The notes beneath the pieces were generated by a model, which saw only the letters and a list, made by a program, of their open reading frames with translations, had not been told where the DNA came from and searched no databases. A stretch of DNA of 64,000 nt, from the NCBI GenBank assembly GCA_964625685.1, contig CAZVBO010000003.1, positions 64,298 through 128,297 on the forward strand. The letters are read 5' to 3'. Numbering within the stretch: the first letter of the stretch is position 1; every line of letters begins with the position of its first letter. Origin of the DNA: an uncultured Pseudomonadales bacterium (GTDB lineage Bacteria > Patescibacteriota > Microgenomatia > UBA1400 > PJMF01). This document shows positions 1-64,000 of the stretch, piece after piece. Made by a program: the position numbers and the translations under genes.

Positions 1-2586
1 CACTTTTTTAGATGATGGATCGAAACTAACATATTCACCAGTCTTTAGATGCTTAACTCTAATGCCTCCTATTGCACCACGTCCTAATTCCCGAGCTCTT
101 TGTGCCCCGTGAGAAACCAATCCAGCGTTTTCAATCACTAAGCCATCAGCTTGAACAATTAGAGGATCATGACTCAAATTCATCTGAGAAGCGACCAAAA
201 CAATGGGTAATGCTTGGTTACGATAAAAAACAAGTACTTCTCTAGCTGCTTCGACAGTTTCAAAATCTTCGATATTAACGATGATGGCTTCGGCTAAAGC
301 CTGACCCTGAGCTAGAAGTTTGCCAAATAGTTCAAAATGATCAGTAAGATCCTCATCTTCTTCACCCAACTGATCGATATCAGATTCACGAATTACAGGT
401 GGTAAATCAACAAAGCTATATTTATCAAACCGTTCTTGACGCTCCGCTATTTGTGCCTCAAATCTTTCAGGATTTTGAACAAATTCTTCAATCTCTCTAG
501 GATCAAGTGAAAAAATATCCTGTTCATCGATATTATAACGATCAGCTATTTCAACCAAAACATCCCTTAAAAGCGAGTATTCTTTGACAAATTGGTATTT
601 CACTGTCTCTCTTAGAGCCATATATGTTTGAGAAGCTCGCATCACCCTCTGAAACTCTACCTGTAAGTCAGGTTGAGAATCTAGGAGAGACAAAAGCTGT
701 GCTTCACTTCTCTCACGATCAGATTTTTGTCTCTCAAACTCGGAAGTATATTGATCTCTGGCACTATAAATACCTTCAACGTAATTATGGAGCGCATTTT
801 GGTCATCCTTCAATCGAGGATGTCGAATTTCAAGCATCTCTCCAGTGCTGTAATGACCTACTACTCGTTGGCCAATAGTTAATGCACTATGAAAATCATC
901 TGCACCCGCAATAAATAGATTTGCTTGTGTGATTTCACTACCTTCTAAACCTTGATTAAGTCCTGCAAAAGTGGCATTCACTTCATCTGGGCTCATGCCA
1001 TAATGCTCACCTAGCATCCCTTGCAATCTTTGTGAGTAATAAAATCCTAAACGAGCTGATTTTACAAAATGAACGCATGAAACAGTTCGCATATGCTCGA
1101 GGATGGATTGAGCTTGAATTACTAATTGATCAACAGTTAATTCCTGTAGATCAACCGCTTCCATTGCTTGAATGAATTCGTCTGTATCAGGTTTTCCTTC
1201 CTGTAAGTACTCAGCCATGAATGTATCTGCATGTCTAGCCATTCTGGCTTTAAAGTCTTGGTAAGTTCTAAAATACTCAGCACCCTTTTCTTGACCGTAA
1301 CGACTGTTAAGATCTTCTAAAGTTGGATCCTGAAGATATAAGCCCATCTCTGGGTACTCACCTTTTTCTGGGTCCATTTGAATTTGATCCAAATACTCAC
1401 TTACTAGTGTTTGATTGTATTCTTCTCTAGTTTCTGGAAACCCTGCATAAAAAGTATGGGCATCCCGAGCGATACTAAAATATGGCTTTCCGCCTACATA
1501 ATGCATAAACCCTACTGATTCATCACCCAACGGGTAGCCCATTTGCTGACGACCTAATTGAATTGCACCAGGAACACCACCACTTCCAGTAAAGATATAT
1601 GCAAAAACTCCAAAATCCATTTCCTTTGGCCTTGGCAAAAGTTCACTGAAATTGCTATCACTTAGCACAACAGTTTCGGAATTAAGATCTTGCTTTTCTT
1701 GGTGAATAATTTGTCTGACTCTTTCCTGTGTGTGTTGCACAATATCTTCACGACTCATTTCTAGATTGATCCCATTAACTTCTGTAGTAAGTGTTCTAGC
1801 CTGCAAAATATAAAGTTGTCCATCCTGAATGGCAAACTCGATATCTTGTGGAAGATTATCGAATGACTCTTTGATTTGAAGTGCTAGTTCAGACATATCT
1901 TCCACTTGCTCCTCAGGAATGCTAACTAGATCTGTATTTTTAGATTTGGTAATTCCTTTTTGTGTTGGAGAATAAATTAAAGTGCTCCCCTCAGTAATAC
2001 CATCAACTATCTGATTACCAAAACCAGTCGTATATTGGACTAAAATGCCTTCACCATCGACATCGGTATATATGACTCCTGAAATATCTGGTTCAATCAA
2101 TCTTTGCAATACAACAGCCATCTCAACTTGTGACCCTCCATTTTGATGAAGACTCAAATACTCTTGTACTTGTTGAGATTGTGCTTGTTCGTAAATCGCC
2201 GTCAAAGCCTCTTCAATAGATTGATCAGGAGATTGTAAATAAAATGTTTCAAATACTCCTGCCATACTCAAATCACGACCATCTTCACAAGTAGCAGAGC
2301 TACGAACAGCTACTTTCCCGCCCATTGATTTACGAATTCTTTCAAGCTCACGAATCAGTGAGGAATCAATTTGTCCAGTTTGCTGATAATGAATGAATGC
2401 TTCAGTAGAAACGCCAACAGCGGCTGGAACTGGAAAACCAGCGTGTGTTAGCTCGGCTAAATTTTTTGCTTTACCACCTACTAGATGCCCGTGTCCATTA
2501 ACCATTTTTTCAATGGTCAAAATATGATTGTGTCTCGGGACAATCATTTCATGATTGTATTTTTTATCTCTTTCTCTTCTTTGCAT
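1..2586 (-). CDS. PEP-utilizing enzyme, PEP synthase / rifampicin-phosphotransferase-like; N-terminal ATP-grasp region and C-terminal mobile His domain; C-terminus truncated by the window edge
   Basis: The minus-strand frame is open from a start near 2586 (MQRRKRDKKYNHEMIVPRHNHILTIEKMVNGHGHLVGGKAKNLAEL...) to position 1. A sampled internal stretch (revcomp of 1490-1640) has no stops. Near the window start the frame encodes VSHGAQRARELGRGAIGG, matching the phosphohistidine motif TSHAAIVARELGIP of PEP-utilizing enzymes. The His domain lies more than 800 residues from the N-terminus, as in ~860-aa RPH-like proteins rather than classical ~790-aa PpsA. Only small plus-strand ORFs are listed in this interval, consistent with them being antisense. 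Confidence 0.7.
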   Translation of the reverse strand, partial: MQRRERDKKYNHEMIVPRHNHILTIEKMVNGHGHLVGGKAKNLAELTHAGFPVPAAVGVSTEAFIHYQQTGQIDSSLIRELERIRKSMGGKVAVRSSATCEDGRDLSMAGVFETFYLQSPDQSIEEALTAIYEQAQSQQVQEYLSLHQNGGSQVEMAVVLQRLIEPDISGVIYTDVDGEGILVQYTTGFGNQIVDGITEGSTLIYSPTQKGITKSKNTDLVSIPEEQVEDMSELALQIKESFDNLPQDIEFAIQDGQLYILQARTLTTEVNGINLEMSREDIVQHTQERVRQIIHQEKQDLNSETVVLSDSNFSELLPRPKEMDFGVFAYIFTGSGGVPGAIQLGRQQMGYPLGDESVGFMHYVGGKPYFSIARDAHTFYAGFPETREEYNQTLVSEYLDQIQMDPEKGEYPEMGLYLQDPTLEDLNSRYGQEKGAEYFRTYQDFKARMARHADTFMAEYLQEGKPDTDEFIQAMEAVDLQELTVDQLVIQAQSILEHMRTVSCVHFVKSARLGFYYSQRLQGMLGEHYGMSPDEVNATFAGLNQGLEGSEITQANLFIAGADDFHSALTIGQRVVGHYSTGEMLEIRHPRLKDDQNALHNYVEGIYSARDQYTSEFERQKSDRERSEAQLLSLLDSQPDLQVEFQRVMRASQTYMALRETVKYQFVKEYSLLRDVLVEIADRYNIDEQDIFSLDPREIEEFVQNPERFEAQIAERQERFDKYSFVDLPPVIRESDIDQLGEEDEDLTDHFELFGKLLAQGQALAEAIIVNIEDFETVEAAREVLVFYRNQALPIVLVASQMNLSHDPLIVQADGLVIENAGLVSHGAQRARELGRGAIGGIRVKHLKTGEYVSFDPSSKKV

Positions 2587-2894
2587 TTTATTCCTTTATT
2601 TTTTTATTTCTTTCTCCCAATAAAAAATCCGCCAAGGAGGCAGATTAGGGGAGAAATATACAACTAACCAGCTCCTGCTTTATTTAGCTGAGCTGCCACC
2701 AAGAATAGTGATAAATAGTTGATTTATTTCTCATTACAGAAAACGAGTTTAACCTATCACTACTTCTTTGTAAACTAGCAAACTAGTACACAAGTGCAAA
2801 TAGATTGACATATATGGAAAAATAAGATCTATTCTGATATAATCTGAGCAATTTGCTTCTCGAGTAAATTAGCTCTTTAACAATTCATATCAGT

Positions 2895-2948
2895 CGGCAA
2901 CGCAGAGAGGTAAACAATGTTACTTTTTTGCGTTGCCGATTGGCAACA
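2895..2948 (+). promoter_or_regulatory. Leader structure with mutually exclusive hairpins (CGGCAACGCA...TGCGTTGCCG, and GTTGCC-GATT-GGCAAC) upstream of the membrane-protein gene; candidate operator or attenuator
   Basis: The 10-bp arms 2895-2904 and 2919-2928 pair. The GTTGCC segment (2922-2927) can instead pair with GGCAAC (2932-2937). The same palindrome recurs at 4153-4170. Confidence 0.35.
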
Positions 2949-2988
2949 CTAAAGTAAAAGCGCAACTAGTCCAAAAAAGGAGAAAAAC

Positions 2989-4011
2989 ATGGACGCGCAA
3001 CTAAGCAAAAGCAAGCCTCTCTGGTCAGTTTTCCTGATCGCATTGGGGTCAGCTCTGTTTCTGACCATCGAAAAAATCGTTGACAGTGTCATTAGCAATA
3101 ACTATGCCATTGCAAGCGATCCCATCACAGCGGCCTCAGCATACCTGTTTATCGGTGGCTGGTTTGGTCTGCTCGTTTCCATCGTTCTCGGTAAAGTTCT
3201 GGGTCGGCGTATTCCGGGTCACACCAAAATCGCCTTACCCAGCGCACTGCCGATGCGTCTTTCAGTTTTCGCTGGCATCTCGGCGGCCTTTGCCACTCTG
3301 CTGTTCCTCTGGGGCAATCAGCTCTTTGACCTCAGCATCATGGTAGCCATCTCAAACGGCTACGTATTGATGATCGTCATCTACGAGTGGATGGCTGGTA
3401 AGATCAAGGCTAACAAGTTCTTGCTCCCTGGCCTACTGACCGTGGTGAGCACGGTGCTTGTGGCATTCAACCCTGAGTGGTGGAATGACAGTGCGGTACT
3501 GCATGATGAAGCAGCGAAGTTGTTGATCATCTTCCTCGGCTTCAATCTGTTGGTCGCTTTTGATCGGCTGGTTACCAAGCCTGCCGTCGATCATAGCGAT
3601 CCCATCAATGTGCAGGTTGTCCGTATTGGTACACTCGCTATCACGGGGACTCTGTCTGCCTTCGTTTTGGCAATTACCCGTCAGGAATTCCCAGCCTTTG
3701 TGGAAGCATGTTCGAATATCATCACGTCTCCCGCTGTGTACTTCTTCCTGTTTTTGCTGTTCGCAGCAGTTTTTCTGGGCCAGGTTCTGGAACTGTGGGC
3801 GAAGCAGATCAACGTTGATGTATCCAGCATCGTGATCGTAATCGGACTCCATGTCGGTTTGGGATTTGTGGCCGCGTTGGTCATCGATGCCATTGCTCCC
3901 GGATTTGTAGGTGAGGTACCCGCAGAATGGACCACGCGAATCGTGCGCTTAATCGGTGTTGCCGGTTTGATCTTTGCCACTGTTCTCTTGCAGAACAAAA
4001 AGGCGAAGTAA
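2989..4011 (+). CDS. Polytopic integral membrane protein (~10 predicted TM helices), possible transporter; family unassigned
   Basis: 340-aa ORF with an AGGAG-like RBS (aaaaaggagaaaaac ATG). Hydrophobic helices throughout. GC-richer codon usage than the flanks. Confidence 0.55.
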   Translation: MDAQLSKSKPLWSVFLIALGSALFLTIEKIVDSVISNNYAIASDPITAASAYLFIGGWFGLLVSIVLGKVLGRRIPGHTKIALPSALPMRLSVFAGISAAFATLLFLWGNQLFDLSIMVAISNGYVLMIVIYEWMAGKIKANKFLLPGLLTVVSTVLVAFNPEWWNDSAVLHDEAAKLLIIFLGFNLLVAFDRLVTKPAVDHSDPINVQVVRIGTLAITGTLSAFVLAITRQEFPAFVEACSNIITSPAVYFFLFLLFAAVFLGQVLELWAKQINVDVSSIVIVIGLHVGLGFVAALVIDAIAPGFVGEVPAEWTTRIVRLIGVAGLIFATVLLQNKKAK

Positions 4012-4029
4012 TAACAATCGGTAGCTTTT

Positions 4030-4063
4030 GGTGGGGTGCATCGCGAGGTGCACCCCCACCCTC
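4030..4063 (+). terminator. GC-rich hairpin (GGTGGGGTGCA...TGCACCCCCACC) after the membrane-protein gene; no clear U-tract
   Basis: Inverted repeat seen directly in the sequence. It does not match the T-box consensus. Confidence 0.3.
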
Positions 4064-4152
4064 ACACTGATATGAAACAATGTGAATAACGCTCGTTAAC
4101 AAGTAAATATACTTATCGGTAACACTTTGTGTCTCATTTTTGGGATATAATG

Positions 4153-4170
4153 TGTTGCCGATAGGCAACA
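4153..4170 (+). promoter_or_regulatory. Palindrome TGTTGCC-GATA-GGCAACA immediately downstream of a TATAAT-like box (4146-4151), upstream of trpS; candidate operator
   Basis: 7-bp perfect arms with a 4-nt spacer. Near-identical to the copy at 2922-2937. Confidence 0.4.
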
Positions 4171-4217
4171 AACCGTGAACTATCTCAATCCAACTTAAGT
4201 TGAAGGAGTTAAATCAA

Positions 4218-5240
4218 ATGGCAACAAAAGTCGTACTCACAGGTATGCGTACCACCGGTTCTCTCCACTTGGGCCACTATGTTGGTGCCCTCAAGCAGTG
4301 GAAAGAAATTCAAGATGCAGGAGAGCATGAATGCTACTTCCTGCTCGCTGATGTGCAGGCATTGACCACTCACGCCGATAATCCGGCATTGCTGACACGG
4401 TCAGTGATCGAAGTCACCAAGGACTGGTTGGCGGTGGGTCTAGACCCCACCTTGCCCTATGTCCACTTTGTCCAGCAATCGCAGGTGCCCGAACGCTATG
4501 AACTGTCGGCTTTGCTCATGATGATCGCGCGTTACAGCGAGGTCATGCGCAACCCCACCCTCAAAACGGAACTGGAACGCCAAGAAAACGCCTCTATGGG
4601 TTTTATGGCTTACCCGGTTGATCAGGTGGCGGATATCTATATGGTCAACCCATATCCAGTTAGCCGCGGGGACGAAGTTCTTGTCCCTGTGGGTGAGGAT
4701 CAGGTTCCCCACCTCGAATACGCACGTGACCTTGCCCAGCGTTTCAACCGTGACTATGGGCGTGTGTTTACGCCCTGCAAGCCGCTAGTTGGCGAAGTGG
4801 GTCGTTTGGTTGGCACCGATGGTCAGGCAAAAATGTCAAAGAGCATGGGTAACACCATTCAACTCAGCGACTCTGCCGATGAAGTCAAGAAAAAGGTAAT
4901 GGGGATGTTTACTGACCCGAATCACTTGCGGGTCGATGACCCAGGTGATTCCAGCGACAACAACCCTGTCTTCATGTACCTTCGCGCATTCGACCCCAAT
5001 CAGAACGAAGTCGAAGAACTGGCCGCCCACTATGCGGGTGGTGGTCTGGGCGACGTGGCAGTTAAACGCCGCCTTGTCGCCGTCCTGAACGACTTTCTGG
5101 ACCCGATCCGCCAACGTCGTGCGGAATTCGACAACGCTGACATTGGTCAGTTCATCTATGACGGCTCCATGGCCGCTCGTGAAGCTTGCACCCCTGTTGT
5201 ACAAGCTGTGCGCGAGCACATGGCTCTCGTCATCCCGTAA
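4218..5240 (+). CDS. trpS: Tryptophan--tRNA ligase (class I aaRS)
   Basis: HIGH-type motif TGSLHLGH and an exact KMSKS motif. Length about 340 aa. Start at MATKVVLTG, preceded by the AAGGAG RBS; the longer ORF start at 4200 is rejected. Confidence 0.85.
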   Translation: MATKVVLTGMRTTGSLHLGHYVGALKQWKEIQDAGEHECYFLLADVQALTTHADNPALLTRSVIEVTKDWLAVGLDPTLPYVHFVQQSQVPERYELSALLMMIARYSEVMRNPTLKTELERQENASMGFMAYPVDQVADIYMVNPYPVSRGDEVLVPVGEDQVPHLEYARDLAQRFNRDYGRVFTPCKPLVGEVGRLVGTDGQAKMSKSMGNTIQLSDSADEVKKKVMGMFTDPNHLRVDDPGDSSDNNPVFMYLRAFDPNQNEVEELAAHYAGGGLGDVAVKRRLVAVLNDFLDPIRQRRAEFDNADIGQFIYDGSMAAREACTPVVQAVREHMALVIP

Positions 5241-5318
5241 GCATTCACGGTTTTCCTATCGCAACAATCAACTTCAAACTACAAGCCTTGAAAGCCAAGT
5301 GCTTTGTGCTTTGAGGAT

Positions 5319-5349
5319 TGATCCAAACAAAAGCACATCTTTCGGGGTG
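5319..5349 (+). terminator. Rho-independent terminator for trpS (AAGCACAT...GTGTGCTT followed by TTTTTT)
   Basis: Stem-loop plus a T-run seen directly in the sequence. Confidence 0.6.
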
Positions 5350-5351
5350 TG

Positions 5352-5383
5352 CTTTTTTCATAAAAAAAGACCAGTCGTATTTC
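5352..5383 (-). terminator. Terminator for the convergent minus-strand gene (AGACCAGTC...GACTGGTCT with a T-run on the minus strand)
   Basis: 9-bp stem. The A-run 5352-5358 is a T-run on the minus strand. Confidence 0.55.
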
Positions 5384-5422
5384 AGACTGGTCTATTCACC
5401 TCTCGATGATCTTCATTCACGC

Positions 5423-6031
5423 TCAGCGTGGCTGAATTCCCATCTTTTGTAATGCATCTCGTTCTTCGTACTGAATGACCAGCTTTCCTGCAACTTGCTC
5501 TTCGCGAGCGAATTGCTCTCGAATGACCTGCGTTTTCCTGGTTGAACTCCAACCACTTGGATTGTGTTCTTCGATCCGGTAGCCAGATTGAGCCAACCAA
5601 TTTGCTGAGTATTGAGGGTCTTCTTGCTCATAAAAGAAGATAGCCTCAATAACACCGGGATTTGCTGGCTCATCCATGATGTTTTCAAAACCTGGTGGAC
5701 GGTAGCTGAACTGAAGCTCTGGGCATTGGTGTCCTTTGAATCGCCAGCACTCTACGGTTATTTGTTGACCAGGTTCCAGGATGTATCCGAGACCTTGCTC
5801 GAGCATCTCGAGACCGTCAACTATGCACAGGCCGTCCATGCTGACCACTGCAACGGCACGACGATTGCTATTATTTCTTAGGGAGATTGAAAAGCTTGCT
5901 CCCTTAGGACCATGAACGAATACTTCTTCATTGTGGAGATACTCTGTGAGAGTAATTCCACCCATCTTAATTCCCATACTGAACTGTGAATCTTGTGAAA
6001 TCACGATCTTTCTCCTTTGATTTTGATGCAT
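5423..6031 (-). CDS. Hypothetical protein (202 aa)
   Basis: Complete ORF, convergent with trpS and followed by a terminator. No family recognised. Confidence 0.4.
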   Translation of the reverse strand: MHQNQRRKIVISQDSQFSMGIKMGGITLTEYLHNEEVFVHGPKGASFSISLRNNSNRRAVAVVSMDGLCIVDGLEMLEQGLGYILEPGQQITVECWRFKGHQCPELQFSYRPPGFENIMDEPANPGVIEAIFFYEQEDPQYSANWLAQSGYRIEEHNPSGWSSTRKTQVIREQFAREEQVAGKLVIQYEERDALQKMGIQPR

Positions 6032-6186
6032 TAACAGAGAGATGATTTTGGCACAAACAATTTTAAAACTTTCTCAATGCAGGCGATCTGCAAAAGAAGT
6101 TCACCGGTTCATACCAAAATAACTCTCTGCTCTATGTTAAAGAGCGAAAAGTACCCGAACATTATAGCTTATGAGGTAAAAAATCT

Positions 6187-6681
6187 CTATTCGACAGGAT
6201 TATCTTGCTTGTGAATACCCGCTTTTATTTTTTCTGAACCCTTTTTAAACATATCCTCTTCAGTTAAGGGGCTCATCTTTATAGTTGTGGTATATTCCTC
6301 ATGTAAAGATTGTGTTGCCTTGGTTAACTCTTCATCACTCATTGTTTCAGACAAAATCTCTTTTAAGAATCTTGCCTTATGTTTTAAAGCGGTGAAATTA
6401 TGACCTGCGGTACTGAATTCTTTATGTTTCTTTGATGGATCGAGTACACCAGAAATTGCTGCTATGGCTGCAGTAAAAACCGAAAACCAAATAGTCCATT
6501 CAGGAAAAACACCAGCTCCTGTTAAAATTCCACTGATCGCAGATGCTGTAGCGGGGACTATTTCAAAGATGTACTTTGTCCTCCTTGCACGTTTTGCTGA
6601 GAGATAGTGTGATTCAGCGATGTATTCACAATTATCTCTAATAACCTCACATTCGTTAACTAACTTTTTTTTCAATGTCAT
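6187..6681 (-). CDS. Small 2-TM membrane protein, SLATT-like candidate effector partnered with the upstream nucleotidyltransferase
   Basis: 164 aa. Two adjacent hydrophobic helices (IVPATASAISGILTGAGVFPEWTIWFSVFTAAIAAISGVL). Its start overlaps the stop of the upstream gene (ATGA overlap at 6678-6681). Confidence 0.45.
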   Translation of the reverse strand: MTLKKKLVNECEVIRDNCEYIAESHYLSAKRARRTKYIFEIVPATASAISGILTGAGVFPEWTIWFSVFTAAIAAISGVLDPSKKHKEFSTAGHNFTALKHKARFLKEILSETMSDEELTKATQSLHEEYTTTIKMSPLTEEDMFKKGSEKIKAGIHKQDNPVE

Positions 6682-7622
6682 TCAACCTCCTCTGGGAAAA
6701 CGGTTCCAAATAATTCCCTCCAACCTGCAATTCTTGTAGTCTCTGGCAGGTTGGGGTTCAAGAGAGATATCATATTTTCTGAAATAATTGGCAAAGCTCT
6801 GGTCAAATATGATAAGGCTGGCTCTCGGATATAACGATCTGGAAAGTGAGAGCCTTGGAAATTAATCGGTTTATTCAGGTATTTCTGCATTTCGTTCACC
6901 ATATCAATTAGAAGCAGCGGAGTATTGATTGGAAAGTTATTTGCAATTCTGCGAGCTATAAGTCCTGGAAGTAACTCCGTTGCAAGTATTTCTAAATGGA
7001 CAGAGTCTAACCCCTCAATATCTAGAACATGACGCTTTAGGGCTTTGAGAACTTTGATAAAGGGTATTAATCTTCCACCTGTGGCTTTATTCATTTCTGT
7101 CAAGTAAACAACCTCAAAGTCGTAGTCAGCTATTTCCCAGCCATGTCCTTTCGCAACCCAATAACATCGGCCTTGTTGATAGGATTGAGCCCCATCTAAT
7201 GAAAGGCCTATGTTGTCACGGTATGCGGGAACGAGTTCTACCTTGATTTTTCCATCACCGTAAGGGAAGGTTACCGTTGGAGCATCTTGAACAGGATTCA
7301 TTGCAGAATATCTGTTGCTTCTTTGCAGTAATTCATCAAGAGTTCTAAGTGCTTGGTTGGAACTCAAGCCAGAAGGACTTCTAGTAGAGAAGGTGCCAAG
7401 TATCACTAGGATATCAATATCGAAAACATCATCTGGTCTTGGATGCACTCTGGTTTGTCTTTGCAATGAACCAATAAGCTTTGTTTCTATGGCTCTTGTC
7501 GAGTTATTTTCAAGATAAGTTCTTACTGCATTATGTCGCTGCTCAACCAAGCCCTGGTGAGTATCCTTCAGCTCGAGGTTTGATTGCAGCTTGGTAAAAT
7601 GTTTTCCTAAAAAAATTGACAT
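6678..7622 (-). CDS. Nucleotidyltransferase-fold protein, SMODS / CD-NTase-like candidate second-messenger synthase
   Basis: GS...[DE]h[DE]h pattern: IGSLQRQTRVHPRPDDVFDIDILV. 314 aa. Translationally coupled to the downstream 2-TM gene. Confidence 0.5.
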   Translation of the reverse strand: MSIFLGKHFTKLQSNLELKDTHQGLVEQRHNAVRTYLENNSTRAIETKLIGSLQRQTRVHPRPDDVFDIDILVILGTFSTRSPSGLSSNQALRTLDELLQRSNRYSAMNPVQDAPTVTFPYGDGKIKVELVPAYRDNIGLSLDGAQSYQQGRCYWVAKGHGWEIADYDFEVVYLTEMNKATGGRLIPFIKVLKALKRHVLDIEGLDSVHLEILATELLPGLIARRIANNFPINTPLLLIDMVNEMQKYLNKPINFQGSHFPDRYIREPALSYLTRALPIISENMISLLNPNLPETTRIAGWRELFGTVFPEEVE

Positions 7623-7831
7623 ATTTATTAACTTTACTTATATGGCAATTTTACAATATAAAACCGGATATCCCAATTACAAAACGTGCTCTGCCTGCAG
7701 TGCTACCAATGCTACCAGCACCAGATAGCATTCAATCCTTCTGGACCCTGCAAACATGGTAAGACTGGCAACAAAAAGCCCCATCCATAAGATGAGGCCT
7801 TCATTAGCGTTTTTATAAAAAGAACTTGCTA

Positions 7832-8299
7832 TTACAGTCCAACGCTGTCAGCACCGTAAGCAGCTTGTTCAGTGGTGAAACCTTCAAATTCTAGTTGTTT
7901 TATAAGACCATCTCTTGAGAAGCCTGACAAATCTTGATAGCTTTTAGCCTTTTTGGCAGCCTGTTCATTCCAGTCTGGACTAATTTTATCTACTGCGTAG
8001 GTAGCATCTTCTGTTGAGAATTTTTCAAATTCGAGCTGCTTGATTAAGCCACTTCTTGAAAAACCTGTCATACTGAGGTAAGAATTTGCTTTTCTAACAG
8101 CATTCTTCTGTGCTGTAGTCTCATTGGAAGTTTCTTCGACTTCGGCTGCTTCCTTAGCGTCACCTTTTTCCATTACTTCTGCTGATGGAGTTGAGTTATC
8201 AGATTTAGGTGTTTCATCTCCTGAACCAGCGATGGCGCCAATAACAAAGAGTACTACTAATGCGATAGCACCCCATTTGAGTAATTTTTTCATATTCAT
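7832..8299 (-). CDS. Ltp-family (phage superinfection-exclusion type) membrane-anchored protein with two tandem repeat domains
   Basis: N-terminal TM/signal region. Two repeats of KA(N/K)SY..(M/L)(T/S)GFSR.GLIKQLEFE.F(S/T)(T/E)E.A.Y.(V/A)D, matching the host cell surface-exposed lipoprotein (Ltp) repeat. Confidence 0.55.
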   Translation of the reverse strand: MNMKKLLKWGAIALVVLFVIGAIAGSGDETPKSDNSTPSAEVMEKGDAKEAAEVEETSNETTAQKNAVRKANSYLSMTGFSRSGLIKQLEFEKFSTEDATYAVDKISPDWNEQAAKKAKSYQDLSGFSRDGLIKQLEFEGFTTEQAAYGADSVGL

Positions 8300-8360
8300 C
8301 CTTTATTTGGTATTTCTATCTGGGTGGTTCCAATATTATCACAATCTTTCTATATATGGA

Positions 8361-8636
8361 ATGGCTAAATATGGAAAGCACAACCAGAATAAAGATGTGC
8401 CAATAAGTATCAAAAATGACCAGTATCTGCCATATCGTGAGAAGCTTGGTGAAAGAATCAAGGACCTCAGGAAGAAGCGTGGACACACTCAGGAAAGCTT
8501 TGCTCTTGATGTAGTAAAGATGAACGTGTCTTATTTGGCGAAGATTGAAAACGGTTACGTCAACACATCTGTAAACTACCTTATCCGCATCGCCAAGGGC
8601 CTGAATGTGAAGGTCCGTGACTTGATTGAGTTCTAA
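8361..8636 (+). CDS. XRE-family (Cro/C1-type HTH) transcriptional regulator
   Basis: HTH signature ...GHTQESFALDVVKMNVSYLAKIENGYVNTSVNYLIRIAKGLNV. Start taken at MAKYGKH; the long ORF from 8124 is rejected. Confidence 0.65.
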   Translation: MAKYGKHNQNKDVPISIKNDQYLPYREKLGERIKDLRKKRGHTQESFALDVVKMNVSYLAKIENGYVNTSVNYLIRIAKGLNVKVRDLIEF

Positions 8637-8722
8637 ACTTCCTTTTTTTTGCTTCACTTTCGTGCTTTTTACTGGTAATCTGGTCTAACTCGTATTCAAA
8701 AAGTGTAAAAAAGTATCGAACC

Positions 8723-9769
8723 ATGCCAAAACTACCGTCAAAAAAAGATAACGAAGCAATTGAAGGGGAAATAATATCACCCTCAGAATTAAACGAAATT
8801 TCTAAGCTGGGAAAAGCAATTGGCAGTCAAATAATCCCAGACCTTAAACCCATTATATTTTCTCCTCCTAATCTAAATGATTCCTCCCTGTTTAAAGCTA
8901 TCCAAACTACTTCGTCAATATCGAAAGCCCTATCTCCCACTGTTTTTACTACTGAAATACCAACGAATGATTTGGTAAATAGTCTTAATCTAGGTATAAG
9001 TTTCTACAAAAAATTTGGTGAGGTCATAAGTAACACTATGAAAAAGTGGACTACAATGTTTGATGTAGTCCAGCTGTTGCAAGAGAAACTTGCCAAAATA
9101 GTTGAAGTAATTACAAAGCCACTAATAGATCCATCTTTTTTTAGAATTGTTACACCAGCTATCCATATTGGTCAAAAATATCACGAACAAGATAGTTACA
9201 CAGCTTTACCTCACTCAACTGATAATATTGATAGCTCTCAAAGGTATCTTGAAGAAAGAAGAAGGAAAGAAAACAGGCTACTTGATTTGCAAATTGCTTT
9301 TTATGAAAGGCAGATTGGTTTATCTCAAGGCAGCAAACCTGGTACTGTCAGAATGACACAAGAGGTCAGGCCACTCAGTGCTGTTAATTTAAGCAACCCT
9401 ACGAAAATGTTTCAGTTAAATGAGCCTTCCCAAGTAGTTAATTGGGGAAAGCTATCACTTAATATCAACACAGGTCTATCTACTTTTGGAGAACATACTC
9501 ATCGCTATAAGTTAAATGGACCTCAATTTAAGTTGCTAAAACTTCTTATTGAGAAAAAAGGCTCAGAAGTAAAGTGGAGCGAGTTCTTTGCGGCCGTTCC
9601 GAAACAACTAGAAGATAAAAATGATTTTAATGAAAAAAGAGAATACATCAAGCAAAAAATCAGAGAGATAAGACGATACTATAAGATCAATACTCAGACC
9701 AATCCCGAATCTGAAGTTTTTCTTCCTACAGGAGATGGTTATAAGTTAATCACTCCTATCCACTCCTAA
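8723..9769 (+). CDS. Hypothetical protein (348 aa), AT-rich, phage/plasmid-like
   Basis: Complete ORF. No recognisable domain. Confidence 0.4.
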   Translation: MPKLPSKKDNEAIEGEIISPSELNEISKLGKAIGSQIIPDLKPIIFSPPNLNDSSLFKAIQTTSSISKALSPTVFTTEIPTNDLVNSLNLGISFYKKFGEVISNTMKKWTTMFDVVQLLQEKLAKIVEVITKPLIDPSFFRIVTPAIHIGQKYHEQDSYTALPHSTDNIDSSQRYLEERRRKENRLLDLQIAFYERQIGLSQGSKPGTVRMTQEVRPLSAVNLSNPTKMFQLNEPSQVVNWGKLSLNINTGLSTFGEHTHRYKLNGPQFKLLKLLIEKKGSEVKWSEFFAAVPKQLEDKNDFNEKREYIKQKIREIRRYYKINTQTNPESEVFLPTGDGYKLITPIHS

Positions 9770-10003
9770 CCACTCTTTTCCCCTTTTGACCGCTCCCAGG
9801 TATGCAAAGCTAGACTTGCTCTACTTATTAAATACGTGGAGCACAAGTGGAAGACAATAATCTTCAAGCTATAACATCCCTTAGATCCCAACTTGATTCC
9901 AATGAGGAAGAAATTGTTGCAGGATCGTTTCATTCACTCGCAGAGCTCCTCTTGTCTTTTGTCAATAGATTAGAAGAACAAGAAAAAAGAAAGGAGCATT
10001 CAA

Positions 10004-10291
10004 GTGAAAAACATCAGTGAAATTGAGCTCATCCCTATAAGAGCCATAAATGGCCTTACTTTCTTCGCAAACTTTGTAATTGACCATGATTTTTATGTAG
10101 GCAATGTTGCCGTTTTTACAAAAAGAGACGGAACAGGTTTCCGCTGTGTTTACCCAACCAAAAAACTAAAAAATGGTTCTGAGGTTCCTATTTTTTACCC
10201 AATCAACTATGAAGTTGGACAACAAATTGAAGAAGCAATAACACAAAAAGCATATGAGCTCCTTATGCCAGAGGAAGGAGAGCTTATGTAA
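10004..10291 (+). CDS. Hypothetical small protein (95 aa)
   Basis: GTG start with an AAAGGAG RBS 9 nt upstream. Confidence 0.4.
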   Translation: MKNISEIELIPIRAINGLTFFANFVIDHDFYVGNVAVFTKRDGTGFRCVYPTKKLKNGSEVPIFYPINYEVGQQIEEAITQKAYELLMPEEGELM

Positions 10292-10339
10292 AAAATATTT
10301 TCAACCCAATCTTAGTTACAAATTACACAAAGGAAAAAT

Positions 10340-10726
10340 ATGTCATCAAAAAACATGACCCTAACCGTAAAAACAACCAGTGCTCCTGAGCCAATACCAA
10401 CAGGCGTATATCAGGCAAAGCTATCAGATCTTGAAAAGAGCGAAGGTGACTTTGGTCCCTACCTCAAACTCACGTTTCTCATTACTGACGGTGAGCACAA
10501 GGATACCGAGAGGACCACCATCGCCAGTATGAAACTCAGCACAGGTGCTAAGAATACCAAGCTCTACGATATCGTAGCCGCACTCATGGGTAAGTCACCT
10601 GAAACAAGTACTGAGATTGACCTGGGTGCTTTGGTAGGTAAACCCTGCCAGATACTGGTCAAAGATAAGCCTGGTGATAAAGATGGCTGGCAAATTATTT
10701 CAGAAGTAATGCCAGCAAGTAAATAA
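10340..10726 (+). CDS. Hypothetical protein (128 aa)
   Basis: AAAGGAAAAAT ATG ribosome-binding-site context. No family recognised. Confidence 0.4.
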   Translation: MSSKNMTLTVKTTSAPEPIPTGVYQAKLSDLEKSEGDFGPYLKLTFLITDGEHKDTERTTIASMKLSTGAKNTKLYDIVAALMGKSPETSTEIDLGALVGKPCQILVKDKPGDKDGWQIISEVMPASK

Positions 10727-10741
10727 AACGAAAGCAGGAGG

Positions 10742-13087
10742 GTGTGTCCGACTGGATGCACCCTCCCACAGATTGATATGTCTACTATAACAAACCGCAT
10801 ACCAGCAAACAATCAAGAATGGAGAGAACTTGGTGAGTACTACTTGAATCTTGGTTGGTCTATTATTCCAGTCACAAGTGACAAGAAACCGTTGATTAAG
10901 TGGAAGGAATTTCAAACCAAGCAACCAGCTACAGAACAAGTTGGTGAATGGGCTTCCAGCTCAAAGATAGCTGGCTATGCCCTCGTCACAGGCTCGATCT
11001 CTGGTGTTGTAGTTCTTGACCTTGATGAGGGTTCTGAATTTGACACCTCTACTTTACCTACTACGCCTTTCTCCCAAACTGGTTCTGGTGGCCGACACTA
11101 TTTCTTCAAATCACCTGATAAGACTATTAAAAATGCCGCTGGTTTTGTCAAAAACACTGACTTTCGAGGTGAAGGTGGCTATGCCATCTTGCCACCCAGC
11201 AAACATCCCTCTGGGAATCAATACTTTTGGCTGAGCAATCCAGAAGATACCGAATTGGCTGAAATGCCTGGGAGTCTTATCGACTCAATCAATGGTAACC
11301 AACAGTTAAAACTTAGCGTAAAAAGCGATGAAAATGTCTTTGAAGGTGTAGAAAAGTCTACACGTAATCACTCGGCTACTCAGGTAGCAGGATCGCTTCT
11401 CAGTCGTTACCCAAAAGACGAATGGGAAGCAGTCGTTTGGCCTCTGCTACAAGGTTGGAATACACAAAACAAACCACCTCTTTCAGCAACCGAGCTGAGA
11501 GCTGTATTTGACTCGATAGCCGAGCGTGAAGAAGGTCAGCCAGAACAAGATGAGGGAGGCTCCAATCGTCCCAGCCAAGCCAAACTGTTAGTTGAGATGG
11601 TCCTGGGCAGTAGTATCAAGCTTTTTACTAATCAGTTCCACGAGCCAGTCCTCACTTCACTTGAGACTGGATTCTTAACCTTCAAAATTAGTTCTTCCGC
11701 TACAAAACAGCTTCTCTTCAAGATGTTTTGGGATAGTGAAGGCAAACCACCTAGCTCCGAAGCTGTGAGCAATGCTATTACTACTCTCCAAGGCATTGCA
11801 ACCTATGACCGAGATAAAATCACTGTCTTCAATCGTGTCGGTAGACATAAAAACACAATCTACTATGACATTGGCGATGGCACTCATGTAATAGCTATCG
11901 ACAAAGACGGCTGGAGCATTGACAGTAGCTGCCCTGTCTACTTCAACCGTTTCTCTCACCAAAAACCACAAGTATTGCCCAAGCGTGGTGGCAATCTGGA
12001 AGAAATTCTTGCTTTCATGAACGTGCAGGACCAACAGCAAAAGTTACTAATCTTGACCTTCTTGGTTGTTAGCTTAATTCCAGATATCCCACGAGCCATG
12101 CTGGTACTTCATGGCGATCAGGGTTCGGCAAAATCAAGTCTGCTACGTATTCTCAGAGAAATGATTGATCCCAGCCAAGTGCCACTTCTCACTCCACCTG
12201 ACTCTATTCGTGAGTTGGTTCAGTTTGCCAGCCATCACTATGCCGTCTTTTTGGACAACCTCTCAACCTTGTCTGTTTCATTATCTGATGCCCTCTGCCG
12301 TTTGATAACTGGTGATGGTTTTACTAAAAGACAACTTTTTACTGATGATGAGGACGTACTCTATGCCTACAAGCGAGTGGCTGGCCTTTGTGGTATCAAC
12401 CAAGTCGCAACAAAAGCTGACCTGCTAGATCGTAGCATCATTGTGCCTTTAGAGCGAATATCTGACGGGGATAGACGTGAAGAAAAAAATCTGTGGCATC
12501 GTTTCAAAACAGACAAATCTCTTATTCTTGGAGCCTTATTTGATGCCGTAGCCGCTACTCTCCACACTGTACACGATATTGAACTTACTACCAAACCTCG
12601 CATGGCAGATTACTTCAAGTATGCCACAGCTGCAGCAATCCACTTGGGATATACCGAGCAAGATCTCTCTGATGCCTTCAATCAAAACGTCAAACAACAA
12701 AATGAAGAAGCCATCGACTCTTCACCTGTTGCTCAAACCATTATGGAGTTCATGAGGAACAAATCAAACCAAGAGCTACGCAGTTCAGATCTTTACAAAG
12801 AACTTTTTGAGATAGCTGAGAACCTCAAAATCAAACAGGGTTTTCCCAAATCACCCACTTGGCTGTGGCGGAAAATCAAAGATGTCCGACCTAATTTGAT
12901 GGCCTATGGCCTCAATGTCACCAAAGAAAAAATGGAGGATGGTACTTACATAAGAATCATAAAAACTGCCACCACTGCTTCCAGCACCTCTACATCAAAC
13001 AACTCTGGTCCTGAAAGCACTGGCAACACTGACAACAAAACCGTAGAAAACATGACCGAGGAGGAGATCGAGGAGGCACTCTTCTAA
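10742..13087 (+). CDS. Replication protein: N-terminal bifunctional primase-polymerase (PrimPol) domain plus C-terminal P-loop NTPase/helicase-like region
   Basis: PrimPol motifs VVVLDLDEG, GSGGRHYFF and DFRGEGGYAILPPS. Downstream Walker-A-like HGDQGSAKSS. GTG start at 10742 with AGGAGG just upstream; the alternative ATG is at 10778. Confidence 0.65.
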   Translation: MCPTGCTLPQIDMSTITNRIPANNQEWRELGEYYLNLGWSIIPVTSDKKPLIKWKEFQTKQPATEQVGEWASSSKIAGYALVTGSISGVVVLDLDEGSEFDTSTLPTTPFSQTGSGGRHYFFKSPDKTIKNAAGFVKNTDFRGEGGYAILPPSKHPSGNQYFWLSNPEDTELAEMPGSLIDSINGNQQLKLSVKSDENVFEGVEKSTRNHSATQVAGSLLSRYPKDEWEAVVWPLLQGWNTQNKPPLSATELRAVFDSIAEREEGQPEQDEGGSNRPSQAKLLVEMVLGSSIKLFTNQFHEPVLTSLETGFLTFKISSSATKQLLFKMFWDSEGKPPSSEAVSNAITTLQGIATYDRDKITVFNRVGRHKNTIYYDIGDGTHVIAIDKDGWSIDSSCPVYFNRFSHQKPQVLPKRGGNLEEILAFMNVQDQQQKLLILTFLVVSLIPDIPRAMLVLHGDQGSAKSSLLRILREMIDPSQVPLLTPPDSIRELVQFASHHYAVFLDNLSTLSVSLSDALCRLITGDGFTKRQLFTDDEDVLYAYKRVAGLCGINQVATKADLLDRSIIVPLERISDGDRREEKNLWHRFKTDKSLILGALFDAVAATLHTVHDIELTTKPRMADYFKYATAAAIHLGYTEQDLSDAFNQNVKQQNEEAIDSSPVAQTIMEFMRNKSNQELRSSDLYKELFEIAENLKIKQGFPKSPTWLWRKIKDVRPNLMAYGLNVTKEKMEDGTYIRIIKTATTASSTSTSNNSGPESTGNTDNKTVENMTEEEIEEALF

Positions 13088-13132
13088 TCTCCCCTCTACC
13101 CATAACTGTTACTAATAAACCAGGAGAAAACT

Positions 13133-13516
13133 ATGCAATGCACTTATATCAAAGCTAATAATCAACCTTGTAAGGCTCATGCCATGAAAGGAAGTGAGTT
13201 CTGTTTTACTCACAATCCCGAAACTCGTGATGAACACGCCCAAGCTGTAGTGCTTGGTGGACTCAACTCATCCAGAAAAGACAGCGTTGAGTTGCCTGCA
13301 ATTGATGTCCGTCAGCCTGATGGTGTGGTCCAGTTACTGGAAGAAACAATCAATGGCGTTCGTGATGGCAGTATCCCACCCAAAGTTGCCAGTACTGTTG
13401 GTTACTTGGCTGGACACTTACTAAAAGCCATTGAATCAGCAGATCTCGATAAACGATTAGAGGTGATTGAACGAGTGATTTTGGAACGCAAATCCATAAT
13501 GAAAGGTTCCAAATGA
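13133..13516 (+). CDS. Hypothetical protein (127 aa) with an N-terminal Cys/His cluster
   Basis: AGGAG RBS. C..C..H..C..H pattern in the first 30 residues. Confidence 0.4.
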   Translation: MQCTYIKANNQPCKAHAMKGSEFCFTHNPETRDEHAQAVVLGGLNSSRKDSVELPAIDVRQPDGVVQLLEETINGVRDGSIPPKVASTVGYLAGHLLKAIESADLDKRLEVIERVILERKSIMKGSK

Positions 13517-15021
13517 AAAACTTCTCTATCCAAGCTCTAGCTGGTGTCTTAACGGCAAAAGAACGAGCCAAAATCATTGCAGAATACATCGTCAAAGGTG
13601 ATGAGACTGGTGAAGATTTAGGCCATGAAATCAACAAGATAAAGATGAATATGAGCAATAATCAAATAACCGAATTCAACTTCTACATGGATATGATCCA
13701 AACCGTTCATGTGGTCATGGAAGCCGACTTTCAGACCATGTATTTACGCTTTTTTCTTTATTCTCAGCAACTCGAAAAAATATATCAGCAGTGGTCGATG
13801 AGTATCTACAGCCACTTCACTCGCCGAGATCTGAACTGGTTACCTAAAATTGTCACTCCACAAGGTTACCAAGAATTGTACGAAGAACAAAAAGCCCAAG
13901 AATTATCAGCTGTTTTCTCTCTAGAAACTTTGGCTGAACACGAGGCACTCGCCAAACTCCAGTCAGAAGGTTGGTGGAAAGACACCGATCTATTTATGGT
14001 CCACAAACAGCTGGTAGCTGATGCCAATAAAACCGAGGACCAACTGATTGATGAGTATCTTGACCATGTTGAAGAGCGATTAGCTGCTTATCTCGAATAC
14101 AAAGATAAGAAAAATGCCTTTCTACACCTTTATCAGGAATATGCAGAGTATGAAGGCAAAAGTCGTGACGAAATGAGAGAAATGGTGACAGCCAAGTATG
14201 ACTTTACTCCCACCGATCCAGCTGACACTCAAAAATGGCTTGGTGAGATTGAAAATCAAAAACAACGACTGCAAAAGCTGATTGACAATGGAGTGCTTGA
14301 AGCCGCCATAGTCGGCAATGAATTTGGTTTTTACGGGACCTCAGAGGATAAGGGCAAACCAGGAATCACAGCTACCAGTTGGTATAACTACTCAAAAAAG
14401 TACGATATAGGCTTCAACGATTTTGTTGATGATGTCGATAACCTCATTTACTTTTGCCACAACGATGTAGCTATTATTCAGACCAAACAGAGTCAAGAAA
14501 AGAAAACTGGTGAGCTTACTGCCAATATCATTAAGAAACGAATGCTTGAACACCTTGACCACTTCAACGCAATTACTTACGAACCAATAAGTGGTGATAA
14601 AAAATTGCACCTAGAAGCCAAGACCTTGGAACAAATTAAGCAGTTGCTTTTCTCAATATCAGTAATCAAATTAAGACTCCTTGCCTATATTAGAGTGATT
14701 GAAGCAGTTGAGAACTTTTACTTTGATGGTACTCAGATTGTGTCTCGTAAGACCTGGTATGCCAAAGCCGCTCAAGAGCACTATGATTTTATGCTCCAAC
14801 AACATCAGCAGTACGTTGATTTTGTCTACAACTATTTTGGCAACTTTACTATTGGCTCAGAGGACCCTATTTTTGACTGCCATGATGACATTCAATTCGC
14901 AGAACCAACCGAGGAAGAAATTCAAAAAGTCACTAAGGAGCAGATGAGCTTCATGTTAGAAAAGGCTACTAAAGATAGTCATTTTCGCCCATCACGAACT
15001 CCATTTGACGAAAGAGTATGA
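13513..15021 (+). CDS. Hypothetical protein (502 aa)
   Basis: ATGA overlap with the upstream gene (translational coupling). No domain recognised. Confidence 0.4.
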   Translation: MKNFSIQALAGVLTAKERAKIIAEYIVKGDETGEDLGHEINKIKMNMSNNQITEFNFYMDMIQTVHVVMEADFQTMYLRFFLYSQQLEKIYQQWSMSIYSHFTRRDLNWLPKIVTPQGYQELYEEQKAQELSAVFSLETLAEHEALAKLQSEGWWKDTDLFMVHKQLVADANKTEDQLIDEYLDHVEERLAAYLEYKDKKNAFLHLYQEYAEYEGKSRDEMREMVTAKYDFTPTDPADTQKWLGEIENQKQRLQKLIDNGVLEAAIVGNEFGFYGTSEDKGKPGITATSWYNYSKKYDIGFNDFVDDVDNLIYFCHNDVAIIQTKQSQEKKTGELTANIIKKRMLEHLDHFNAITYEPISGDKKLHLEAKTLEQIKQLLFSISVIKLRLLAYIRVIEAVENFYFDGTQIVSRKTWYAKAAQEHYDFMLQQHQQYVDFVYNYFGNFTIGSEDPIFDCHDDIQFAEPTEEEIQKVTKEQMSFMLEKATKDSHFRPSRTPFDERV

Positions 15022-15040
15022 AATCAGAGAAAATAGCTAT

Positions 15041-15112
15041 GCACTCAACAATCAGCGATAGAACTTTTTTAATGGCCGTCTTGGACAACCGAAGTTCTTT
15101 CGCGTTGAGTGC
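15041..15112 (+). repeat. Imperfect inverted repeat (GCACTCAAC...GATAGAAC / GTTCTTTCG...GTTGAGTGC) around a ~29-bp core, immediately upstream of the serine recombinase gene; candidate recombination (att) site
   Basis: Arms 15041-15064 and 15094-15112 seen directly in the sequence. The position mirrors attP-next-to-int layouts of large serine recombinase elements. Confidence 0.35.
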
Positions 15113-15138
15113 ACCAGGGCGGCCATTTAAGTATAAGG

Positions 15139-16773
15139 ATGAATATGTATCAAAGCACAGACACCTCACAGTTTGACCACGTTAAGAACTGTCTCATTTA
15201 CGCTCGTGTTAGCACTAGCCGCCAAGTTGAGGAAGGTCACTCACTTGAAGATCAAATTGAACGCCTAACTAAATTTGCTAAAGACCGTGAATGGCGAATC
15301 CTCGAAGCGTTCAAAGACGGCGGAAAAAGTGGTGGTTCAACATCAGGACGAGCTGAATTCAATCGTATGCTGGAACGTTGTGCTGATGATCCTGACGTTC
15401 ATGCAGTTTTACTCGAAGAAACTGATCGCTTTGCTCGTAATGCTCAAGACCACTTGGCCGTCAAATCATTTCTCAAAAAACATAACGTGGTCCTGATTGC
15501 TACCCAGCAGCCTAACTTTGGTGATGACCCTGTGGGCAACTTTGTTGACCTCATTATGGCTGGAGCCAATCAGCTGCAAAGAGAAATAACTGGTGTTAAG
15601 ACTAAACGTACTATGGTTGGTTTGGCAGAAAAAGGATTACAACCAGGTGGGGCTGTTCTTGGCTATCTCAACTCATATGAGAAAGGTGTGCCCTGGAAAA
15701 TAGATAAAGAGCGAGTGTACTATGTAAAAGAAGCCTTCCGCCGATATAACACTGGTAACTACTCTATCCATACCCTTGGCGATGAAATTTATGCAGAAGG
15801 CTTTCGTACTCGAAATGGCAAACGTGTTCATTCAAGCAACATTCAAAAAATCCTAACCGATGTTCGTTATCTTGGTTGGGTCAAGTACGATGGCAAAATC
15901 TATAAAAATGGCCAGCACCCTCAACTTATCAATATCACGGAATTTAAAAAAGCGGAGGCAATTATGAAAAAACACAACAAAGGAGCAAATAGGTCACGAA
16001 AGCACAACTGGTTTTTGGCAGGGTTAGTCTACTGCCAACACTGTGGCTCATTGATGTCTGGTGAGAAGCATGAAAAAAGCACTGGCAAAATCTACAAGTA
16101 CTATCGCTGTATGGGACCTAAAAATCATGGTCATACTTGCAACGAACCCTATGCCAACATCGAGAAGGTCCATGACCAACTGTACAAATGGATCACTGGC
16201 TTGGAATTCACCGACACCTTTTTTGATGGCCTTCGCCAAGAGCTAATGTCTCTCATGGAAAACCAAGGCGATACTGTAAAAGACAGACTCGACACTCTCC
16301 AAAAGCGTAAAGAATCAATAGAAAAGAAAATGGATAAGCTGGAAGATCAAATGCTTTCAGAGGTTATTCCACAGGATAGAATCGAGAAAAAGTACAAACC
16401 CTTGCGAGATGAGCTAACAGCCGTTGAAGCCAAAATCGAGAAACTCAATATGCCTTCAAATAATATGGATGAGGAAAAGATCGAAACAATTATCAAGTTC
16501 ATGAAACGCTTGCCAGAACTTTATGATGCCTTCAACAAAAAAGAACGTAAACAATTTCTTAAGTGGTTCACCACAAAGATCATGATAAAGGATAAGAAAA
16601 TTGTTGATATTGCCTATACACCAGGCTTTCAAGCCATGGTTGATAGAGACATCGTTCGGATAAGCGAAACGTGGCTCGAGAAATGGTATGAATTCGGAAA
16701 AATTGATTGGGTCAGCGAGCTGGAATATCCGGAGTGGACGGTAAAGGAAGTGGGGAGGTTCTTACAATATTGA
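15139..16773 (+). CDS. Large serine recombinase (resolvase/invertase N-terminal catalytic domain, recombinase domain, zinc ribbon, coiled coil)
   Basis: CLIYARVSTSRQ (catalytic Ser region), ...DGGKSG..., and zinc ribbon CQHCGSLMSG...YYRC. About 545 aa. Start moved to MNMYQ behind an AAGGA RBS. Confidence 0.85.
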   Translation: MNMYQSTDTSQFDHVKNCLIYARVSTSRQVEEGHSLEDQIERLTKFAKDREWRILEAFKDGGKSGGSTSGRAEFNRMLERCADDPDVHAVLLEETDRFARNAQDHLAVKSFLKKHNVVLIATQQPNFGDDPVGNFVDLIMAGANQLQREITGVKTKRTMVGLAEKGLQPGGAVLGYLNSYEKGVPWKIDKERVYYVKEAFRRYNTGNYSIHTLGDEIYAEGFRTRNGKRVHSSNIQKILTDVRYLGWVKYDGKIYKNGQHPQLINITEFKKAEAIMKKHNKGANRSRKHNWFLAGLVYCQHCGSLMSGEKHEKSTGKIYKYYRCMGPKNHGHTCNEPYANIEKVHDQLYKWITGLEFTDTFFDGLRQELMSLMENQGDTVKDRLDTLQKRKESIEKKMDKLEDQMLSEVIPQDRIEKKYKPLRDELTAVEAKIEKLNMPSNNMDEEKIETIIKFMKRLPELYDAFNKKERKQFLKWFTTKIMIKDKKIVDIAYTPGFQAMVDRDIVRISETWLEKWYEFGKIDWVSELEYPEWTVKEVGRFLQY

Positions 16774-16786
16774 GAGGAAGGAGATG

Positions 16787-17902
16787 TCAATTGAACTTCT
16801 TAGAGTTCTTCTTATTTATTGGGGTAATCGCACCAAGTGAAGATTCTTCATCGGGAGTAGATACATTTCTATAAAACTTCTTCGCTTCTGAATTAAATTT
16901 TTCTACCATATTTCTCATCCTTGAGTTCTCGGCAACCTTACCTTTAATTTCAATTACACGAGCATTTTCTAGGAACCTAGTCATCTGATCCAGCTTAGAA
17001 AAGAATGAGTCAGCCGTTTCCGGCCTATCTCGAGCAACAACTTCCTTTGCTGCTGGGATAGCCTCTTCAGGAGATTCATCAAGAAATACCTTTCTCGCAG
17101 GTTTACACCTCAAAATATCAGCTAAGTCTTTCCTCACGTCATAAGCAGCTGAACGAACTCTCCCAGCTAATACCCATTTAATAAACTTTTCATCAGTTAA
17201 TAAATCTGGACTTTCTTTCTTGATTTTTTGCAAATCGGCACTGCGACAATATTCATAAAAGATGCTAAATTTTTTAATCTCAGCCTCTTTATCATCAATC
17301 TTGGAAATATTGGGGAGATACCTATCTCGCATTAACTCATAGGCGGCAATTTGGGTCCGTAAGGAACTAACATTCATTCCAACTATTTGGGAGATTTCCT
17401 GAAGACTCATCCCATTCTCATCGCTCATTTTATAAATATAGCTAGCTTTTTCGTATGGATCCCATTGTGTTTTCCCCTCAATATGAAGTTTTCCCAACAG
17501 TAAAAAGAGATCTCTAACGTCTATTTCTTGAAGCAGCCTTTTTGCCCGAATCTTTCTCCATTTGTTCTTTTGTCCTTCCGGAGCATTCTTATACAAGTGC
17601 CTATAAGCACAAAGCCTTGTATTACCCTCAACAGCTTGTCCATTTAGCACTAATATTTCTTCAAGTAGCCCTCCATTTATTCTTATGTCTTCAGCTAAGT
17701 CTTTTGTTGAGTCCAACGCCCATAAACTCTTTTCAATAAGATCTTGTCCAAGGTCTTTGCCGTATTTACTTAAAACATAGTTTATTCTTGGATTTTCCGG
17801 ATAATAATCGAGTTGGAAGATATCTATTTCCTCAGTACTAACTGGGATCTTTTTATTCCCTATCGTCATGAAAGAAGTGGCTTGTTTATCTGGCATATCC
17901 AT
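16787..17902 (-). CDS. ParB/Srx-fold N-terminal domain protein with a C-terminal HTH-like region (ParB-like 1)
   Basis: ParB box-like motifs YYPENPR and GGLLEEILVL...EGNTRLCA. Shares the WDPYEKASY[IL] motif with the paralog at 19714-20730. Its start is 3 nt after the SNF2 stop. Confidence 0.55.
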   Translation of the reverse strand: MDMPDKQATSFMTIGNKKIPVSTEEIDIFQLDYYPENPRINYVLSKYGKDLGQDLIEKSLWALDSTKDLAEDIRINGGLLEEILVLNGQAVEGNTRLCAYRHLYKNAPEGQKNKWRKIRAKRLLQEIDVRDLFLLLGKLHIEGKTQWDPYEKASYIYKMSDENGMSLQEISQIVGMNVSSLRTQIAAYELMRDRYLPNISKIDDKEAEIKKFSIFYEYCRSADLQKIKKESPDLLTDEKFIKWVLAGRVRSAAYDVRKDLADILRCKPARKVFLDESPEEAIPAAKEVVARDRPETADSFFSKLDQMTRFLENARVIEIKGKVAENSRMRNMVEKFNSEAKKFYRNVSTPDEESSLGAITPINKKNSKKFN

Positions 17903-17905
17903 ATT

Positions 17906-19318
17906 TTAATTCAATAACTCAATTATTTCCTCTTTTGTTAAATAATTATCATGATTTATTTCTAGTGAATCACCCTGAATTACTCTAGCAACATCTTGTT
18001 TTTTCGCTAATCTGTCTTCAACAAATAGATCGATTGAGTCAGAACAAAGAAGCTTAATAATCCGGCAACGTTTCTCCTGTGAGATTCTATGTATTCTGTC
18101 CTGAGATTGTAGATAATCGACCAAGTTAAAAGATCGATCAAGGTAAATGGCATTATTAGCGGCGGTGAGGGTCAACCCTTCCCTTGCTGCAGAAGGGTTG
18201 GCAACCATAACCTTATATTCAGGATCCTCCTGAAAAGATTTAATATATTTATTTCTCCGAGCAATCTCAACTCCACCATAAATATTAAGAGATCCATACT
18301 TACGGTATCTAGACTTTAGTCCTTTGACATTGTCAACAAATGAGGACCATATAATTACCTTTTCTCCGCTGTGAACAATTTCCTTAACCAATTTATCTAG
18401 AGCAGTAAATTTTGCAGGAGTTTCCTTATAGTCCTTCACAACCAAACCTGGGTTACTAGATATTTGAACTAAGCGTAGAAGCTTTTTTAATATTGATTTG
18501 GCTTCATCAACAATTTTTTCTTCAGGAGTATTGATTATTTCAATGAGTAGTTCTTTTTTGAGTTTCTCATATATTTCGGATTGTTTGGGTGCCATGTCAA
18601 CCACAATCTGCTCATACACTTTCTCTGGAAGCTCAAGAACATTTTCCTTTAAACGTCTTATCGATATCGGGGATATTTTTTTCTGTAATTCTAAATAAAG
18701 ATCCGTTGAACCTTTATCCAAGTTCCCATACCGTTTTTTAAATACCTTAAAATCTTTCCCAAGACTTTCTCCTTTATCGAGAAAATAAAACTGTGCCCAA
18801 ATATCCGTTGGTTTGTTTGCTACAGGCGTACCGCTCAGAATATATCTCCTGGTGGCCAATTTAGATAAACCATTAATTGCTTCAAAGGTTTGGCTCTCTG
18901 GATTCTTAATCCTCTGTGACTCATCAAGAACAACCACAAATTTTTGAGACTCTAGAAGTAACTCAACAATCTCCAATTCCGCTTTAACACCCTCATAATT
19001 AAGAATAAAAATATTCGCAGAAGTAAGAAATCTGTATCCCTTTGATCTGCCACTGCCAGTAATTACAGCTGGAACTAAAAAACTGTGTTTCTTAATTTCA
19101 GACTGCCAGGTATACATTAACGTTTTTGGACAAACGATTAATGCGGCGTCTGTTTTTTTAGTCTTTAACAAAGAAATTATTGTATCTATGACTTCCTTGG
19201 TCTTACCGACCCCTTGTTCATCAAAAAGAGCTGCGTTTGGTTTGGAAACAAGAAAATTTATAGCTTCAAGCTGATGAGGGAAAGGTTGTGTTTTCTTCCT
19301 AAGGTAGTTTTTAGTCAT
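17906..19318 (-). CDS. SNF2-family (SF2) helicase/ATPase
   Basis: Motif I DEQGVGKT, motif II VVLDESQRIKN, motif III LSGTPVANKP and motif VI QSQDRIHRISQ. Start taken at MTKNYLRK, 2 nt after the upstream stop. Confidence 0.8.
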   Translation of the reverse strand: MTKNYLRKKTQPFPHQLEAINFLVSKPNAALFDEQGVGKTKEVIDTIISLLKTKKTDAALIVCPKTLMYTWQSEIKKHSFLVPAVITGSGRSKGYRFLTSANIFILNYEGVKAELEIVELLLESQKFVVVLDESQRIKNPESQTFEAINGLSKLATRRYILSGTPVANKPTDIWAQFYFLDKGESLGKDFKVFKKRYGNLDKGSTDLYLELQKKISPISIRRLKENVLELPEKVYEQIVVDMAPKQSEIYEKLKKELLIEIINTPEEKIVDEAKSILKKLLRLVQISSNPGLVVKDYKETPAKFTALDKLVKEIVHSGEKVIIWSSFVDNVKGLKSRYRKYGSLNIYGGVEIARRNKYIKSFQEDPEYKVMVANPSAAREGLTLTAANNAIYLDRSFNLVDYLQSQDRIHRISQEKRCRIIKLLCSDSIDLFVEDRLAKKQDVARVIQGDSLEINHDNYLTKEEIIELLN

Positions 19319-19319
19319 A

Positions 19320-19712
19320 TTATTCTGGTAGCAACCTATCGGGGATTGGCAGCAATAGTATGTTTCCATCCTGGGAGACCCCACCTACTAAACCCTGAAT
19401 CCGATTTTCTGCTGAGATTGGAAAACCCAAATATATTTTTAAATCAGTAATTACATCTTTTTGCGCAGATATAAAATCCTCCAGCTGTTCATGGGTTCTT
19501 GTACCAAAATCATCAGCGGTTTTTGCTTCTCCGATTGCCAAGCTACCTGACTTCATACCAATGAGATCCGGGCGGTGCCTCTTTATTTTTGGTGGTAATG
19601 ATATCTTTTGCTCATTTTCTGAATAACCCTCAAAGGAGATAACCTCATAGCCGTCAAGGATCATTTTCCTAGCTACTAGCTCGGCTATAAACTGATGCGC
19701 TTTTGAAGCCAT
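19320..19712 (-). CDS. Small protein (130 aa) with a PD-(D/E)xK-like motif; candidate nuclease
   Basis: RPDLIGMKSGSLAIGEAKT fits the PD...E-x-K pattern. Tightly coupled on both sides: 1-nt gap upstream, 2-nt gap downstream. Confidence 0.35.
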   Translation of the reverse strand: MASKAHQFIAELVARKMILDGYEVISFEGYSENEQKISLPPKIKRHRPDLIGMKSGSLAIGEAKTADDFGTRTHEQLEDFISAQKDVITDLKIYLGFPISAENRIQGLVGGVSQDGNILLLPIPDRLLPE

Positions 19713-19713
19713 A

Positions 19714-20730
19714 TTATTTCAATACGGATTGAGCAGTTATTATTAGCTGTTCAATCTTCGCTTTCTTGGCAGGTTCCTCTTCTCTTATTTGCGTTACCTC
19801 ATAATGTCTTAAATGCTTAAGTTGTTCAGTTACCTTTTCTATATCTCTAAATAGTGGCGAGACAACATCAGGTTTAACTGAGGCAAGTAAATCCATCGCT
19901 TCGTCATACCCTTTTTTCTTGAAGACTTCTGCAACTTCATCACTAGAAAAAATTTCTGGTAAATCACGAACGTCAATTGCTCGTGGTATTTTTTCTTCAG
20001 CAACCCATCGACAATAATCGTCTATAGAAAACTCACCAGAACGCAGTAAATTCCTTACCTTCTGCTTTCCAACCAACTCGACAAAATAACTGTACTTTTC
20101 TAAAGGATTGTCAACATCTTCTCCGTAATGAGGTAGGAAGTTGTCCCTCATAACTTCAAATGCCTTGATATCATGTTTGATTTCTGTCTCACTAGATCGA
20201 GCTTCTCTGGCTAATCTTTCCGTTGTGTATCCATTCTCCTTTAAATTAAATAGATAACGGGCTCTTTCATAGGGATCCCAAGCTTGCTTTCCTCCCAGGT
20301 GATATTCAAGTCTGAGAAAAGCAATTGTCTCCTGTGGTGTAGTGGAAGGTAAAACCCTAGCTTTAATTGTCTTCCATTCTTCTTTGTGGGGGTATTTGCG
20401 TGAAAGATCTTCAAACACTAGCCTGCGAGTGTTTCCCTCGATAACAATGTATTCATCACGCTGTTGGACAACCCAAATAGGTTCTAAAAGTCCTTTTGTC
20501 TCAATCGATTCCTTAAGAGAGTCATACTTGGCTTTTGTCTTAACCTTCAAGCCAAGCATAAGTTGTTTTTGAGTAACGTCTTTTTGCTTAACCCCCTTGG
20601 AAATATAGCTATCAATCAAAAACTGAATTCTTGGGTTATCAACATCGAGAAATACTTTATCAATGGGAATTTCTTGAGAAGGTACACTCCCTATTAGTTC
20701 TGATGATAGCTTTTGTTTCTTCATATTCAT
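19714..20730 (-). CDS. ParB/Srx-fold N-terminal domain protein (ParB-like 2)
   Basis: IDKVFLDVDNPR, GLLEPIWVV...YIVIEGNTRRLV, and the WDPYERARYLF motif shared with ParB-like 1. Confidence 0.55.
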   Translation of the reverse strand: MNMKKQKLSSELIGSVPSQEIPIDKVFLDVDNPRIQFLIDSYISKGVKQKDVTQKQLMLGLKVKTKAKYDSLKESIETKGLLEPIWVVQQRDEYIVIEGNTRRLVFEDLSRKYPHKEEWKTIKARVLPSTTPQETIAFLRLEYHLGGKQAWDPYERARYLFNLKENGYTTERLAREARSSETEIKHDIKAFEVMRDNFLPHYGEDVDNPLEKYSYFVELVGKQKVRNLLRSGEFSIDDYCRWVAEEKIPRAIDVRDLPEIFSSDEVAEVFKKKGYDEAMDLLASVKPDVVSPLFRDIEKVTEQLKHLRHYEVTQIREEEPAKKAKIEQLIITAQSVLK

Positions 20731-20739
20731 GATTGATTA

Positions 20740-21591
20740 TCATTTCGAATTGTTATTGAAAATCATAATTTCTTCAACAACTCTTCTTTTGCTTGTAAAA
20801 CCAGCAATGCTTCTTCTGACGGAGACCGTTTTAAAATTGAATCCTTCCTTTAGTAAATCAGCTTCTTCGGACTCAGCATAACTTACAACAAACTGGATTC
20901 CCTTTTTATCGAGTCTGTCCATCCATTTCTTGAGGCACATTATATCATTCATTCCGAATATTGACTTGTCGTATTTGTTAAATATTTTTTTTGATCTCAC
21001 ACTAAAAGGAGGATCCATATAAACAAAGTCACCTTTACGAACTTTTTTCAAGGTTTCTTCAAAACCATTTGAGTGCAATTCAGCATTTTTTAACAATTTT
21101 GCCGCAGTGAAGAAAACCTCGTCTGTGGGCATAACACCCTTATCATCACCACAATACGGAACATTAAATTCTCCTTTACTGTTTGTTCTATACAACCCAT
21201 TGAAACAAAATCTGTTTAAGTAGATAAACCTTGCAGCTCTTTTATTCGGAGACAGTTTGTCGGGCTTTAACGCTCGAATTTTATAGTAATCCTCTTTGCT
21301 TTTATTCAGCTTCTTTATCGCTTTTAGGACAGAGCCAGTATCATTTGAAATCTGTCTATAGGTAGTAATTAATTCTTCATTAATGTCACTCAACAACGCT
21401 TTTTTAGGAGCCAGGCTAAAAAATAAACAGGCTGAGCCAACAAATGGTTCAACGTACCTATTAAAGTCATCACTCCAAAATTCAGATAAAACAGGAATGA
21501 GTTGTCGTTTACTTCCAGCCCATCTTAAAAAGGGCTGAGCAACACTAGTGGTTTTATTATTTTTTTTCATATTTAAACACCAACTAGACAC
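20740..21591 (-). CDS. DNA N6-adenine methyltransferase, Dam/T4Dam family
   Basis: N-terminal FLRWAGSKR, motif I EPFVGSACLFF and motif IV DPPF. Start at either 21591 or 21570. Confidence 0.8.
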   Translation of the reverse strand: MSSWCLNMKKNNKTTSVAQPFLRWAGSKRQLIPVLSEFWSDDFNRYVEPFVGSACLFFSLAPKKALLSDINEELITTYRQISNDTGSVLKAIKKLNKSKEDYYKIRALKPDKLSPNKRAARFIYLNRFCFNGLYRTNSKGEFNVPYCGDDKGVMPTDEVFFTAAKLLKNAELHSNGFEETLKKVRKGDFVYMDPPFSVRSKKIFNKYDKSIFGMNDIMCLKKWMDRLDKKGIQFVVSYAESEEADLLKEGFNFKTVSVRRSIAGFTSKRRVVEEIMIFNNNSK

Positions 21592-21807
21592 TATGTTAAT
21601 TCAGTATACGATAGCGGATCACCTTTGGCGATCCTCATTGTTCTTTAGCAACTGTGACCGATTACGACCGCTTTTGTGGGACGTTTGTTACTTGGTTGGA
21701 CTAGTTATACCCTGGAAACAAAGTCTGGAGAATTTTAAGGCATTCATTGAAGACTAATAGCAACAATCTTTAACGTTAACCCAATCAATAGGGGGAAAGG
21801 TATCAAG

Positions 21808-22629
21808 CTATATACTGTGTTTTTCCTCAATGTAATGCCCTGCCAGATTATCATCTCTTGAAGTCCAGGTTATTGTGGATTTTGTCTTAAGATAAAGCTC
21901 GTGGGCCAGGCTAATGAATTTTTTGTGCCGAGTGGACAGTTTTCCTTTTCGAAATTGTTTCTCATGATATTTGCCCCAACCTCTGACAGCCCAATTTGCC
22001 GCAATCTTACTATCAGTCTTAACTTCAGTTGGTTTGCCCTCAGAAAAACCTCTTAAACAGGCAATGATGCCCAATATTTCACCTTCGTTGTTCGAAAAAT
22101 CGCCAATCCACTTTTCCATAAGAATGGTGCCTTCTTCATCACAGACAACGACAATTGTTTGTTGCCGCCCCTTTTGTCCATTGTTTTTTGTACCCGCATC
22201 ACAAAACAATATCTTTTGGGGTGTTGGTTTAGGATTAGCCTTTTTGGAAGTAGGCGTGTTATCAACTGCGCCGGGGATGGAGACAGAGATGTTTGACTTC
22301 AGTTTTCCCTTATTTTGTTGAAGCTCGGCCGCAATACGAAAAGCCACTTCTTTTCCAACTTCTTTGATAAATGCTTTCGAAGGCTTCCAAGTTATATTTA
22401 AGCCAGGCTGATAAGTCGTGGCATGTGTTCCGCATTTTTTGCATTTTACCCACAAACCTTTAGTTAGACTGCTAAGAGTGTAATATCCCTCACAAAGAGT
22501 AGAACAACGCTCACATCTTACTTTTTCGAAAGCATCATTGTTATCTTCTTGGTCAAATAGTCCGGCTGATTTCATATTTTTAGAATTTCTACTCAATTCT
22601 GATGATACAGAAAAACTGATTTCTATCAT
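21808..22629 (-). CDS. Zinc-ribbon plus RNase H-like domain protein
   Basis: N-terminal CERC...CKKC ribbon. C-terminal RNase H-like acidic residues: FCDAG, EGEILGII, KTDSK and RDDNLAGH. Confidence 0.5.
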   Translation of the reverse strand: MIEISFSVSSELSRNSKNMKSAGLFDQEDNNDAFEKVRCERCSTLCEGYYTLSSLTKGLWVKCKKCGTHATTYQPGLNITWKPSKAFIKEVGKEVAFRIAAELQQNKGKLKSNISVSIPGAVDNTPTSKKANPKPTPQKILFCDAGTKNNGQKGRQQTIVVVCDEEGTILMEKWIGDFSNNEGEILGIIACLRGFSEGKPTEVKTDSKIAANWAVRGWGKYHEKQFRKGKLSTRHKKFISLAHELYLKTKSTITWTSRDDNLAGHYIEEKHSI

Positions 22630-22843
22630 AGTTGACCATCATAGAAAATCTTAGTTGAGAGTTTTTGCCGGATTACCGGTATTTTTCACTCAATTTTCTA
22701 CTTGCGATTGCTGACAAACACGAGCCCTGAGCCACTGTGGCCGCTTTTGTGAGGCTTTCCGACCTCACCTGGCAGTTGTTTGGGGGTCTCAACAAATAAA
22801 ACGCCCGTTTGGGGAGTTGTTGGAGAAATTCAAACAAATATTA

Positions 22844-23455
22844 TCAATCACCATGAAGATAAACCACTGCACCGACAATTTTATCATCCATCACGTAAGG
22901 AACAATAACTTCCGCCTCTGAGTAAAGGTCGTTAAGATATGTCATTCTCAGCCCATTAACATTAGCTTGTAAGCCATAAAGCTTGTCCCTCTTACCCAAC
23001 AGGATATCTTTTATCAAAGCTTCTTTGCGCGTCTCAATTGACGTGGTGATAACACCGCCTGAGAAGAACAGCTTTACAATTCGGTCCTGATCCAAGGTAA
23101 TAAAATACATGGGTTGATTATTGGCTAAACTCACATCGCTGAAGTATCCGGGAACGTCTATGGTAGAGGACTCAGATGCGGTAGCTTCTGTTAATAAATC
23201 CAATCTGGATCTAATGTCTGCCACACATTCAGCATTCCCATTGCATTCAACTGCTTCCGGCAGTATCTTGGTAAAAACTTCATCAAAGAACTGTGGATTC
23301 TCCCGCATTAACTCGGAAACCTGAGCGCTTCTGAGTGTATAGACCCCCTTACCACTCTCATACAAACGCCAAGATACGAAGGCAAGTCCAACAAGTACTA
23401 AAACAATAAGAGCAGTAGCAATACCTAAAAGAGGTTTAGTGAAACGTTTTTTCAT
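22844..23455 (-). CDS. Hypothetical membrane-anchored protein (203 aa)
   Basis: N-terminal TM helix. No family recognised. Confidence 0.4.
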   Translation of the reverse strand: MKKRFTKPLLGIATALIVLVLVGLAFVSWRLYESGKGVYTLRSAQVSELMRENPQFFDEVFTKILPEAVECNGNAECVADIRSRLDLLTEATASESSTIDVPGYFSDVSLANNQPMYFITLDQDRIVKLFFSGGVITTSIETRKEALIKDILLGKRDKLYGLQANVNGLRMTYLNDLYSEAEVIVPYVMDDKIVGAVVYLHGD

Positions 23456-23472
23456 ACTGACTTAATTTTAGC

Positions 23473-24465
23473 TTAAAGCTTCTCGATCTCCCAGCCATCA
23501 TTGTCATAAACAATCACCTGGCCACCTTGAGTGATGGTAAGGCTAACGGTTGGGTAGCGGGTGTTTTTGATTGAAGCACACCAGACACCATCGTCTCGTT
23601 GATAGGCAGTTTCAAGAGTCTGGTCCGTGTCTCCACATTGCTCATACTCTTCCGTGTGAGGATCCTCGTAATCAACCCACCTGACAAAGAAGTTGCCAGG
23701 TTTAGTACCTTGAAACTCATAAGTCATCTGAGCGATATCAACACCCAGAATATCCTGATGATCTTTCATAAACTTTTCTGCCACCGGCCGGATGGCTTCG
23801 GCAGTAGTGTAGCGGGGAGTATTGTCATATTCTGGCTGTGGATCAAACCAACGGGAATCATCATCATTAGTACCCCATCTGCGCTCAGCCTCTCCAACTT
23901 CAACAATGTAGTTGGTGTTGGGATCAACAGTAAAGCCAAACCCACCAGCTGAGTAATGTTCTGAAGCAGGACTGGAATAATCGGTCCCAGTATCATCGGG
24001 ATTGCCATTAAAGCGACTACACAAAAACTCAACCGGCATGTCAGAAGATCCTAGGAACTTCTGAATATTAGTCACTGCTTGTTCTCGCTCTTGTGCAGAG
24101 CGGGCAGTCAACAAACAAAACTTCTCTCGGGCTTCTTTATAAACCTGCGTATCCTTATTAGGGTTTTCCTCCATTACTGCCAGCAATTCTGAGATTTCTG
24201 TAGCCTTTTTTAACTCAGAGGATTGATCACCCAAAAGAAGCCTAACTGAGTCATTAAACGACAACTTATCAAAACAACCAGTGAAGTAATTCCATTTATC
24301 ACCCTCCATCTGAGTTGTGATCGGGAACTGCATATGGGTTTGGGCAAGACAATACCGCTCCTTCGCACCTTTGACACGCAGTACACCAATAAACAGAAGT
24401 ATCGAGAGAATAAACAGCACCCCGACAAGAGGTATAAGACGATTTTTAGATTTCTTCATTGTCAT
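23473..24465 (-). CDS. Hypothetical membrane-anchored protein (330 aa)
   Basis: N-terminal TM helix. No family recognised. Confidence 0.4.
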   Translation of the reverse strand: MTMKKSKNRLIPLVGVLFILSILLFIGVLRVKGAKERYCLAQTHMQFPITTQMEGDKWNYFTGCFDKLSFNDSVRLLLGDQSSELKKATEISELLAVMEENPNKDTQVYKEAREKFCLLTARSAQEREQAVTNIQKFLGSSDMPVEFLCSRFNGNPDDTGTDYSSPASEHYSAGGFGFTVDPNTNYIVEVGEAERRWGTNDDDSRWFDPQPEYDNTPRYTTAEAIRPVAEKFMKDHQDILGVDIAQMTYEFQGTKPGNFFVRWVDYEDPHTEEYEQCGDTDQTLETAYQRDDGVWCASIKNTRYPTVSLTITQGGQVIVYDNDGWEIEKL

Positions 24466-24616
24466 AGTATGTTCCTTTCTCCAAAGTTTGCCGATGTTAG
24501 CTTCCTTTGCTGCTAAAAGTCAAGTTTCTGCCAACATCTGCTACCTGGCTAATTTTAGCATAAATGATGACAAGGAGTCCGTGTTAGATGTGACTGAGAG
24601 TCACTACCCTAGAGAC

Positions 24617-24844
24617 ATGGGTAAACCAATTTCACACCAACACATTCTTAAGAAGTTCGGAGCTAAATTGCAAAAGACCAGGAAAAGCAAAGGCGTAACG
24701 CAGGAAGAACTGGCGTTTAGGATGTCCATGGATCGGACTTATATCGGCATGATTGAGCGCGGTGAGCGCAATCCGACTATACGAACGCTCTACAAAATCG
24801 CCAAAGCGCTGAAAGTTGATTCTTCGGAATTGTTGCCGTTTTAA
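24617..24844 (+). CDS. XRE-family HTH transcriptional regulator
   Basis: KGVTQEELAFRMSMDRTYIGMIERGERNPTIRTLYKIAKAL. Start at MGKPISHQ. Confidence 0.65.
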   Translation: MGKPISHQHILKKFGAKLQKTRKSKGVTQEELAFRMSMDRTYIGMIERGERNPTIRTLYKIAKALKVDSSELLPF

Positions 24845-24923
24845 TTTTTTTCTTACACCTAAACCCATTTAATCCCCGCTTCATCTTGCGTGATGTAGAA
24901 TATAGCTAAACCCATTCAGGGTT

Positions 24924-25205
24924 TTGAATATGTCAGGATTGTTATCGCTAAAATATACAACGTTGTATAAAGCCTTAACCCACCCTATCAGGTTGGAGTT
25001 AGTTAACTTGTTGTTTGAAAAACGTCAGGATGTGGGAAGGCTTGGTGAACAACTCAGCATCAGACAATCAAATGTCAGCCAGCATTTGCAGGTGTTAAGA
25101 AAAAATGGTTTTGTCTTATCTGAAAAAGTGGGCAAACGCAGGATTTACTCTCTAAATCCTGAGTATAAAAAGATAGTAAGCTACTTGATGAAATTTGAGC
25201 CATGA
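24924..25205 (+). CDS. ArsR/SmtB-family metalloregulator
   Basis: LTHPIRLELVNLL...SNVSQHLQVLRKNGFV winged-HTH. Stop overlaps the response-regulator start. Confidence 0.65.
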   Translation: MNMSGLLSLKYTTLYKALTHPIRLELVNLLFEKRQDVGRLGEQLSIRQSNVSQHLQVLRKNGFVLSEKVGKRRIYSLNPEYKKIVSYLMKFEP

Positions 25206-25879
25206 AAATACTAATTATTGAAGACGACCAAATTCTTGCCAAAAACCTGAAAGAGGTGTTAGTAAAGGACGGCTTTGCAGTCGACGTCGCCTTCTCTAAG
25301 GATGGTGGCTTGGTGGAAATAGAAGTCAATGAGTATGACTGTGTAGTGCTCGATATAAATTTGCCTGATGGCAGCGGCTTTGATTTGTTGAAAGAACTTC
25401 GTCAAAGTGAAAATCAAACACCAGTAATTATCGTCACTGCCCGTGGTGAGATTGAAGATAGAGTAAAAGGACTTAATCTAGGCGCCGATGATTATGTACC
25501 TAAACCGATTGATTCCAATGAACTTATTGCCCGCATCAGAGCAGTTATTCGCCGTAATAGTCAAAGTGCCTTGCCAGTGATTACGATAGGTGATCTGGTG
25601 GTAAAACCAGCAGATCACCTTGCAAAAGTTGGAAACAACACCTTAGATTTAACCGCCAAAGAGTTTGCGGTTCTTGAGTACCTCGCCCAACACAGCGGAC
25701 AAGCCGTGACCCGCACCATGCTGATGGAGCATATCTGGGGTAGTGATTTTGATACTTTCTCCAACGTCATTGATGTCTATATCCGAAATTTAAGAAGAAA
25801 ATTAGAAAAACACTCTAAAGACAAACTAATCACTACAATCCGTGGTAAAGGCTATATTTTGGGCAAACATGAGAAATAA
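25202..25879 (+). CDS. OmpR-family response regulator (receiver domain plus winged-helix output)
   Basis: MKILIIEDD...DLNLPDGSGFDLLKELR receiver motifs. C-terminal trans_reg_C-like ...TRTMLMEHIWG.... Confidence 0.85.
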   Translation: MKILIIEDDQILAKNLKEVLVKDGFAVDVAFSKDGGLVEIEVNEYDCVVLDINLPDGSGFDLLKELRQSENQTPVIIVTARGEIEDRVKGLNLGADDYVPKPIDSNELIARIRAVIRRNSQSALPVITIGDLVVKPADHLAKVGNNTLDLTAKEFAVLEYLAQHSGQAVTRTMLMEHIWGSDFDTFSNVIDVYIRNLRRKLEKHSKDKLITTIRGKGYILGKHEK

Positions 25880-27230
25880 ACTACGACACATAACCAGAAC
25901 ACTCAGAGGTAAATTGTCTTTGTGGTATTTGACCTCTGTGGCTCTGATTATCGCCGTCTTTCTAACTGCTGCCGGCATCTTGTTTTGGGTCACTCTGCAA
26001 GACCAAATTGACCATCATGTCCATATTGCCGTTAACGAGGCCAGTGAAATTGTCCAAAATTACCAGGGTGAAGAAAGAGACGAACTTCTGAAAAATCTGG
26101 TCAGCGCACAGGGGATGACCATCATTGTTTTATCTCCTGACGGTGCACCTGTTCTAGAAACCAATAGCCCAGATGTTGCCTTGGTTACTGAACATCAGTT
26201 GCAGAAAATCCTGACCTCCAGTAGCCTCTATGAATCAGCTCCGGTTCACTTCACCGAAAGCAATATCCGTTTTGCAGCCATGCCGGTACAGATCAGTGCC
26301 GGTAAGGGTATTCTGGCGGTGGGTTATTCCACCCAGGTGCTGTATGCCACCTTTAGCAAAATGTTGTTGATTGTCGCCGGCATCGTAGTTCTCCTGGTTT
26401 TACCTATCACCTTTCTTGGTTACCGTCTTCTTAAGAAACAGCTTCAACCCTTAGAAAGTATCGCCAGTCAAGCCGAAAAAATCAGTGACAGTTCTGCTCT
26501 TACTAAACGCATAAGTACCAATTCAGCCACAGAAGAATTGGTTGCCATTCAGACTGCCCTTAATTCCATGCTGGCACAGCTACAAAAAATCTTCTCCAGC
26601 GAACGTCAGTTTTTCTCTGATGCAGCTCACACGCTCAAAACTCCTCTGGCGGTACTACGATCACAAATAGAAACAAGTGACATCACCCAAAAAATGAGAC
26701 AGGAATTGCTATCCACTATTGATACCACTAGTGACACCATTGGCGACTTGCTTTTTCTCTCTAAGGTCGGCGGTAAATCACAGAGGATAGAGAAACTTTC
26801 ACTCACTCAACTTGTGCAAGACTTAGCGGAGTTAACTACAACTTTAGGAGAAGACAAAGGATTGAAGGTTACCTCAGATATTCAGGACAATGTTCAATTT
26901 AAGGCTGACAAAAAACTACTCCAGCGTGCTTTGGCAAACATCGCTCACAACGCAGTTTCATATAATCGTCCTAAAGGGACTATCAATATCAGTCTAAAGA
27001 AACAAACCGGAAAAGTTATTATTAAGATCTCTGATACCGGAATGGGCATCAAAAAAAGCGATCAGACAAAACTCTTCACCCGTTTTTTCAGGGGAGAAAA
27101 CGCCGTAAGTAAAGGCTCAGGGCTGGGGCTGGCAATTGCCAAGGCAGTTGTTGAGGATCTGGGCGGGAAAATAGAGCTTAAATCCGTGGTTAACAAAGGG
27201 ACATCTGTCTTAATTACCCTTCCGGCATAA
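25869..27230 (+). CDS. Sensor histidine kinase (two TM helices, HisKA, HATPase_c)
   Basis: H-box FFSDAAHTLKTPL, N-box HNAVSYN, and G-boxes DTGMGI and GSGLGLAIAK. Overlaps the response-regulator stop. Confidence 0.8.
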   Translation: MRNKLRHITRTLRGKLSLWYLTSVALIIAVFLTAAGILFWVTLQDQIDHHVHIAVNEASEIVQNYQGEERDELLKNLVSAQGMTIIVLSPDGAPVLETNSPDVALVTEHQLQKILTSSSLYESAPVHFTESNIRFAAMPVQISAGKGILAVGYSTQVLYATFSKMLLIVAGIVVLLVLPITFLGYRLLKKQLQPLESIASQAEKISDSSALTKRISTNSATEELVAIQTALNSMLAQLQKIFSSERQFFSDAAHTLKTPLAVLRSQIETSDITQKMRQELLSTIDTTSDTIGDLLFLSKVGGKSQRIEKLSLTQLVQDLAELTTTLGEDKGLKVTSDIQDNVQFKADKKLLQRALANIAHNAVSYNRPKGTINISLKKQTGKVIIKISDTGMGIKKSDQTKLFTRFFRGENAVSKGSGLGLAIAKAVVEDLGGKIELKSVVNKGTSVLITLPA

Positions 27231-27314
27231 CTTCTCCACTACTATACATTTCATCTTCTTTTCATCTTAGGGCTGTTAATCTGCATACAAATACCTTAAT
27301 CAGGAGAAAAAAGT

Positions 27315-28310
27315 ATGCAAGATAATCCAACACCAAGTATTAAAAAGCGATCCAAAACTGCTAAGCTTCAGCAATTGGTTGAAAAGACAGGTTTCTGGAA
27401 GGGTATGGCGCTTATCCTCTTTGCCGTTATTGTTCTGACTCAGGTTTTCGAAGTCAGCATAACTCCCAAACTCTCTTTCCTGAAAGGATTTTCCAAAAAA
27501 CAAAATATCGCGGTAGAGCCTGGTAGTACGACAACCTTCAAAGTTGATACAGCTTCGCTCACCAGCCAGGTGCTTCCAGAAGAAGGTGTGACCCTACCTA
27601 TCACCTGGGGAGATCTGGGCCAGCGGATGGTTGCCGATGGGGTAATTGATGAACAAAAGTTCAGAGCCTTGTTTGAAGGAGGGTTAACCAATACCGAAGA
27701 ACAAATGCTTTCCGGCAATAGTAACCAGCCAGTTGTACTAACTCAGCAAAACAGTCGTTATTTATTGGATCTTTTGTGGGCATTTGGCCTAGCTAACAAA
27801 AACGATATTTTGGAAAACGGCGAAATGACTGATGAAAAATACGGAGGTGATGCGAGTAAATTTGCGGCTACTGGCGGATGGTCATTAGCCAAAGGGGCAG
27901 GCTTTGATCACTACAGCAAACATGCTTATGTGACATTGAGCGATGAACAACAAGCATTAGTGGACAAAGTCTCCCGGGGTATTTACAGGCCATGTTGTGG
28001 TAACTCGACTCATTTCCCTGACTGTAATCATGGCATGGCCATGTTGGGACTGTTGGAGCTGATGGCCAAAAATGGCGCCAATGAACAACAAATGTATGAT
28101 GTGGCTCTCAAAGTTAACTCCTTCTGGTTCCCACAAACTTACATTGATCTGGCTACCTACTTCAAAGAACAAGGTCAAGATTGGGATCAGGTAGATGCCA
28201 AAACCGCTCTTAGCGCTGAGTACTCCAGTGCCCAAGGTTATCAACAGACCCGTCAGAAAATTCAGAGTCTTCCTAAGCCCCAACAAGGCGGTGGTGGCTG
28301 CGGAGCATAA
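27315..28310 (+). CDS. Hypothetical membrane-anchored protein with a Cys/His-rich motif (CCGNSTHFPDCNH) and a C-terminal GGGGCGA tail
   Basis: N-terminal TM helix and a conserved-looking Cys cluster. First gene of a plus-strand operon downstream of the two-component system. Confidence 0.4.
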   Translation: MQDNPTPSIKKRSKTAKLQQLVEKTGFWKGMALILFAVIVLTQVFEVSITPKLSFLKGFSKKQNIAVEPGSTTTFKVDTASLTSQVLPEEGVTLPITWGDLGQRMVADGVIDEQKFRALFEGGLTNTEEQMLSGNSNQPVVLTQQNSRYLLDLLWAFGLANKNDILENGEMTDEKYGGDASKFAATGGWSLAKGAGFDHYSKHAYVTLSDEQQALVDKVSRGIYRPCCGNSTHFPDCNHGMAMLGLLELMAKNGANEQQMYDVALKVNSFWFPQTYIDLATYFKEQGQDWDQVDAKTALSAEYSSAQGYQQTRQKIQSLPKPQQGGGGCGA

Positions 28311-28315
28311 ACACC

Positions 28316-29110
28316 ATGAAGCAGAAACTCAAATTCTCACCACGCAAACTCTTCTGGCAGGTAGCCGCACTTCTGGGGTTAGTTATCCTCTTTGCCAGCC
28401 CGCTGACCTCAGCCGCTCAGATGCTGGGAATGAAACACCAAATCAATGTTCCTTCCGCAGTCTCGGTGGTTGAAGCCAAAGAAATTTATCCAATGTTTAC
28501 CTGCCCCTGCTGTGGTCAGCCACTCAATAAAGAAGAACCTTGCTGCGGAGCCATGACCCAGATGATTGACTTTATCGATCAGAAGGTTACGACAGACGCT
28601 AACAAAGATGAAATTGTTCTGGCCACGGCTCAGGAGTTCGGGTTGGAGAGACTCACAGAGGAATCAGACAGGCTGGCTCTGCGCGAACAACTACTAGCCA
28701 ATGCTCCTGAGAATGCTCCCAGAATTGCCACCAATGAAACCAAACAGGATTTAGGTATCGTCAGGCAGGCAAACGGTATAGTGACAACTGAGTTTATTAT
28801 CAAAAACGAGGGTAAAAGCGATCTTGTTATCAACAAGCTTTCATCTTCCTGTGGCTGCACCTCAGCCAGTTTAGTTTATCAGGAGCAAGAAGGTCCACGC
28901 TTCTATATGGCCGGACACGGACATGATGAGCCTGATGCCAGCTGGCAGGTAGCCATTGCTCCAGGTGATGAAGCCACTATCAAAGTTTACTATGACCCGA
29001 CTGTTCATCCTGACTTGACCGGACCGGTCACCCGCACGGTCTCAGTCCACTCTAACGACCCAGTTGATTTTGAAACCAAGTTAACAATTACCTTAGAACA
29101 GGAGAAATAA
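28316..29110 (+). CDS. DUF1573-type CxC protein with an N-terminal signal peptide and a Cys-rich CPCCG...PCCG segment
   Basis: C-terminal LSSSCGCTSASL resembles the DUF1573 CxC core. N-terminal FTCPCCGQPLNKEEPCCGAM. Confidence 0.45.
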   Translation: MKQKLKFSPRKLFWQVAALLGLVILFASPLTSAAQMLGMKHQINVPSAVSVVEAKEIYPMFTCPCCGQPLNKEEPCCGAMTQMIDFIDQKVTTDANKDEIVLATAQEFGLERLTEESDRLALREQLLANAPENAPRIATNETKQDLGIVRQANGIVTTEFIIKNEGKSDLVINKLSSSCGCTSASLVYQEQEGPRFYMAGHGHDEPDASWQVAIAPGDEATIKVYYDPTVHPDLTGPVTRTVSVHSNDPVDFETKLTITLEQEK

Positions 29111-29111
29111 T

Positions 29112-29657
29112 ATGAATCACGATTGCTGCAATCCTAAAGATAAAAAACATAACACCAAGAAGGGTCCAGATTCCTTTTTAATTGGAATCATTGTAGTCAC
29201 ACTTCTAATCCTAGGTGGAGCCGTTTACTTTGGCTCCAAAATTGGTGCTACTTCTCAGGTGACGGCCGATTCTCAAGTCAGCATGATGGTGGGAGAAAAT
29301 AGATACGATTGGGGCACTATCGATATCAACGGTGGCACGGTTAGCAAATCTTTTGCTATCGAAAATAAAGGTTCTACCCCACTTAAACTTTACGATATTA
29401 AAACTTCCTGCATGTGTACTACTGCCCAGCTAAAAACAGCGGACCAGACTTCTAAAAAATTTGGCATGCACGAAAAGAACTCCAGCGTCTTTGAGGTCAA
29501 ACCGGGAGAAACAGCCGAACTAGTTGTCGAATTTGATCCGTTGTTCCACGGCCCTAGTGGAGTCGGTCCCATCAGCCGAACCGTGACCATGAATACCAAC
29601 TCAGAGGACAATCCAACTCTATCATTTCAGTTAGCAGCCAATGTGGTTAAAAAATAA
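29112..29657 (+). CDS. DUF1573-type CxC protein (membrane-anchored)
   Basis: IKTSCMCTTAQL core. N-terminal TM helix. Confidence 0.45.
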   Translation: MNHDCCNPKDKKHNTKKGPDSFLIGIIVVTLLILGGAVYFGSKIGATSQVTADSQVSMMVGENRYDWGTIDINGGTVSKSFAIENKGSTPLKLYDIKTSCMCTTAQLKTADQTSKKFGMHEKNSSVFEVKPGETAELVVEFDPLFHGPSGVGPISRTVTMNTNSEDNPTLSFQLAANVVKK

Positions 29658-29664
29658 GGCAAGT

Positions 29665-30426
29665 ATGAATAAAACAAAACTAGTACTGAGTATTCTTGTG
29701 GCAATTATCCTAGCCGGATGGGGAATCCGATGGGTGATGAGTCAAAACCAACAATCCAACAAAACTTCAACACTGACTCAGGAAACAATAAAGGGAGCAA
29801 AAGTTTCTCTCGTTAGCCCACAGGAATTTGCAAAGTTGGCTCAAGCCGAAAATGCTTTTGTGGTTGATGTTCACACGCCGGAGCAAACTCATATTCCTGG
29901 CACAGATGCATTCATTCCAGATACAGAAATTAGTGCCAGAGCTAGTGAATTGCCTCAAGACAAATCCACCCCAATTTTAGTCTATTGTCGCTCCGGCAGT
30001 ATGAGTCAGCGAGCTAGCCAAGAAATAGCCGATTTAGGTTATACCAATGTTTATGATCTAAAAGGTGGCACTAATGCCTACAAAGAACAACAGGTTTCCG
30101 TTCAGCTCTGGCCGAATAAGCAGGAACTAGGCACCGTCATTTATGGTGATGTAGCTACTACCAGCTTTACCCTAACCAACTACAGCCCATTGCCTCTTAA
30201 AATTACCCGTGTTTCTACTTCGTGCGGTTGTACTAAAGCCAGTGTAGACAAGGAAGAATTGGGAGCTTATGAAAGCACAACAGTCAATGTCTCCTTTGAT
30301 CCGGCGGTGCATAAAGATGACACTGACTTGGGCGAGCTAACCAGAACTATTTATGTGGAAACTGACAACCCTAATTATTCTGATTTAGAAACTATAATCA
30401 CAGCCAACGTGATTAAGAAAAATTAA
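29665..30426 (+). CDS. Rhodanese domain fused to a DUF1573-type CxC domain
   Basis: Rhodanese active-site loop VYCRSGSMSQRAS. C-terminal VSTSCGCTKASV. N-terminal TM anchor. Confidence 0.55.
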   Translation: MNKTKLVLSILVAIILAGWGIRWVMSQNQQSNKTSTLTQETIKGAKVSLVSPQEFAKLAQAENAFVVDVHTPEQTHIPGTDAFIPDTEISARASELPQDKSTPILVYCRSGSMSQRASQEIADLGYTNVYDLKGGTNAYKEQQVSVQLWPNKQELGTVIYGDVATTSFTLTNYSPLPLKITRVSTSCGCTKASVDKEELGAYESTTVNVSFDPAVHKDDTDLGELTRTIYVETDNPNYSDLETIITANVIKKN

Positions 30427-30427
30427 G

Positions 30428-31273
30428 ATGGACACCTTATTTCAACTCTCCCTATTAGCTTCATTTATTGCCGGTATGGTGGCTCTGTTTGCTCCCTGCT
30501 GTATTACTTTCCTGCTTCCGGCTTACTTTGCCAACGTTTTCAAAGAGAAAAAGCGGGTTGTCTTAATGACTTTTATTTATTCTTTAGGAATATTTACCGT
30601 TATGTTGCCGGTAGTATTGGGCGCCAAAGCCCTGAGTCAGATGTTCTTCAACCTGCATGATAAAACCTATATCATCGGTGGTTTATTTTTAATCTTTGTC
30701 GGCTTCGGATCATTACTTGGTTTCAAGTTACCCATGCCGCGCTTTAGTTTCACCAAACAAGCTGACGATCCACTTTCAACCTACATTCTGGGAATCATCT
30801 CCGGTATTACTAGCGCCTGCTGCGCACCAGTGTTGATCGGAGTAGTTGCCTTATCAACTCTCAGTCCAACCATGGCCCAGTCGTTACTAGTTGGTTTCTT
30901 TTACGTACTAGGGATGGTCACACCTCTTTATCTAGCCAGTCTATTTATTGATAAAAGAAACTTTCTTGCTAAACCTATCTTTCGTAAACCTTTTAGAGAA
31001 GTAACATTCCTGGGCAAAACTCATATGATTACTGTCTCCAATATGGTCTCGTTTGTAATGTTTGTGGGCATGGGGCTTCTAACTATCTTCCTATCATTAT
31101 CAGGAAAATTGGCTATGAACAGGAGTGAAGAAAGTGTGACTCAAGCGATTCAAAATGTGGCGGTTTCAGTGACCACCTTTGTCCAAAAGATACCAGGGCT
31201 GGATATTATCTTTACCTTGGTAGCCTTCTGGTTACTTTACAAATTCCTAAAGTACATCAATCGGGAGAAATAA
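30428..31273 (+). CDS. CcdA/DsbD-like integral membrane thiol-disulfide transfer protein (two CC pairs in TM helices)
   Basis: LFAPCCITFLLP and ITSACCAPVLIG. Polytopic. Confidence 0.45.
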   Translation: MDTLFQLSLLASFIAGMVALFAPCCITFLLPAYFANVFKEKKRVVLMTFIYSLGIFTVMLPVVLGAKALSQMFFNLHDKTYIIGGLFLIFVGFGSLLGFKLPMPRFSFTKQADDPLSTYILGIISGITSACCAPVLIGVVALSTLSPTMAQSLLVGFFYVLGMVTPLYLASLFIDKRNFLAKPIFRKPFREVTFLGKTHMITVSNMVSFVMFVGMGLLTIFLSLSGKLAMNRSEESVTQAIQNVAVSVTTFVQKIPGLDIIFTLVAFWLLYKFLKYINREK

Positions 31274-31277
31274 TCTC

Positions 31278-31553
31278 TTATTTCGAGGCAATTAGGTTAT
31301 AAACAAACACAAACGAGTAAACTCCCAAGAAACTGATTGCGGCCGCTTCAATCATTCCGCCAACCAATCCCATAAAGCTTAGATTGAAAAACATATGCCA
31401 GGAAGCCATCGCTTCAGCTGCTGATACATAAAGTCCCATCTTGGCTAGTACCCAAAGCAATAGCATTACTAAAGCTGACCAAACTGCCAAAGCAGTTGCT
31501 GCGGGCTGAGCATTAAGCTTCCCTCTTCTGTTATGCATATTTTGCATGTTCAC
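31278..31553 (-). CDS. Small membrane protein (91 aa)
   Basis: Two hydrophobic helices. Confidence 0.3.
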   Translation of the reverse strand: MNMQNMHNRRGKLNAQPAATALAVWSALVMLLLWVLAKMGLYVSAAEAMASWHMFFNLSFMGLVGGMIEAAAISFLGVYSFVFVYNLIASK

Positions 31554-31565
31554 CTCCTTTTTAAT

Positions 31566-32018
31566 TTATAATTGCCAACTAAAATCCTCAGTTTCATTAT
31601 CAACCCCTTCAAGAGTCAGTGTCAATTGTTTTGGGTCTCCGTTAAGGGGAGTAAAAATCAATTGTCCTGAAAGGTGATGCCCACTGTTTCCACCGGTCCA
31701 TGTCGCGGGCTTATAAGTATTGCCACTATCATCCGCTAACATTGCGATTTGGGTATAGTCATAATTTAACTCTACCGAGTGAGTATTCATCGACAATTCA
31801 AAAACAATATCCTTCCCTGGTTGTATCGAAACCGGCTTTACCTCAACTTCTACTGCACCCATGGTTTTGGATTGCGATGATATTCCTGAAGCTTGCACAT
31901 TTGTTTCTATTGTCGGGGAAGTCGTTGCAGAAGCTTCCTGTTTCTGTTTTGCCGTTATTCCAAAAACAACCACTCCCGCAAGAACAAGCAGGATGATAAA
32001 AAATATTTTTGAATTCAT
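31566..32018 (-). CDS. Secreted/anchored hypothetical protein (150 aa)
   Basis: N-terminal signal/TM. No family recognised. Confidence 0.35.
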   Translation of the reverse strand: MNSKIFFIILLVLAGVVVFGITAKQKQEASATTSPTIETNVQASGISSQSKTMGAVEVEVKPVSIQPGKDIVFELSMNTHSVELNYDYTQIAMLADDSGNTYKPATWTGGNSGHHLSGQLIFTPLNGDPKQLTLTLEGVDNETEDFSWQL

Positions 32019-32527
32019 AACACCTCCTTTTGTTTATGAGAAATCGAGTTAAAGATAACTGCTAACTTAGGACGGCCAGTAATAAACCAGAGCATCATGC
32101 CGACCCTTATCAGATTAGCCAGAACGCCAAAAATCAAAAGTTGCTCTTGATACTCGCTCAAAAATAAGGCAGCGGCAGATAAACCCAATATGGGCAAAAG
32201 ATCAACAGCATGATGAGCACAGCAGGCCACCATGGCCATGCCAGAAACGGCAGTACTAGTACCAGCTGCCATTTTAGAATCTTTCTTCTCCTGAAGATTA
32301 AAATGAATGCCTTTTCGCATCAGCCAGAATAACCCCATCTGAACTCCAAAACCGACAATCAACAGGCTCATCCAAGGTTGAAATAGTACAAATTGAGTTA
32401 GGGGATGATTAGGATCTCCGGTTACAACAAAAAGAAGCAGGTAATAAAAAGCACTTAATCCCAGTAACCCTAAAAAGAATCCCTGAATAAAGATTGACCA
32501 AGGTCTGCTCGAAGCATTACTTAACAT
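32015..32527 (-). CDS. Membrane protein with a CCAHH motif (possible metal ligand)
   Basis: Polytopic. AMVACCAHHAV. Stop/start overlap with the neighbouring gene. Confidence 0.35.
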   Translation of the reverse strand: MLSNASSRPWSIFIQGFFLGLLGLSAFYYLLLFVVTGDPNHPLTQFVLFQPWMSLLIVGFGVQMGLFWLMRKGIHFNLQEKKDSKMAAGTSTAVSGMAMVACCAHHAVDLLPILGLSAAALFLSEYQEQLLIFGVLANLIRVGMMLWFITGRPKLAVIFNSISHKQKEVL

Positions 32528-32567
32528 GATTTCACTATACGAGAGCTAAGATGAAACCAGGATGAAA

Positions 32568-34706
32568 TTAAACCTCTAACCTTACCTTACGGAGTGTCAT
32601 GGCATTTATCACCACAATTACCGAAGACATACTCATCAATAGTGCTCCGACTGCAGGGGTCAGTCTAAAACCAAAAGGAATAAATAATCCTGCTGCGGCC
32701 GGAATAGCCAGGACGTTATATCCCAGCGCCCAGAAAAGATTTTGCAGCATCTTGGAATACACTTTGCGAGATAAAATAATTAAGCGAACAATATGCTGAG
32801 GGTTTGATTGGGTCAGAACAATATCCCCAGCTTCCACCGCTACATCAGTGCCTGCACCAATCGCCACACCAGCATTAGCCTGAGTCAGAGCAGGGGCATC
32901 GTTAACTCCGTCTCCAGCCATGACTACTACATTACCTTTATCTTGTAACTCCCTGATGTGCTTATATTTGTCTTCAGGTAATACTTCGGCAAAGACCGTA
33001 TCAATTCCTAATTGCTTTGCTATCGGGGTAGCCGCCGCCTGACTATCGCCGGTGAGCATCGCTACTTTTACTCCCAATTTATGAAGCTCTTCCACCGCCT
33101 GTTTGGATTCCGGCTTAACCTGATCACTGAGAGCAATTACTCCCAGAACTTTGTCCTTATCCGCCACAAAAACAGGTGTCTTCCCTTCTGAGGAAAGCTC
33201 GTCATAAACTGTAGCAACTTCTTTATTCCAAACTTTCCTCTCTTCCATTAGACGTTTATTACCCAAGAAATATTGTTGCCCACTATAAATGCCTTCCATA
33301 CCCTTGCCGGCCAGATTTTTAATTTTTGTTGCCTCAGAATAATTTACTTTCTTTTCTTTCAGATGCGAAACAATCGCCATCCCGATAACATGAGACGAAT
33401 GAGACTCAATGCTACCAGCGATTTGTAACAGTTTCTTTTCATCTCCCGAGAGCGTATGTATACCCGTCACTCCGAATTCTCCTTTAGTTAAAGTGCCGGT
33501 TTTATCAAAAACCACATAATCGGCATTTTTAACTACCTCAATCTTGCCCATGTCTTTAATAAAGACTCCGTTTTTGACTGCCAGTCGGGTAGCAATGGTT
33601 GAAACGGTGGGGATAGCCAACCCCAAAGCATGAGGACAGGCAATCACCAACACAGTAATAGCTAAGGTAGCCGCAAAGACAAACGGCTGACCCACAACCA
33701 CAGCCCAAATAAACAAAGATAAGATAGAAACACTCAAGGCAACAAATGTTAACCATTTAGCAGCCCGGTCGGCTAGTTTTTGGGCGGAAGGCTTGGTTTG
33801 TTTGGCTTCGGAAATTAGATTCTGAATCTGGCCAATGGTGGACGATTCGCCAACGCGCATCAGTCTAACTTCTACAGAGCCATCAATACTGATGGCTCCG
33901 GCTACTATTTCCATACCAGTCTCTTTTTCAACAGGTTTTGATTCACCGGTAATATGAGCCTCGTTAAAATTTCCATTACCTTTAACAATCTCACCATCGG
34001 CTGGGACTTTCTCCCCAGGTTTCACAATCACCACATCACCTTCTTTTAGTGAGGCGAGTTCTACTTCTTTAACACCATTCTTAGTTTTCAAATGGGCTTC
34101 TTTCGGCAATAACTTGGCAACTTCCTTTAAGGCGTCTCCAGCCGCTGTTGAAGACTTGGCTTCCAGGAAATGACCAAACAACAGTACCCAGATCAGAGTA
34201 GAAATTTCCAGATAGAACTCGGTGCTAATGGCAGGAATAAAGGTCGAAGCGGCAGAGAAAAGATAGCCGGCACCGACTCCCAAGGAAACAAGCGTCATCA
34301 TCCCGTACTGCTTCATCTGAATTTCCATCTTGGCGTGCTCAAAGAAAACCAAACCAAAATAGAAGATGACGGTAGCAATACCAAACTCCAGCAAAGAACG
34401 CAGAGCAAAGTCAGGTACTCCCAGAAACTTAACCGCCGGTTCGGAGAAAATGGCTAGAGGGACAAGCAAAGCAGTGACTATGAAGAATCGCTTCAAAAAG
34501 TCGGCTGCCGCTTCCGGACTAGCCATCATGCTGGCATGGTCATGCTCAGCGTGCCCTGAATCCATGTCACTTTTCTTGACTAAATCCATGCCACCACACT
34601 TGGGACACTTACCCGGCTTATCTTCTTTGATTTCAGGATGCATAGGGCAGGTGTAGTAGTCCCTGCCACCTTCGTGCTGGTGATTATGATCCATATTGTG
34701 TTTCAT
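32568..34706 (-). CDS. Copper-translocating P1B-type ATPase, CopB-like (CPH motif) with a His-rich N-terminus and a CPMHP...CPKCGM heavy-metal-binding domain
   Basis: MKHNMDHNHQHEGG...YYTCPMHPE...CPKCGG. TM motif IACPHALGLA, phosphorylation site DKTGTLT, hinge GDGVNDAPAL. Confidence 0.85.
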   Translation of the reverse strand: MKHNMDHNHQHEGGRDYYTCPMHPEIKEDKPGKCPKCGGMDLVKKSDMDSGHAEHDHASMMASPEAAADFLKRFFIVTALLVPLAIFSEPAVKFLGVPDFALRSLLEFGIATVIFYFGLVFFEHAKMEIQMKQYGMMTLVSLGVGAGYLFSAASTFIPAISTEFYLEISTLIWVLLFGHFLEAKSSTAAGDALKEVAKLLPKEAHLKTKNGVKEVELASLKEGDVVIVKPGEKVPADGEIVKGNGNFNEAHITGESKPVEKETGMEIVAGAISIDGSVEVRLMRVGESSTIGQIQNLISEAKQTKPSAQKLADRAAKWLTFVALSVSILSLFIWAVVVGQPFVFAATLAITVLVIACPHALGLAIPTVSTIATRLAVKNGVFIKDMGKIEVVKNADYVVFDKTGTLTKGEFGVTGIHTLSGDEKKLLQIAGSIESHSSHVIGMAIVSHLKEKKVNYSEATKIKNLAGKGMEGIYSGQQYFLGNKRLMEERKVWNKEVATVYDELSSEGKTPVFVADKDKVLGVIALSDQVKPESKQAVEELHKLGVKVAMLTGDSQAAATPIAKQLGIDTVFAEVLPEDKYKHIRELQDKGNVVVMAGDGVNDAPALTQANAGVAIGAGTDVAVEAGDIVLTQSNPQHIVRLIILSRKVYSKMLQNLFWALGYNVLAIPAAAGLFIPFGFRLTPAVGALLMSMSSVIVVINAMTLRKVRLEV

Positions 34707-34712
34707 TTTTAT

Positions 34713-35303
34713 TTACTTTTTATGCGCTCTTCGAAGGAAAAAGTACGTACCGGAAGCCAAGAAAGCGATTGCCATAATCCAAGTTACTGTCCCCAAAATT
34801 CCATAGCCACCGTAACCCATCATCGAACCAAAGCCCATCATTCCGGTTGGGGCATTAAAATTACGATTATTGTTATAGCCCATCATGTCTCCACCCATCA
34901 TCATTCCTGGTCCATAGTTGGTATTACCGTATCCTAAATAAGCTTGCCCCATATTGATATGCATCTGCCTCAAAGACTCTGAACCTTCGCCACCCATCAT
35001 TCGGTCCATAACTTCGTGGGCTTCACCTGGATGCTGGAGTTCCATGACCGCATCACCCAAACGTTCCCAATCATCGTCACTAACTTTGGAAAGATCAAGT
35101 TCCTGAACTGTCGACACATTCTGAGATTCAAGAATACCCTGCAACACGACTTCCACTGACTCAGCGTGACCTTCTTTCGTCTCCACCTCAGTTTCCTCGT
35201 TATCTAAACCCATCATTGAACCCATTTGAGCATGAGCCAAACGAGTGTTTAGAAAAAACAAACTGCTAAAAATTACAAAACTGGCAAGAATTATTTTCTT
35301 CAT
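34713..35303 (-). CDS. Secreted Met/Gly-rich protein with a C-terminal TM anchor (putative Cu-binding, low complexity)
   Basis: Signal peptide. MMG/GY repeats. Paralogous to 36209-36890. Confidence 0.4.
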   Translation of the reverse strand: MKKIILASFVIFSSLFFLNTRLAHAQMGSMMGLDNEETEVETKEGHAESVEVVLQGILESQNVSTVQELDLSKVSDDDWERLGDAVMELQHPGEAHEVMDRMMGGEGSESLRQMHINMGQAYLGYGNTNYGPGMMMGGDMMGYNNNRNFNAPTGMMGFGSMMGYGGYGILGTVTWIMAIAFLASGTYFFLRRAHKK

Positions 35304-35317
35304 ATTTGATTCCCTTC

Positions 35318-35716
35318 TTAACTAACCGCCTGGTGCAGGGCAGCACTAAGTTTTGATTCTACTTCCCGAGCTATCTTTGCTACAGTCACATTTTCCGATA
35401 ACATCAAAGCGGCTGTCGGTTTCATCACACCTATGTATACTGTACCATTTTCCTCATAAACGATCACGTTGCAAGGCAACAATAAACCAACTTCTTTCTC
35501 TGCCTGGAGAGCCTTATAAGCATTGGGAGGATTGCATGCTCCCAGAATTACATAATTGGGATAGTCAATGTTAAGCTTTTTCTTCAAAGCTTCTTTGACA
35601 TCTATCCGAGTTAGAATCCCAAAGCCTTGTTTTTCGAGTTCCTGAGTAATGGCAGTAACAGCCTCTTCGAAGGCGCCATCATATTTTTGTTTGATTGAAT
35701 AGATAGGTTGATTCAT
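35318..35716 (-). CDS. DUF302 domain protein
   Basis: ...GFGILTRIDV...YVILGACNP... typical DUF302 pattern. 132 aa. Confidence 0.55.
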   Translation of the reverse strand: MNQPIYSIKQKYDGAFEEAVTAITQELEKQGFGILTRIDVKEALKKKLNIDYPNYVILGACNPPNAYKALQAEKEVGLLLPCNVIVYEENGTVYIGVMKPTAALMLSENVTVAKIAREVESKLSAALHQAVS

Positions 35717-35719
35717 AGT

Positions 35720-35923
35720 TTATTCTCCGATATATTTTTCCGGATCATCTTTAAAATGCTTTTGACAATGATCTGAGCAAAAATAATAGGTTTTACCTTT
35801 ATAATTTGCTTTGTATTGCGTTTGACCAGTAATCTCCATGCCGCAAACCAAATCTATTTCATTAGCTTTAGTTTCAACTTGCATCCCCATTTTTGATAAA
35901 AGCTTGTCTGTTAGTTTAGTCAT
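35720..35923 (-). CDS. YHS-domain metal-binding protein
   Basis: CGMEI...YYFCSDHCQKHFKDDPEKY. Confidence 0.55.
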   Translation of the reverse strand: MTKLTDKLLSKMGMQVETKANEIDLVCGMEITGQTQYKANYKGKTYYFCSDHCQKHFKDDPEKYIGE

Positions 35924-35992
35924 ATTTGTTCCTTATTTAACTGATCTACGGCAACTATATACCAGCAAAGATGAAACCAAGATGAAATACCA

Positions 35993-36202
35993 CTATTGAG
36001 TAGTCTCATCCTGTTTAGGAGGGCATTTAGAATCAGCATAAGAGCAAAAAACACAACATTCTCCTTCTTTGGGCTTGAGGACTTCATCGCAATTAGTGCA
36101 CTTGTAAAAATGCTGGCAGGCATCAGTGGGCATCTGTTCTTCTTTTTCGAAACCACACTTTGGACAGGTAATGGTGGCTTTTGTTTTTATTTTTTTATCC
36201 AT
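35993..36202 (-). CDS. Small Cys-rich protein (9 Cys in 69 aa), putative metal-binding
   Basis: CPKCG...C..C..C..CC.FC...C. Confidence 0.4.
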   Translation of the reverse strand: MDKKIKTKATITCPKCGFEKEEQMPTDACQHFYKCTNCDEVLKPKEGECCVFCSYADSKCPPKQDETTQ

Positions 36203-36208
36203 AGATTT

Positions 36209-36890
36209 TTATGTTAAATCTTTCTTCTTTTTTTCAAACTCTTTTTTTTCAATTTCTCCCTTGGCGTAGCGTTCTTTGAGGATTTCAAGAGCAGATTTAT
36301 CTTGTGTTTGGCTTTTTCCCTGATTAGCTATCCATTTGATCAAGGCGATAATGCCTACAATAATCAGCCCCCAGAACAAGATCATAAAGACCCAGCCAAA
36401 ACCCCAACCAAGTAAACCCATTGGGTTAGTACCGAAATTTCCCATCATATAATTTCCTCCTCCTCCCATCATACCCATCATTGGTATCATTCCGCCACCT
36501 ATCATTGTTTGAGGTATGGGAGCATCAGCTTCACACCCGCTCATCCGTTTACCCATCCCAATGTGCATTTGATCTGCACCCTCCTCACCCATCATTCGCT
36601 CCATCATTGAATCCATTTCCTCATGAGATTCACCAGCCATCAAACCCATAAAGTACATGCCCAGATTATGAAAATCATCATCTGACAAATTCTCACACCC
36701 TATCTCTTGTGCCTGTAACTTGTCCCAAATTCCTTTTCCCTCGGCCTCTCCCTCGGCGGTATGGCCATCGCTTGACTGCTCACCGGAATTATTTACTCCC
36801 ATCATATTCATTATTCCCTGAGCGCCTACAAAAGAGGGAGAGAATAAACCGAAAAGAGTGATTAAAATCAAACTGATAAGAACTTGTTTC
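36209..36890 (-). CDS. Secreted Met/Gly-rich protein with a C-terminal TM and SHOCT-like tail
   Basis: Start taken at MKQVLISL. MMG repeats. TM WVFMILFWGLIIVGIIALI, then ...LKERYAKGEIEKKEFEKKKKDL. Confidence 0.4.
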
Positions 36891-36896
36891 ATGGTT

Positions 36897-37279
36897 TTAC
36901 TTAGATTTATCAATAATGCTTCTGATAGTCTTATCAACTTCCTCAGACAAACTTCCTAACTTGGCTTCAGGGAAAAATTGCGGCAACACAATCGGTCTCA
37001 TGCCTGAAATGAATGTTTTGCCGTCTTTGACATAAACATTGATTTTGCAGGGGAGACAAAGGCCAATTCTAATATCAGCCTGCAGTACGGTATAAGCACT
37101 TTTGGCATTGCAAATCTCGATGATTTTAAACGGTCCGATTTCAAAACCTTTGGCACCGATTGTTTTTTGGACATCATGGATATGTATACCTTAAATCCCG
37201 CTTTAGCAGTTTCTTCCTCCACAGCAGAAATTGCCCTGTTAAATGTTTTCTTGGTTTTGACTGTATAATCAAATTCCAT
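36897..37279 (-). pseudogene. DUF302 family gene disrupted by a frameshift
   Basis: Frame A gives MEFDYTVKTKKTFNRAISAVEEETAKAGFKVYI.... Frame B continues HDVQKTIGAKGFEIGPFKIIEICNAKSAYTVLQ...LPCKINVYVKDGKTFISGMRP.... Both parts match the intact paralog at 35318-35716. The junction lies near 37190-37200. Confidence 0.45.
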
Positions 37280-38159
37280 GGTAACCATTATTACACTCAA
37301 TCCCCGAACAGTACTCTTTTGTCTCTAGCTCTATAGTAGAGTGCTCTATGTGATGATTTGAAAGCTCGTCTTTGATGACTTTTCTAGTCTTGTCAGTATC
37401 TTTCAAAAGACTTTCGTCAACAACTATATGTCCCGTAAAGATATCCGTCTCGCCCTCCAGTGACCAAACATGAATATCATGGACTCCCAATACGCCCTTT
37501 GTTTTCATCAACCCCTCTTTAATATGATTTATGTCAATATGCCCAGGAACGCCTTGCAAAAATATATTTAGGGTTTCTTTAAGGTTCTTACCCACACCCC
37601 AGAGAATAAAGACCGTATAACCAATAGTCATTATCGGATCAACGATATGGCTGTCCCAAAAAAGAATAATGATACTACCTATAAGAACAACAACCCATCC
37701 TAATACATCTTCCAATAAATGCCAGGTTAACACCTTTTCATTCATGCTGGCGCCTCTTTTTAATCTCAAAGCGCCCGCTCCATTAACAACGACACCCAAT
37801 ACTGCCAGAAGAATCATACCCTGGGCATTAACGTGCTCGGGATTAATAAGGCGGGGAATGGCTCTTGAGAGAATAAAAAGTGAGCCTCCGGTAAGCACTA
37901 TCCCTGCAAAGATTGCAGATAAAAGGGATAATCGCTGGTAGCCGAAAGTACGCCGCTGATCGGGTTCCTTTTGAGACTTTTTCTCTAAAACATACGAAGA
38001 AATTAAAGTAACCGAATCACCAAAATCATGCAGGGCATCTGATAGGATTGTTAAACTGTTTGTTAATAATCCTCCGACAACTTCTACAACTGTAAAGAAA
38101 ATATTTAGAGCGACTACAACTTTGATATTTTCTGATCTTTTGTTTTCGTGATTGTGCAT
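37269..38159 (-). CDS. Cation diffusion facilitator (CzcD-like) metal efflux protein
   Basis: Six TM helices with an HDxxD-like LHDFGD motif. C-terminal cytoplasmic domain. Confidence 0.75.
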   Translation of the reverse strand: MHNHENKRSENIKVVVALNIFFTVVEVVGGLLTNSLTILSDALHDFGDSVTLISSYVLEKKSQKEPDQRRTFGYQRLSLLSAIFAGIVLTGGSLFILSRAIPRLINPEHVNAQGMILLAVLGVVVNGAGALRLKRGASMNEKVLTWHLLEDVLGWVVVLIGSIIILFWDSHIVDPIMTIGYTVFILWGVGKNLKETLNIFLQGVPGHIDINHIKEGLMKTKGVLGVHDIHVWSLEGETDIFTGHIVVDESLLKDTDKTRKVIKDELSNHHIEHSTIELETKEYCSGIECNNGYHGI

Positions 38160-38307
38160 ACAACAATTGTAACAGCCAAGCTCTTGGTGTTCACTCTTGA
38201 TTCCTCTAGCCCCTCACAACTTCTTTCTGTAAAAATAGAAAACTATGTCTTTTGAAGATTTGCGTTTTCCTAAAATAAAGAATGGTGAGGTGAGTCACCA
38301 TCTCTCT

Positions 38308-38961
38308 TTATTTGACAACTTTCGTACCAGTTACCAAACGCGATGCACTAATGTGTTTTTCTTGGGTAGAGGAAAATCCAGTTTCTCGCAGAGCTTCTTC
38401 CAAGTCCTCCTTTATAAACTCGAAGACAGAGCGTGGCTCAAAGAATCGTAAATAAAGAGAGAGTGGATACTTAGACCAATTAGTAACTTGACGAACATCC
38501 AAAATTACAATTTTCCCGTCGGTTTTGAGAGTGCGGAAAGCCTCTTTTAATGCCGCATCTCTTTCATCCTTTGGCATTTCGTGCAGCGCAAACGAGATTG
38601 TAACAGCGTCAAAATAAGAATTAGGGAACGGTAAATTCTGCGCTGTTCCCTCCATAAAAGATATGTTAGGAAGCTCGCCAGCCTTCCTTGTGGCAACATT
38701 AAGCATATCTGATGAGAGATCCAGACCAAACACCTGAGAAGTCGATCTAGCTTTGGCTAGCCGGGTAGTTACTGTGCCTGTTCCACAGCATAAATCCAAA
38801 ATATTTCCATCTCTATCAATCTCCTCAATGACCGCCCCTCTTAAACGTTCAGCTTGGGGAAATAATTCAAAGAGGTCGTAAAACCTTGCCCAGTTGCCAA
38901 ATTTCCTTTTTGTTTCATTGTGAAGCGCTTGTTGTCTTGTGTTTTTCATTCTCTCTGACAT
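38308..38961 (-). CDS. Class I SAM-dependent methyltransferase
   Basis: Motif I ILDLCCGTGTVT. UbiE/COQ5-like. Confidence 0.6.
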   Translation of the reverse strand: MSERMKNTRQQALHNETKRKFGNWARFYDLFELFPQAERLRGAVIEEIDRDGNILDLCCGTGTVTTRLAKARSTSQVFGLDLSSDMLNVATRKAGELPNISFMEGTAQNLPFPNSYFDAVTISFALHEMPKDERDAALKEAFRTLKTDGKIVILDVRQVTNWSKYPLSLYLRFFEPRSVFEFIKEDLEEALRETGFSSTQEKHISASRLVTGTKVVK

Positions 38962-39002
38962 GGATTTTAAATAACTTTCCTCCGAAATTTATTTTTCTTT
39001 AA

Positions 39003-40883
39003 TTATTTCGCTACTCTGAGTCCATTCCCGATTGCCAGCAATTCTCCCACCTCATGGACAGCAACGGCAATAGTAATTGTCATGATACCTGCTAAGGCCG
39101 AGGGAATAAGCGCAGCCAAAAGCAGAAGGGAGAATATAATATTCTGTCTGCTGATAGCGCGTGCCTTCTTGCCAAGCTCAATCGCATAAGCAACTTTAGT
39201 AATATCATCACTCATCAAAGCTACATCCGCTGCTTCAATTGCCGCATCAGCCCCAGCAGTTCCCATTGCCATGCCGACTGTCGCGGTAGCGAGGGCTGGG
39301 GCATCGTTGACTCCATCGCCAATCATCACAACATCTTGGTATTCCTTTTTAAGTTCGTTAATCGCGGCAATTTTATCTTCTGGTTTGAGATTCGCTCGCA
39401 CATCATCCATATCAAGTTCTTTTGCAATTGCCTTAGCTGTGACTTCATTATCTCCCGTGAGCATTGCTACTTTTACTCCCATGTGATGAAGTTCCTCAAT
39501 GACTGCTTTTGCTTGCTCCCGTATTTCATCTCGGATCGCTAGCGCTCCCAGAATACTACTTTTGCCACCGACATAAATAACCGTTTTTCCATCCTGTCGC
39601 AACCTATCCATTTTGGCAATGAATCCCTTGTCTGCGTTTTCAAATAACTCTTGTTTGCCTACCTGAATAATTTGTTTTCCAACTTTCGCTACCGCGCCAG
39701 CTCCCGTCAGAGCTTTGAATGATTCTGTTTTTTTTAAATCTATGTCCATTTCTTTTGCTTTTGCAACAACAGCCCGCGCCAGCGGATGTTCTGAAAACTG
39801 CTCTAAACTCGCCGCGAGTTTTAACACCTCTGTCTCACTACCGTTGACTGCTGCGATATCTGTTACTACTGGTTTTCCAAGTGTGAGTGTTCCTGTTTTG
39901 TCAAAGGCAACTGCTTGGATTTTGCCAACATTTTCTAAATGCATACCACCTTTTATAAGCACCCCATTTTTACCGGCTGTTCCTATGCCGGTAGCGACAG
40001 CGACCGGTGTTGACATGACAAGTGCACAAGGAGCAGCGGCTACCAAAAAAACGATCGCTCGCTCTGCCCAAAGAGAAAATGAGAGCCCGAACAAAGGAGG
40101 CAAAACAAGAAGCAACAATCCCACTAATAATACGATAGGAGAGTACTTCTCGCCAAACCTTTCAATAAAGACTTGAGCCTTGCTCTTTTTATCTTGGGCC
40201 TCTTCAACTAGATGTACCATTTTGGACAACGTATTATCTGCAAATGCAGCTGTCACTTTTATTTCCAAAACACCTTCTTGGTTTATAGTAGCGGCGTAAG
40301 CCTTCATGCCCACTTCTTTTTCAACCGGAATAGACTCGCCTGTAACTGGTGCTTCGTTGATGCTGGATGATCCTTTTACAATCACTCCGTCAGTTGGCAG
40401 GGATTCACCAGGACGAACAATAAAAATGTCATCGACTTGTAATTTTGTTGCTGCAATCGTTGCCTCCTTTCCATTTTTTAGAACCCGCGCTTTTTTCGGA
40501 GCGAGATCCAACAACTTTCGAATCGACGCTCGGGTTCTGGCGAAAGTATAACCCTCTAACCCTTCTGCCGCCCCATAGATGAATACCAGTAGCGCCGCTT
40601 CTTCCCAGAGACCTAAGACTCCTGCTCCGATTGCTGCGGCCAGCATCAACAGTTCAATATCTACTTCTTTGCAATGAATCAATTCATCGATGCCTTCTTT
40701 TGCCCAGTAATAACCACCTATTATCATCGCGGTGATATACAAAATCGTTGAAAAGTACGCCTGGATAACGCCAAAGCGGAATAAAAAATACGATACGCCA
40801 ATTATTGCCCCTGCGATAAGAGCATTTCGCATCTGCGGATAGGTATACCATTTGTACTCAGTAATCGATTCTCTTTTACTCAT
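39003..40883 (-). CDS. P1B-type heavy-metal ATPase without an N-terminal metal-binding domain (APC TM motif)
   Basis: AAAPCALVMSTP, DKTGTLT, GDGVNDAPAL. Start taken at MSKRESITEY to avoid overlap with arsR. Confidence 0.75.
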   Translation of the reverse strand: MSKRESITEYKWYTYPQMRNALIAGAIIGVSYFLFRFGVIQAYFSTILYITAMIIGGYYWAKEGIDELIHCKEVDIELLMLAAAIGAGVLGLWEEAALLVFIYGAAEGLEGYTFARTRASIRKLLDLAPKKARVLKNGKEATIAATKLQVDDIFIVRPGESLPTDGVIVKGSSSINEAPVTGESIPVEKEVGMKAYAATINQEGVLEIKVTAAFADNTLSKMVHLVEEAQDKKSKAQVFIERFGEKYSPIVLLVGLLLLVLPPLFGLSFSLWAERAIVFLVAAAPCALVMSTPVAVATGIGTAGKNGVLIKGGMHLENVGKIQAVAFDKTGTLTLGKPVVTDIAAVNGSETEVLKLAASLEQFSEHPLARAVVAKAKEMDIDLKKTESFKALTGAGAVAKVGKQIIQVGKQELFENADKGFIAKMDRLRQDGKTVIYVGGKSSILGALAIRDEIREQAKAVIEELHHMGVKVAMLTGDNEVTAKAIAKELDMDDVRANLKPEDKIAAINELKKEYQDVVMIGDGVNDAPALATATVGMAMGTAGADAAIEAADVALMSDDITKVAYAIELGKKARAISRQNIIFSLLLLAALIPSALAGIMTITIAVAVHEVGELLAIGNGLRVAK

Positions 40884-40893
40884 AATAGTTATT

Positions 40894-41208
40894 TTAATAC
40901 CTTGTGCACTTGAACAGCTCTTTTGAGTGTTGGCTGACAATCTTTCGCGCCTTTTTGATAACCTCTTTTACTTCGTCCCCTGATAGTTGATAGTATGAAT
41001 TTCGGCCTTCTCTCTTGTTTTGTACGAGCCCGCAATCTAAAAGACATGCCAAATGGGTTGAGGCGTTCGGCTGCGACAGCTTTGTTTCTTTAACTATTTC
41101 TGAAACAGTTTTTGGGCCGTCCAAAATGGTTTCTAATATTGAAAGCCGAGACTGGTCAGCGAATCCTTTAAAAAGTTTAGCTTCTAGTTGCACTTGTCTT
41201 CTAGTCAT
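40894..41208 (-). CDS. ArsR/SmtB-family metal-sensing repressor
   Basis: LSILETILDGPKTVSEIV...ASTHLACLLDCGLV. Confidence 0.7.
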   Translation of the reverse strand: MTRRQVQLEAKLFKGFADQSRLSILETILDGPKTVSEIVKETKLSQPNASTHLACLLDCGLVQNKREGRNSYYQLSGDEVKEVIKKARKIVSQHSKELFKCTRY

Positions 41209-41218
41209 AGTAATATAA

Positions 41219-41242
41219 ATATATCAGTAATCACTTATATAT
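41219..41242 (+). promoter_or_regulatory. 12-0-12 imperfect inverted repeat ATATATCAGTAA/TCACTTATATAT in the divergent arsR-dsbA intergenic region; candidate ArsR operator
   Basis: 10 of 12 positions symmetric. Located between divergent starts. Confidence 0.35.
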
Positions 41243-41256
41243 ACAACCTGATTAAT

Positions 41257-42003
41257 ATGAACATGGAAGAAACAATTCAATCCCAACAGCTTACAAAAAA
41301 AGAACGTCGGGAACTAAAAATACAGCGCAAATTAGAAGCTCGCAAAAAACAAGAACGACAAAAGCGGATTAAGAAAATTAGTCTATGGTCGGTTATTCTC
41401 TTGGGAGTTGTTGCAGTTATTTTTGCTTTTAAGCTAAGTGGTGGTTCATCGTCAGATCAACCCACTTTGTCAGTTGATGCAGTAGCTACCACTGATCAAA
41501 CCAAGGGCAACAGCGAATCAAAGGTATTGCTGGTGGAATATAGCGATTTTCAGTGTCCAGCTTGCGGCCGTTACTATCCACTTTTAAAGCAGTTAAATCA
41601 AGAATTGGGAGATAAAATTCAGTTTGTCTACAGACACTTCCCCTTAAGACAGGCACACCGTAATGCAGAACCAGCGGCATTTGCAGCAGAGGCAGCAGGC
41701 AGACAAGGAAAGTTTTGGGAAATGCACGATCTTATTTTTGAGGGACAAAAAAACTGGTCTGAAAAGGGAAACGCCAAGAAGACCTTTATTGAATATGCCG
41801 AGTCTTTGAATCTTGATATTGATAAATTTAAGACCGATATGGGATCAAAAGAGATAAAAAATAAGGTTAGAAATGATTATAGTAGTGGTATAAAAGCAGG
41901 AGTCAATTCCACTCCCACACTCTTTTTAAACGGTGAGAAGCTGCAGAATCCAAGAGATTATGAAGCATTGAAAAAGCTTGTCGAGGAATCATTGGGTCAA
42001 TAG
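41257..42003 (+). CDS. DsbA-like thioredoxin-fold protein (CPAC) with a K/R-rich N-terminus and TM anchor
   Basis: FQCPACGRYY. Confidence 0.6.
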   Translation: MNMEETIQSQQLTKKERRELKIQRKLEARKKQERQKRIKKISLWSVILLGVVAVIFAFKLSGGSSSDQPTLSVDAVATTDQTKGNSESKVLLVEYSDFQCPACGRYYPLLKQLNQELGDKIQFVYRHFPLRQAHRNAEPAAFAAEAAGRQGKFWEMHDLIFEGQKNWSEKGNAKKTFIEYAESLNLDIDKFKTDMGSKEIKNKVRNDYSSGIKAGVNSTPTLFLNGEKLQNPRDYEALKKLVEESLGQ

Positions 42004-42024
42004 CCGTGTATACGATAAAAGGAG

Positions 42025-42228
42025 GTGAGAATTATGTTTGAACAACCAATAAATTTCTGGTCAAAGCATGTTATCCTGTCAAATCTGTCTCATTTTTCAG
42101 GCGGATTTGGAGCAGCTGTTTTGTTGCAGCACTATCTCGCTGGCAACGTATTTTTGCCAGCAATTGTCGGATGGCTTGCTATTGCTTTTACATTAATAAC
42201 ACACTTTATTGCTTATACTAGTAAGTAA
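42025..42228 (+). CDS. Small membrane protein (67 aa)
   Basis: AGGAGG RBS and two hydrophobic helices. Confidence 0.35.
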   Translation: MRIMFEQPINFWSKHVILSNLSHFSGGFGAAVLLQHYLAGNVFLPAIVGWLAIAFTLITHFIAYTSK

Positions 42229-42296
42229 GTGGAAAGACTGGGTAATTAAATAAGGAAGTGATAACTTATGAACTGGAAAGAAGTAAAGCAAATAAA

Positions 42297-43511
42297 ATGA
42301 ATATCACAAAAATAAGACAAGACTTTCCCCTGCTACAGTACGGTCTGAAGGGCAAGCCCGTCGTCTATTTTGACAACGCTTGCCAGACACTACGACCTTT
42401 ATCTGTTATTGACGCTGTTAATCAATACTACCGGGAGTATCCGGCCTGTGCTGGGCGTAGTGTGCACAAATTGGGAGAGCTTGTAACTAAAAAATGTGAT
42501 GAGGCCAGAAAATTAGTAGCTGATTTTATTGGCGCTAAAAGGAAAGAAGAGATTATCTTTACCAGAAACACCACCGAAGGGATAAACTTAGTTGCTCATT
42601 CCTTGGGATTAAGAACAGGTGACATTGTCATTACCACCGACAAAGAACACAATTCTAACTTGGTTCCTTGGCAAAGACTGGCTCAAAAAATCGGCATTAT
42701 TCACAAGATTGTTCCTTCAAAAAAAGACAACACCTTTAACCTGGAAGCCTTTGCAGAAATCATGAATGATAAAGTGAAACTGGTTTCCATGGTTTACACC
42801 TCAAACTTGGATGGTGTTACCATTCCGGCTGAAAAGATTATAAAAATTGCCCACAGTCACGGAAGCAAAGTCTTACTGGATGCTGCTCAAGCAATCCCTC
42901 ACCAGAAAATAAATGTCAGGAAACTTAATGTAGATTTCTTAGCCTTTTCAGGACATAAAATGCTGGGCCCATCAGGCACGGGCGTGCTTTATGGTAAATA
43001 TAAACTTCTGGAAGAACTGGAACCATTTTTAGTAGGCGGTGATACGGTTGAATACTCCACCTACAAAGATCATCAATTCCTGCCTTTACCTGAGAAATTT
43101 GAGGCAGGACTACAAAACTATGCTGGTATTGTTGGATTAGGAGAAGCGGTTAAATATTTGGAGCAGGTTGGTTTAAAAAACATTGTCGGGCAAGAATACA
43201 AATTAAACAAATTTATAACTAATGAGCTAACCAAAATTGCCCGGATAAAAATCATCGGTCCTCAAGACCCTGCATTGCGAGGGGGAATAGTGTCTTTTTG
43301 TGTTGAAGACGTAGATCCACATCAGATCGCACTTATCTCAGATGAATCGTCCAACATCATGATTCGTTCTGGTCAGCACTGCGTTCATTCCTGGTTTAAT
43401 GCTCACAATATCCCAGGATCGGCCAGAGCATCACTGTATTTTTATAACACTCTTGAGGAAGCGGAAACATTTATTACCAATTTACAAAAGACCGTTAAGC
43501 TTTTAACCTGA
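42297..43511 (+). CDS. Cysteine desulfurase-like class V aminotransferase (SufS/NifS-like)
   Basis: PLP-lysine region SGHKMLGPSGTGVLYG. Active-site Cys context SGQHCVH. Start taken at MNITKIRQ. Confidence 0.7.
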   Translation: MNITKIRQDFPLLQYGLKGKPVVYFDNACQTLRPLSVIDAVNQYYREYPACAGRSVHKLGELVTKKCDEARKLVADFIGAKRKEEIIFTRNTTEGINLVAHSLGLRTGDIVITTDKEHNSNLVPWQRLAQKIGIIHKIVPSKKDNTFNLEAFAEIMNDKVKLVSMVYTSNLDGVTIPAEKIIKIAHSHGSKVLLDAAQAIPHQKINVRKLNVDFLAFSGHKMLGPSGTGVLYGKYKLLEELEPFLVGGDTVEYSTYKDHQFLPLPEKFEAGLQNYAGIVGLGEAVKYLEQVGLKNIVGQEYKLNKFITNELTKIARIKIIGPQDPALRGGIVSFCVEDVDPHQIALISDESSNIMIRSGQHCVHSWFNAHNIPGSARASLYFYNTLEEAETFITNLQKTVKLLT

Positions 43512-43514
43512 ATT

Positions 43515-44441
43515 ATGTTTTGTCTACTTGCTTTAATCATATTTTCTATTCTGGGTATCTTTAGCGCCAGTCATAGACAGTTGGCTAAAGAAGCTTTTGA
43601 CTGCGTTTTTAGAAGAATAACACTGCGTCCTTGTAACACCGGCTTTGATAAAAAAATAAAAAGTAAGATTGTCGGCAAACTGTTAAATAGATCAGAGTTT
43701 GTAGCTAAGCTACTGAACAAGCACTTTGAAATGGTCTCGTGGGTTTTCTTTATCATACTTTTGGGGAGTGGTTTATGGGTAGTAAAAGGAGGATACAACT
43801 TTTATATGTATGGCAGCTGTAACGGCCTGAATGCCTCAGGTTTCTGCGCATTTGACCCAACAGGAGAAAATAACAAGGTCTCTCAAATTAGTGATAGCTG
43901 TAGTTTAAATCCTCCCTCAGAAAGCGACTTGGATTTAGCAGCAATCAACTTGAGTGAGTATCCTACGAAAGATGCCGGCTCAGAAGATAGCTTAGTATTT
44001 ATCGGCTGTTACAACTGCGATTATACCCGTAAAGCCTATCCGTTGATACAAAAATTGCAAGATAACTATGAATTTAATTACACTTTTGTTCATTTCCCTG
44101 TTAAAGATGAAACTTCGTATATATCCAACTATGTTTATTGTGGCAATTTGCAAGATCCAGAAAAACTTTGGCGGTTCAATGGTAAATTATTTGCTTCAAG
44201 TAAGGAGGATGTTTCTAACAATGGGTATGTAGATAAAATTGCAGTAGAAGTGGGATTTGATGTTGATGCCTTACAAGCATGCGTTACAAGTGAAGAAACG
44301 CAAAAGATAGTTGATAATCAATTTGAACAAGTACGCGCAACCGGAATTTACGGCACTCCCACTATTTTTATCAATGACAAGGCCCTGGTAGGTCCTAAGC
44401 CATACAGGGTTTATCAAAGAATGCTGGGGAAGTTTTGGTAA
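43515..44441 (+). CDS. Membrane-anchored DsbA-like thioredoxin-fold protein (CYNC)
   Basis: N-terminal TM helices. FIGCYNCDYTRKAYP. Confidence 0.5.
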   Translation: MFCLLALIIFSILGIFSASHRQLAKEAFDCVFRRITLRPCNTGFDKKIKSKIVGKLLNRSEFVAKLLNKHFEMVSWVFFIILLGSGLWVVKGGYNFYMYGSCNGLNASGFCAFDPTGENNKVSQISDSCSLNPPSESDLDLAAINLSEYPTKDAGSEDSLVFIGCYNCDYTRKAYPLIQKLQDNYEFNYTFVHFPVKDETSYISNYVYCGNLQDPEKLWRFNGKLFASSKEDVSNNGYVDKIAVEVGFDVDALQACVTSEETQKIVDNQFEQVRATGIYGTPTIFINDKALVGPKPYRVYQRMLGKFW

Positions 44442-44468
44442 TGAACAACCACTTCGTAGTTAATTGTT

Positions 44469-45101
44469 TCACCTGGCAAGCTTTTCTGGGGATTGGTTTT
44501 TGTAGGTGTCAATATATTTCTGAAGTAAAGCTTGGTCTACTTCCTCTAACTTCATCATCCTGCTCCAAGATACAACTGCAATTTTTGCGTCATTAGCATT
44601 CCTGGGCGAAATAATCACGCTTTGAGAATTTTGCTTTCCAATTTCTTCCAGTATGTTTTTTGTCTCCTCATCCACATTCTTATAGGAGATCCAAATACCT
44701 CCATGCTCTAGTCCATGAACTGCTGCTTTGTCCTCTATTTCTTTGCTGTAAACACCCCATTTTTCCGCTTGGGCTAAGTGTCCACCCGAAGTGGGAGGGT
44801 TAGTCTTGTATTCAACAGTGGTTCCTAACGGCACATGATCTCTGCCTTCGATCGGAAACTCTTCCACCTTTCCGTCCAGGGAAACCGTTTCAACTTTTTG
44901 TTCAAACTCAATCCGTTCAGGAGACTTTTTAGTTAGTTGTAGGTAGCCAAATATTGCAACAACTAGTACCACGATGACAAAACTCCAATTGCGGATCATT
45001 TTGATCGTCTCGGTTTTGCGTTCATTCTCCCGCCTCAACGCCTTGAGCTTTTTCTTGCGCTCGTGCTTGGGTAGCTCGTTCCATTCTTCTGGATAATCCA
45101 T
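44469..45101 (-). CDS. DUF3105-like membrane-anchored protein
   Basis: Start at MDYPEEW, 1 nt after the upstream stop. HGLEHGGIWISY motif. Confidence 0.4.
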   Translation of the reverse strand: MDYPEEWNELPKHERKKKLKALRRENERKTETIKMIRNWSFVIVVLVVAIFGYLQLTKKSPERIEFEQKVETVSLDGKVEEFPIEGRDHVPLGTTVEYKTNPPTSGGHLAQAEKWGVYSKEIEDKAAVHGLEHGGIWISYKNVDEETKNILEEIGKQNSQSVIISPRNANDAKIAVVSWSRMMKLEEVDQALLQKYIDTYKNQSPEKLAR

Positions 45102-45102
45102 G

Positions 45103-45744
45103 TTAGTGTCCTTCTCCTTCCCCCGTGTGGCCAGGGCCACCACAGCCGTCCAGCATATCCCAGAGATCAGCCACCTGCTGACCGTCATAGCCCTTTTCAG
45201 CAATAAGATACTTGGCTAAGCCTTCAAACGCCGTCCAGCGCCAACATTTACAGCAACAAGGTCCGCCTTCATCGGACATTTCCATGGCAGTGTCATATAT
45301 GGACTGCTGATCTTCATTTAAGGTAATAGTCTGTTGGTATTCGAAAAGTTGCTTGGCTAGAGCTACGGGAATGTTGTATGGATCCTCGGGAATAACATCT
45401 ATATCGGAATATTTTTTTAGCCTTTCAACCTGTTCCTGATAACGATGAAAGTCCATGGCTCCACAACAGGCTCCCTGAATACTCTCTTCATCTGAAAAGC
45501 CGTCAACAGTCGTTGGTTGCAGCCCACAAAAACTACTAGTGGCTGTTTTTGTGGTTGAAAGATAGTTAAATGCCTCTTGAGTTCCGGCAGCAAAGGCAGA
45601 TTTAACTCCGAAAGTGGCATTTTTTGAGCCGTTTCCAAAAATGTCATTTAAGTTAAATTTAAGACCGCCTGTAGCGCCTACGCCGACAACGAAAGACAAC
45701 ACAACTGCACCCAAGATTAAAAAATAGGAATATTTCTGTTTCAT
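45103..45744 (-). CDS. Secreted Cys-rich hypothetical protein
   Basis: Signal peptide. GACCGAMDFH, GGPCCCKCW and DGCGGPGH. Confidence 0.4.
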   Translation of the reverse strand: MKQKYSYFLILGAVVLSFVVGVGATGGLKFNLNDIFGNGSKNATFGVKSAFAAGTQEAFNYLSTTKTATSSFCGLQPTTVDGFSDEESIQGACCGAMDFHRYQEQVERLKKYSDIDVIPEDPYNIPVALAKQLFEYQQTITLNEDQQSIYDTAMEMSDEGGPCCCKCWRWTAFEGLAKYLIAEKGYDGQQVADLWDMLDGCGGPGHTGEGEGH

Positions 45745-46280
45745 GATGTACTTCTTACCCCACACACGAGTGGGTCATTAATTTTTTTCATAGTAAAGTG
45801 AATAGCAAACAATATAACGCCTATGCCCAAGAAACCGAATTCCTGACCTCTAAAGGGAAGGAATCCCAACACAGCCGTAGCCGTTCCAAAGCCAATAAGA
45901 GAAGTTAAAACTACCGACCCACAAGAAGCGCAGCCTACTCCCAACAAGCTGGTTGCTACTCCCAGAGTCGACATACCCATGGACCGCTGCAATTTAGCAG
46001 TTTGACGCGTGTAATAACCTAAGAGGCTCACCTGTACCCCTGCCAATCCAGCACTAACAAAAGTTACAGCCCGCGAAAGCGCGGTGAAGTTAGTTTGCAA
46101 AGAACCCAACAGACTAGTCATGAGATTGGTTTTCTGCCACAAAGTCATGGTTGAACTAGTCATAGTCTTGGTTATTAAATGAAGATTTGGCAACCAGGCG
46201 GCAAAAGCAATTACAGCCAATGAGACTGTAATTGCCACTGCTAAATATTTCGGTTGTCTAATTATTTCTATAACTGTCAT
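45741..46280 (-). CDS. Integral membrane protein with GCASCG in a TM helix (possible membrane thiol oxidoreductase)
   Basis: Polytopic. ATGA overlap with the downstream gene. Confidence 0.4.
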   Translation of the reverse strand: MTVIEIIRQPKYLAVAITVSLAVIAFAAWLPNLHLITKTMTSSTMTLWQKTNLMTSLLGSLQTNFTALSRAVTFVSAGLAGVQVSLLGYYTRQTAKLQRSMGMSTLGVATSLLGVGCASCGSVVLTSLIGFGTATAVLGFLPFRGQEFGFLGIGVILFAIHFTMKKINDPLVCGVRSTS

Positions 46281-46282
46281 GG

Positions 46283-47056
46283 TTACTCTAGTAATGGGTC
46301 AATCACTGCCTGGAAAGCAGCGTATGGCTGAGCACCCACTACTAAGTCACCATCAATTTCACCATTGCCAGCTGACTTACCAATCACAAAGGTGGGGGTT
46401 CCCGATGCCCCAGCCGCAGATCCGTCCGCAATATCCTTTTTGACTTCATCCGTTTGGGAGGTATCAGCGATACAGGTATTAAACGAATTTAGATTTAATC
46501 CCAAATCAGTAGCAATAGTTGTCAGATCAGCACCAGATAAACCATTGCCGTTTGATTTGGTTCGGGTAAAGATCTCGTCATGATACTGGAAGTATTTGGA
46601 GTCACCCCCTTGCTCACGGGCACAGTTGGCAGCTACTGCTTCTTTGGTGGCCATCGGATCATGGAAAGATAACGGGAAATCCCGATAGACGATTTTTACC
46701 TTGCCAGTATCCACATAATTTTTGATTAACTGAGGTAAGGTTTCGTCAAAGTGGCGTTTACAAAACGGACATTCATAGTCAGAAAATTCTACAATAGTAA
46801 TTGGTGCGTTTTTATCTCCCAGAACAGGGTCGTCATCAACCGATGCCACACCTTTGGTGGGTTGCTGGGGCTGAGGAGCGGCAGCCTGAGCAGGTTGTTG
46901 ATTATTAATTGAACCTTGCACTGTTCCTTTTTCCAGCATCTGCACTTTGGTATAGAGGGAACCAACTAAAAAGGCAGCCACTACTAAAGCTGCGGTCAAT
47001 ATGGGAACTAATTTCCCGGAAAAAAGCTTCGTTGTTAGTTTTGTAGTTTCACTCAT
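46283..47056 (-). CDS. DsbA-family thiol:disulfide oxidoreductase (CPFC), membrane-anchored
   Basis: FSDYECPFCKRHF. Confidence 0.65.
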   Translation of the reverse strand: MSETTKLTTKLFSGKLVPILTAALVVAAFLVGSLYTKVQMLEKGTVQGSINNQQPAQAAAPQPQQPTKGVASVDDDPVLGDKNAPITIVEFSDYECPFCKRHFDETLPQLIKNYVDTGKVKIVYRDFPLSFHDPMATKEAVAANCAREQGGDSKYFQYHDEIFTRTKSNGNGLSGADLTTIATDLGLNLNSFNTCIADTSQTDEVKKDIADGSAAGASGTPTFVIGKSAGNGEIDGDLVVGAQPYAAFQAVIDPLLE

Positions 47057-47123
47057 ATGCTCTCCTTAAAAGTTTGACAGGCTTTACTATCTCCTACAAC
47101 TGTAGGTGATTATTTTTCTCTTG

Positions 47124-48119
47124 TCAATGAGAAGATGAAAGCGAAAAAGAAGCGGGCACTAAGGGAGTAAAATTATGTGTATCTTTGGTCTCATGACCGG
47201 AGCAATCAGTGGTTTGACATCCCTCTTCCACCCTACAAACACCACCCGTTTCAAAAGCAAATTCAGCAGCTACCTGACTTGGCTGAACAATGGCAATTCC
47301 CAACATTAGGGCTAGGCTAAATATACTCACGGACAATGGCTTCATGCCAATCCGCTCAAACGAGAGCTTGTTGCCTACCAAAGATTCAACTCGTCTTTCA
47401 ATCGGCGAGGTGGCAAAGTGCGGAAAAGAGTCGCCAGCATACTGTAAATTCAGCGCCAGTGAGCCACACAGATGGTCCCGTGTTTTTTGCTTATCAACCA
47501 CGAAGGCATCTGCCGCTAATTCAAACTCAGTCCTCAGCTCTCGAGCCAGGTGCTCAATCAGCGGAATAAAGAAAAACAGAGAACTGATCAATCTGGAGAA
47601 CAGTAGCCATAAGACATGATTGCTTCGAAGATGATACAACTCATGGAGAATCACCGCTTCCAATTGTTCTCTTGAGAGTTTTTGGATTAACAACCGAGAA
47701 ACAACAATTTTGGGTTTAATTAAACCAATAGTATATGCACTCAATTTACCACCTTTGACTACTAAAATTGTCTTTTCTGTAAGGTCGTGCTTATTTATGA
47801 TCCACTGCAACTTGTCGGGTGTTCTCTCGATCGCCCTGAGTTGGTGTAGTCGCCGGTGAGCTATCAAAAACCGTACCAATTGCCGCAATGCCAAGCCAAC
47901 TCCAACGGCAGCAATCAGCAATACGAACGAGGACACTACGCCGTCAGGATTAAAGTGAATGTGTTCGCCGACATCCTTCAGGATTTCACCACAGGCAGTA
48001 ATGAAAAACTGAGGATGCAGACTGGTTTTAGTAGCTAGCAAATATGATCCCAGCAAAAAGATGGCGCTTGAGACGACTACGAATATGGTAAATAGATTAA
48101 TCCTTATTTTTATTCTCAT
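47124..48119 (-). CDS. M56-family (BlaR1/MecR1-like) zinc metalloprotease signal transducer with a short Cys-rich C-terminal tail
   Basis: HELYHL (HExxH). N-terminal TM helices. C-terminal TM then CRVEEGCQTTDCSGH. No beta-lactam sensor domain. Confidence 0.6.
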   Translation of the reverse strand: MRIKIRINLFTIFVVVSSAIFLLGSYLLATKTSLHPQFFITACGEILKDVGEHIHFNPDGVVSSFVLLIAAVGVGLALRQLVRFLIAHRRLHQLRAIERTPDKLQWIINKHDLTEKTILVVKGGKLSAYTIGLIKPKIVVSRLLIQKLSREQLEAVILHELYHLRSNHVLWLLFSRLISSLFFFIPLIEHLARELRTEFELAADAFVVDKQKTRDHLCGSLALNLQYAGDSFPHFATSPIERRVESLVGNKLSFERIGMKPLSVSIFSLALMLGIAIVQPSQVAAEFAFETGGVCRVEEGCQTTDCSGHETKDTHNFTPLVPASFSLSSSH

Positions 48120-48520
48120 TTTTTCTGTAATTTCTCTATTAGCTTCTGGCGAGTATCTTCTGAGATATCATCCAAACCGTCCACAAAAGCAATCAAAGCT
48201 TCCTCACCAAACTGGCCAGTGAAGTTTCCCATTGTCTGATTAATCAGGGATGACAAAATGTTTTTTTGCTTGGCTGCCGGTTTATAGACATGAGTTTTGC
48301 CCTGCAATTTTCTTTTAAGCAACCCTTTGTCCACCAAGCGGGTCATGATGGTTTGCACGGTGTTGTAAGCGATCTCCCGATCCTGGCTAATACAATCCAC
48401 AATATCTCTGGCCGTACAGGTTTTCTTTTCCCAAATACAAGCCATCACTTCCTGCTCCAGCGGTCCCAAAGAAACTTTTTTCATACCTACAAGTGTAGGA
48501 CTAAATACACAATATTTCAA
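48116..48520 (-). CDS. BlaI/MecI/CopY-family transcriptional repressor
   Basis: LGPLEQEVMACIWEKKTCTARDIV...YNTVQTIMTRLVDKGLL. Start overlaps the M56 gene. Confidence 0.7.
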   Translation of the reverse strand: MKYCVFSPTLVGMKKVSLGPLEQEVMACIWEKKTCTARDIVDCISQDREIAYNTVQTIMTRLVDKGLLKRKLQGKTHVYKPAAKQKNILSSLINQTMGNFTGQFGEEALIAFVDGLDDISEDTRQKLIEKLQKK

Positions 48521-48639
48521 CGAGAATTAAGTAAATACTTAGTTGCTTACATTAGTAAACATAAATCACCACAAAGTTTATTGAGATAAACATAAGACTC
48601 CCGCTAGGCTGGACATAGTTAATTCCAATTTGAATTTCT

Positions 48640-48894
48640 ATGTCACAGCCAAAACCTGCCACTTACCTTACCAGCGATCTTGCTCTCGCTACCACTATCT
48701 CCCTCAACTTTCCCATTGAAGATATTGATCGAACCAATCCGCGCAAAGCGGTTTTTGTGTTTCGCAGGTCTCCAGAACTAGAGGAGCTTGTTGATTCTTA
48801 CTTCTCCAATCAGCTTAAGGTCTCACCACAAGTCTTTTTCAACCAATTGCGCGATGTCAAAGCCAGATTATATGCGGAAAAACGACCATGGTAA
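48640..48894 (+). CDS. Hypothetical protein (84 aa)
   Basis: ORF only. Confidence 0.3.
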   Translation: MSQPKPATYLTSDLALATTISLNFPIEDIDRTNPRKAVFVFRRSPELEELVDSYFSNQLKVSPQVFFNQLRDVKARLYAEKRPW

Positions 48895-49059
48895 GCCGAC
48901 AACTATTACTCGAGCTGAAGAAAATTATTGAAGAAGACTATGGAATCAAATTGACCTTGGCCGAAGTGATGGAAGTAGCCACTACATTGGTGGACTTTGC
49001 AGAAACGGCCATGAAGATTGAAGCCAAGCCCGATACCTCATAAAGAGCTTGGTTAATAA

Positions 49060-49557
49060 ATGAAAATGAAAATGTCAAAACAACCACCAACAGACAACCT
49101 GTACCTCCAAATCTGGAGAAATCCTATCTTCAAGGAACTTCTTTTAGCGCAGGTAACAGCCGATCAATGGCATACTTTCACTGCTTTGGCAGTCTTCATG
49201 AACAAAAAGGGTGAGTGTTATCCCTCTCAAAACAGACTCAAACAAATTCTTGGTTTAAATAGCGTGGCCAGTGTAAGCAGAAGAATTATTTCTTTGGAGA
49301 AAGCCCGTTTCAAAGGCGAGCCTCTGATTACAGTCTTTCGAGATAAAAAGATGAAACGTAAAGGTAAATTCCTCTTTGCCAGCAATGGCTACCAACTCAA
49401 CCAAAACATCATCACTATCTTCGCTCCGCATGACACCACCGTCGCACGGAGACAACAACAAATGGAAGATTTTCAAGCAAACAAGGCTAATCTCGTCAAT
49501 AGATTGCACATCAATGCGTCACGGAAAGACGATAAACAAACTAGAAGGAGTTTTTAA
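49060..49557 (+). CDS. Winged-HTH protein of the phage/plasmid replication-initiator-associated type
   Basis: ...CYPSQNRLKQILGLNSVASVSRRIISLEKARF.... Confidence 0.4.
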   Translation: MKMKMSKQPPTDNLYLQIWRNPIFKELLLAQVTADQWHTFTALAVFMNKKGECYPSQNRLKQILGLNSVASVSRRIISLEKARFKGEPLITVFRDKKMKRKGKFLFASNGYQLNQNIITIFAPHDTTVARRQQQMEDFQANKANLVNRLHINASRKDDKQTRRSF

Positions 49558-49586
49558 CAAAAAATTTAACGAAAACAGCGCCGTTT

Positions 49587-50012
49587 ATGAAAGACAAATC
49601 AGTAGCAAAACCAACAGAAAAACTTATAAGGAAGATTGGTCAATTCTTGGTCAAAAATTGGTCGACTTTTCAGGGTGGGCAGCATGTGGGCAAAATGAGG
49701 GCAGATTTAGAGGAGTTTAAGGCTAAACAGGGTGTACAAAAGGTGGACAGAAATAGGACAGAAAACCTGCACCAACTCTTCGTCAAAACTGCGCCAACTA
49801 AGGTTCACCGGTGCTTCACTGAAACTTCACCGGATTTTGGAAGCTTTAGCCTAAAAACCCTTCGGTATGGTGACGGTGAAATGTCGGTGGTTTTTGACCC
49901 TTCATTTGTCCTGTTTCCGCGTATAGCCCAGTATATGCGGAAAGTCCTGATTCAATTTGATATTCCCTCGAGTTACCTATATGTTGTTGTGTTGAAAAGA
50001 GTCTGCCTATGA
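49587..50012 (+). CDS. Hypothetical protein (141 aa)
   Basis: ORF whose stop overlaps the recombinase start. Confidence 0.3.
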   Translation: MKDKSVAKPTEKLIRKIGQFLVKNWSTFQGGQHVGKMRADLEEFKAKQGVQKVDRNRTENLHQLFVKTAPTKVHRCFTETSPDFGSFSLKTLRYGDGEMSVVFDPSFVLFPRIAQYMRKVLIQFDIPSSYLYVVVLKRVCL

Positions 50013-51595
50013 AAAGCGTTATATTCTGCCGAGTCTCCAGCAAAGAACAAGAAGAAACGGGCTACTCCCTCCCGGCGCAGGAGAAGTTCCTGCGAGAATA
50101 TGGCGACAAGCAAGGCTTGGAGGTTAAAAAGGTCTTTGCCATCTCTGAGTCTGCAGCAGGCAAAAGCCAACGCAAGGTCTTTGAGGAAATGATCGCCTAT
50201 GTCAGAAAACAAAATATTTGTGCCATCATTGTCGAAACCACGGACCGTTTAACCCGTAACTTCTCTGATGTGCCCACCATCGACCTCTGGATCACCGAGA
50301 GTGAAGAACACCAAATCCACTTGGCCAAAGAAGCCTGCATCTTGCACAACTCTTCCCGCTCACACGAATGGTTTATGTGGCGAGTCAAAGTTGCTACCGC
50401 TGAATATTATGTCCGCCTGCTTTCCGAGAACGTTAAGAAGGGACAAAAAGAAAAACTGGCTCAGGGCTGGCTGCCAACCAGACCACCACTAGGATATAAA
50501 ACCGTTGGCGAAACCGGTCACAAGATCCACATTGTTGATGAAGGTGCTTCTAAACTAGTGATCAAGATGTTTGAACTTTATGCCTCCGGCGATTATTCCA
50601 TCAAGAAACTGGCCAACACCATGTATCAAGAAGGCATGAGATCTCCTCAGGGCAACAGGCTGGCCATCAGCCGAACTCACTCCCTACTGCGCGATCCTTT
50701 CTATATGGGTAAGATTAGATGGAATGATGAAATTTACGAAGGCAAACAAGAGCCATTAATCAGTAAAGAATTATTTGATAAGGTTCAGAAGTTACTTAAA
50801 AGCAAAACCACTCCCACTTATATGAAACACAGCTACTTATTCAAAGGCTTAATTCGCTGCACTACCTGCAAAGGGCTGATTACCTGGGAACTACACCGAG
50901 GTCATCGCTACGGACACTGCAACCACTACAACAAATGCCCTCAGAAAACATGGGTTAAGGAGCCTGGGACCGAAGAACAACTCTTGAGAGGATTTGAGAA
51001 TCTAAGAATTAAGAACAAACGAGTCACCGAATGGCTCAAAAAAGCACTCAAGGAAAGCCATCAGGACGAAGTCCAGTATCACAACAGCACTGTGGGCGAA
51101 CTAGAAACCCGCTATGAGGCGGTTAGTAGACGAATGGACAAGTTATACGATGACAAACTTGATGAAAAAATCACTCAGGAGTTTTATAACCGTAAGTTTA
51201 AGCAGTACTCCAAAGAAAAAGACGAACTCACCGAAACCATTAAACGCCACTCCACCGCCAGCACAGGTTATCTTAACCTAGGCATTAATCTATACGAACT
51301 CTCGCAACGAGCCAAAGAAATCTACCTCACTGCCAAAAAGAAGGACATGCTGGACGAACAACGCGCCCTTATCAGACTGGTATTCAAAAAGCTCATCTTA
51401 GACGAAGGCAAACTCAGCTGGGAGTACTCCCGAGCCTTTAAGATCCTGTCTGAGGCAGTAAGTCAGACAAATTGTTCTAAAGTGGAAAATTTGGAGGGTT
51501 TGGAAAAAGAAACTTTCGAACATCACGAAAAGAGCGATGTTACGGGACAAAAAGACTCTTTGTCGCCCTCTCATCCCATCTGGCTCCCCGAGTAG
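50009..51595 (+). CDS. Large serine recombinase (second copy)
   Basis: VIFCRVSSKEQ, resolvase domain, recombinase domain, zinc ribbon CTTCKG...HCNHYNKC, coiled coil. The last 15 nt overlap the tRNA-Asn 3' end. Confidence 0.85.
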   Translation: MKSVIFCRVSSKEQEETGYSLPAQEKFLREYGDKQGLEVKKVFAISESAAGKSQRKVFEEMIAYVRKQNICAIIVETTDRLTRNFSDVPTIDLWITESEEHQIHLAKEACILHNSSRSHEWFMWRVKVATAEYYVRLLSENVKKGQKEKLAQGWLPTRPPLGYKTVGETGHKIHIVDEGASKLVIKMFELYASGDYSIKKLANTMYQEGMRSPQGNRLAISRTHSLLRDPFYMGKIRWNDEIYEGKQEPLISKELFDKVQKLLKSKTTPTYMKHSYLFKGLIRCTTCKGLITWELHRGHRYGHCNHYNKCPQKTWVKEPGTEEQLLRGFENLRIKNKRVTEWLKKALKESHQDEVQYHNSTVGELETRYEAVSRRMDKLYDDKLDEKITQEFYNRKFKQYSKEKDELTETIKRHSTASTGYLNLGINLYELSQRAKEIYLTAKKKDMLDEQRALIRLVFKKLILDEGKLSWEYSRAFKILSEAVSQTNCSKVENLEGLEKETFEHHEKSDVTGQKDSLSPSHPIWLPE

Positions 51596-51655
51596 GATTC
51601 GAACCTACAACCTTGAAGTTAACAGCTTCCTGCTCTGCCATTGAGCTATCGGGGA
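51581..51655 (-). tRNA. tRNA-Asn (anticodon GTT), encoded CCA
   Basis: Manual cloverleaf. Acceptor UCCCCGA/UCGGGGA, D stem GCUC/GAGC, anticodon loop CU-GUU-AA, T arm GGUUCGAAUCC. Starts with U like E. coli tRNA-Asn. Confidence 0.75.
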
Positions 51656-51680
51656 TAGAACACTCATTCTATCGAATACT

Positions 51681-52001
51681 TTAACAGTTTCCTGCCCTGC
51701 CTCCTCCAGCTGGCGGAGAGCTATCGGGAAATTGTGCTAAATAATTTTTAAGGCAACTTTTAATAAATTCACGACCGCGATATGATTTTAGCTGTTTTTC
51801 TCTCTGTAAGCAGGATACTCTATCTCTACACATTTCATGATATATGAGTATCCACTTTCCATCATATCTACTTGTATATGAATTTTTAAAAGTATGATTG
51901 TTGTGTAATTTTAATCTATTTTCTAAATCCTGTGTTTGACCAATATATAGTTTTTTATGATTTAAATTATATATTGCGTATACACAATAATTCATACACA
52001 T
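51681..52001 (-). CDS. GIY-YIG nuclease domain protein; its 3' end reads through the tRNA-like fragment
   Basis: VYAIYN...KLYIGQT and downstream R/E residues. 106 aa. Confidence 0.55.
   Translation of the reverse strand: MCMNYCVYAIYNLNHKKLYIGQTQDLENRLKLHNNHTFKNSYTSRYDGKWILIYHEMCRDRVSCLQREKQLKSYRGREFIKSCLKNYLAQFPDSSPPAGGGRAGNC
51683..51721 (-). other. Degenerate duplicate of the tRNA-Asn 5' half (pseudo-tRNA fragment / att-like remnant)
   Basis: The reverse complement TTCCCGATAGCTC...CAGGGCAGGAAACTGTT matches the tRNA 5' half TCCCCGATAGCTC...CAGAGCAGGAAGCTGTT, with the D-loop replaced. Confidence 0.45.
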
Positions 52002-52077
52002 ATCGCTTCAGCGACAACTTGAGATTATAACAACACTTGTGGCAAAAAACCAGTCTGAGCCAAAGAGAAAGAAGAGC

Positions 52078-53229
52078 TTAATCCAAGAAATCTTGCAGTT
52101 GTTTGCGGCGACTGGGATGGCGTAGTTTGCGCAAGGCTTTAGCTTCAATCTGACGAATTCGCTCTCGAGTAACCCCAAACTTTTGACCGACTTCTTCTAA
52201 AGTCATCGCTCTCCCACCATTCAAGCCGAAACGCATACTCAGCACTTTGGCTTCACGATCAGATAAAGCCCCCAAAACTTCCGTAATATTCTCGCGTAAC
52301 ATTTGCTGACTGGTCGCTTCATAAGGCGAAACCTGATTTTCGTCGGCAATAAAATCACCCAAGACACTATCTTCTTCATCTCCAATTGGAGTTTCCAGTG
52401 AGGTCGTATTTTGAGAAATTTTGAGAATTTCCCGGACTTTATCGGGATCCATGTCCTCCATGGCATCGGCAATTTCCTCAGGAGTAGGCTCTCGCCCTAA
52501 ATCCTGCATTAACTTACGAGAAGTCCGCATCAACTTGTTGATGGTTTCGACCATGTGAACCGGAATCCGAATAGTCCGAGCCTGGTCAGCAATAGCTCGA
52601 GTAATAGCTTGGCGAATCCACCACGTGGCGTAGGTAGAAAATTTGAAACCCTTGGTCCAATCGTACTTTTCCACCGCTCGGATCAAACCCTTATTGCCTT
52701 CTTGAATTAAATCAAGGAAAGTCATACCTCGCCCAATATATTTTTTGGCAATCGACACCACTAACCGTAAGTTAGAAGCAGTCAGCTTTTCTTTCGCCGC
52801 GGTGTCACCTGATTCAGCCAGTTGAGCCAACTTAATCTCTTGTTCTCGAGTTAACAGCGGAATGCGACCAATTTCCTTGAGGTACATTCTGACTGGATCA
52901 GACACCCCGGTGTAACTCAAACTATTGAGCACTTCCAGCTCCCGCTCCATTTGAGAGACGTCTTCCGTCTTGTCATCGACGGTTACCGACTCAAACACAT
53001 CAATATTGTTATCGACAATTTCGGAATAGAAATCATCCAGTAAGTTCAAGTAACTTTCTGGTTCCACAAACACTTCCAAGACATCGTCTTGAGTCACAAA
53101 TCCCTGTTGCTTGGCTTTTTTGAGTAAAGCATCGACCTCCCGTTGGAGGGCTTTCGGAATTTTGGCATCGGTTGGTTGAGTTGTTGAAATAATTGAAGTT
53201 GAAGCAGTTGATTGAGAGTCTTTGGCCAT
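52078..53229 (-). CDS. rpoD: RNA polymerase primary sigma factor (sigma-70)
   Basis: Regions 2-4 [54 protein letters not shown]. Start at MAKDSQ behind a GGGGA RBS. Confidence 0.9.
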
Positions 53230-53274
53230 AGTTTTCCCCACTAAAATCACAAGATGAAGTCAAATTATACTGAT

Positions 53275-53302
53275 ATTTATGCCGTTGTCAACTTTGGAAA
53301 AG
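53275..53302 (-). promoter_or_regulatory. Sigma-70-type promoter for rpoD (TTGACA-16-TATAAT on the minus strand)
   Basis: -35 at 53297-53302 and -10 at 53275-53280, about 45 nt upstream of the start codon. Confidence 0.55.
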
Positions 53303-53418
53303 GATACTCGTCTAGTGACTATTTTATCGTCATCCTGAACTTGATTCAGGATCTAGGGCGTTTTCAACAAATCCTGGATCCTGATTTTCATCAGGATGAC
53401 ATTATAAAAAAAGTCAAT

Positions 53419-54726
53419 TTAAACCCGTCCCCGTAGCAACATCGCATCCACTACACTCTTCACCGCCCCCATATACGTGGCCATCCGACCATTGACTTGA
53501 GAAATAGCTTTTTGTTGCCACATCTGGTCAAAGGCTTTTTCCATGAGTGGTTGCAGTTTATTGATCACTTCTTCATGTGACCAATAATATCCTTGTAAGT
53601 TCTGAACCCATTCAAAATAAGAAGTGGTCACTCCGCCGGCATTGGCTAAGACATCAGGAATCACTAAAATCTTCTTTTTATTCAAAATTTCATCCGCCTC
53701 AGGTGTAATGGGGCCATTGGCCATTTCGATAATGGCTTTAGCTTTAACCTTATCGGCATTCTCAGCCGTAATTACATTTTCCAAAGCCGCTGGCACTAAA
53801 ATATCGACATCAAGTTCCAAGACTTCTTCATTGGTTAAAGTCTTGCCCAAACTTAAATCGCAACTGTCCTGGTCACAGGCACATTGACTAATTGAGCCAG
53901 ATTGCTTTTTACATTCCAATGTTTTGGCTGGATTGAGCCCCGATTCCACATAGATGCCTCCTTTAGAATCAGAGACTGCCACCACCTTGTAGCCCAACCG
54001 ATCGGCGTGATAAGCAAACCAATAGCCCACATTCCCAAAACCTTGAATGGCAACTGTCACATCTTTTTTGCGCTCATAACCCAGTTCTTTAACGAGTTTC
54101 TCTAAAATAAAGACTCCACCCAAGCCCGTAGCTTCATCTCGACCTTGAGAGCCACCTAGCTCCAGTGGTTTTCCCGTAAAAGTCGCCAAAGGATTTTCCG
54201 TGACTTGACCTTGTTCTCGTTGAAACTGTTCATATTCATCCACCATCCAAGCCATGATTTGACCGGTGGTATTGACGTCGGGAGCAGGAATATCGGTCCA
54301 AGGGCCAACAGAGTCAGCAATTAAGCGCGCATAGGCGCGACTCAAACGCTGTAATTCACCCTCACTCAACTCTTTAGGATCAACTACGACCCCACCTTTT
54401 CCCCCACCATAGGGAATGCCGGTGACCGCACATTTCCAGGTCATCCAGGTAGACAAGGCTTTAACTTCATCTAAACTCACATTTTGGTGAAAGCGGATTC
54501 CCCCCTTGAATGGACCACGCGCATTATTGTGCTGAGAACGGTAGGCTTGAAATTCTTTGGTCGAGCCATCATCCATTTTCACTTTCAGCTTGCCTTCAAC
54601 TAAATTTTGTGGTTCTTTCAGTTGGTCAATGGCCGCATCAAATCGTTTTTTATCGTGATACTGCTCCCGTAACAGCTTGGCCACGGCTTCAAGTTGGTGA
54701 ATGGAATTGGTATGAGGATTATTCAT
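53419..54726 (-). CDS. gdhA: Glutamate dehydrogenase (NAD(P)+)
   Basis: KCAVTGIPYGGGKGG and GFGNVG motifs. 435 aa. Confidence 0.9.
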   Translation of the reverse strand: MNNPHTNSIHQLEAVAKLLREQYHDKKRFDAAIDQLKEPQNLVEGKLKVKMDDGSTKEFQAYRSQHNNARGPFKGGIRFHQNVSLDEVKALSTWMTWKCAVTGIPYGGGKGGVVVDPKELSEGELQRLSRAYARLIADSVGPWTDIPAPDVNTTGQIMAWMVDEYEQFQREQGQVTENPLATFTGKPLELGGSQGRDEATGLGGVFILEKLVKELGYERKKDVTVAIQGFGNVGYWFAYHADRLGYKVVAVSDSKGGIYVESGLNPAKTLECKKQSGSISQCACDQDSCDLSLGKTLTNEEVLELDVDILVPAALENVITAENADKVKAKAIIEMANGPITPEADEILNKKKILVIPDVLANAGGVTTSYFEWVQNLQGYYWSHEEVINKLQPLMEKAFDQMWQQKAISQVNGRMATYMGAVKSVVDAMLLRGRV

Positions 54727-54738
54727 AGTCTCCTTTAA

Positions 54739-54768
54739 TTGTCATCCCGCGTCAGACGCGGGATCCAT
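54739..54768. repeat. GC-rich palindromic element TTGTCATCCCGCG-loop-CGCGGGATCCAT (REP-like); copies also at 58337-58365 and, inverted, at 56131-56156
   Basis: Three intergenic copies seen directly in the sequence. Confidence 0.5.
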
Positions 54769-54873
54769 CTGCTACTATACACCCATAAATAAGTAAATTT
54801 CAAAAATACATTCCAAAGCTGTTTCATCGACGAGATTCTAAACTTGTTCAAAGTTGAAATATATTTTTCCTAA

Positions 54874-56067
54874 TTACGAGTCTATTGATACCTTTCTGAT
54901 TGCCTCAACAATCGCTGGTACCACCCGTTTATCAAATGGTTCCGGAATAATCGAGTCAACACTCGGCTGTGTAATTAGCGCAGCCAAGGCTTGAGCCGCC
55001 GCTTGTTTCATGTCATGAGTAATTTTGGGCAATCTCAAATCTACGACTGCTTTAAAAATCCCGGGGAAAGCCAACACATTATTAATCTGATTGGCGAAAT
55101 CACTCCGCCCAGTGGCAACTACCATCGCGCCTGCTTTTACAGCCACCTCCGGCATAATTTCTGGCACCGGGTTGGCCATGGCAAAGACAATTGCCTTATC
55201 CGCCATCTGCGAAATCATCTCAGGAGCTATCGTTTCCGGCCCAGACACACCAATCACCACGTCCGCGCCTGTCAAGGCATCAGCTAAAGATCCCGTTTGG
55301 TGAACTTTATTGGTCACACTCGCAATCGCTTGCTTGTAAACATTCAGATCCTGACGCTCGGGGTAGATGGCACCTTTACTATCCACTACAATCACATCTT
55401 TGACCGATCGTGCTCCATCCTGAATTCGACAGCCAAACTGGCTACACTCTAAACCGAGTAACATTTTAGTAATGGCTAAGCCAGCTGCACCGGCCCCTAC
55501 TACCACCACTTTTAATTCTTCAAAAGGTTTGTTGACTACTTTGGCGGCATTGGTTAATGCTGCAGTCACTACAATTGCCGTGCCATGCTGATCATCATGA
55601 AACACCGGAATCCCAATCTCCTGAAGTTCATCCTCAATTTGGAAACAACGGGGCGCCGAAATATCTTCTAAATTAATCCCGGCAAAAGTGGGAGCGACTT
55701 GTTTGACAAACTGAACAATATCACCGGGCTGTTGAGAATTAATAACCAGGGGAAAAGCATCAATTCCCGCAAACTCTTTCATCAACAGTGCTTTACCTTC
55801 CATCACCGGCATGGCTGCCTCGGGGCCAATGTTCCCTAAACCTAACACCGCACTGCCATCCGAAATCACCGCCACCGTTCGACCCCTCAACGTCAGCTCA
55901 AAAGATTTAGTCACATCTTTAGCAATTACCCGACTCACTTCAGCCACTCCAGGAGTATATACTTGAGATAACTCAGTCCGATTGGTGACACTCACCCGAG
56001 AGGCAACTCCAAGTTTCCCCTGATGTTGTTGATGGAGGTCGACTGATTGTTGATAGACGTTATCCAT
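54874..56067 (-). CDS. NAD(P)-dependent malic enzyme (short type)
   Basis: VVVGAGAAGLAITKML and the general malic-enzyme fold. Start at MDNVYQ behind GAGGTG. Confidence 0.8.
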   Translation of the reverse strand: MDNVYQQSVDLHQQHQGKLGVASRVSVTNRTELSQVYTPGVAEVSRVIAKDVTKSFELTLRGRTVAVISDGSAVLGLGNIGPEAAMPVMEGKALLMKEFAGIDAFPLVINSQQPGDIVQFVKQVAPTFAGINLEDISAPRCFQIEDELQEIGIPVFHDDQHGTAIVVTAALTNAAKVVNKPFEELKVVVVGAGAAGLAITKMLLGLECSQFGCRIQDGARSVKDVIVVDSKGAIYPERQDLNVYKQAIASVTNKVHQTGSLADALTGADVVIGVSGPETIAPEMISQMADKAIVFAMANPVPEIMPEVAVKAGAMVVATGRSDFANQINNVLAFPGIFKAVVDLRLPKITHDMKQAAAQALAALITQPSVDSIIPEPFDKRVVPAIVEAIRKVSIDS

Positions 56068-56334
56068 AAAAAGCACACCTCGTCATTTCCTCGAAAGAGG
56101 GAATCTGGGACATTGGTTGAGCTCTTCCAGATCCCCGCATTCGCGAGGATGACAGACTATTTTTTAAAAAAAATTTTGGTTTCTGACTTCCCCGCCTGCA
56201 GCAGCTTTGCTGCAAGCAATGCGGGCAGGTGGCTTTAAACCTTTACCCCTCTATCCCTTTTAAACCTGAATACTTTCTTTCCGCCCAAGGCGGACCAGCC
56301 TCGGGCTGGCTTTCAACTTTCTGGCTTCTGGCTT

Positions 56335-57408
56335 TCAACTTTTTTGATTCATTTCCAGCCACTTTTCGGCATCCAGTGACGCCGCTGTGCCTTGACCAGC
56401 GGATGTAATGGCTTGCTTGTAGCGTAAATCAACCACATCGCCAGCTGCAAACACACCTGGCACTGAAGTCATACTGGGATAGACAATCAGTCCCTCTTCA
56501 TTCAAAGCTTGTTGGGCCATCGTCACCCCAGCTTGACTGGCACTTTGAGGCGTAACTACATAACCATGAGCATCTAACTCTACCTGACCTTGAAATAACT
56601 GAGTCAAAGGTTTGTGGCCAATCGCATAAAATAAACCATCAGTCGGCACGACTCGAGGTTCTTGACCCATAGTTTCTAACTTAATTTGCGTTAATTTGGT
56701 ATCTCCCAAGGCTTCGACCACTTGAGTATTCCACAAGACCTCCACTTTAGGATGATTGAGTACTCGCTCCTGCATGATTTTACTGGCTTTAAAACTATCG
56801 CGGCGATGGACCACTTTAACTTCTTTAGCAAACTTAGTCAGAGCCAACGTATCTTCCATGGCACTATCTCCACCACCCACCACATAAGCTACTTTATCTT
56901 TATAAAAAGCGGCATCACAGACAGCACAAGTAGCAATCCCTTTCCCAAAAAACTGATCTTCTCCAGGGATTCCTAACATGATAGCGGCGGCGCCAGTGGA
57001 GATGATCACACTTTCTGCTTCAAAGCCAGGTGGTTGCTCCATCACCTGCTGGCGAAAATCCTTCATTTGGTCAGGCGTTAAGTACTCAAACTGAGTCGGA
57101 TCAAATTTATCAGGTAAGTTGGTCCAAACTTTGAACGGCCGCTGTGAAAAATCGACCGCACTCACCCACGCATCCACGATCTGCGTTTCAAACCGAGCGG
57201 CTTGTTCGCGCATCTCAATCATTAAATCAGGTCCATTTTTGCCTTCCTTAAATCCAGGAAAGTTTTCAACTACGCCGGTATTCATTAATTGACCACCAGA
57301 TTTTAAGCCCCCAATTAAGATAGGGGCCAGCTTGGCCCGGCCGGCATATATGCCAGCCGTAAAGCCAGCTGGCCCCGAACCAATAATTAACAACTTTGTT
57401 TTTTGCAT
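56335..57408 (-). CDS. trxB: Thioredoxin-disulfide reductase
   Basis: N-terminal GSGPAG FAD motif. Redox-active CAVCD. 357 aa, slightly long for the family. Confidence 0.85.
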   Translation of the reverse strand: MQKTKLLIIGSGPAGFTAGIYAGRAKLAPILIGGLKSGGQLMNTGVVENFPGFKEGKNGPDLMIEMREQAARFETQIVDAWVSAVDFSQRPFKVWTNLPDKFDPTQFEYLTPDQMKDFRQQVMEQPPGFEAESVIISTGAAAIMLGIPGEDQFFGKGIATCAVCDAAFYKDKVAYVVGGGDSAMEDTLALTKFAKEVKVVHRRDSFKASKIMQERVLNHPKVEVLWNTQVVEALGDTKLTQIKLETMGQEPRVVPTDGLFYAIGHKPLTQLFQGQVELDAHGYVVTPQSASQAGVTMAQQALNEEGLIVYPSMTSVPGVFAAGDVVDLRYKQAITSAGQGTAASLDAEKWLEMNQKS

Positions 57409-57767
57409 ACTTTATTCCTTTGGCTTTTAATATATTCTTGAACCGCTTGTTCAACACCTTCTAAATTTCTTTTAACTTCGTTATCAGCAAATCGCAAAAA
57501 ATGCAATCCTACTTGCTCTAATCTAATTTGTCTTACCTCATCATAATCTCCTTTATAATCATGACTGTCTCCATCGATTTCTATAACTAACTGAAGTTTT
57601 TGACAATAGAAATCTACAATGTAATTCAATAAAGGTTTTTGGCGATTAAAAGTATATCCTCCAATTTTGGTCTTTAAGACCTGCCAAAGTAAAATTTCAG
57701 AAAGAGTACTTTGGTTTCGTAATTTTCTTGCTTTTGTTTTTAATGTTGGATTGTAATAAATTCGCAT
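57387..57767 (-). CDS. DUF559 (Vsr/restriction-endonuclease-like fold) domain protein
   Basis: ...YTFNRQ...IVDFYC...LVIEIDG.SH...D..R...L...G...LRF. Start at MRIYYNPT behind an AGAGG RBS. Overlaps the trxB start by 22 nt. Confidence 0.5.
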   Translation of the reverse strand: MRIYYNPTLKTKARKLRNQSTLSEILLWQVLKTKIGGYTFNRQKPLLNYIVDFYCQKLQLVIEIDGDSHDYKGDYDEVRQIRLEQVGLHFLRFADNEVKRNLEGVEQAVQEYIKSQRNKVCKKQSC

Positions 57768-57775
57768 AGGATAAA

Positions 57776-57829
57776 TGCCTCTGTCTGGATTTCTCCAGAC
57801 GTCTCCTCTTAGAAAGAGGAGATTTTGAG
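57776..57829. repeat. Structured element X, copy A: two consecutive hairpins (TCTGGA-TTTC-TCCAGA and TCTCCTCTT-AGAA-AAGAGGAGA)
   Basis: The second copy at 60873-60925 has compensatory changes in hairpin 1 (TCTCGCTATCGCTAGA). Confidence 0.5.
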
Positions 57830-57865
57830 TTAATTTATCTCTCATGTATTACAACAAAGTGACCT

Positions 57866-57932
57866 AGTCCCCTTTTCCTAAAAGGGGCATCAAGTCAGGC
57901 ACTTCAAAGTGCATGACCTGATGGGGCATTTA
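57866..57932. repeat. Structured element Y, copy A (CCCCTTTTCCTAAAAGGGG hairpin, then CATCAAGT...ACCTGATGGGGCATTT)
   Basis: The second copy at 60813-60866 has conserved flanks and a variable middle. Confidence 0.5.
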
Positions 57933-58286
57933 CTCTAATGCTTTATCAAGCATCTCTCTGTATCCATCCTCCCCAGGAAAACCAATTTTCCGGTCAACTT
58001 CTTCCATTTGATCACCTTTTTTCTTCATTACCACCACCGTCGGAATACTCATTACTCCAAACTGACCAGCCACATCTCGATTTTCATCCACATCAAGTTT
58101 GGCAATCACAGCTTTGCCTGCATACTCACCAGCCAACTTGTCTACAATGGGAGCTGCCATTTTACAAGGACCACACCATTGGGCAAAAAAATCAATGAAC
58201 ACTGGTTGATCTCCAGCATCTTTTAAGGTTTGTTTGAAGGTGTCTTCGCTTAAGTGAAGAGCGCCTTTCTGAGTATTATCGGCCAT
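57930..58286 (-). CDS. trxA: Thioredoxin
   Basis: WCGPCK active site. 118 aa. AAGGAGG RBS. Confidence 0.85.
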   Translation of the reverse strand: MADNTQKGALHLSEDTFKQTLKDAGDQPVFIDFFAQWCGPCKMAAPIVDKLAGEYAGKAVIAKLDVDENRDVAGQFGVMSIPTVVVMKKKGDQMEEVDRKIGFPGEDGYREMLDKALE

Positions 58287-58288
58287 AG

Positions 58289-58328
58289 AGCCTCCTTATT
58301 AATATTTAATGATTAATGTCTAATGTCT
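58289..58328. repeat. Heptad (TAATGnn / CAnTAAy)n tract immediately upstream of trxA
   Basis: TTAATGATTAATGTCTAATGTCTAATGTCTAAC, 7-bp periodicity. Related tracts at 58428-58458, 60575-60624, 60780-60808, 60988-61019 and 63680-63715. Confidence 0.6.
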
Positions 58329-58458
58329 AATGTCTAACACTGGATTGTCATTCCCGCGAAGGCGGGAATCCATACTTATTTAACTTGCCCTAGATTCTGA
58401 GTTAAACTCAGGATGACAGTTAAACTGTAAACATTAACCAATAATCATTAGTCACTAA

Positions 58459-58746
58459 TTAGTATCTAAATACTTCCTTTAGAATCTCATCCAAATCACC
58501 CAGCCGGCGTTCTTTGGAACAATGACTGGCTTCACTGGTCAGTAAGTCCCGAGCCACTCGGCCCAGCGAACTGCGAGCCGCAATCACTTGCCGCACAATA
58601 TCCACACAGGCTCTTTCATCTTCATACATCTTAATCACGCCGTCAAGCTGACCTCGGATTCTCTTGAGTTGAGTCAGCGTTTGATCAGAACTTGCAGCCG
58701 GCGAGTTTTTAGCAGCCGTTAATTTCAGTTTCATCATGGCTCTCAT
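58459..58746 (-). CDS. CsoR/RcnR-family (DUF156) metal-sensing repressor
   Basis: ...LKRIRGQLDGVIKMYEDERACVDIVRQVIAARSSLGRVARDLL..SHC. Confidence 0.55.
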   Translation of the reverse strand: MRAMMKLKLTAAKNSPAASSDQTLTQLKRIRGQLDGVIKMYEDERACVDIVRQVIAARSSLGRVARDLLTSEASHCSKERRLGDLDEILKEVFRY

Positions 58747-58789
58747 GATACCCCTAGGGGGTATGTAGTGTCAATGGGAAAAGGGGCGA

Positions 58790-60571
58790 TTAGTTTTTGC
58801 GTTTTAATAACACAATTTGTTTTAATAGCTCAGATTGGCGAGCTTCTTCTTGAGGAGTTTTTTCAGCCTTAGCATCCAGCTGATCCAGTTCATGAGTGAT
58901 CTGAGCCACTGCTTCTGCCACTGAGAGCGCCTTCAAATCTTTGAGGGTGTTATCCCACTCTTTCTCGAGGTCTAATTCATCGACAATTTCAATATAGTCA
59001 GGCTGAAGATAAACTTCAGACACCAACTGTTGTTGATCTTCTGGCAGTTGCTTCATAAACTGGGTCAAATCAAAGCTACTAGACTGCTTTTCTAAAGTTT
59101 GAACCAGTGGTTTGACACCTATTTTTTTCCATCGCAAATTTTTTAGTTCAGATACTCGATGAGTCTCAAACGGCATTCGAAAGAATAAGAAGAGAATATA
59201 ACTTTCCAGTCTTTCCCGGCGAGTTTGAGGCTGGTCTTTTTCCACTGGTTCAACTGAAGTAGCAGCTTTTTTAGAACTAGCAAAAAGCGTCGTTTTATCT
59301 TTAAAGGTGTCAATATCTTTCCGCACCACTTCATCTTTGACTCCCAAAACTTGAGCCAACTTTTTAATGTAAAAATCTTGTTCCACCGCATGAGGAATAC
59401 TGCCAAAGATAGGTGCTAACTCATCAATGATTTGCCGTTTTCCTTCTGGAGTTTGGGTGCCATATTGATTGACTGCATTTTGCAAAAAGAATTCGTAGAC
59501 CGAGACAGAAGTTTTGGTGGCTTCTCGCCACGCTTTCGGATCAGTTTTGGCTAGCTCATCCGGATCTTTACCTGAGGGTAACTTCAAAACTCGTAGCTCA
59601 ATTTCAAACTCGCGAGCTAAAGTAATGGCTCTCTTGGTTGCTTCTCGGCCAGCACTATCCATGTCGAGACTTAACAATACTTTTTTGACCGTTCGCCGCA
59701 GTAACTGCAATTGTTCTCGAGTCAAAGCCGAACCTTTAATCGCTACAATCTGATTCACATGCGCCTGAGTCGAGGAAATAACATCTAGTTCTCCCTCAGC
59801 CACAATTACTTCCTGAGCTTGACGAATGTGCTGGTAGAGCTGAGAGTAGCCAAACAACAATTCTGACTTGTGATACAGCATCGTTTCCGGACTATTAATA
59901 TACTTAGCTTCTTTAACATCTTTTTTCAAAGTCCGACCAGAAAAGCCAACAATTTGCCCTCGAGCATTAGTCAGTGGAAACATGACTCGATCTCGAAATC
60001 GATCGTAATACCGACCATTTCGGCCTTTAATAATCAAACCAGCCGCTTCTAAATCAGCTAAACTATACTTTTTCTTTTGATGCAAGTATTTAATTAAGCC
60101 ATCCCAACCAGGCAAAGCATACCCCATCTGGAAAATTTTGATCGATTCTTTGACAATTCCCCGTTGATGGAGATACTCCCGGGCTGGTTCACCTGCCGGG
60201 TGAGTGGTTAGTAGATAGTGATAGTATTCTTTGGTTAAATCTAAAATATCCAGCAGTCGTTCTCTTTGTTCGTCCTGAGGAGTAGCTTGATAGTCTTTGA
60301 GCTCAATCCCGGCCCGATCAGCTAAATACTTCAAACTTTCGTAAAAGCTCATCCCTTCATACTTTTCTAAAAAGTTAAATACATCACCTGATTCTCCACA
60401 GCCAAAACAGCGATAGCGTTGGAGCTGTTCATTCACAAAAAAAGAGGGTGACTTTTCACTATGAAAAGGACACAATCCTTTGTAATTGACTCCAGATCGT
60501 TTGAGTTCAACTCGCTCCCCAATGATCTGGACGATATCGCTGGCATCTTTGACTTGTTTGGCTTGGGACAT
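58790..60571 (-). CDS. dnaG: DNA primase
   Basis: Zinc-binding CPFHSEKSPSF...CFGCGESGD and TOPRIM EGELDVIS...DMDSAG. 593 aa. Confidence 0.9.
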   Translation of the reverse strand: MSQAKQVKDASDIVQIIGERVELKRSGVNYKGLCPFHSEKSPSFFVNEQLQRYRCFGCGESGDVFNFLEKYEGMSFYESLKYLADRAGIELKDYQATPQDEQRERLLDILDLTKEYYHYLLTTHPAGEPAREYLHQRGIVKESIKIFQMGYALPGWDGLIKYLHQKKKYSLADLEAAGLIIKGRNGRYYDRFRDRVMFPLTNARGQIVGFSGRTLKKDVKEAKYINSPETMLYHKSELLFGYSQLYQHIRQAQEVIVAEGELDVISSTQAHVNQIVAIKGSALTREQLQLLRRTVKKVLLSLDMDSAGREATKRAITLAREFEIELRVLKLPSGKDPDELAKTDPKAWREATKTSVSVYEFFLQNAVNQYGTQTPEGKRQIIDELAPIFGSIPHAVEQDFYIKKLAQVLGVKDEVVRKDIDTFKDKTTLFASSKKAATSVEPVEKDQPQTRRERLESYILFLFFRMPFETHRVSELKNLRWKKIGVKPLVQTLEKQSSSFDLTQFMKQLPEDQQQLVSEVYLQPDYIEIVDELDLEKEWDNTLKDLKALSVAEAVAQITHELDQLDAKAEKTPQEEARQSELLKQIVLLKRKN

Positions 60572-60574
60572 GGT

Positions 60575-60624
60575 TTAATGATTAATGTTTATTGGTTATT
60601 GATTATTGATTATTGTTTAATTTC
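60575..60624. repeat. Heptad (CAATAAT-like)n tract abutting the dnaG start codon
   Basis: Gene-sense ATTAAACAATAATCAATAATCAATAACCAATAAACATTAATCATTAAACC-ATG. No Shine-Dalgarno sequence. Confidence 0.6.
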
Positions 60625-61033
60625 ACAATCTCAAGATGTTAGTTTTTTTCCCTTAACTTGGAATTTGCCTGCCTGCGCAGACAGGTTTGGATTTTGGAAT
60701 TTGGAATTTATAGCCTCATTATCAAGTATACCTTATTTCTTGCAACTAACAATCAAAACCCGAATGGAAAAGCAAGTGATTAGTGTCTAATGTTTAATGG
60801 TTAATGACAAATCCCCTTTTTCTAAAAGGGGCATCAAGTGAGTGAAACGAACCTGATGGGGCATTTCAGTAATGGCTTAAACACCTCTGTCTCGCTATCG
60901 CTAGACTTCTCCTCTTTGATAAGAGGAGATTTTCTATTTATTCTTCGCATACCATTCACAACTGACACGAAATACTGGCACTAATCACTAACCAATAAAC
61001 AATAACCATTCGCTTCCCTGTTATAATGAAGGT

Positions 61034-61387
61034 ATGTCTAAAAAGAAACGCAATCAACAAAACCCTGCCTTCGCTACCCCTTTCGGCAAATACTTTAAAC
61101 TGCTGGATGAAGTCGACAAGGGTCAACGTTACTCTAAAGAATTTGGCTCCATCCTGATTTTGGGACTGGTTGAAGAAATTGGCGAGATGGCTCGAGCCTA
61201 CTTAGCTAAGCATGGTCGTAAAAAAACCAATCTAGCAGCTCAAGCTGATGAAACTTATGAGCAAGAACTCGGTGATATCTTACTGACCATTATTCGGTTT
61301 GCCCGCGTTAAGAAAATTAATCTCGATGAACGCATCATGTATTCACTCCAAAAAATCGAAAAACGGAAAACCGAACCGAAACGATAG
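61034..61387 (+). CDS. MazG-like nucleoside triphosphate pyrophosphohydrolase family protein
   Basis: EExGE...A....E.GD.LL pattern: LVEEIGEMARAYL...ELGDILLTII. Confidence 0.5.
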   Translation: MSKKKRNQQNPAFATPFGKYFKLLDEVDKGQRYSKEFGSILILGLVEEIGEMARAYLAKHGRKKTNLAAQADETYEQELGDILLTIIRFARVKKINLDERIMYSLQKIEKRKTEPKR

Positions 61388-61514
61388 AGAATTTTTTGCA
61401 GCTAATGACTACCTAATTAGTTCAAAGTATATCAATCCCTCGAGGTTTGTCAATAACTTTGGGAAGAATTGCTGGTTTAGATTTTTCAAAAAAGGAATCC
61501 TTTGAATAATCAGA

Positions 61515-63245
61515 TTATAATCCGATACTTTGGATTGAATTTGCAATTGCTTGTGCTAACGCTATGTGTCCATCCGGGTTCGGATGTATACCATCAACAG
61601 TATGGGAAGCTCCATCATCATCTGCTTTGAGTATAACTCTTTCGTCAGCCACTACATGAGCCCAATTACGACCTGAAATAACTTGTGGAATATAGGTGTC
61701 TCCTATGCTATCCCAAAGAGAATCGCTTCCCCTTCTCCATGGTTTTACTATTCCTATTTTTGCGTTTGGCTCGAAAACGTGAGCGGTATCTAGCAAATAC
61801 TGATAGTCTGTAACCCACTGAGCTTCATTTCCAGACAAATTTGCTGAATCATTAACACCTAGACTAAAAATAATCCAATTGGTCCCATGATATCGACTTG
61901 CAAAATCGTCATTAATAACCGAAGTGAACTTTAAACTACCTGTCGTGCCGTAGTTAACTCCGTAAGAATTTCTTCCATCGCGCAATGGGAATTCATTCCA
62001 AACTAAACCAGTAGAAGATGTTAGTAAATCGCGAGTACGAGCAGCAAAACCATTTTCATATTGAGGATATGTATTTGTATCATCCCCACTTCCAACTGTT
62101 TTGCTATCACCAATAAACAAAATACCTTTATCAACAGTAGAGGTACCAGTGTATAGATCAACAAAAAGAGGAAAACACTGCAGTTCAGATCCTGCATGGC
62201 TTACCTTTACTCCAGTCGCCATAAAATTACTACGAGCATTATTATATTCAACCTTAAAAGTGGTGTTTACATAGACTCTGATTGCATAACGATCCAATTC
62301 AGCCCAAACTCTATATGTTGTGCCACTTGTCCAAGTATGGGAGGTGCTGGCACGTTCTGTTTCAGTACCACTAGATTTCTCGATGATTTTGATAGTACTA
62401 TTTGCCTGATCCATTCTAATTATCCAGCAATTATTATCATCGGTTTGTCTGACTATTAGTTCCTGAGTAATGCCTGTTTGCGCAGTAATTGTGTGATAGA
62501 TTTGCGCATCAGCTTTACTTGTTGCTGTGTCGTTGTCGACGGTTGTTGGTTTTCGACTCGTAACAATACCAAAGCGATCACGAAAGTTAGAAGGTAGTCT
62601 AGTTGTAACACCAATCTGCTGAAATTTTAATGGACGATTAACGTCGTTAAAACGCCATCTGATATTAGCTGCTGTTTGAGTTTCATTTACATGGGATAGT
62701 GTCCACTTACTTTCACCAATGAAACGTTTAAAGTAGAATGCACCAGGAAAACGACTTACTATCAGCTGTTCACAAATTGTTGGTTTGCTAGTGTATACAC
62801 CATTAATCTGCCCCCATGCCTTCCTGTCGTCAACGTTTTGGGCGCGAAAATTATTATAGTACTGAGTGAAGTACATCAAATCAGTGCTTGAGGCGTTAAT
62901 ATCGCTATCAAAACCTAAAAAACCATTTGAACGACGTGCATCCCAAATTTTAACTCTTGCATACGCAGCTATACCTATCTGGTTAGAAAATTCTGCGCTA
63001 TGAATTTCAGGATCGTTATATGATAGATAAATAGTATCTTCCCGTTCTAGCTCATTATTGTTGATGTTATAGAGAGCAGTCGAATCATTTATATTCAAAC
63101 TACCCAATTCAACATATGGTGATCCTAAAACTCCATTGATGCTATTATCATCTGGTCCCTGAAATGAAGCCGAAAGTAAATTAAAAATTAACCTTTTTTG
63201 ACCTGTTTTAGTCGCGAAATTAACTCTTTGTCTTGCTAGTTTCAT
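61515..63245 (-). CDS. Large secreted/surface protein with a C-terminal SGNH/GDSL hydrolase domain
   Basis: GDSKTVGSGDD (block I), GVNDSANL (block III), DGIHPNPDGH (block V). The N-terminal ~360 aa are beta-rich and unassigned. Confidence 0.5.
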   Translation of the reverse strand: MKLARQRVNFATKTGQKRLIFNLLSASFQGPDDNSINGVLGSPYVELGSLNINDSTALYNINNNELEREDTIYLSYNDPEIHSAEFSNQIGIAAYARVKIWDARRSNGFLGFDSDINASSTDLMYFTQYYNNFRAQNVDDRKAWGQINGVYTSKPTICEQLIVSRFPGAFYFKRFIGESKWTLSHVNETQTAANIRWRFNDVNRPLKFQQIGVTTRLPSNFRDRFGIVTSRKPTTVDNDTATSKADAQIYHTITAQTGITQELIVRQTDDNNCWIIRMDQANSTIKIIEKSSGTETERASTSHTWTSGTTYRVWAELDRYAIRVYVNTTFKVEYNNARSNFMATGVKVSHAGSELQCFPLFVDLYTGTSTVDKGILFIGDSKTVGSGDDTNTYPQYENGFAARTRDLLTSSTGLVWNEFPLRDGRNSYGVNYGTTGSLKFTSVINDDFASRYHGTNWIIFSLGVNDSANLSGNEAQWVTDYQYLLDTAHVFEPNAKIGIVKPWRRGSDSLWDSIGDTYIPQVISGRNWAHVVADERVILKADDDGASHTVDGIHPNPDGHIALAQAIANSIQSIGL

Positions 63246-63249
63246 AATG

Positions 63250-63687
63250 TTAGCTCATATTCTGGCCAGACAAAAAGCCAAACCAATTAGTACCGTCAGG
63301 AGAGAAAAAACCAATAACATCAATCGCCCCTATTGCGGTTGAGAGAGTAGGATCATTGCCATTATCCCATTTCACTTCTGAAGGCCAGGTGATAGTATAA
63401 CTACCAGAACCACCTTGTTTCACAACTACAGTCAGTGATTGTCCAGCCACAGCAGTGGGGAAAGTAAGAGTACAATTTTGAGTTAGAGTTAAATAATGAA
63501 TTCCAGCACTGGTTGGTGCTGGCAGAGTATAAGAAGCACCTGCATCTGATTGAGTATTCACGACATCAGTAACAAGTCCAGTGGAAAGACCATGGGTTCC
63601 ATCTGAGTTATGCTCAACTTCCAGAAACTCATTTAAAACTGTTCCCCAGTTGCCATCATCTCCATTTACGGTTGGTAGTCTTGCCAT
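63250..63687 (-). CDS. Hypothetical protein (145 aa), possible surface or structural partner of the SGNH protein
   Basis: ORF 5 nt upstream of the SGNH gene. Gly/Thr-rich. Confidence 0.35.
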   Translation of the reverse strand: MARLPTVNGDDGNWGTVLNEFLEVEHNSDGTHGLSTGLVTDVVNTQSDAGASYTLPAPTSAGIHYLTLTQNCTLTFPTAVAGQSLTVVVKQGGSGSYTITWPSEVKWDNGNDPTLSTAIGAIDVIGFFSPDGTNWFGFLSGQNMS

Positions 63688-63743
63688 ACTTTAATGATTA
63701 TTGGCTAATGGTTAATGGTTAATCCTACCAATGCTGATAGGAT

Positions 63744-63947
63744 TTAAGCACCATAGGGACCAGAGCCAAAACCTCCTCTTACTAACTTTGACTGTTTTTT
63801 ATTGTTGTTTACTAAATTCGGGTCTGAGATGGTACTCATTAAACTTGAAATTCCCGTGATAGCAAGCATCAGTAACCCTAAGTGAAGTAAGAATTCTCTC
63901 CTGGTCATTTGCTTGGTCAATAATTCATCAAAGGAAAATATTTTCAT
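63744..63947 (-). CDS. Small protein with a twin-arginine (RREFLLHLG) signal-like N-terminus
   Basis: MTRREFLLHLGLLMLAITGISS. Confidence 0.3.
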   Translation of the reverse strand: MKIFSFDELLTKQMTRREFLLHLGLLMLAITGISSLMSTISDPNLVNNNKKQSKLVRGGFGSGPYGA

Positions 63948-64000
63948 CTTCCTTCACTATAGTATAGAGTGAAAATCACAGTCAAGCGGGGAAAATCATG

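What the first reader, a model, noticed from the sequence alone, without database searches (positions are those of the whole stretch)
47124..48520. BlaR1-like M56 protease / BlaI-CopY-like repressor pair inside a metal island, with a Cys-rich tail instead of a beta-lactam sensor
The 331-aa M56 protein has the HELYHL zinc-protease motif. It lacks the C-terminal penicillin-binding sensor and ends in a short CRVEEGCQTTDCSGH tail after a final TM helix. It overlaps a BlaI/MecI/CopY-family repressor.

CopY-family repressors regulate copper operons, so this pair may be a proteolytic derepression switch that senses metal or thiol stress rather than antibiotic.
Basis: partly seen in the sequence, partly recalled or inferred. 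Interest (0 to 1): 0.55.

Follow-up and report, generated by a model that had tools for sequence, protein, structure and literature searches.

The report
Cysteine-sensing BlaR-like protease–repressor switch
A membrane protease and its partner repressor, relatives of the staphylococcal penicillin-sensing pair, have swapped the penicillin-binding domain for four conserved outward-facing cysteines. They appear to switch on an operon of exported thiol/disulfide-handling proteins in copper-resistance islands of uncultured ultra-small (CPR) bacteria.

Summary
ORF 47124-48119(-) is an M56 zinc protease and ORF 48116-48484(-) is a BlaI-family repressor; they overlap by 4 bp.

- The tail cysteines are conserved (62-63 of 63 homologues), as is a loop cysteine (63/63).
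- None of the 20 repressors carries the CopY CxCx4CxC motif.

New findings:
- Two exact 14-bp palindromes, CCTACAnnTGTAGG, overlap the -10 of the pair's own, probably leaderless, promoter and of a second promoter.
- The second promoter drives a DsbA-like / CxxC-membrane / Cys-rich / DUF3105 operon.
- Genes, promoters and operators keep this layout in CPR loci down to 27% identity, mostly beside copper genes.
- In relatives the CxxC-membrane slot holds CcdA.
- Of 111 full-length representatives, 102 have one loop Cys plus three or one tail Cys.

Best reading: a BlaR1-type proteolytic switch in which thiol chemistry between the EL1-like loop and the tail replaces beta-lactam acylation. Copper is the likely trigger. 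This is inferred, not shown.

Sensor-less M56/BlaI pairs are common, and a copper-dependent one (PetRP) is known. This is therefore a new variant of a known kind, but an unusually testable one.

The parts
48116..48484 (-). BlaI/MecI/CopY-family winged-helix repressor, 122 aa. It has no C-terminal CxCx4CxC motif. 'ALIA|FVDG' aligns with the MecI/BlaI N101|F102 cleavage site.
   Evidence: Pfam PF03965 at E 1.1e-27. PDB matches to MecI at 1.3e-9 and M. tuberculosis BlaI at 1.1e-8. Alignment of 20 family repressors. Translation checked.
47124..48119 (-). M56 (BlaR1-like) membrane zinc metalloprotease, 331 aa, with no penicillin-binding domain.
   Evidence: Pfam PF05569 at E 3e-19. Profile against PDB BlaR1 at E 4.4e-10. 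Foldseek best hit is S. aureus BlaR1 8exq at E 3e-6. H159, E160, H163 and E200 are invariant in 63/63 homologues.
47631..47645 (-). HELYH zinc-binding motif, residues 159-163. The third ligand is E200 in EFELAAD, the ExxxD motif.
   Evidence: Compared with the H201ExxH / E242xxxD motifs of BlaR1 (PMC9834060).
47955..48032 (-). Predicted extracytoplasmic loop, residues 30-55, in the position of BlaR1 EL1. It carries Cys43 (63/63), Glu45 (60/63), His53 (60/63) and His55 (61/63).
   Evidence: Window FNPDG 56-60 aligns with BlaR1 F97NWDS, which follows EL1 residues 56-96. Positive-inside count.
47127..47273 (-). Predicted extracytoplasmic C-terminal tail, residues 283-331, holding Cys295-x5-Cys301-x4-Cys306 (47202-47237) and a terminal NFTP...PASFS motif.
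   Evidence: C295 is conserved in 62/63, C301 in 63/63 and C306 in 63/63, against a mean of 0.54 for the other tail columns. The three-Cys motif is kept, with variable spacing, in distant relatives.
48486..48499 (.). Operator O1, CCTACACTTGTAGG. It overlaps the -10 of the pair's own promoter and ends 2 nt before the repressor ATG.
   Evidence: Exact palindrome. The same box is in the same place in 12 of 13 closer loci, and a spacing variant in the distant ones.
48492..48520 (-). Promoter P_blaI: TTGAAA, 17 nt, TACACT. The ATG lies 7-8 nt after the -10, so the mRNA is probably leaderless.
   Evidence: Promoter scan, 9/12 matches. Conserved in homologous loci.
47093..47106 (.). Operator O2, CCTACAGTTGTAGG. 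It overlaps the -10 of the promoter for the downstream thiol-handling operon.
   Evidence: Exact palindrome. Conserved in the M56-DsbA intergenic region of nearly all loci.
47099..47127 (-). Promoter P_dsbA: TTGACA, 17 nt, TACAGT. Its -35 overlaps the M56 stop codon.
   Evidence: Best promoter-like site in the region, 10/12 matches. The layout is conserved down to 27% identity loci.
46283..47056 (-). Membrane-anchored DsbA-like thioredoxin-fold protein with a CPFC active site. First gene of the regulated operon.
   Evidence: Pfam Thioredoxin_4 at 1.9e-29 and DSBA at 2.8e-18. PDB DsbA at 2e-18 and ScsC proteins at about 1e-7. Single N-terminal TM segment.
45741..46280 (-). 179-aa membrane protein with GCASCG inside a hydrophobic segment. 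It matches no known family. It occupies the slot that holds CcdA/DsbD_TM in related loci.
   Evidence: No Pfam or NCBIfam hit. Slot comparison. CcdA confirmed in L016 and L026 and in L098.
45103..45765 (-). Exported Cys-rich protein (CC ... CCCxC ... C). A variable member of the operon.
   Evidence: A homologue follows M56 directly, behind its own operator-like box, in L020.
44469..45101 (-). Membrane-anchored DUF3105 protein. Last gene of the operon.
   Evidence: Pfam PF11303 at 3.9e-28. Syntenic in almost all loci.

Best explanation
This is a BlaR1/BlaI-type proteolytic derepression switch in which a minimal cysteine sensor stands in for the penicillin-binding domain.

Repression. The repressor binds two 14-bp palindromes, CCTACAnnTGTAGG. 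Each overlaps the -10 hexamer of a promoter. One is its own, probably leaderless, promoter. The other drives an operon for exported thiol/disulfide machinery: a DsbA-like protein, a CxxC membrane protein in the CcdA slot, a Cys-rich protein and DUF3105.

Sensor. The M56 protease keeps its zinc site on the cytoplasmic side. It exposes two short segments outside: an EL1-like loop (Cys43, His53, His55) directly upstream of the signalling helix, and a 49-residue tail (Cys295, Cys301, Cys306).

Proposed mechanism.
- Copper reaching the cell surface bridges loop and tail. It does so either as Cu(I) held by the thiolates or by catalysing a loop-tail disulfide.
- This changes the loop-tail contact, as beta-lactam acylation changes the EL1-sensor contact in BlaR1.
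- The protease is activated and cuts the repressor at or near Ala-Phe in its dimerisation helix.
- Both promoters open.
- The induced thiol-reducing/isomerising pathway repairs exported cysteines and resets the sensor.

Shown here: gene identities, catalytic residues, Cys/His conservation, operators at both promoters, and conserved synteny.

Inferred: topology, loop-tail contact, copper as the trigger, repressor cleavage, and the feedback reset.
For: Family membership
- Pfam and NCBIfam hits, a PDB profile hit to BlaR1 at E 4.4e-10 and a Foldseek top hit to BlaR1.
- HExxH and E200 are invariant in 63/63 homologues.

Topology
- The positive-inside count places loop 28-55 and tail 276-331 outside.
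- Window F56NPDG aligns with BlaR1 F97NWDS, immediately after EL1 residues 56-96. EL1 signals through helix alpha3 (PMC9834060).

Cysteine conservation
- C43 63/63, C295 62/63, C301 63/63, C306 63/63, H53 60/63 and H55 61/63. The other tail columns average 0.54.
- The motif persists in CPR relatives at 27-42% identity.
- Of 111 full-length representatives, 81 have 1 loop + 3 tail Cys and 21 have 1 + 1.

Regulon
- The window holds only two exact 14-bp palindromes. Both sit on the -10 of the two best promoter-like sites.
- The same layout recurs in nearly all loci checked.
- All operon products are membrane-anchored and exported.
- The mem179 slot holds CcdA in L016, L019, L021, L026 and L098.

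Copper link
- About 15 of the 19 loci carry a multicopper oxidase, an HMBD P-type ATPase, CsoR, YHS, Csp, cupredoxin or other metal-associated genes within a few kb.
- PetP, a sensor-less M56 protease, degrades its BlaI-type repressor only when copper is present.

Repressor
- No CopY Cys motif in 20/20. The P1' Phe of the BlaI/MecI cleavage site is conserved in all 20.
Against: - No experiment exists for any member of this family.
- The AF2 model gives pLDDT below 50 for the loop and the tail, so loop-tail proximity is not supported structurally.
- The copper and zinc exporters and the multicopper oxidases carry no operator. They sit beside their own CsoR or ArsR, so the copper link is by neighbourhood only.
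- The even-Cys pattern and the variable Cys spacing fit disulfides at least as well as a metal site.
- The DsbA-like protein matches oxidising DsbA/MdbA-type proteins better than ScsC.
- P1 of the putative cleavage site is Ala, not Asn.
- 4 of the 19 loci show no recognised copper gene, though my query set was limited.
Confidence: 0.5

Rival explanations
1. A copper-independent redox feedback sensor. The loop and tail cysteines are substrates of the DsbA-like/CcdA-like pathway that the switch controls. Their oxidation state reports whether exported-protein thiol chemistry is in balance. Any oxidant, reductant or overload shifts that state and turns the protease on, and the induced pathway restores it.
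For: - The regulon consists of thiol-disulfide proteins, not metal exporters.
- 105 of 111 representatives have an even number of extracytoplasmic Cys, either 1+3 or 1+1. This is the pattern expected of disulfide-bonded exported segments (the expectation itself rests on my own knowledge of cysteine-parity analyses).
- The spacing varies (Cx3-6Cx3-5C), which a metal site tolerates less easily.
Against: - The conserved His53/His55 (one His in distant relatives) beside the loop Cys are not needed for a pure disulfide switch.
- The module is almost always embedded in copper islands.
- The only sensor-less M56 protease with a known signal responds to copper.
Confidence: 0.22
2. The cysteines are purely structural. 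They staple the loop and tail into a small extracytoplasmic knot that recognises some other, unidentified ligand, such as an envelope fragment, a peptide or a partner protein like DUF3105. Alternatively they only stabilise the protein.
For: - The tail also carries a conserved non-Cys motif, N-[FY]-[ST]-P ... PASFS.
- An N-x-S/T motif lies in the last 30 residues in 60 of 111 representatives.
- Signals of other sensor-less BlaR proteins (CenR, PvmS, mycobacterial BlaR) remain unknown.
Against: The only genes with operators are thiol/disulfide proteins. A thiol-based input is therefore the most economical match between sensor and output.
Confidence: 0.15
3. The repressor itself is the sensor. 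Two cysteines in its winged-helix domain (Cys16 and Cys31) bind metal or oxidise in the cytoplasm. This releases DNA or exposes the cleavage site, and the protease merely clears it.
For: - Cys16 is present in 14/20 and Cys31 in 17/20 family repressors.
- The three repressors that lack Cys31 also lack Cys16.
- MecI and BlaI have neither.
Against: - These cysteines are missing in several family members whose protease still keeps all four sensor cysteines.
- The CopY CxCx4CxC site is absent.
- The strict conservation of extracytoplasmic Cys in the protease would be left unexplained.
Confidence: 0.08
4. An ordinary beta-lactam resistance regulator (BlaR1/MecR1).
For: The automatic JGI annotation reads 'beta-lactamase regulating signal transducer'.
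Against: - There is no transpeptidase/PBP domain, only 49 residues after the last helix.
- NCBIfam BlaR1 scores 43.6 bits against a cut-off of 400.
- Pfam scans of about 37 of the window's 77 ORFs of at least 100 aa, including every one from 31.6 to 53.3 kb around the pair, found no beta-lactamase or PBP, and none was seen near the pair in the related loci.
Confidence: 0.01

Closest known systems
BlaR1/BlaI and MecR1/MecI of Staphylococcus aureus (beta-lactam-sensing proteolytic derepression)
   Same: - M56 gluzincin protease with HExxH...ExxxD on a membrane scaffold.
- An adjacent, translationally coupled winged-helix repressor.
- TACA/TGTA palindromic operators, with autoregulation.
- An EL1-like loop upstream of the signalling helix.
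- A conserved P1' Phe in the repressor.
   Different: - No penicillin-binding sensor domain; a 49-residue three-Cys tail takes its place.
- One fewer N-terminal TM helix.
- P1 is Ala instead of Asn.
- The regulon is a thiol-oxidoreductase operon rather than a beta-lactamase or PBP2a.
- The NCBIfam equivalog cut-off is not reached.
PetR/PetP of Synechocystis sp. PCC 6803 (copper-dependent degradation of a BlaI-type regulator by a sensor-less M56 protease)
   Same: - A sensor-less M48/M56 membrane protease whose start codon overlaps the stop codon of a BlaI-type regulator lacking CopY copper ligands.
- Candidate ligands lie in the loop equivalent to EL1.
- The signal is copper, not an antibiotic.
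   Different: - PetP's candidate ligands are two Met in a 14-residue loop, and it has no Cys tail.
- The PetR operator is GACN5GTC, and its regulon is petE/petJ (cofactor choice, not stress defence).
CopY/TcrY copper repressors of Firmicutes
   Same: - The same winged-helix family (PF03965).
- The same TACAnnTGTA 'cop box' core.
   Different: - CopY senses Cu(I) itself through a C-terminal CxCx4CxC and needs no protease. That motif is absent in all 20 repressors here.
- TIGR02698 scores 57.6 bits against a cut-off of 121.95.
Other sensor-less ('atypical') BlaIR systems: M. tuberculosis/M. abscessus BlaIR, C. difficile CenIR, P. aeruginosa PvmSR
   Same: M56 plus BlaI pairs with short C-terminal regions containing no known domain. 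This is the commonest M56 architecture.
   Different: Their signals are unknown, and the parts of these papers I read report no conserved sensor residues. Here a conserved Cys/His set, a small defined regulon and a copper context point to a specific input.
Envelope thiol-reducing pathways linked to copper tolerance (ScsABCD of Salmonella/Proteus; CcdA with thioredoxin-like partners). This comparison concerns the regulated operon only.
   Same: A DsbA-fold protein paired with a DsbD/CcdA-type membrane electron conduit in a copper context. ScsC structures are detectable relatives of the DsbA-like protein at E about 1e-7.
   Different: - In the window the conduit slot holds an unrelated CxxC membrane protein.
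- DUF3105 and the Cys-rich protein have no Scs counterpart.
- To my knowledge Scs is controlled by other regulators, not by a BlaI/M56 pair.
- The redox direction of the window's pathway is not established.

Membership tests
Peptidase M56 (BlaR1-like membrane metalloproteases) | M56 domain above Pfam's gathering score | tested here: met
   PF05569 at E 3e-19, 69.8 bits against a cut-off of 31.
Peptidase M56 (BlaR1-like membrane metalloproteases) | Gluzincin ligands HExxH plus a downstream ExxxD | tested here: met
   H159, E160, H163 and E200 are conserved in 63/63 and D204 in 62/63. They align with H201ExxH / E242xxxD of BlaR1.
Peptidase M56 (BlaR1-like membrane metalloproteases) | BlaR1-like fold of the TM/protease region | tested here: met
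   Foldseek top hits are 8exq, 8exp, 8exs and 8exr, with E from 3e-6 to 1e-4 and probability 1.00. TM-score is only about 0.44. Model core pLDDT is 80-96.
Peptidase M56 (BlaR1-like membrane metalloproteases) | A BlaI-type repressor gene adjacent | tested here: met
   4-bp overlap in the window. The repressor is adjacent in all 28 complete related loci examined.
BlaR1/MecR1 beta-lactam sensor-transducers (sensu stricto) | C-terminal extracellular penicillin-binding (transpeptidase) domain with SxxK | tested here: not met
   Only 49 residues follow the last helix, with no PF00905 hit. NCBIfam blaR1_generic scores 43.6 bits against 400, and sensor_BlaR1 25.7 against 1200.
BlaR1/MecR1 beta-lactam sensor-transducers (sensu stricto) | [quoted passage not shown] | tested here: not met
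   Operators lie only at the pair and at the DsbA-like operon. Pfam scans of about 37 of the window's 77 ORFs of at least 100 aa, including every one from 31.6 to 53.3 kb around the pair, found no beta-lactamase or PBP.
BlaR1/MecR1 beta-lactam sensor-transducers (sensu stricto) | Signal-dependent cleavage of the repressor at N|F in the dimerisation helix; autocleavage of the protease | not testable with these tools
   The sequence shows A|F at the aligned site, with Phe conserved. F235, E241 and R243 are invariant in a low-confidence cytoplasmic loop that could be an autocleavage loop.
CopY/TcrY copper-responsive repressors | C-terminal CxCx4CxC Cu(I)/Zn(II) site | tested here: not met
   Absent in the window protein and in 19 family members.
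CopY/TcrY copper-responsive repressors | Equivalog score (TIGR02698) | tested here: not met
   57.6 bits against a cut-off of 121.95.
CopY/TcrY copper-responsive repressors | TACAnnTGTA operator ('cop box') | tested here: met
   Boxes at 48488-48497 and 47095-47104, extended to CCTACAnnTGTAGG and conserved in position across loci.
PetR/PetP-type copper-dependent proteolytic switch | Sensor-less M56 protease translationally coupled to a BlaI-type regulator that lacks CopY ligands | tested here: met
   compared with the description.
PetR/PetP-type copper-dependent proteolytic switch | Copper-dependent degradation of the regulator | not testable with these tools
   Only the genomic association with copper genes is available.
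PetR/PetP-type copper-dependent proteolytic switch | Conserved Met pair in the EL1-like loop; GACN5GTC operator; petE/petJ regulon | tested here: not met
   The loop has Cys43/His53/His55 and no conserved Met. The operator is CCTACAnnTGTAGG. The regulon is the DsbA-like operon.

The most novel reading that the evidence does not exclude
The family is a reversible thiol-switch receptor. A cysteine in the EL1-like loop and cysteines in the C-terminal tail are bridged by Cu(I) or by a copper-catalysed disulfide. That single chemical event replaces beta-lactam acylation as the trigger of a BlaR1-type protease. The induced CcdA-type/DsbA-like pathway then reduces the bridge and resets the receptor. 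That would make it a self-resetting version of what in staphylococci is an irreversible, single-use receptor. It would also give the first defined input chemistry for the large class of sensor-less M56/BlaI systems, and the first described envelope stress response of CPR bacteria.
Probability: 0.35. Interest if true: 0.7.

Novelty: new variant of a known kind. Interest (0 to 1): 0.52.

Why it matters
Only about 6% of M56/BlaR-like proteins have a beta-lactam sensor. For almost all the others, the signal is unknown (PMC13492132).

This family gives an unusually complete and testable picture:
- a four-residue candidate sensor, conserved from 27% to 100% identity;
- a two-promoter regulon with exact operators;
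- an output (exported thiol/disulfide machinery in copper islands) that suggests the input.

If the thiol or copper trigger is confirmed, several things follow.
- It would show how the BlaR1 signalling scaffold can be re-tooled with a few residues instead of a domain.
- It would extend the PetRP copper precedent from cofactor choice to stress defence.
- It would describe how ultra-small, uncultured CPR bacteria, which carry this module on mobile elements, sense damage at their surface.

The CxxC membrane protein that replaces CcdA, and DUF3105, would gain a functional context.

Tried and rejected
- **AF2 model of the protease** (67-sequence alignment), run to see whether the four cysteines meet. 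The core is confident, but the loop and tail have pLDDT below 50, so nothing can be said about their geometry.
- **Third TACAnnTGTA box in the window** (38085-38094). It lies inside the CDF coding sequence (TM1 motif), has no -35 and lacks the CC/GG flanks. Rejected as chance.
- **Box upstream of the multicopper oxidase in L001/L002.** It lies inside a small Cys-rich ORF. Rejected, so no operator links the repressor to copper genes.
- **DUF3105.** No PDB relative by sequence. The one paper that holds the term mentions it once and is about antimicrobial cyclopeptides; I did not read it.
- **mem179 and cys220.** No family assignment in Pfam or NCBIfam.
- **Host identity.** Contigs carrying the identical protein are unnamed Logan assemblies. 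CPR assignment rests on the names of homologues. Several MAG titles reading 'Pseudomonadales' or 'Gammaproteobacteria' conflict with this, and I take them to be binning or naming artefacts, untested.
- **Direct comparison with PetP.** Not possible, because its sequence was not retrievable with these tools.
- **Literature searches for this CPR module.** Nothing found.
- **Beta-lactam sensing.** Considered and rejected on domain content.
Full report
**1. Observation**

- 47124..48119(-) encodes a 331-aa protein. It matches Pfam Peptidase_M56 at E 3e-19, 69.8 bits against a cut-off of 31.
- HELYH lies at residues 159-163. The tail C295RVEEGCQTTDC306 follows the last hydrophobic helix.
- There is no transpeptidase domain. 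The NCBIfam BlaR1 equivalog scores 43.6 bits against a cut-off of 400.
- 48116..48520(-) matches Penicillinase_R at E 1.1e-27. It overlaps the protease gene by ATGA.
- The repressor's real start is the ATG at 48484, giving 122 aa. All homologues start with MK..SLGPLE, and a conserved promoter and operator lie inside the longer TTG-started ORF.

The neighbourhood is a metal/thiol island bounded by a serine recombinase. Next to the recombinase come a GIY-YIG gene, rpoD and dnaG. The island holds:
- an HMBD P-type ATPase, DUF302, SHOCT, a CDF transporter and a second P-type ATPase with ArsR;
- three DsbA-like genes, SufS, rhodanese/DUF1573 proteins and a CcdA-like protein;
- a two-component system.

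**2.

*Is the Cys tail conserved?* Yes.
- A database search found 67 relatives of about 329 aa.
- In the 63 family members (35-100% identity), C295 is present in 62, C301 in 63 and C306 in 63.
- The other tail columns average 0.54 conservation.
- An additional cysteine, C43, in the loop between the first two helices, is present in 63/63. It is flanked by E45 (60/63), H53 (60/63) and H55 (61/63).
- CPR relatives at 27-42% identity keep the loop Cys, one loop His and a three-Cys tail, with spacing Cx4Cx3C instead of Cx5Cx4C.

*Does the repressor carry the CopY CxCx4CxC?* No, in none of 20 family repressors. TIGR02698 scores 57.6 bits against a cut-off of 121.95.

Neither test refutes the idea.

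**3. How large and how uniform is the family?**

- A profile search of 1.84 billion representatives gave 45,828 M56 hits. Of these, 103 reached E <= 1e-30, and the best 150 were nearly all 220-361 aa.
- 110 of those 150 have a three-Cys motif in the tail, with spacing Cx3-6Cx3-5C.
- Among 111 full-length representatives, 81 have one loop Cys plus three tail Cys, and 21 have one loop Cys plus one tail Cys.
- 105 of the 111 have an even total.

A loop Cys together with at least one tail Cys is thus the constant feature. This suggests that loop and tail are partners, in a disulfide or a shared metal site. That is an inference from counts, not from structure.

**4. Topology and relation to BlaR1**

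- The protein matches S. aureus BlaR1 by sequence profile (E 4.4e-10, window 54-228 against BlaR1 97-277).
- It also matches by fold. The Foldseek top hits are 8exq, 8exp, 8exs and 8exr, best E 3e-6. The AF2 core has pLDDT 80-96.
- Window F56NPDG aligns with BlaR1 F97NWDS.
- In the BlaR1 cryo-EM structure, EL1 (residues 56-96) is the extracellular loop that sits in the sensor domain's active site. A beta-lactam displaces it, and helix alpha3, directly downstream, carries the movement to the cytoplasmic HExxH...ExxxD site, which lies on re-entrant helices (PMC9834060).
- Window loop 30-55 therefore sits in the EL1 position. The tail sits where the sensor domain is attached.
- Lys+Arg counts agree with an N-in / loop-out / protease-in / tail-out arrangement: 3 in residues 1-8, 2 in 28-55, 17 in 75-169, and 2 in 276-331.
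- The hydrophobic stretch 170-188 cannot be a full crossing. H159/H163 and E200 must share one active site.
- AF2 gives no usable geometry for the loop or the tail, where pLDDT is below 50.

**5. Regulon**

- TACAnnTGTA occurs three times in the window. The extended palindrome CCTACAnnTGTAGG occurs exactly twice, at 48486-48499 and 47093-47106. There is no further site within one mismatch. By my arithmetic, about 0.004 exact sites are expected in 64 kb.
- Each palindrome overlaps the -10 of one of the two best promoter-like sites in the region: TTGAAA-17-TACACT (48520-48492) and TTGACA-17-TACAGT (47127-47099).
- At the first promoter the repressor ATG lies 7-8 nt after the -10. This implies a leaderless, autoregulated mRNA.
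- The -35 of the second promoter overlaps the protease stop codon. A 35-nt leader with AAGGAG precedes the DsbA-like gene.
- Both layouts recur in nearly every related locus. Distant loci use a CTACAnnn(n)TGTAG spacing variant. The 1+1-Cys subfamily shares the layout.
- The third window box (38085) is inside the CDF coding sequence. A box near the multicopper oxidase of L001 is inside a small ORF. Both are discounted.

The repressor therefore controls the pair itself and the downstream operon. It does not control the metal exporters.

**6. What the operon encodes**

- The operon encodes a membrane-anchored DsbA-like protein (CPFC; best PDB relatives are DsbA at 2e-18, ScsC proteins at about 1e-7).
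- It also encodes a 179-aa membrane protein with GCASCG in a hydrophobic segment and no family assignment, an exported Cys-rich protein, and a membrane-anchored DUF3105 protein.
- The order BlaI-M56-DsbA-[membrane protein]-DUF3105 is kept in every locus with enough flank. This covers L001, L004, L007, L009 and L012-L026, down to 27% identity. Named hosts include Pacebacteria, Saccharibacteria, Collierbacteria, Woesebacteria and WWE3.
- In L016, L019, L021, L026 and L098 the membrane-protein slot holds a CcdA/DsbD_TM protein instead (Pfam 1.7e-15 and 2e-20).
- CcdA carries reducing power outward to thioredoxin-fold partners (established knowledge). The operon therefore probably forms a thiol-reducing/isomerising pathway, and the window's CxxC protein is probably a non-homologous stand-in.

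**7. Copper context**

- About 15 of the 19 loci (the window included) have a multicopper oxidase, an HMBD P-type ATPase, CsoR, YHS, Csp, cupredoxin or other metal-associated genes within a few kb.
- Several loci sit next to type IV secretion and relaxase genes, so the module travels on mobile elements.
- The exporters have CsoR or ArsR beside them. Cytoplasmic metal sensing therefore seems to be handled separately.

**8. Mechanism proposed**

The repressor closes both promoters. Copper at the cell surface bridges the EL1-like loop and the tail, either as Cu(I) on the thiolates and His or by catalysing a loop-tail disulfide.
- This alters the pull on the alpha3-equivalent helix (residues 58-92).
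- The cytoplasmic protease is activated.
- The repressor is cut at or near Ala|Phe. 'EEALIA|FVDG' aligns with MecI 'LVLN|FVE', and the P1' Phe, nearly invariant in BlaI proteins, is conserved.
- The induced pathway repairs exported thiols and could reduce the sensor again.

The closest precedent is PetP, a sensor-less M56 protease that degrades the BlaI-type PetR only when copper is present, with candidate Met ligands in the same loop.

Shown: identities, conservation, operators, synteny.

Inferred: topology, loop-tail contact, the trigger, the cleavage and the reset.

I put 0.5 on this chain as a whole. About 0.85 applies to 'a repressor/protease switch controlling the DsbA-like operon', and about 0.6 to 'the extracytoplasmic cysteines are the sensor'.

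**9. Rivals**

- A copper-independent redox feedback sensor (0.22). It is favoured by the even-Cys pattern, the variable spacing and the nature of the regulon. The conserved His residues and the copper context count against it.
- Structural cysteines with another ligand (0.15). The conserved N-[FY]-[ST]-P...PASFS tail end is unexplained.
- The repressor's own Cys16/Cys31 pair as sensor (0.08). These are present in 14/20 and 17/20 repressors and are lost together in three.
- A beta-lactam sensor. Rejected.

**10. Comparison and novelty**

- It is a member of peptidase family M56 and of the BlaI/Penicillinase_R family.
- It is not a BlaR1/MecR1 sensu stricto, because it has no sensor domain and regulates no beta-lactamase.
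- It is not a CopY, because it lacks the Cys motif and falls below the equivalog cut-off.
- It works most like PetRP, but differs in ligands, operator and regulon.
- Sensor-less M56/BlaI pairs are the majority. Only about 6% of some 15,000 M56 proteins have a transpeptidase domain, and 96% sit next to a BlaI.
- Several have been studied without a known signal: mycobacterial BlaIR, CenIR and PvmSR.
- I found no description of this Cys-tailed CPR family or its regulon.

It is therefore a new variant of a known kind. It is not surprising in architecture, but it is valuable because it offers a concrete, mutable candidate sensor and a clean regulon for a class whose inputs are mostly unknown. Interest: 0.52.

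Noticed in passing
window 45741-46280 (-); compare L016 ~7889-8640, L026 ~2557-3310, L098 7757-8512: A 179-aa membrane protein with GCASCG inside a hydrophobic segment, and no Pfam or NCBIfam family, sits between the DsbA-like gene and DUF3105. In more distant loci the same slot holds a CcdA/DsbD_TM protein. It may be an undescribed, non-homologous membrane thiol electron conduit.
   Followed up: partly
window 48484-48520 (-): The repressor's ATG lies 7-8 nt after the -10 hexamer, with no Shine-Dalgarno sequence. This implies a leaderless mRNA. The arrangement is conserved across the family. Automatic gene calls (134 aa from TTG 48520, or 109 aa) mis-place the start.
   Followed up: partly
window 48394-48439 (-) (repressor residues 16-31): The repressors of this family carry two cysteines in the winged-helix domain, 'xCxW' and 'xC[IL]', in 14/20 and 17/20 members. 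MecI and BlaI lack them. The three members without the second also lack the first, so they may form a pair.
   Followed up: partly
window 47127-47174 (-) (protease residues 316-331): The extreme C-terminus of the tail is conserved beyond the cysteines (NFTP..PASFSLSSS). Distant relatives end in similar N-x-S/T-P or 'FSP' motifs, and N-x-S/T occurs in the last 30 residues of 60/111 representatives. I have no explanation. It might be a partner-binding or modification site.
   Followed up: no
window 45103-45765 (-): An exported Cys-rich protein (CC ... PCCCKCW ... C) with only a weak DUF5714 hit. It is a variable member of the operon. In L020 its homologue follows the protease directly, behind its own operator-like box.
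   Followed up: partly
window 41188-44441 (+): A SufS-type cysteine desulfurase (42258-43511) is flanked by two further DsbA-like genes. One of them (43515-44441) has a Cys-rich N-terminal membrane region and a CYNC site. This is an unusual pairing of a cytoplasmic sulfur-mobilising enzyme with exported thiol oxidoreductases.
   Followed up: no
window ~25200-51600: The whole stretch looks like an integrated mobile island. It ends at a large serine recombinase (50009-51595), with HTH_36 and DUF5659 genes beside it, and rpoD and dnaG lie just beyond. Homologous cassettes elsewhere sit next to type IV secretion, relaxase and ArdC genes. Island ends and att sites were not mapped.
   Followed up: partly
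window 38085-38094: TACAGTTGTAG, identical to 11 nt of operator O2, occurs inside the CDF transporter coding sequence (FTVVE of TM1). It has no promoter features. I judged it a chance match, but it has not been excluded as a weak internal site.
   Followed up: partly
L001 11726-11935: A small Cys-rich ORF with a GECCVFCSY-type motif lies between DUF3105 and the multicopper oxidase. It is another unannotated putative metal-binding peptide in these islands.
   Followed up: no
protein P0060: A 325-aa Levybacteria entry carries both Penicillinase_R and M56 domains. It is either a genuine repressor-protease fusion or a frameshifted gene call across the 4-bp overlap.
   Followed up: no
loci L012, L014, L016, L020-L022: Several MAGs carrying close homologues are titled 'uncultured Pseudomonadales' or 'Gammaproteobacteria', while the rest are CPR lineages. 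This reflects either mislabelled bins or transfer of the mobile island outside CPR.
   Followed up: no

Follow-up and report, generated by a model that had tools for sequence, protein, structure and literature searches.

A serine integrase island and a GIY-YIG cassette probably use opposite ends of one tRNA-Asn gene in a Patescibacteria genome

Members of the serine integrase family are widely used for genome engineering. SCCmec inserts at the very 3′ end of rlmH, a conserved gene that remains intact. Archaeal integrases of the SSV1 type have attP in their gene, such that integration splits the coding sequence, and work by Broussard et al. from 2013 on integration-dependent immunity in mycobacteriophages reportedly describes integrated and free states that encode different proteins. 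Patescibacteria are thought to be poor in mobile elements. Serine integrases have been stated not to target tRNA genes (PMC4383910), and a large serine recombinase is present in 27 of 937 Prochlorococcus tycheposons and cryptic elements (10.1101/2020.12.28.424599). An integration-dependent change of product is mentioned as a concept in PMC4929511, and T4 SegB is a free-standing GIY-YIG homing endonuclease in a tRNA gene cluster (PMC2330249). Our literature search turned up no description of serine integrases at tRNA-Asn in CPR bacteria.

Here we analyse a 64-kb stretch of Patescibacteria DNA (the window, from whose first base all coordinates are counted). Its tRNA-Asn(GTT) gene (51581-51655, minus strand), the putative B half of an attachment site, is intact; the call by ARAGORN and an Rfam score of 67.2 bits (threshold 29) confirm a tRNA that an initial annotation had proposed. 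As that annotation also stated, the open reading frame of a large serine integrase on the plus strand, LSR2 (50009-51595), stops 15 nt within the tRNA 3′ end. The product of 528 residues ends in ...HPIWLPE, and the codons of WLPE and the stop (TGG CTC CCC GAG TAG) are the antisense of CTACTCGGGGAGCCA. The annotation had called a serine recombinase at a tRNA unusual, which agrees with the published statement on the family's targets (PMC4383910). The junction of integrase, tRNA and GIY-YIG gene is reproduced in separate assemblies (Logan SRR136170xx contigs L001 and L087-L092), and the rpoD flank beyond the tRNA is host synteny, irrespective of the type of integrase present.

LSR2 has the catalytic serine domain, Recombinase domain, zinc ribbon and coiled coil of a large serine integrase. 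It matches Pfam Resolvase (PF00239, 1.2e-19) and Recombinase (PF07508, 3e-16) as well as the PHROG 95 integrase family (1.4e-69). In an alignment of 31 sequences R8, the catalytic Ser10 and other catalytic-domain residues are invariant, as are C284, C287, C304 and C310. The model of a homologue (mean pLDDT 82.8) shows the ribbon together with a long coiled coil, and its fold matches the solved serine integrases 9dxh, 9rah, 9iu2 and 4kis (E values of 1e-17 to 1e-11). LSR2 is a tRNA-targeting integrase with predicted recombination activity; no directionality factor was recognized.

Relatives of LSR2 occur in at least 328 GTDB species genomes, mostly of Patescibacteria, and 80 loci were fetched. 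We counted junctions over 80 entries, namely 79 related Patescibacteria (CPR) loci and the window; all comparator sequences are metagenome-assembled. In 38 of these 80 entries the end of the integrase gene falls on the 3′ end of tRNA-Asn, and in 6 on that of tRNA-Gln; in about 15 (12 confirmed by Rfam) it runs into a tRNA that a group I intron interrupts. An end that is exact to the base at one of these tRNAs is seen in roughly 60 of the 80. Many distant large serine recombinases likewise have antisense-tRNA peptides at their ends, for example DSN, GFEPT or ESNPRP. Among integrases 94-97% identical to LSR2, the sequence TGGCTC is followed by a tRNA, an intron-bearing tRNA, the tail described below or something else, and the presence of such similar integrases in bins of different CPR lineages points to recent horizontal transfer. 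Similarity of the tRNAs did not track similarity of the integrases among the relatives compared.

The right junction, attR (51540-51586, plus strand), comprises the P arm of the element and the core TGGCTC (51581-51586), which supplies G71 to A76 of tRNA-Asn. Relatives of LSR2 have ...CCCATCTGGCTC in common and diverge immediately beyond it, right after the core. The left junction (16672-16773, plus strand), recognized by its match to the related locus L006, consists of the core (TGGCTC, 16672-16677) and a P′ arm that encodes a detached LSR2 tail. Here, 16672-16767 matches L006 11573-11668 at 98% identity; in L006 this segment is the tail of an intact integrase of 557 residues that is itself 94% identical to LSR2. 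When 50009-51586 is joined to 16678-16773, the reconstructed LSR2 also has 557 residues and is collinear with the intact L006 protein at 93.7% identity. In 11 loci there is, 6.7-10.9 kb upstream and on the same strand, a tail remnant with NNGCTC before it, and attL and attR share GCTC and nothing else in 10 of the 11 elements that have both ends, matching the short attachment sites with few common bases of serine integrases. The left junction of L006 (GATCTC TTCGAG) has no clean match to the core and counts against the integrase reading. We infer the exact position of the crossover, which would fall in GCTC (antisense to tRNA positions 71-74). By these comparisons attP is placed inside the integrase open reading frame, about 30 codons before the stop, such that integration would remove a conserved tail of about 30 residues; free and integrated forms accordingly differ in their encoded C-termini.

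Two classical marks of a tRNA-targeted island are absent from this element: there is no direct repeat of a displaced tRNA fragment, and both integrases belong to the serine rather than the tyrosine family. A 3′ tRNA fragment was sought across the window, and none was found (top matches of 9-11 nt); apart from TGGCTC, the far end has nothing in common with the tRNA junction. No tRNA-fragment repeat is left because the predicted crossover falls at the last bases of the tRNA, where the target overlap is GCTC alone. The mean pairwise identity of the attachment-site arms is 29% for B′, 74% for B, 56% for P and 47% for P′. As different hosts have unrelated sequence in the chromosomal arm past the tRNA, the integrase may mainly read the tRNA half-site. 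Recognition of this half-site would explain both a phylum-wide host range and the stacking of new elements beside the tRNA. A terminator provided by the element was considered and rejected: L003 and L004 have a clean hairpin and U-run after the tRNA, but the window has only a variant hairpin there, and a terminator scan gave no match.

The window holds another large serine integrase, LSR1 (15109-16773, plus strand), at the position and in the orientation, the same as that of LSR2, that the initial annotation had given; Pfam recognizes its Resolvase, Recombinase and Zn_ribbon_recom domains. It belongs to a distant family (23% identical to LSR2 by BLASTP) and uses the same core, and its end is now fused to the LSR2 tail. 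This fusion at 16672-16773 sets the island at 16672-51586 (plus strand, 34.9 kb, with backbone and cargo similar to related loci) and places the recombinases in a tandem array. Both recombinases do delimit an island as first proposed, with the left boundary at 16672 and not near 24 kb. Backbone regions (22721-24848 and 48554-51586) resemble L003, L005, L006, L007 and L009. Between them lies a metal/thiol cargo block (24.8-48.5 kb), and a helicase/methylase cargo block occupies 16.8-22.6 kb; the cargo resembles L004 and has Pfam matches. Related elements are shorter (6.7-10.9 kb).

LSR1 would be the older, tRNA-distal member of the array, this order of insertion being read from the arrangement. 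A fragment 96% identical to the LSR1 C-terminus ends in ...ISETWLPR, and that copy of LSR1 therefore lies directly on a tRNA. Canonical serine integrases are not known to recombine attP with attL or attR, which counts against the proposed stacking of elements. The left end of the element that LSR1 belongs to was sought by tblastn, using 35 tail peptides of three types, and by checking each TGGCT at 5-11 kb; nothing convincing emerged. Neither an empty site nor an excised circle of this strain was seen. The nine contigs with the GIY-YIG gene of the window all break within 100-600 nt of that gene, one of them right at the 3′ end of the tRNA; exact-match searches with rpoD, and with LSR1 from either of two possible starts, gave no match; and none of 16 whole-contig related loci has the terminal overlaps of a circular form (0/16). 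We considered a phage origin and rejected it: the IMG/VR relatives are only five and distant, and the backbone proteins have no informative PHROG matches except the integrase and one DNA-binding protein.

On the other side of the tRNA, the initial annotation had noted a D-loop-altered copy of the tRNA 5′ half. The copy is present, at 51681-51728 (minus strand) and separated from the tRNA 5′ end by 25 nt and not by about 30. This module contains tRNA positions 2-13, a palindrome and positions 18-38. It forms two collinear blocks, 51681-51701 (19 of 21 positions identical) and 51718-51728 (11 of 11), parted by a 16-nt near-palindrome (51702-51717; sense TCCGCCAGCTGGAGGA) that replaces three D-loop bases and has one mismatch to the consensus TCCGCCAGCTGGCGGA. 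Similarity to the tRNA is above background: the 21-mer alone gives a BLAST E value of 0.008 against the 64-kb window, and the local alignment score of 32 compares with a best score of 25 among 60 shuffles of the 600-nt flank (z = 6.7). The module also recurs in other genomes, and that of the window is collinear with those in L055, L093, L094 and L095. Folded as an RNA, the module is not significantly stable (z = -1.1).

The palindrome was found in 103 metagenome stretches, of which 80 were fetched for module counts. It is preceded by TAGCTC(N) in 69 of these 80 and followed by a GIY-YIG open reading frame in 55, after which comes tRNA-Asn, -Lys or -Phe in 50 of the 55. Another 13 of the 80 modules have no such frame and, like that of the window, are followed by an intact tRNA 12-80 nt downstream. 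Module ends at other loci vary from tRNA position 26 to 49, and the palindrome is always in the D-loop. The 25-nt spacer between module and tRNA (AGTATTCGATAGAATGAGTGTTCTA; 51656-51680, minus strand) resembles cassette leaders, for example that of L032, GTATAATCGAATTATG. L173 retains only the start and end of the frame, a layout matched by the 13 solo modules. The spacer in the window is thus probably a leader, ATG and the last codons of a deleted second GIY-YIG gene, as judged from these layouts. We found no paper that mentions the palindrome.

The GIY-YIG open reading frame of the window (51681-52001, minus strand; 106 residues; Pfam PF01541, 4e-15) runs through the module, as had been noted before, and terminates at a TAA that belongs to the copied anticodon loop. 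It does so because one base is missing (TCCCGA in place of TCCCCGA), which puts the usual stop out of frame. The protein has 92 close homologues; relatives typically have 81-89 residues and consist of the catalytic domain alone, with no separate DNA-binding domain of the kind seen in I-TevI and Seg proteins. The stop of the frame is U8-A9-G10 of the tRNA in 37 of 50 loci. At L015, L027, L029, L032, L055, L067, L093 and L094 the frame abuts tRNA-Asn and has a hairpin-bearing 5′ copy upstream; the tRNA of L067 is atypical. Its presence at a conserved site is sporadic, as for homing endonucleases: among the integrase entries it occurs at 6 of the 38 intact tRNA-Asn sites, the window included, and is absent from the rest. 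Movement of the cassette may be driven by the GIY-YIG nuclease. Two points count against such homing: the nuclease should still be able to cut the intact tRNA copy, and a DNA-binding domain is missing from the protein. As an invader of tRNA genes, this palindrome/GIY-YIG cassette appears not to have been described before.

We consider it probable (about 0.8) that two unrelated selfish elements use this tRNA-Asn gene from opposite ends, the integrase island at the 3′ end and the cassette at the 5′ end. LSR2 would have inserted the island through an attP inside its own gene, with strand exchange within GCTC. The tRNA body would be kept, and the element would supply the final bases of the tRNA, CCA, which appear as the Trp codon TGG in the integrase frame; that frame would then enter the tRNA and stop four codons on, and the detached tail segment would land 34.9 kb away, joined to the end of the older LSR1 at the same site. 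A standard cassette consists of the module (the tRNA 5′ part, duplicated locally and with a near-invariant 16-nt palindrome in place of the D-loop), a leader, a GIY-YIG gene of about 85 residues and the intact tRNA, in that order. The window would contain two successive cassettes, the second without its open reading frame and the first with a frame that reads through the module.

The initial annotation had read the 5′ copy as the attachment-site repeat of the serine recombinase element. A fragment repeat classically marks tRNA-targeted islands (PMC4383910), and the copy is just 25 nt from a tRNA that an integrase abuts. However, the copy is 5′ of the tRNA and the element 3′ of it, the junctions have GCTC alone in common, and the true distal junction is at 16672. 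The same module, part of a recurrent cassette, also stands beside tRNA-Thr and tRNA-Lys genes and at loci free of an integrase (for example L094 and L095), and we give this interpretation almost no credence. Nor do we think it at all likely that the recombinase lies beside the tRNA by chance, or that the tRNA is cargo of the element, with no integration at the tRNA. Such an account would fit the failure to recover an empty site or circular form of this strain, but it is at odds with gene ends that match a tRNA 3′ end to the base at about 60 of 80 loci, with similarity that ends at the tRNA, with an rpoD flank that is independent of the integrase, and with the paired junctions and detached tail at 11 loci. 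The copy might instead be a relic 5′ exon of a tRNA-Asn that once contained an intron, the GIY-YIG protein being the homing endonuclease of that intron. Group I introns do occur in this tRNA in at least 12 related loci, the copy terminates in the anticodon loop, and GIY-YIG enzymes are typical of introns, with a weak match of the window protein to TIGR01453 (24.7 bits, under the 56-bit cut-off). Yet those introns follow U35/U36 whereas the copy extends to A38, the Rfam search of the window finds the tRNA and no intron, the module ends vary, the constant D-loop palindrome is foreign to exons, and the GIY-YIG frame lies outside the tRNA and not within an intron. We therefore regard an intron relic as highly improbable.

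A different question concerns the detached tail of about 30 residues (EKWYEFGKIDWVSELEYPEWTVKEVGRFLQY, followed by a stop). It may have no protein function, the frame merely running through the P′ half-site, such that its loss on integration is harmless; we give this appreciable weight, short of an even chance. The integrated LSR2 of 528 residues retains all catalytic, DNA-binding and coiled-coil domains, the first 25 nt or so of the tail are under half-site constraint anyway, and tails are short or different in some relatives. Against this, amino-acid conservation spans about 30 codons (W-D-D-F-R-T..W...YPE....Q..LL), which exceeds the length of a half-site, and, with the synonymous variation observed, pairwise dN/dS is about 0.31. 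Three short helices are predicted for the tail after a disordered linker in the homologue model, and the distant LSR1 family has the tail as well. The conservation could be due in part to the role of the DNA as a half-site.

With two unrelated elements at one tRNA as our preferred reading, we tentatively add a proposal that we hold to be somewhat unlikely: attP in the integrase gene may act as a sensor of the integration state, in an enzyme that also recognizes essentially one tRNA half-site. The free element would then encode a full-length integrase with a helical tail of about 30 residues, and the integrated element would encode one that lacks it; within a tandem array, truncation would affect only the integrase next to the tRNA. 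The tail would govern directionality, activity or stability, either in place of a separate directionality factor or together with one, and the loss of an integrase's own tail on integration could be a new control principle. Recognition of the conserved acceptor/T-arm DNA of tRNA-Asn or tRNA-Gln would allow a host range spanning the phylum, and an integrase that needs only such a half-site could be a tool for organisms without genetic methods, CPR bacteria among them. The comparisons point to systematic tRNA targeting by a large clade of serine integrases in at least 328 species genomes, mostly of Patescibacteria, and here the island carries 24 kb of metal/thiol-resistance cargo. As no tRNA-fragment repeat is left, standard or Islander-type island finders would miss these elements.

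Compared with the serine integrases of phages and integrative elements (PhiC31, Bxb1, A118/LI, SPbeta and the CcrAB of SCCmec), LSR2 is alike in domain architecture and fold, in short attachment sites with a tiny common core and in having the integrase gene at the element edge, and its island resembles SCCmec in inserting at the extreme 3′ end of a gene that stays intact. Sequence similarity to PDB entries is confined to the catalytic domain, and NCBIfam scores against CcrB and XisF are far under the cut-offs. Unlike these integrases, LSR2 targets a tRNA gene, its B′ arm appears unconstrained, and its attP lies within the integrase reading frame, so that integration would alter its own C-terminus. 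In this last respect the SSV1 and mycobacteriophage cases are closest, with the difference that LSR2 is a serine integrase from which merely the last 30 or so residues would be removed.

Islander-type tyrosine islands and tycheposons have in common with the LSR2 island an integrase beside an intact tRNA whose 3′ end is restored by the element, tandem arrays at one tRNA, and cargo such as metal resistance. In contrast to Islander-type islands, LSR2 belongs to the serine family and leaves no displaced tRNA fragment, because its predicted crossover is at tRNA positions 71-74. For the cassette, T4 SegB is the nearest parallel, as a GIY-YIG gene among tRNA genes with a sporadic distribution. The cassette differs in encoding a protein of about 85 residues without a DNA-binding domain, in the duplicated tRNA 5′ part with an invariant palindrome that flanks its gene, and in a stop codon formed by U8-A9-G10 of the tRNA.

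A single tRNA was called in the window by ARAGORN, a tRNA-Asn(GTT) on the minus strand at 51581-51655 that scores 67.2 bits in Rfam (threshold 29). As the initial annotation had proposed, the large serine recombinase LSR2 (50009-51595, plus strand; 528 aa, with Pfam Resolvase and Recombinase domains) ends 15 nt inside this gene, its terminal codons TGG CTC CCC GAG TAG being the exact antisense of the final 15 nt of the tRNA. Independent Logan assemblies reproduce the junctions of the recombinase, tRNA and GIY-YIG locus. Every such assembly (contigs L087-L092) ends no more than 100-600 nt beyond the GIY-YIG gene; in L089 the break coincides precisely with the att core at the tRNA 3' end. Breaks of this kind would be in keeping with a junction that varies within the population. 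In the direction of the tRNA, the last integrase codons form a hairpin immediately after the CCA (51540-51580), and in two related loci (L003 and L004, 11520-11575) a hairpin at the same position is followed by a U-run (GGGACGC...GCGUCC UUUUUU). The terminator of the tRNA seems to be supplied by the element, from inside the integrase coding sequence.

A protein search returned 1646 LSR2 relatives. The best 120 of these are 54-95% identical to LSR2 and, where the source is named, come from Patescibacteria. Their C-termini fall into several classes: the majority read ...RPIWL followed by peptides such as PREDSNLEP, which are the tRNA acceptor stem and T-arm translated antisense (GAT TCG AAC giving D-S-N), a minority run into a conserved tail, W-D-D-F-R-T..W...YPE....Q..LL, and in a few the tail is of another kind. 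Scanning of genomes turned up relatives in 328 species genomes, from which 80 loci were retrieved. Among 80 entries (79 fetched loci plus the window), the integrase gene ends at the 3' end of a minus-strand tRNA-Asn, to the base, in 38 and at that of a tRNA-Gln in 6, which bears out targeting of tRNA genes by a serine recombinase, an arrangement that had been flagged as unusual. In about 15 further entries a T-arm follows the integrase but ARAGORN calls no tRNA; in 12 of them Rfam detects a group I intron in the anticodon loop. These introns (RF00028, 55-100 bits; L002, L008, L013, L020, L023, L033, L035, L037, L052, L057, L063 and L075) lie ~40-400 nt beyond the integrase end, after anticodon U35/U36, and the interrupted exons in L035 are those of tRNA-Asn.

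The end ...CCCATCTGGCTC is common to all integrases 94-97% identical to LSR2, and what comes next varies: one of several host tRNAs, an intron-bearing tRNA, the tail or some other DNA. At the level of sequence, divergence right after a common end is the signature of site-specific recombination at that point. LSR2 is a bona fide large serine integrase that falls outside the CcrB and XisF equivalogs. Close relatives also occur in bins or records labelled Bathyarchaeia, Methanoperedens, Methanodesulfokora, Nanoarchaeia and Gammaproteobacteria (L030, L043, L047, L051 and many 'uncultured Gammaproteobacteria'); these assignments are probably artefacts of binning or labelling and not a guide to the true hosts. 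LOOT RNAs (RF03000, 68-79 bits) sit inside three related elements (L008 6896-7006, L023 8226-8336, L025 7640-7750), 3-5 kb upstream of the integrase, and none reaches threshold in the window.

Eleven loci have a tail remnant that shares the strand of the integrase, lies 6.7-10.9 kb upstream of it and is preceded by NNGCTC, the motif also carried by the integrase/tRNA junction. Read antisense, GCTC corresponds to tRNA G71-A72-G73-C74, and the remaining CCA is accordingly supplied by the element; the A72-G73 end is common to tRNA-Asn and tRNA-Gln. The sole tail-coding segment within the window, 16672-16767, is 98% identical to the tail of an intact 557-aa integrase (L006) that is itself 94% identical to LSR2. 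When 50009-51586 is joined to 16678-16773, the product is again a 557-aa protein, collinear with the L006 integrase and 93.7% identical to it. The island therefore spans 16672-51586 (34.9 kb): it is bounded at the two recombinases, as had been suggested, but its left edge is at 16672 and not at ~24 kb. Elements of ~10 kb elsewhere share the backbone modules of the island (22.7-24.8 kb and 48.55-51.6 kb), and its excess length is due to cargo. The left part (16787-22629) encodes two ParB-like/phrog_3694 proteins, an SNF2 helicase, a D12 adenine methyltransferase and an RNase H-like protein, and may be a defence or maintenance block. A search for an excision product or an empty site of the window strain found neither; every comparator is metagenome-assembled.

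In an AlphaFold model of a full-length homolog (mean pLDDT 82.8), the predicted architecture is that of a standard integrase, and Foldseek matches it to solved serine integrases (E 1e-17 to 1e-11). Residues 494-521, encoded by the P arm and core, are modelled as a disordered linker, and the tail (residues 525-557) as three short helices (block-mean pLDDT 62-79). Given also a pairwise dN/dS of ~0.31, the tail resembles a real protein segment, and it looks like one that is taken away by integration.

The second recombinase, LSR1 (15109-16773, plus strand), is fused in frame with the tail segment at 16672. LSR1 and LSR2 are only 23% identical, yet their TGGCTC core is the same. Among 1.84 billion cluster representatives, searched without a profile, many recombinases 25-58% identical to LSR1 likewise have antisense-tRNA or tail-like peptides at the C-terminus, and a 96% identical C-terminal fragment terminates in ...ISETWLPR, which places that LSR1-like copy directly on a tRNA. 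The LSR1 element would thus have arrived first, the LSR2 element then inserting between it and the tRNA; comparable arrays occur in L006, L033 and L035. Canonical serine integrases are not expected to use such a hybrid site. Across 10 elements the mean pairwise identity is 29% for the chromosomal arm beyond the tRNA (B'), 74% for the tRNA arm, 56% for P and 47% for P', and the unconstrained B' arm suggests that integrases of this family may rely on the tRNA half-site. The older, LSR1-side element encodes, within 6187-13087, a SMODS nucleotidyltransferase beside a SLATT-like membrane protein (a CBASS-like pair), an Ltp-type lipoprotein and a primase-polymerase. Just left of the expected position of the array's undetected left end, 3001-6000 has a GC content of 0.49-0.51, against ~0.40 elsewhere, and includes a class I Trp/Tyr-tRNA synthetase gene (4200-5240).

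On the other side of the tRNA, the reported partial copy of its 5' half is real, although it starts 25 nt rather than ~30 nt from the tRNA 5' end and extends over 51681-51728, not 51683-51721. It comprises two collinear blocks, 51681-51701 (19/21 identical) and 51718-51728 (11/11), separated by a 16-nt near-palindrome (51702-51717) in place of three D-loop bases. Block 1 alone gives E = 0.008 against the window, and the copy scores 32, whereas none of 60 shuffles exceeds 25 (z = 6.7); the similarity is thus above chance. The GIY-YIG ORF (51681-52001; Pfam 4e-15) does read through the copy, its stop codon being the TAA in the duplicated anticodon loop.

The copy had been taken for the scar of an integrase element. 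The same palindrome, however, recurs in 103 metagenome stretches; in the 80 fetched it follows TAGCTC(N) in 69 and is followed by a GIY-YIG ORF in 55. The next feature after the ORF is a tRNA in 50 of these 55 (39 Asn, 10 Lys, 1 Phe), and in 37 of the 50 the stop codon is tRNA U8-A9-G10. In the window the acceptor-like segment is one C short, which puts this TAG out of frame and makes the ORF 106 aa instead of ~85. In eight loci (L015, L027, L029, L032, L055, L067, L093 and L094) the ORF abuts the 5' end of tRNA-Asn with a hairpin-bearing tRNA 5' copy immediately upstream, and the window copy is collinear with those modules, palindrome included. Thirteen modules lack an ORF and are followed, 12-80 nt on, by an intact tRNA-Asn, -Thr or -Lys in a window-like layout, their tRNA-derived parts matching the downstream tRNA, host-specific variants included; in L173 only the start and end of the ORF are retained. 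The half-tRNA copy belongs to a different element than the integrase island. The window most likely contains two cassettes in a row, of which the second has lost its ORF. The intact tRNA beside a cassette would still be a nuclease target. In L067 a perfect 65-nt direct repeat flanks the ORF on both sides (1841-2217) and the downstream 79-nt tRNA (ARAGORN 'Stop(tta)') holds a palindrome of its own (TCCGCCGCGGCGGA); such a cassette may be either aberrant or a recent insertion. The chromosomal flank carries TAATG-rich repeat arrays between genes (58300-58336, 60569-60619, 60774-60810 and 63685-63721), and also a 31-nt hairpin repeat in two copies (57868-57898 and 60812-60842) that are 94% identical to each other.

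Because group I introns also interrupt the integrase-abutted tRNA, three kinds of element invade this same gene. The cassette, whose GIY-YIG protein is without a DNA-binding domain, is a separate and apparently undescribed element. Serine integrases have been stated not to specify tRNA genes (PMC4383910). A partial precedent is the large serine recombinase present in 27 of 937 Prochlorococcus tycheposons and cryptic elements (10.1101/2020.12.28.424599). In the literature we found no report of a CPR serine-integrase family at tRNA-Asn or of the cassette palindrome. The location of attP within a gene is reminiscent of SSV1-type integrases and of integration-dependent immunity.

Follow-up and report, generated by a model that had tools for sequence, protein, structure and literature searches.

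Structured inverted repeats as the probable ends of a small DUF559 nuclease cassette in a Patescibacteria genome

The intergenic repeats X and Y, which lie next to trxA and upstream of dnaG in the 64-kb window (the whole stretch of DNA that was analysed), are probably the structured terminal repeats of a small DUF559-nuclease cassette that was inserted in intergenic spacers of this Patescibacteria (CPR) genome. The repeats share one architecture, adjoin DUF559 genes, flank such genes in inverted orientation, are absent from relatives and recur across phyla. In the window, X and Y repeats are present at two places only, with two copies of each. Beside the 3' end of trxA the order is X-Y, and upstream of dnaG it is Y-X (Table 1). 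This agrees with a preliminary description of the region; X2, placed there at 60873-60925, is a true element but lies about 7 nt away, at 60879-60933.

Table 1. Positions of the X and Y repeats, of their parts and of the adjacent DUF559 gene in the window.
Feature	Position	Strand	Remarks
DUF559 (PF04480) gene	57387-57767	minus	Vsr-like PD-(D/E)XK nuclease, 126 aa; between trxA and trxB
X1 core (5'-end motif)	57773-57826	minus	architecture AAAA, hairpin A, hairpin B, G2 box
X1 G2 box	57773-57782	minus	AGAGGCATTT
X1 hairpin B	57783-57800	minus	GAAA loop
X1 hairpin A	57802-57822	minus	after AAAA
X1 5' extension	57827-57863	minus	from alignment
Y1 (3'-end-type motif)	57868-57931	plus	head-to-head with X1
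Y1 hairpin A	57869-57887	plus	CCCCTTTT-CCT-AAAAGGGG
Y1 hairpin B	57888-57923	plus	
Y1 G2 box	57923-57931	plus	GGGGCATTT; overlaps trxA stop codon (57930-57932)
Y2	60812-60866	plus	architecture as Y1
Y2 hairpin A	60813-60831	plus	
Y2 hairpin B		plus	stem CATCAAGT/ACCTGATG, loop of 11 nt
Y2 G2 box	60858-60866	plus	
X2 core	60879-60933	minus	no DUF559 gene after X2
X2 G2 box	60879-60888	minus	AGAGGTGTTT
X2 hairpin B	60889-60906	minus	GAUA loop, one A.G mismatch
X2 hairpin A	60908-60929	minus	
X2 5' extension	60934-60966	minus	from alignment; homologous to X1 extension

X and Y follow the same plan: hairpin A, whose 5' arm is rich in C and whose 3' arm is rich in purines, is followed by hairpin B and by a G2 box, which repeats the 3' arm of hairpin A and ends in GGCATTT or GGTGTTT. 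X reads on the minus and Y on the plus strand, and within each pair (X1 and X2, Y1 and Y2) the copies are direct repeats. Y2 and X2 are arranged tail-to-tail, and 12 nt (60867-60878) separate the tails. In total 77 kb of the genome were read, with three X copies and three Y/Z copies; X3 and Z3, an inverted Y-like motif, are located in a stretch assigned to the same genome as the window (L012). X1 and X2 are 78% identical over 54 nt, with an identical hairpin A (TCTCCTCTT/AAGAGGAGA), and have a 5' extension in common (GTCA..GTTGT.AAT..ATG.GA..ATAAAT) that is not present at X3, while Y1 and Y2 share the 16-mers AAAAGGGGCATCAAGT and ACCTGATGGGGCATTT. As judged by shuffling, 0.02 matches to the X hairpin-A pattern are expected by chance. 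An X-like match of 24 nt at 39820, inside a P-type ATPase ORF, was dismissed as a chance match.

X and Y had been described as two families. The repeats are real, but their separateness does not hold, since they represent one architecture in opposite orientation with complementary inner tails. Identity between X and Y is only 51-61% (57% for X2 and Y2), and what they have in common is the architecture and the tails; they are not a near-identical inverted-repeat pair. A generic detector for a purine-armed hairpin with a repeat of the 3'-arm core (G2) within 50 nt downstream gave five matches on both strands of the window, namely X1 and X2 (minus), Y1 and Y2 (plus) and one that is likely due to chance; both X3 and Z3 were matched in L012. 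A covariance model built only from two-hairpin copies of other genomes ranked Z3, Y2, X2, X3 and Y1 as its top five in 94 kb, all in the predicted orientation and with marginal E values (0.05-1.2), and did not retrieve X1 at E <= 10. We regard X and Y as partner ends and not as unrelated elements.

The core of X1 ends 5 nt before the ATG (at 57767) of the DUF559 gene, which has the PD-(D/E)XK fold of PDB 3hrl. The 3' end of this gene overlaps the start of trxB by 22 nt, with no 3' motif left. In L012, only 1 nt separates the end of X3 from the ATG of a DUF559 paralogue (62% identical), and Z3, composed of hairpin A, hairpin B and AGGGGGTGTTT, closes the gene and overlaps the end of the ORF. 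Since X3 precedes and Z3 follows this gene, X was assigned to the 5' and Y to the 3' end. A DUF559 ORF is abutted by X1 and X3 (5', pointing in) and by Z3 (3', inverted); X2, Y1 and Y2 are solo or gene-less. Identity among the X copies is 71-80%, versus 65% for the two DUF559 ORFs. X1 is covered by an extended ORF of 152 aa, but a coding role was rejected: the internal ATG is the start in homologues, the 126-aa form is the one picked by gene callers, and a stop codon precedes X3. A small ORF in Y on the minus strand (MPHQV...LMPLLGKGD, with the 9-nt length difference between the copies in frame) was rejected as well, because Z3 has AAACACCCCC where Y has AAATGCCCC and thus no start codon.

Comparison with relatives revealed the corresponding empty sites. 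L101 (TrxB 91% identical) and L102 (70%) retain the order dnaG-csoR-trxA-trxB, L102 also mazG, and DUF559, X and Y are absent from both. In L102 trxA and trxB overlap by 4 nt, and the mazG-dnaG spacer has 65 nt compared to 462 nt in the window. In L107 only 9 nt lie between PFL and PFL-AE, where L012 carries the 466-nt unit X3-DUF559-Z3. A nuclease ORF is found at trxA/trxB and at PFL/PFL-AE, and these sites are empty in L101, L102 and L107. Through such insertions spacers in this CPR genome would have expanded from 0-65 nt to 460-520 nt. The exact insertion junctions are unreadable, because the relatives with empty sites have diverged by 9-30% in protein and the trxA-trxB site of L101 holds a different, 149-nt filler. 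An inversion of the trxA-dnaG segment as the cause of the swapped order was rejected, as the X copies are direct repeats and the Y copies too. X2 and Y1 as the ends of a composite element (dnaG-csoR-trxA) were also rejected, as relatives without X or Y keep the gene order. The proposal in the preliminary description that the repeats are miniature mobile elements gains support from their absence in the closest relatives of the same gene order, from X at two DUF559 genes, from the Y-like inverted motif that ends the second of these and from the geometry of X2-Y2, which fits a gene-less derivative.

A class of flanking hairpin repeats was defined from a sample of 80 DUF559 loci of other phyla, 78 of which could be evaluated. 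The motif was found within 150 nt upstream and pointing to the gene at 54 of the 78 loci, inverted at the stop codon at 50, and on both sides at 37. The 5' flank matched the reverse-complemented 3' flank of its own locus at 46% of the loci, compared to 9% between loci (Mann-Whitney p = 1.7e-10). Compact units of 430-540 bp bounded by inverted repeats were present at 23 loci. The 3' motif commonly overlaps the end of the ORF and provides its last codons and the stop codon. No direct repeats indicative of target-site duplication were seen at the 23 well-bounded units, nor at the junctions in L012 and the window. Exact-pattern scans of public collections gave no true further copies of X or Y. The Y pattern had no matches in the genome and viral collections and one in the metagenome collection (L011), which turned out to be an unrelated perfect hairpin on a high-GC contig with long low-complexity ORFs; one match to the X pattern in the viral collection (L109) lies inside a phage ORF. 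Literature searches on DUF559, PF04480 and the motif sequences revealed no description of these repeats, and those on Vsr/REP/RAYT only general REPIN/RAYT papers. DUF559 is listed among the families enriched for predicted inversions mediated by inverted repeats (PMC9881135).

X1, X2 and Y1 fold far better than shuffled sequences on both strands (z of -3.6 to -5.2), but folding of Y2 is weak (z of -1.0 on the plus and -1.9 on the minus strand). Compensatory base changes between X1 and X2 had been claimed. One pair indeed changes from A-T to C-G, but the other becomes a C.T mismatch. Over X1, X2 and X3 the variable hairpin shows two compensated pairs, one broken cell and four invariant pairs, which is the expected direction but not significant alone, as 50 of 500 shuffles perform equally well. 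The X and Y tails can pair in both arrangements: in the sense RNA of copy 1 (z = -8.45) the trxA stop region pairs with the region of the DUF559 ribosome-binding site, and in copy 2 the tails of X2 and Y2 form a fifth hairpin. A search of the window against Rfam at the gathering threshold matched a tRNA only. At E <= 10 X1/Y1 were overlapped only by a eukaryotic snoRNA model (E 1.8, far below the gathering score) and X2/Y2 were matched by nothing; 20 DUF559 loci gave no match at the gathering threshold. X does not behave as an intrinsic terminator of an upstream gene, since only the plus strand shows its hairpin with the T-run while the local genes are all on the minus strand. The asymmetry of G.U versus A.C pairs, tried as a test for RNA versus DNA, follows the orientation of the G-rich motif at both gene ends and is uninformative because it is driven by composition.

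These data bear on the terminator, antiterminator or small RNA functions that the preliminary description had also suggested and that found no support: Rfam has no relevant match to X or Y, and the elements are not conserved together with the host genes. X and Y could be cis-regulatory RNAs of the host (terminator, attenuator, mRNA stabiliser or translational coupler) for trxA, DUF559/trxB and dnaG. All neighbouring genes are on the minus strand and X and Y would therefore be co-transcribed, the tail pairing joins the trxA stop codon to the DUF559 ribosome-binding site, Y2 is terminator-like on the minus strand, the hairpin B loops of X are of the GNRA type on the sense strand throughout (GAAA, GAUA and GAGA in the three copies), and at hairpin B of Y a minus-strand G.U pair corresponds to an A.C mismatch on the plus strand. 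We consider such a function improbable, as relatives with the same gene order do not conserve the elements, the X hairpin with its T-run is antisense to every neighbour, X3 has no T-run, and the G.U content tracks motif orientation and not transcript sense at the two gene ends. An effect at the RNA level, if there is one, would more likely belong to the cassette than serve the host. A further possibility, a plus-strand small RNA of about 125 nt that is encoded by Y2-X2 and has its end at X2 hairpin A and TTTT, is highly improbable. Y2-X2 does lie in a divergent intergenic spacer, and on this strand an intrinsic terminator is predicted from X2 hairpin A and the TTTTCTATTT after it. However, upstream of Y2 no convincing plus-strand promoter is found, no Rfam family matches, the T-run is missing in X3, and in copy 1 the modules have the opposite order, so that the terminator would precede Y.

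X and Y might instead be free-living, REP-like palindromic repeats that serve as targets for DUF559 genes, which insert into or beside them, X2-Y2 being an unoccupied target. Gene-less motif copies and arrays do occur in other genomes (for example in L054 and L088, with periods of 182 and 135 nt), and the background density of the motif in DUF559-bearing loci, about 0.3 per kb with both strands counted, is not negligible. Furthermore, the functions listed for the Vsr/DUF559 group include that of a group I intron homing endonuclease (PMC3424549). The empty PFL/PFL-AE site, however, is a 9-nt spacer without palindrome, and therefore both repeats came with the gene. Together with the high similarity of flanking copies within loci compared to that between loci, and with 3' motifs that often supply the last codons and stop of the ORF, this makes free repeats an unlikely explanation.

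In the inserted cassette, which we favour, each end consists of hairpin A, with an anti-SD-like C-rich 5' arm and an SD-like purine-rich 3' arm, followed by the variable hairpin B and the G2 box. X, as the 5' end, is directed towards the gene, and its G2 box probably acts as the ribosome-binding site, at a distance of 6-10 nt from the DUF559 ATG. At the 3' end, Y (or Z3 in L012) is a motif of the same type in inverted orientation, so that the inner tails of the two ends are complementary. Copy 2 (X2, 12 nt, Y2) is a gene-less doublet of MITE- or REPIN-like form, and copy 1 is a solo Y followed by X1-DUF559, an element whose own 3' end has probably been lost and which now extends into trxB. Since Y of copy 1 lies upstream of X and not after the gene, an extra step is needed, such as a solo or tandem element combined with loss of the 3' end. 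We infer that the whole cassette moves, or once moved, as one piece. By analogy to REP/RAYT, the nuclease may recognise or cut the hairpin ends, or it may promote homing-like copying. When co-transcribed, the hairpins may also be read as RNA, by presenting the SD sequence and by tail-tail pairing.

We know of no transposition or cleavage activity of DUF559 proteins. This nuclease domain is very widespread, and its consistent pairing with inverted hairpin repeats suggests the hypothesis that the nuclease binds or cuts these hairpins. The pairing would also account for how a class of short palindromic repeats rich in G arose in Bacteroidota, Ignavibacteria, Marinimicrobia, CPR and possibly enterobacteria. 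More tentatively, and with considerable doubt, DUF559 proteins, a large nuclease family in bacteria, could be the mobilising or maintenance enzymes of a pan-bacterial class of hairpin repeats, with units of 0.43-0.54 kb (encoding only a nuclease of about 120 aa) as minimal autonomous elements and X2-Y2-like doublets as non-autonomous derivatives. Such a system would be REPIN/RAYT-like on a different catalytic fold and might include E. coli BoxC with ycjD. For annotation, the cassette explanation means that structures like X and Y beside housekeeping genes would count as inserted selfish DNA and not as host riboregulators.

The repeats resemble REP/REPIN-RAYT systems in the short palindromic hairpin with a conserved single-stranded tail, the inverted copies flanking a nuclease gene (X3-DUF559-Z3, and also in other phyla), the gene-less inverted doublets (X2-Y2), the lack of target-site duplication and the lineage-specific repeat variants. 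They differ in the enzyme, which is a DUF559 Vsr-like PD-(D/E)XK nuclease and not an HUH Y1 (IS200/IS605-like) transposase, in the conserved tail, which is GGCATTT or GGTGTTT 3' of the hairpins with no GTAG, and in the direct repeat of the 3' arm (G1, G2), often split by the second hairpin. REP/RAYT systems reach tens to hundreds of copies per genome, while the number is low here so far, with 77 kb read. Like MITEs such as the neisserial Correia elements, the repeats form small non-coding units bounded by inverted repeats in intergenic spacers, would be co-transcribed with neighbouring genes and vary in presence between relatives; X2 and Y2, inverted copies of one architecture with complementary tails, span about 120 nt core to core (the unit about 120-155 nt). 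In contrast to MITEs, target-site duplications were not seen, the ends share only 51-61% identity, and the presumed autonomous partner of about 0.45 kb encodes only a 120-aa nuclease and no known transposase.

Free-standing homing endonuclease genes are likewise small nuclease ORFs between tightly linked conserved genes (here trxA/trxB and PFL/PFL-AE), absent from close relatives, and have the same protein fold; the group I intron homing endonuclease of the Vsr/DUF559 group is presumably I-Bth0305I. Such genes do not need inverted structured end repeats and normally lack them, whereas the DUF559 cassette has them. Intrinsic terminators share with X1 and X2 (plus strand) and with Y2 (minus strand) a G+C-containing stem followed by a T-run, but X is on the wrong strand for all neighbours, the T-run is not conserved in X3, Y1 and Z3, and X and Y always have a second hairpin and a G2 box.

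E. coli ycjD, itself a DUF559 gene, carries in its 3' flank a repeat (CCCCTCTGGGGAGAGGGTTAGGGTGAGGGG) with the same layout of hairpin and repeated G-box. Unlike the repeats described here, the ycjD copy does not form a clean inverted pair around the gene. This repeat is found at a median of 16 dispersed places per genome and may, as a lead only, be BoxC. BoxC elements are reported to have a length of 56 bp and to be present in 22-32 copies (PMC2267715).

A better description of elements X and Y is that of partner repeats at the two ends of a DUF559 nuclease cassette and of the gene-less unit derived from it. The repeats noticed around trxA, csoR and dnaG in the preliminary description are real, with two copies each and none elsewhere in the 64 kb. 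The position given for X2 was off by about 7 nt and is corrected in the table. In comparison to shuffled sequence three of the four copies fold with z values of −3.6 to −5.2 on both strands, while folding of Y2 is weak (z −1.0 and −1.9). The compensatory changes claimed between the copies of X hold for one pair (A-T to C-G), but another pair is lost.

Positions of genes, repeats, heptamer tracts and motif arrays
Feature	Sequence	Position	Strand	Remark
trxB	window	56335-57408	minus	
DUF559 gene	window	57387-57767	minus	126 aa
X1	window	57773-57826	minus	strand on which it is read
Y1	window	57868-57931	plus	strand on which it is read
trxA	window	57930-58286	minus	
csoR	window	58459-58746	minus	
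dnaG	window	58790-60571	minus	
Y2	window	60812-60866	plus	strand on which it is read
X2	window	60879-60933	minus	strand on which it is read
mazG-like gene	window	from 61034	plus	divergent from the five-gene minus-strand segment
heptamer tract	window	58298-58332	minus	
heptamer tract	window	58425-58459	plus	
heptamer tract	window	60574-60622	minus	
heptamer tract	window	60779-60806	minus	
heptamer tract	window	60979-61013	plus	
heptamer tract	window	63690-63724	minus	
motif array	L054	3412-3944		Algoriphagus, period 182 nt, tail-to-tail doublets
motif array	L088	3371-3932		Chitinophagales, period 135 nt
motif array	L099	3365-3507		tandem hairpins, period 30 nt

X consists of AAAA, hairpin A (TCTCCTCTT / AAGAGGAGA), hairpin B (variable stem, GNRA loop), and AGAGG(C/T)(A/G)TTT. 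The purine-rich 3′ arm of hairpin A (G1 box) is repeated behind hairpin B (G2 box). X1 is separated by 5 nt from the ATG of the DUF559 gene, whose product was confirmed as a PF04480 protein with a fold as in PDB 3hrl. A search with this protein led to a second DUF559 locus outside the window (L012), which encodes a paralogue with 62% identity and was taken to belong to the same genome because it stems from the same Logan sample series and because the longest contig listed for its protein cluster, 128,395 bp, is also that listed for the DUF559 protein of the window. Here a third copy, X3, lies between the stop codon of pyruvate formate-lyase (PFL) and the DUF559 ATG. Its hairpin A is identical to that of the other X copies, and its hairpin B has a GAGA loop and two further changes that keep the pairing. 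Identity among the X copies is 71–80%, and between the two DUF559 ORFs 65%. G2 of X is located 6–10 nt ahead of the ATG; in the X and Y motifs the G boxes resemble Shine-Dalgarno (SD) sequences and the C arms anti-SD sequences.

Y shows the same layout: hairpin A (CCCCTTTT / AAAAGGGG), hairpin B (CATCAAGT...ACCTGATG) and GGGGCATTT, again with a G2 box in which the 3′ arm of hairpin A recurs. A generic detector for a purine-armed hairpin followed by a repeat of the same arm, applied to both strands of the whole window, returned five matches. On the minus strand these are X1 and X2 and on the plus strand Y1 and Y2; the fifth is likely due to chance. At L012 an inverted motif (Z3; hairpin A TCCCCTCTT/AAGAGGGG, hairpin B, then AGGGGGTGTTT) aligns to Y and closes the DUF559 ORF, overlapping its last codons; G1 of Z3 is located 8 nt ahead of the ATG with which the host gene behind it starts. 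Therefore the full unit is X, DUF559 gene and inverted Y or Z. In kind, Y corresponds to X, but it has the opposite orientation and is of the 3′-end type.

On the gene-sense strand, copy 2 (between dnaG and mazG) reads X2, 12 nt and inverted Y2, a unit that lacks the gene. Copy 1 (between trxA and trxB) reads inverted Y1, 41 nt, X1 and the DUF559 gene; the spacer is mostly a 5′ extension common to X1 and X2. The ORF lacks a 3′ motif and overlaps the start of trxB by 22 nt (57387–57408), and the C-terminus it encodes (..KSQRNKVCKKQSC) bears no relation to those that the motif encodes in other DUF559 genes. Overlap and C-terminus together suggest that a deletion took the 3′ end of the cassette and fused the ORF to trxB. 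X and Y have complementary inner tails (AGAGGCATTT and, on the sense strand, AAATGCCCC, respectively). In the predicted sense RNA of copy 1 a 9-bp tail-tail helix closes all four hairpins (z = −8.45); in this helix the stop region of trxA is paired to the ribosome-binding region of DUF559. In copy 2 the adjacent tails are predicted to form a fifth hairpin. X1 and Y1 are identical across all strain contigs.

According to its TrxB protein the organism belongs to the Patescibacteria. Three relatives provided empty sites for comparison. L101 (TrxB 91% identical) keeps the order dnaG-csoR-trxA-trxB, has neither DUF559 nor X or Y, and has an unrelated spacer of 149 nt between trxA and trxB. In L102 (70% identical) the order mazG-dnaG-csoR-trxA-trxB is retained, with a 4-nt overlap between trxA and trxB and a spacer of 65 nt (3118–3182) between mazG and dnaG, versus 462 nt in the window (60572–61033). 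For the second site, L107 (PFL-AE 74% identical) shows TAA, 9 nt and ATG, where L012 carries 466 nt of X3-DUF559-Z3. No palindrome is present in this empty site, and the repeats thus arrived together with the gene. X and Y are insertions and not conserved host regulators. This supports the earlier suggestion of miniature mobile elements, since X and Y are absent from relatives with the same gene order. A comparison with L101 (1–440) and L102 also revealed a conserved core of the dnaG-mazG spacer, a promoter-like ...TTGTTAGTTG...AAGGTATACT upstream of dnaG (window ~60725–60752); the rest of this spacer in the window is repeat filler, including GGAATTTGGAATTT.

To follow the motif across phyla, 80 DUF559 loci (47–63% protein identity) were taken from a genome collection, comprising Bacteroidota, Ignavibacteria, Marinimicrobia, Patescibacteria, Nitrospirae and Proteobacteria. 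The motif was present within 150 nt upstream and oriented to the gene in 54 of 78 loci, and inverted at the stop codon in 50 of 78; 37 of the 78 had it on both sides. By an estimate from the counts, its density upstream is about 38-fold above that in the rest of the same loci. The 5′ flank aligned to the reverse-complemented 3′ flank of the same locus in 46% of cases (score ≥ 30), versus 9% between different loci (Mann-Whitney p = 1.7e-10). Compact units of 430–540 bp bounded by inverted repeats were seen at 23 loci, and none of these 23 units showed a target-site duplication.

About 80% of the copies in other loci have a single-hairpin form, hairpin-TTA-GGGGTGGGT, and about 10% have a second hairpin between two G boxes, as in X and Y. 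The hairpin B sequences of the two-hairpin copies are mutually unrelated and always fold. In a unit from Magasanikbacteria (L036, 2917–3408) hairpin A, G2 and the loop of hairpin B (GTCGCA) are common to both ends, while the hairpin B stems differ (CCCCGC/GTGGGG versus CAGCC/GGCTG); this is a clean within-element case of structure preserved despite sequence change. When 94 kb from this genome and its relatives were searched with a covariance model built from 14 foreign two-hairpin copies only, Z3, Y2, X2, X3 and Y1 were the five best matches, each on the predicted strand, but with weak E-values (0.05–1.2), and X1 was not retrieved. Since searches with the exact X and Y sequences gave only chance matches elsewhere in public collections, the sequence variants are, by this comparison, lineage-specific and the architecture is widespread. 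In other phyla, arrays of the motif with regular periods also occur on the 3′ side of DUF559 genes (see the table).

A function as terminator or small RNA, as considered in the preliminary description, is not supported: the hairpin with T-run in X is antisense to all neighbour genes and is missing in X3, and an Rfam search matched no family. GNRA loops on the X sense strand give a hint that the hairpins act as RNA, as does a G.U pair that hairpin B of Y has when read on the minus strand. A test of G.U asymmetry across loci, meant to discriminate between a DNA and an RNA role, was confounded by composition.

Architecture, adjacency to DUF559 ORFs, inverted symmetry of the ends, insertion and recurrence across phyla are established by these data. 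The unit probably is, or was, mobile, and the DUF559 nuclease would act on its own hairpin ends. The nearest working analogy is REP/RAYT, although the X/Y class centres on a different nuclease fold. Homing is an alternative mechanism, and a published classification lists a group I intron homing endonuclease among the functions of the Vsr/DUF559 group (PMC3424549). DUF559 is also among the gene families enriched for predicted inversions mediated by inverted repeats (PMC9881135), which fits inverted repeats embracing DUF559 genes. In the limited literature collection searched, no description of DUF559-flanking repeats was found, and the X/Y class seems to be a REP/RAYT-like variant not described before, with a putative role for the enzyme. 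Because the G boxes are SD-like and G2 of X and G1 of Z3 lie close before ATGs, the cassette may bring its own ribosome-binding sites, and these may allow residence inside operons without polarity.

Other small repeats are found nearby. AT-rich heptamer tracts, (CATTAAN/CAATAAN)n of 28–49 nt, are confined to the final 6 kb of the window. Among the six tracts, four touch a start codon or are placed up to about 25 nt ahead of one (trxA, dnaG, mazG and the ORF 63250–63687), and one tract adjoins the dnaG ATG of L101. They may represent a leader or standby-site element or a promoter element. The csoR-trxA spacer (58287–58458) has 172 nt versus 18 nt in L101; the additional block lies between inverted heptamer tracts and contains two more hairpins, GTCATTCCCGCGAAGGCGGGAATCC and CTGAGTTAAACTCAG, which are a second family of small palindromic insertions. 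The former has the form ATTCCC-N8-GGGAAT, which is that of neisserial dRS3. A co-occurring strain (L010) has an extra 20-nt hairpin, CCTGCCCGCCGGCAGGCAGG, within this block (~58400), resembling GCCTGCCTGCGCAGACAGGT at 60668–60687. At ~47900–51600 (seen via L001/L018), close to tRNA-Asn (51581–51655), a serine recombinase (Resolvase/Recombinase, 528 aa) lies beside a GIY-YIG gene and small HTH and DUF5659 genes, and this region may be an integrated element.

In E. coli K-12 (NC_000913.3, 1351000–1352300) part of the 3′ end of ycjD, a DUF559 gene, is present a second time behind the gene, and G-box motifs come next, including CCCCTCTGGGGAGAGGGTTAGGGTGAGGGG. The dispersed repeat flanking ycjD, presumably BoxC, occurs in all 5,426 complete E. 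coli genomes, at a median of 16 places per genome.
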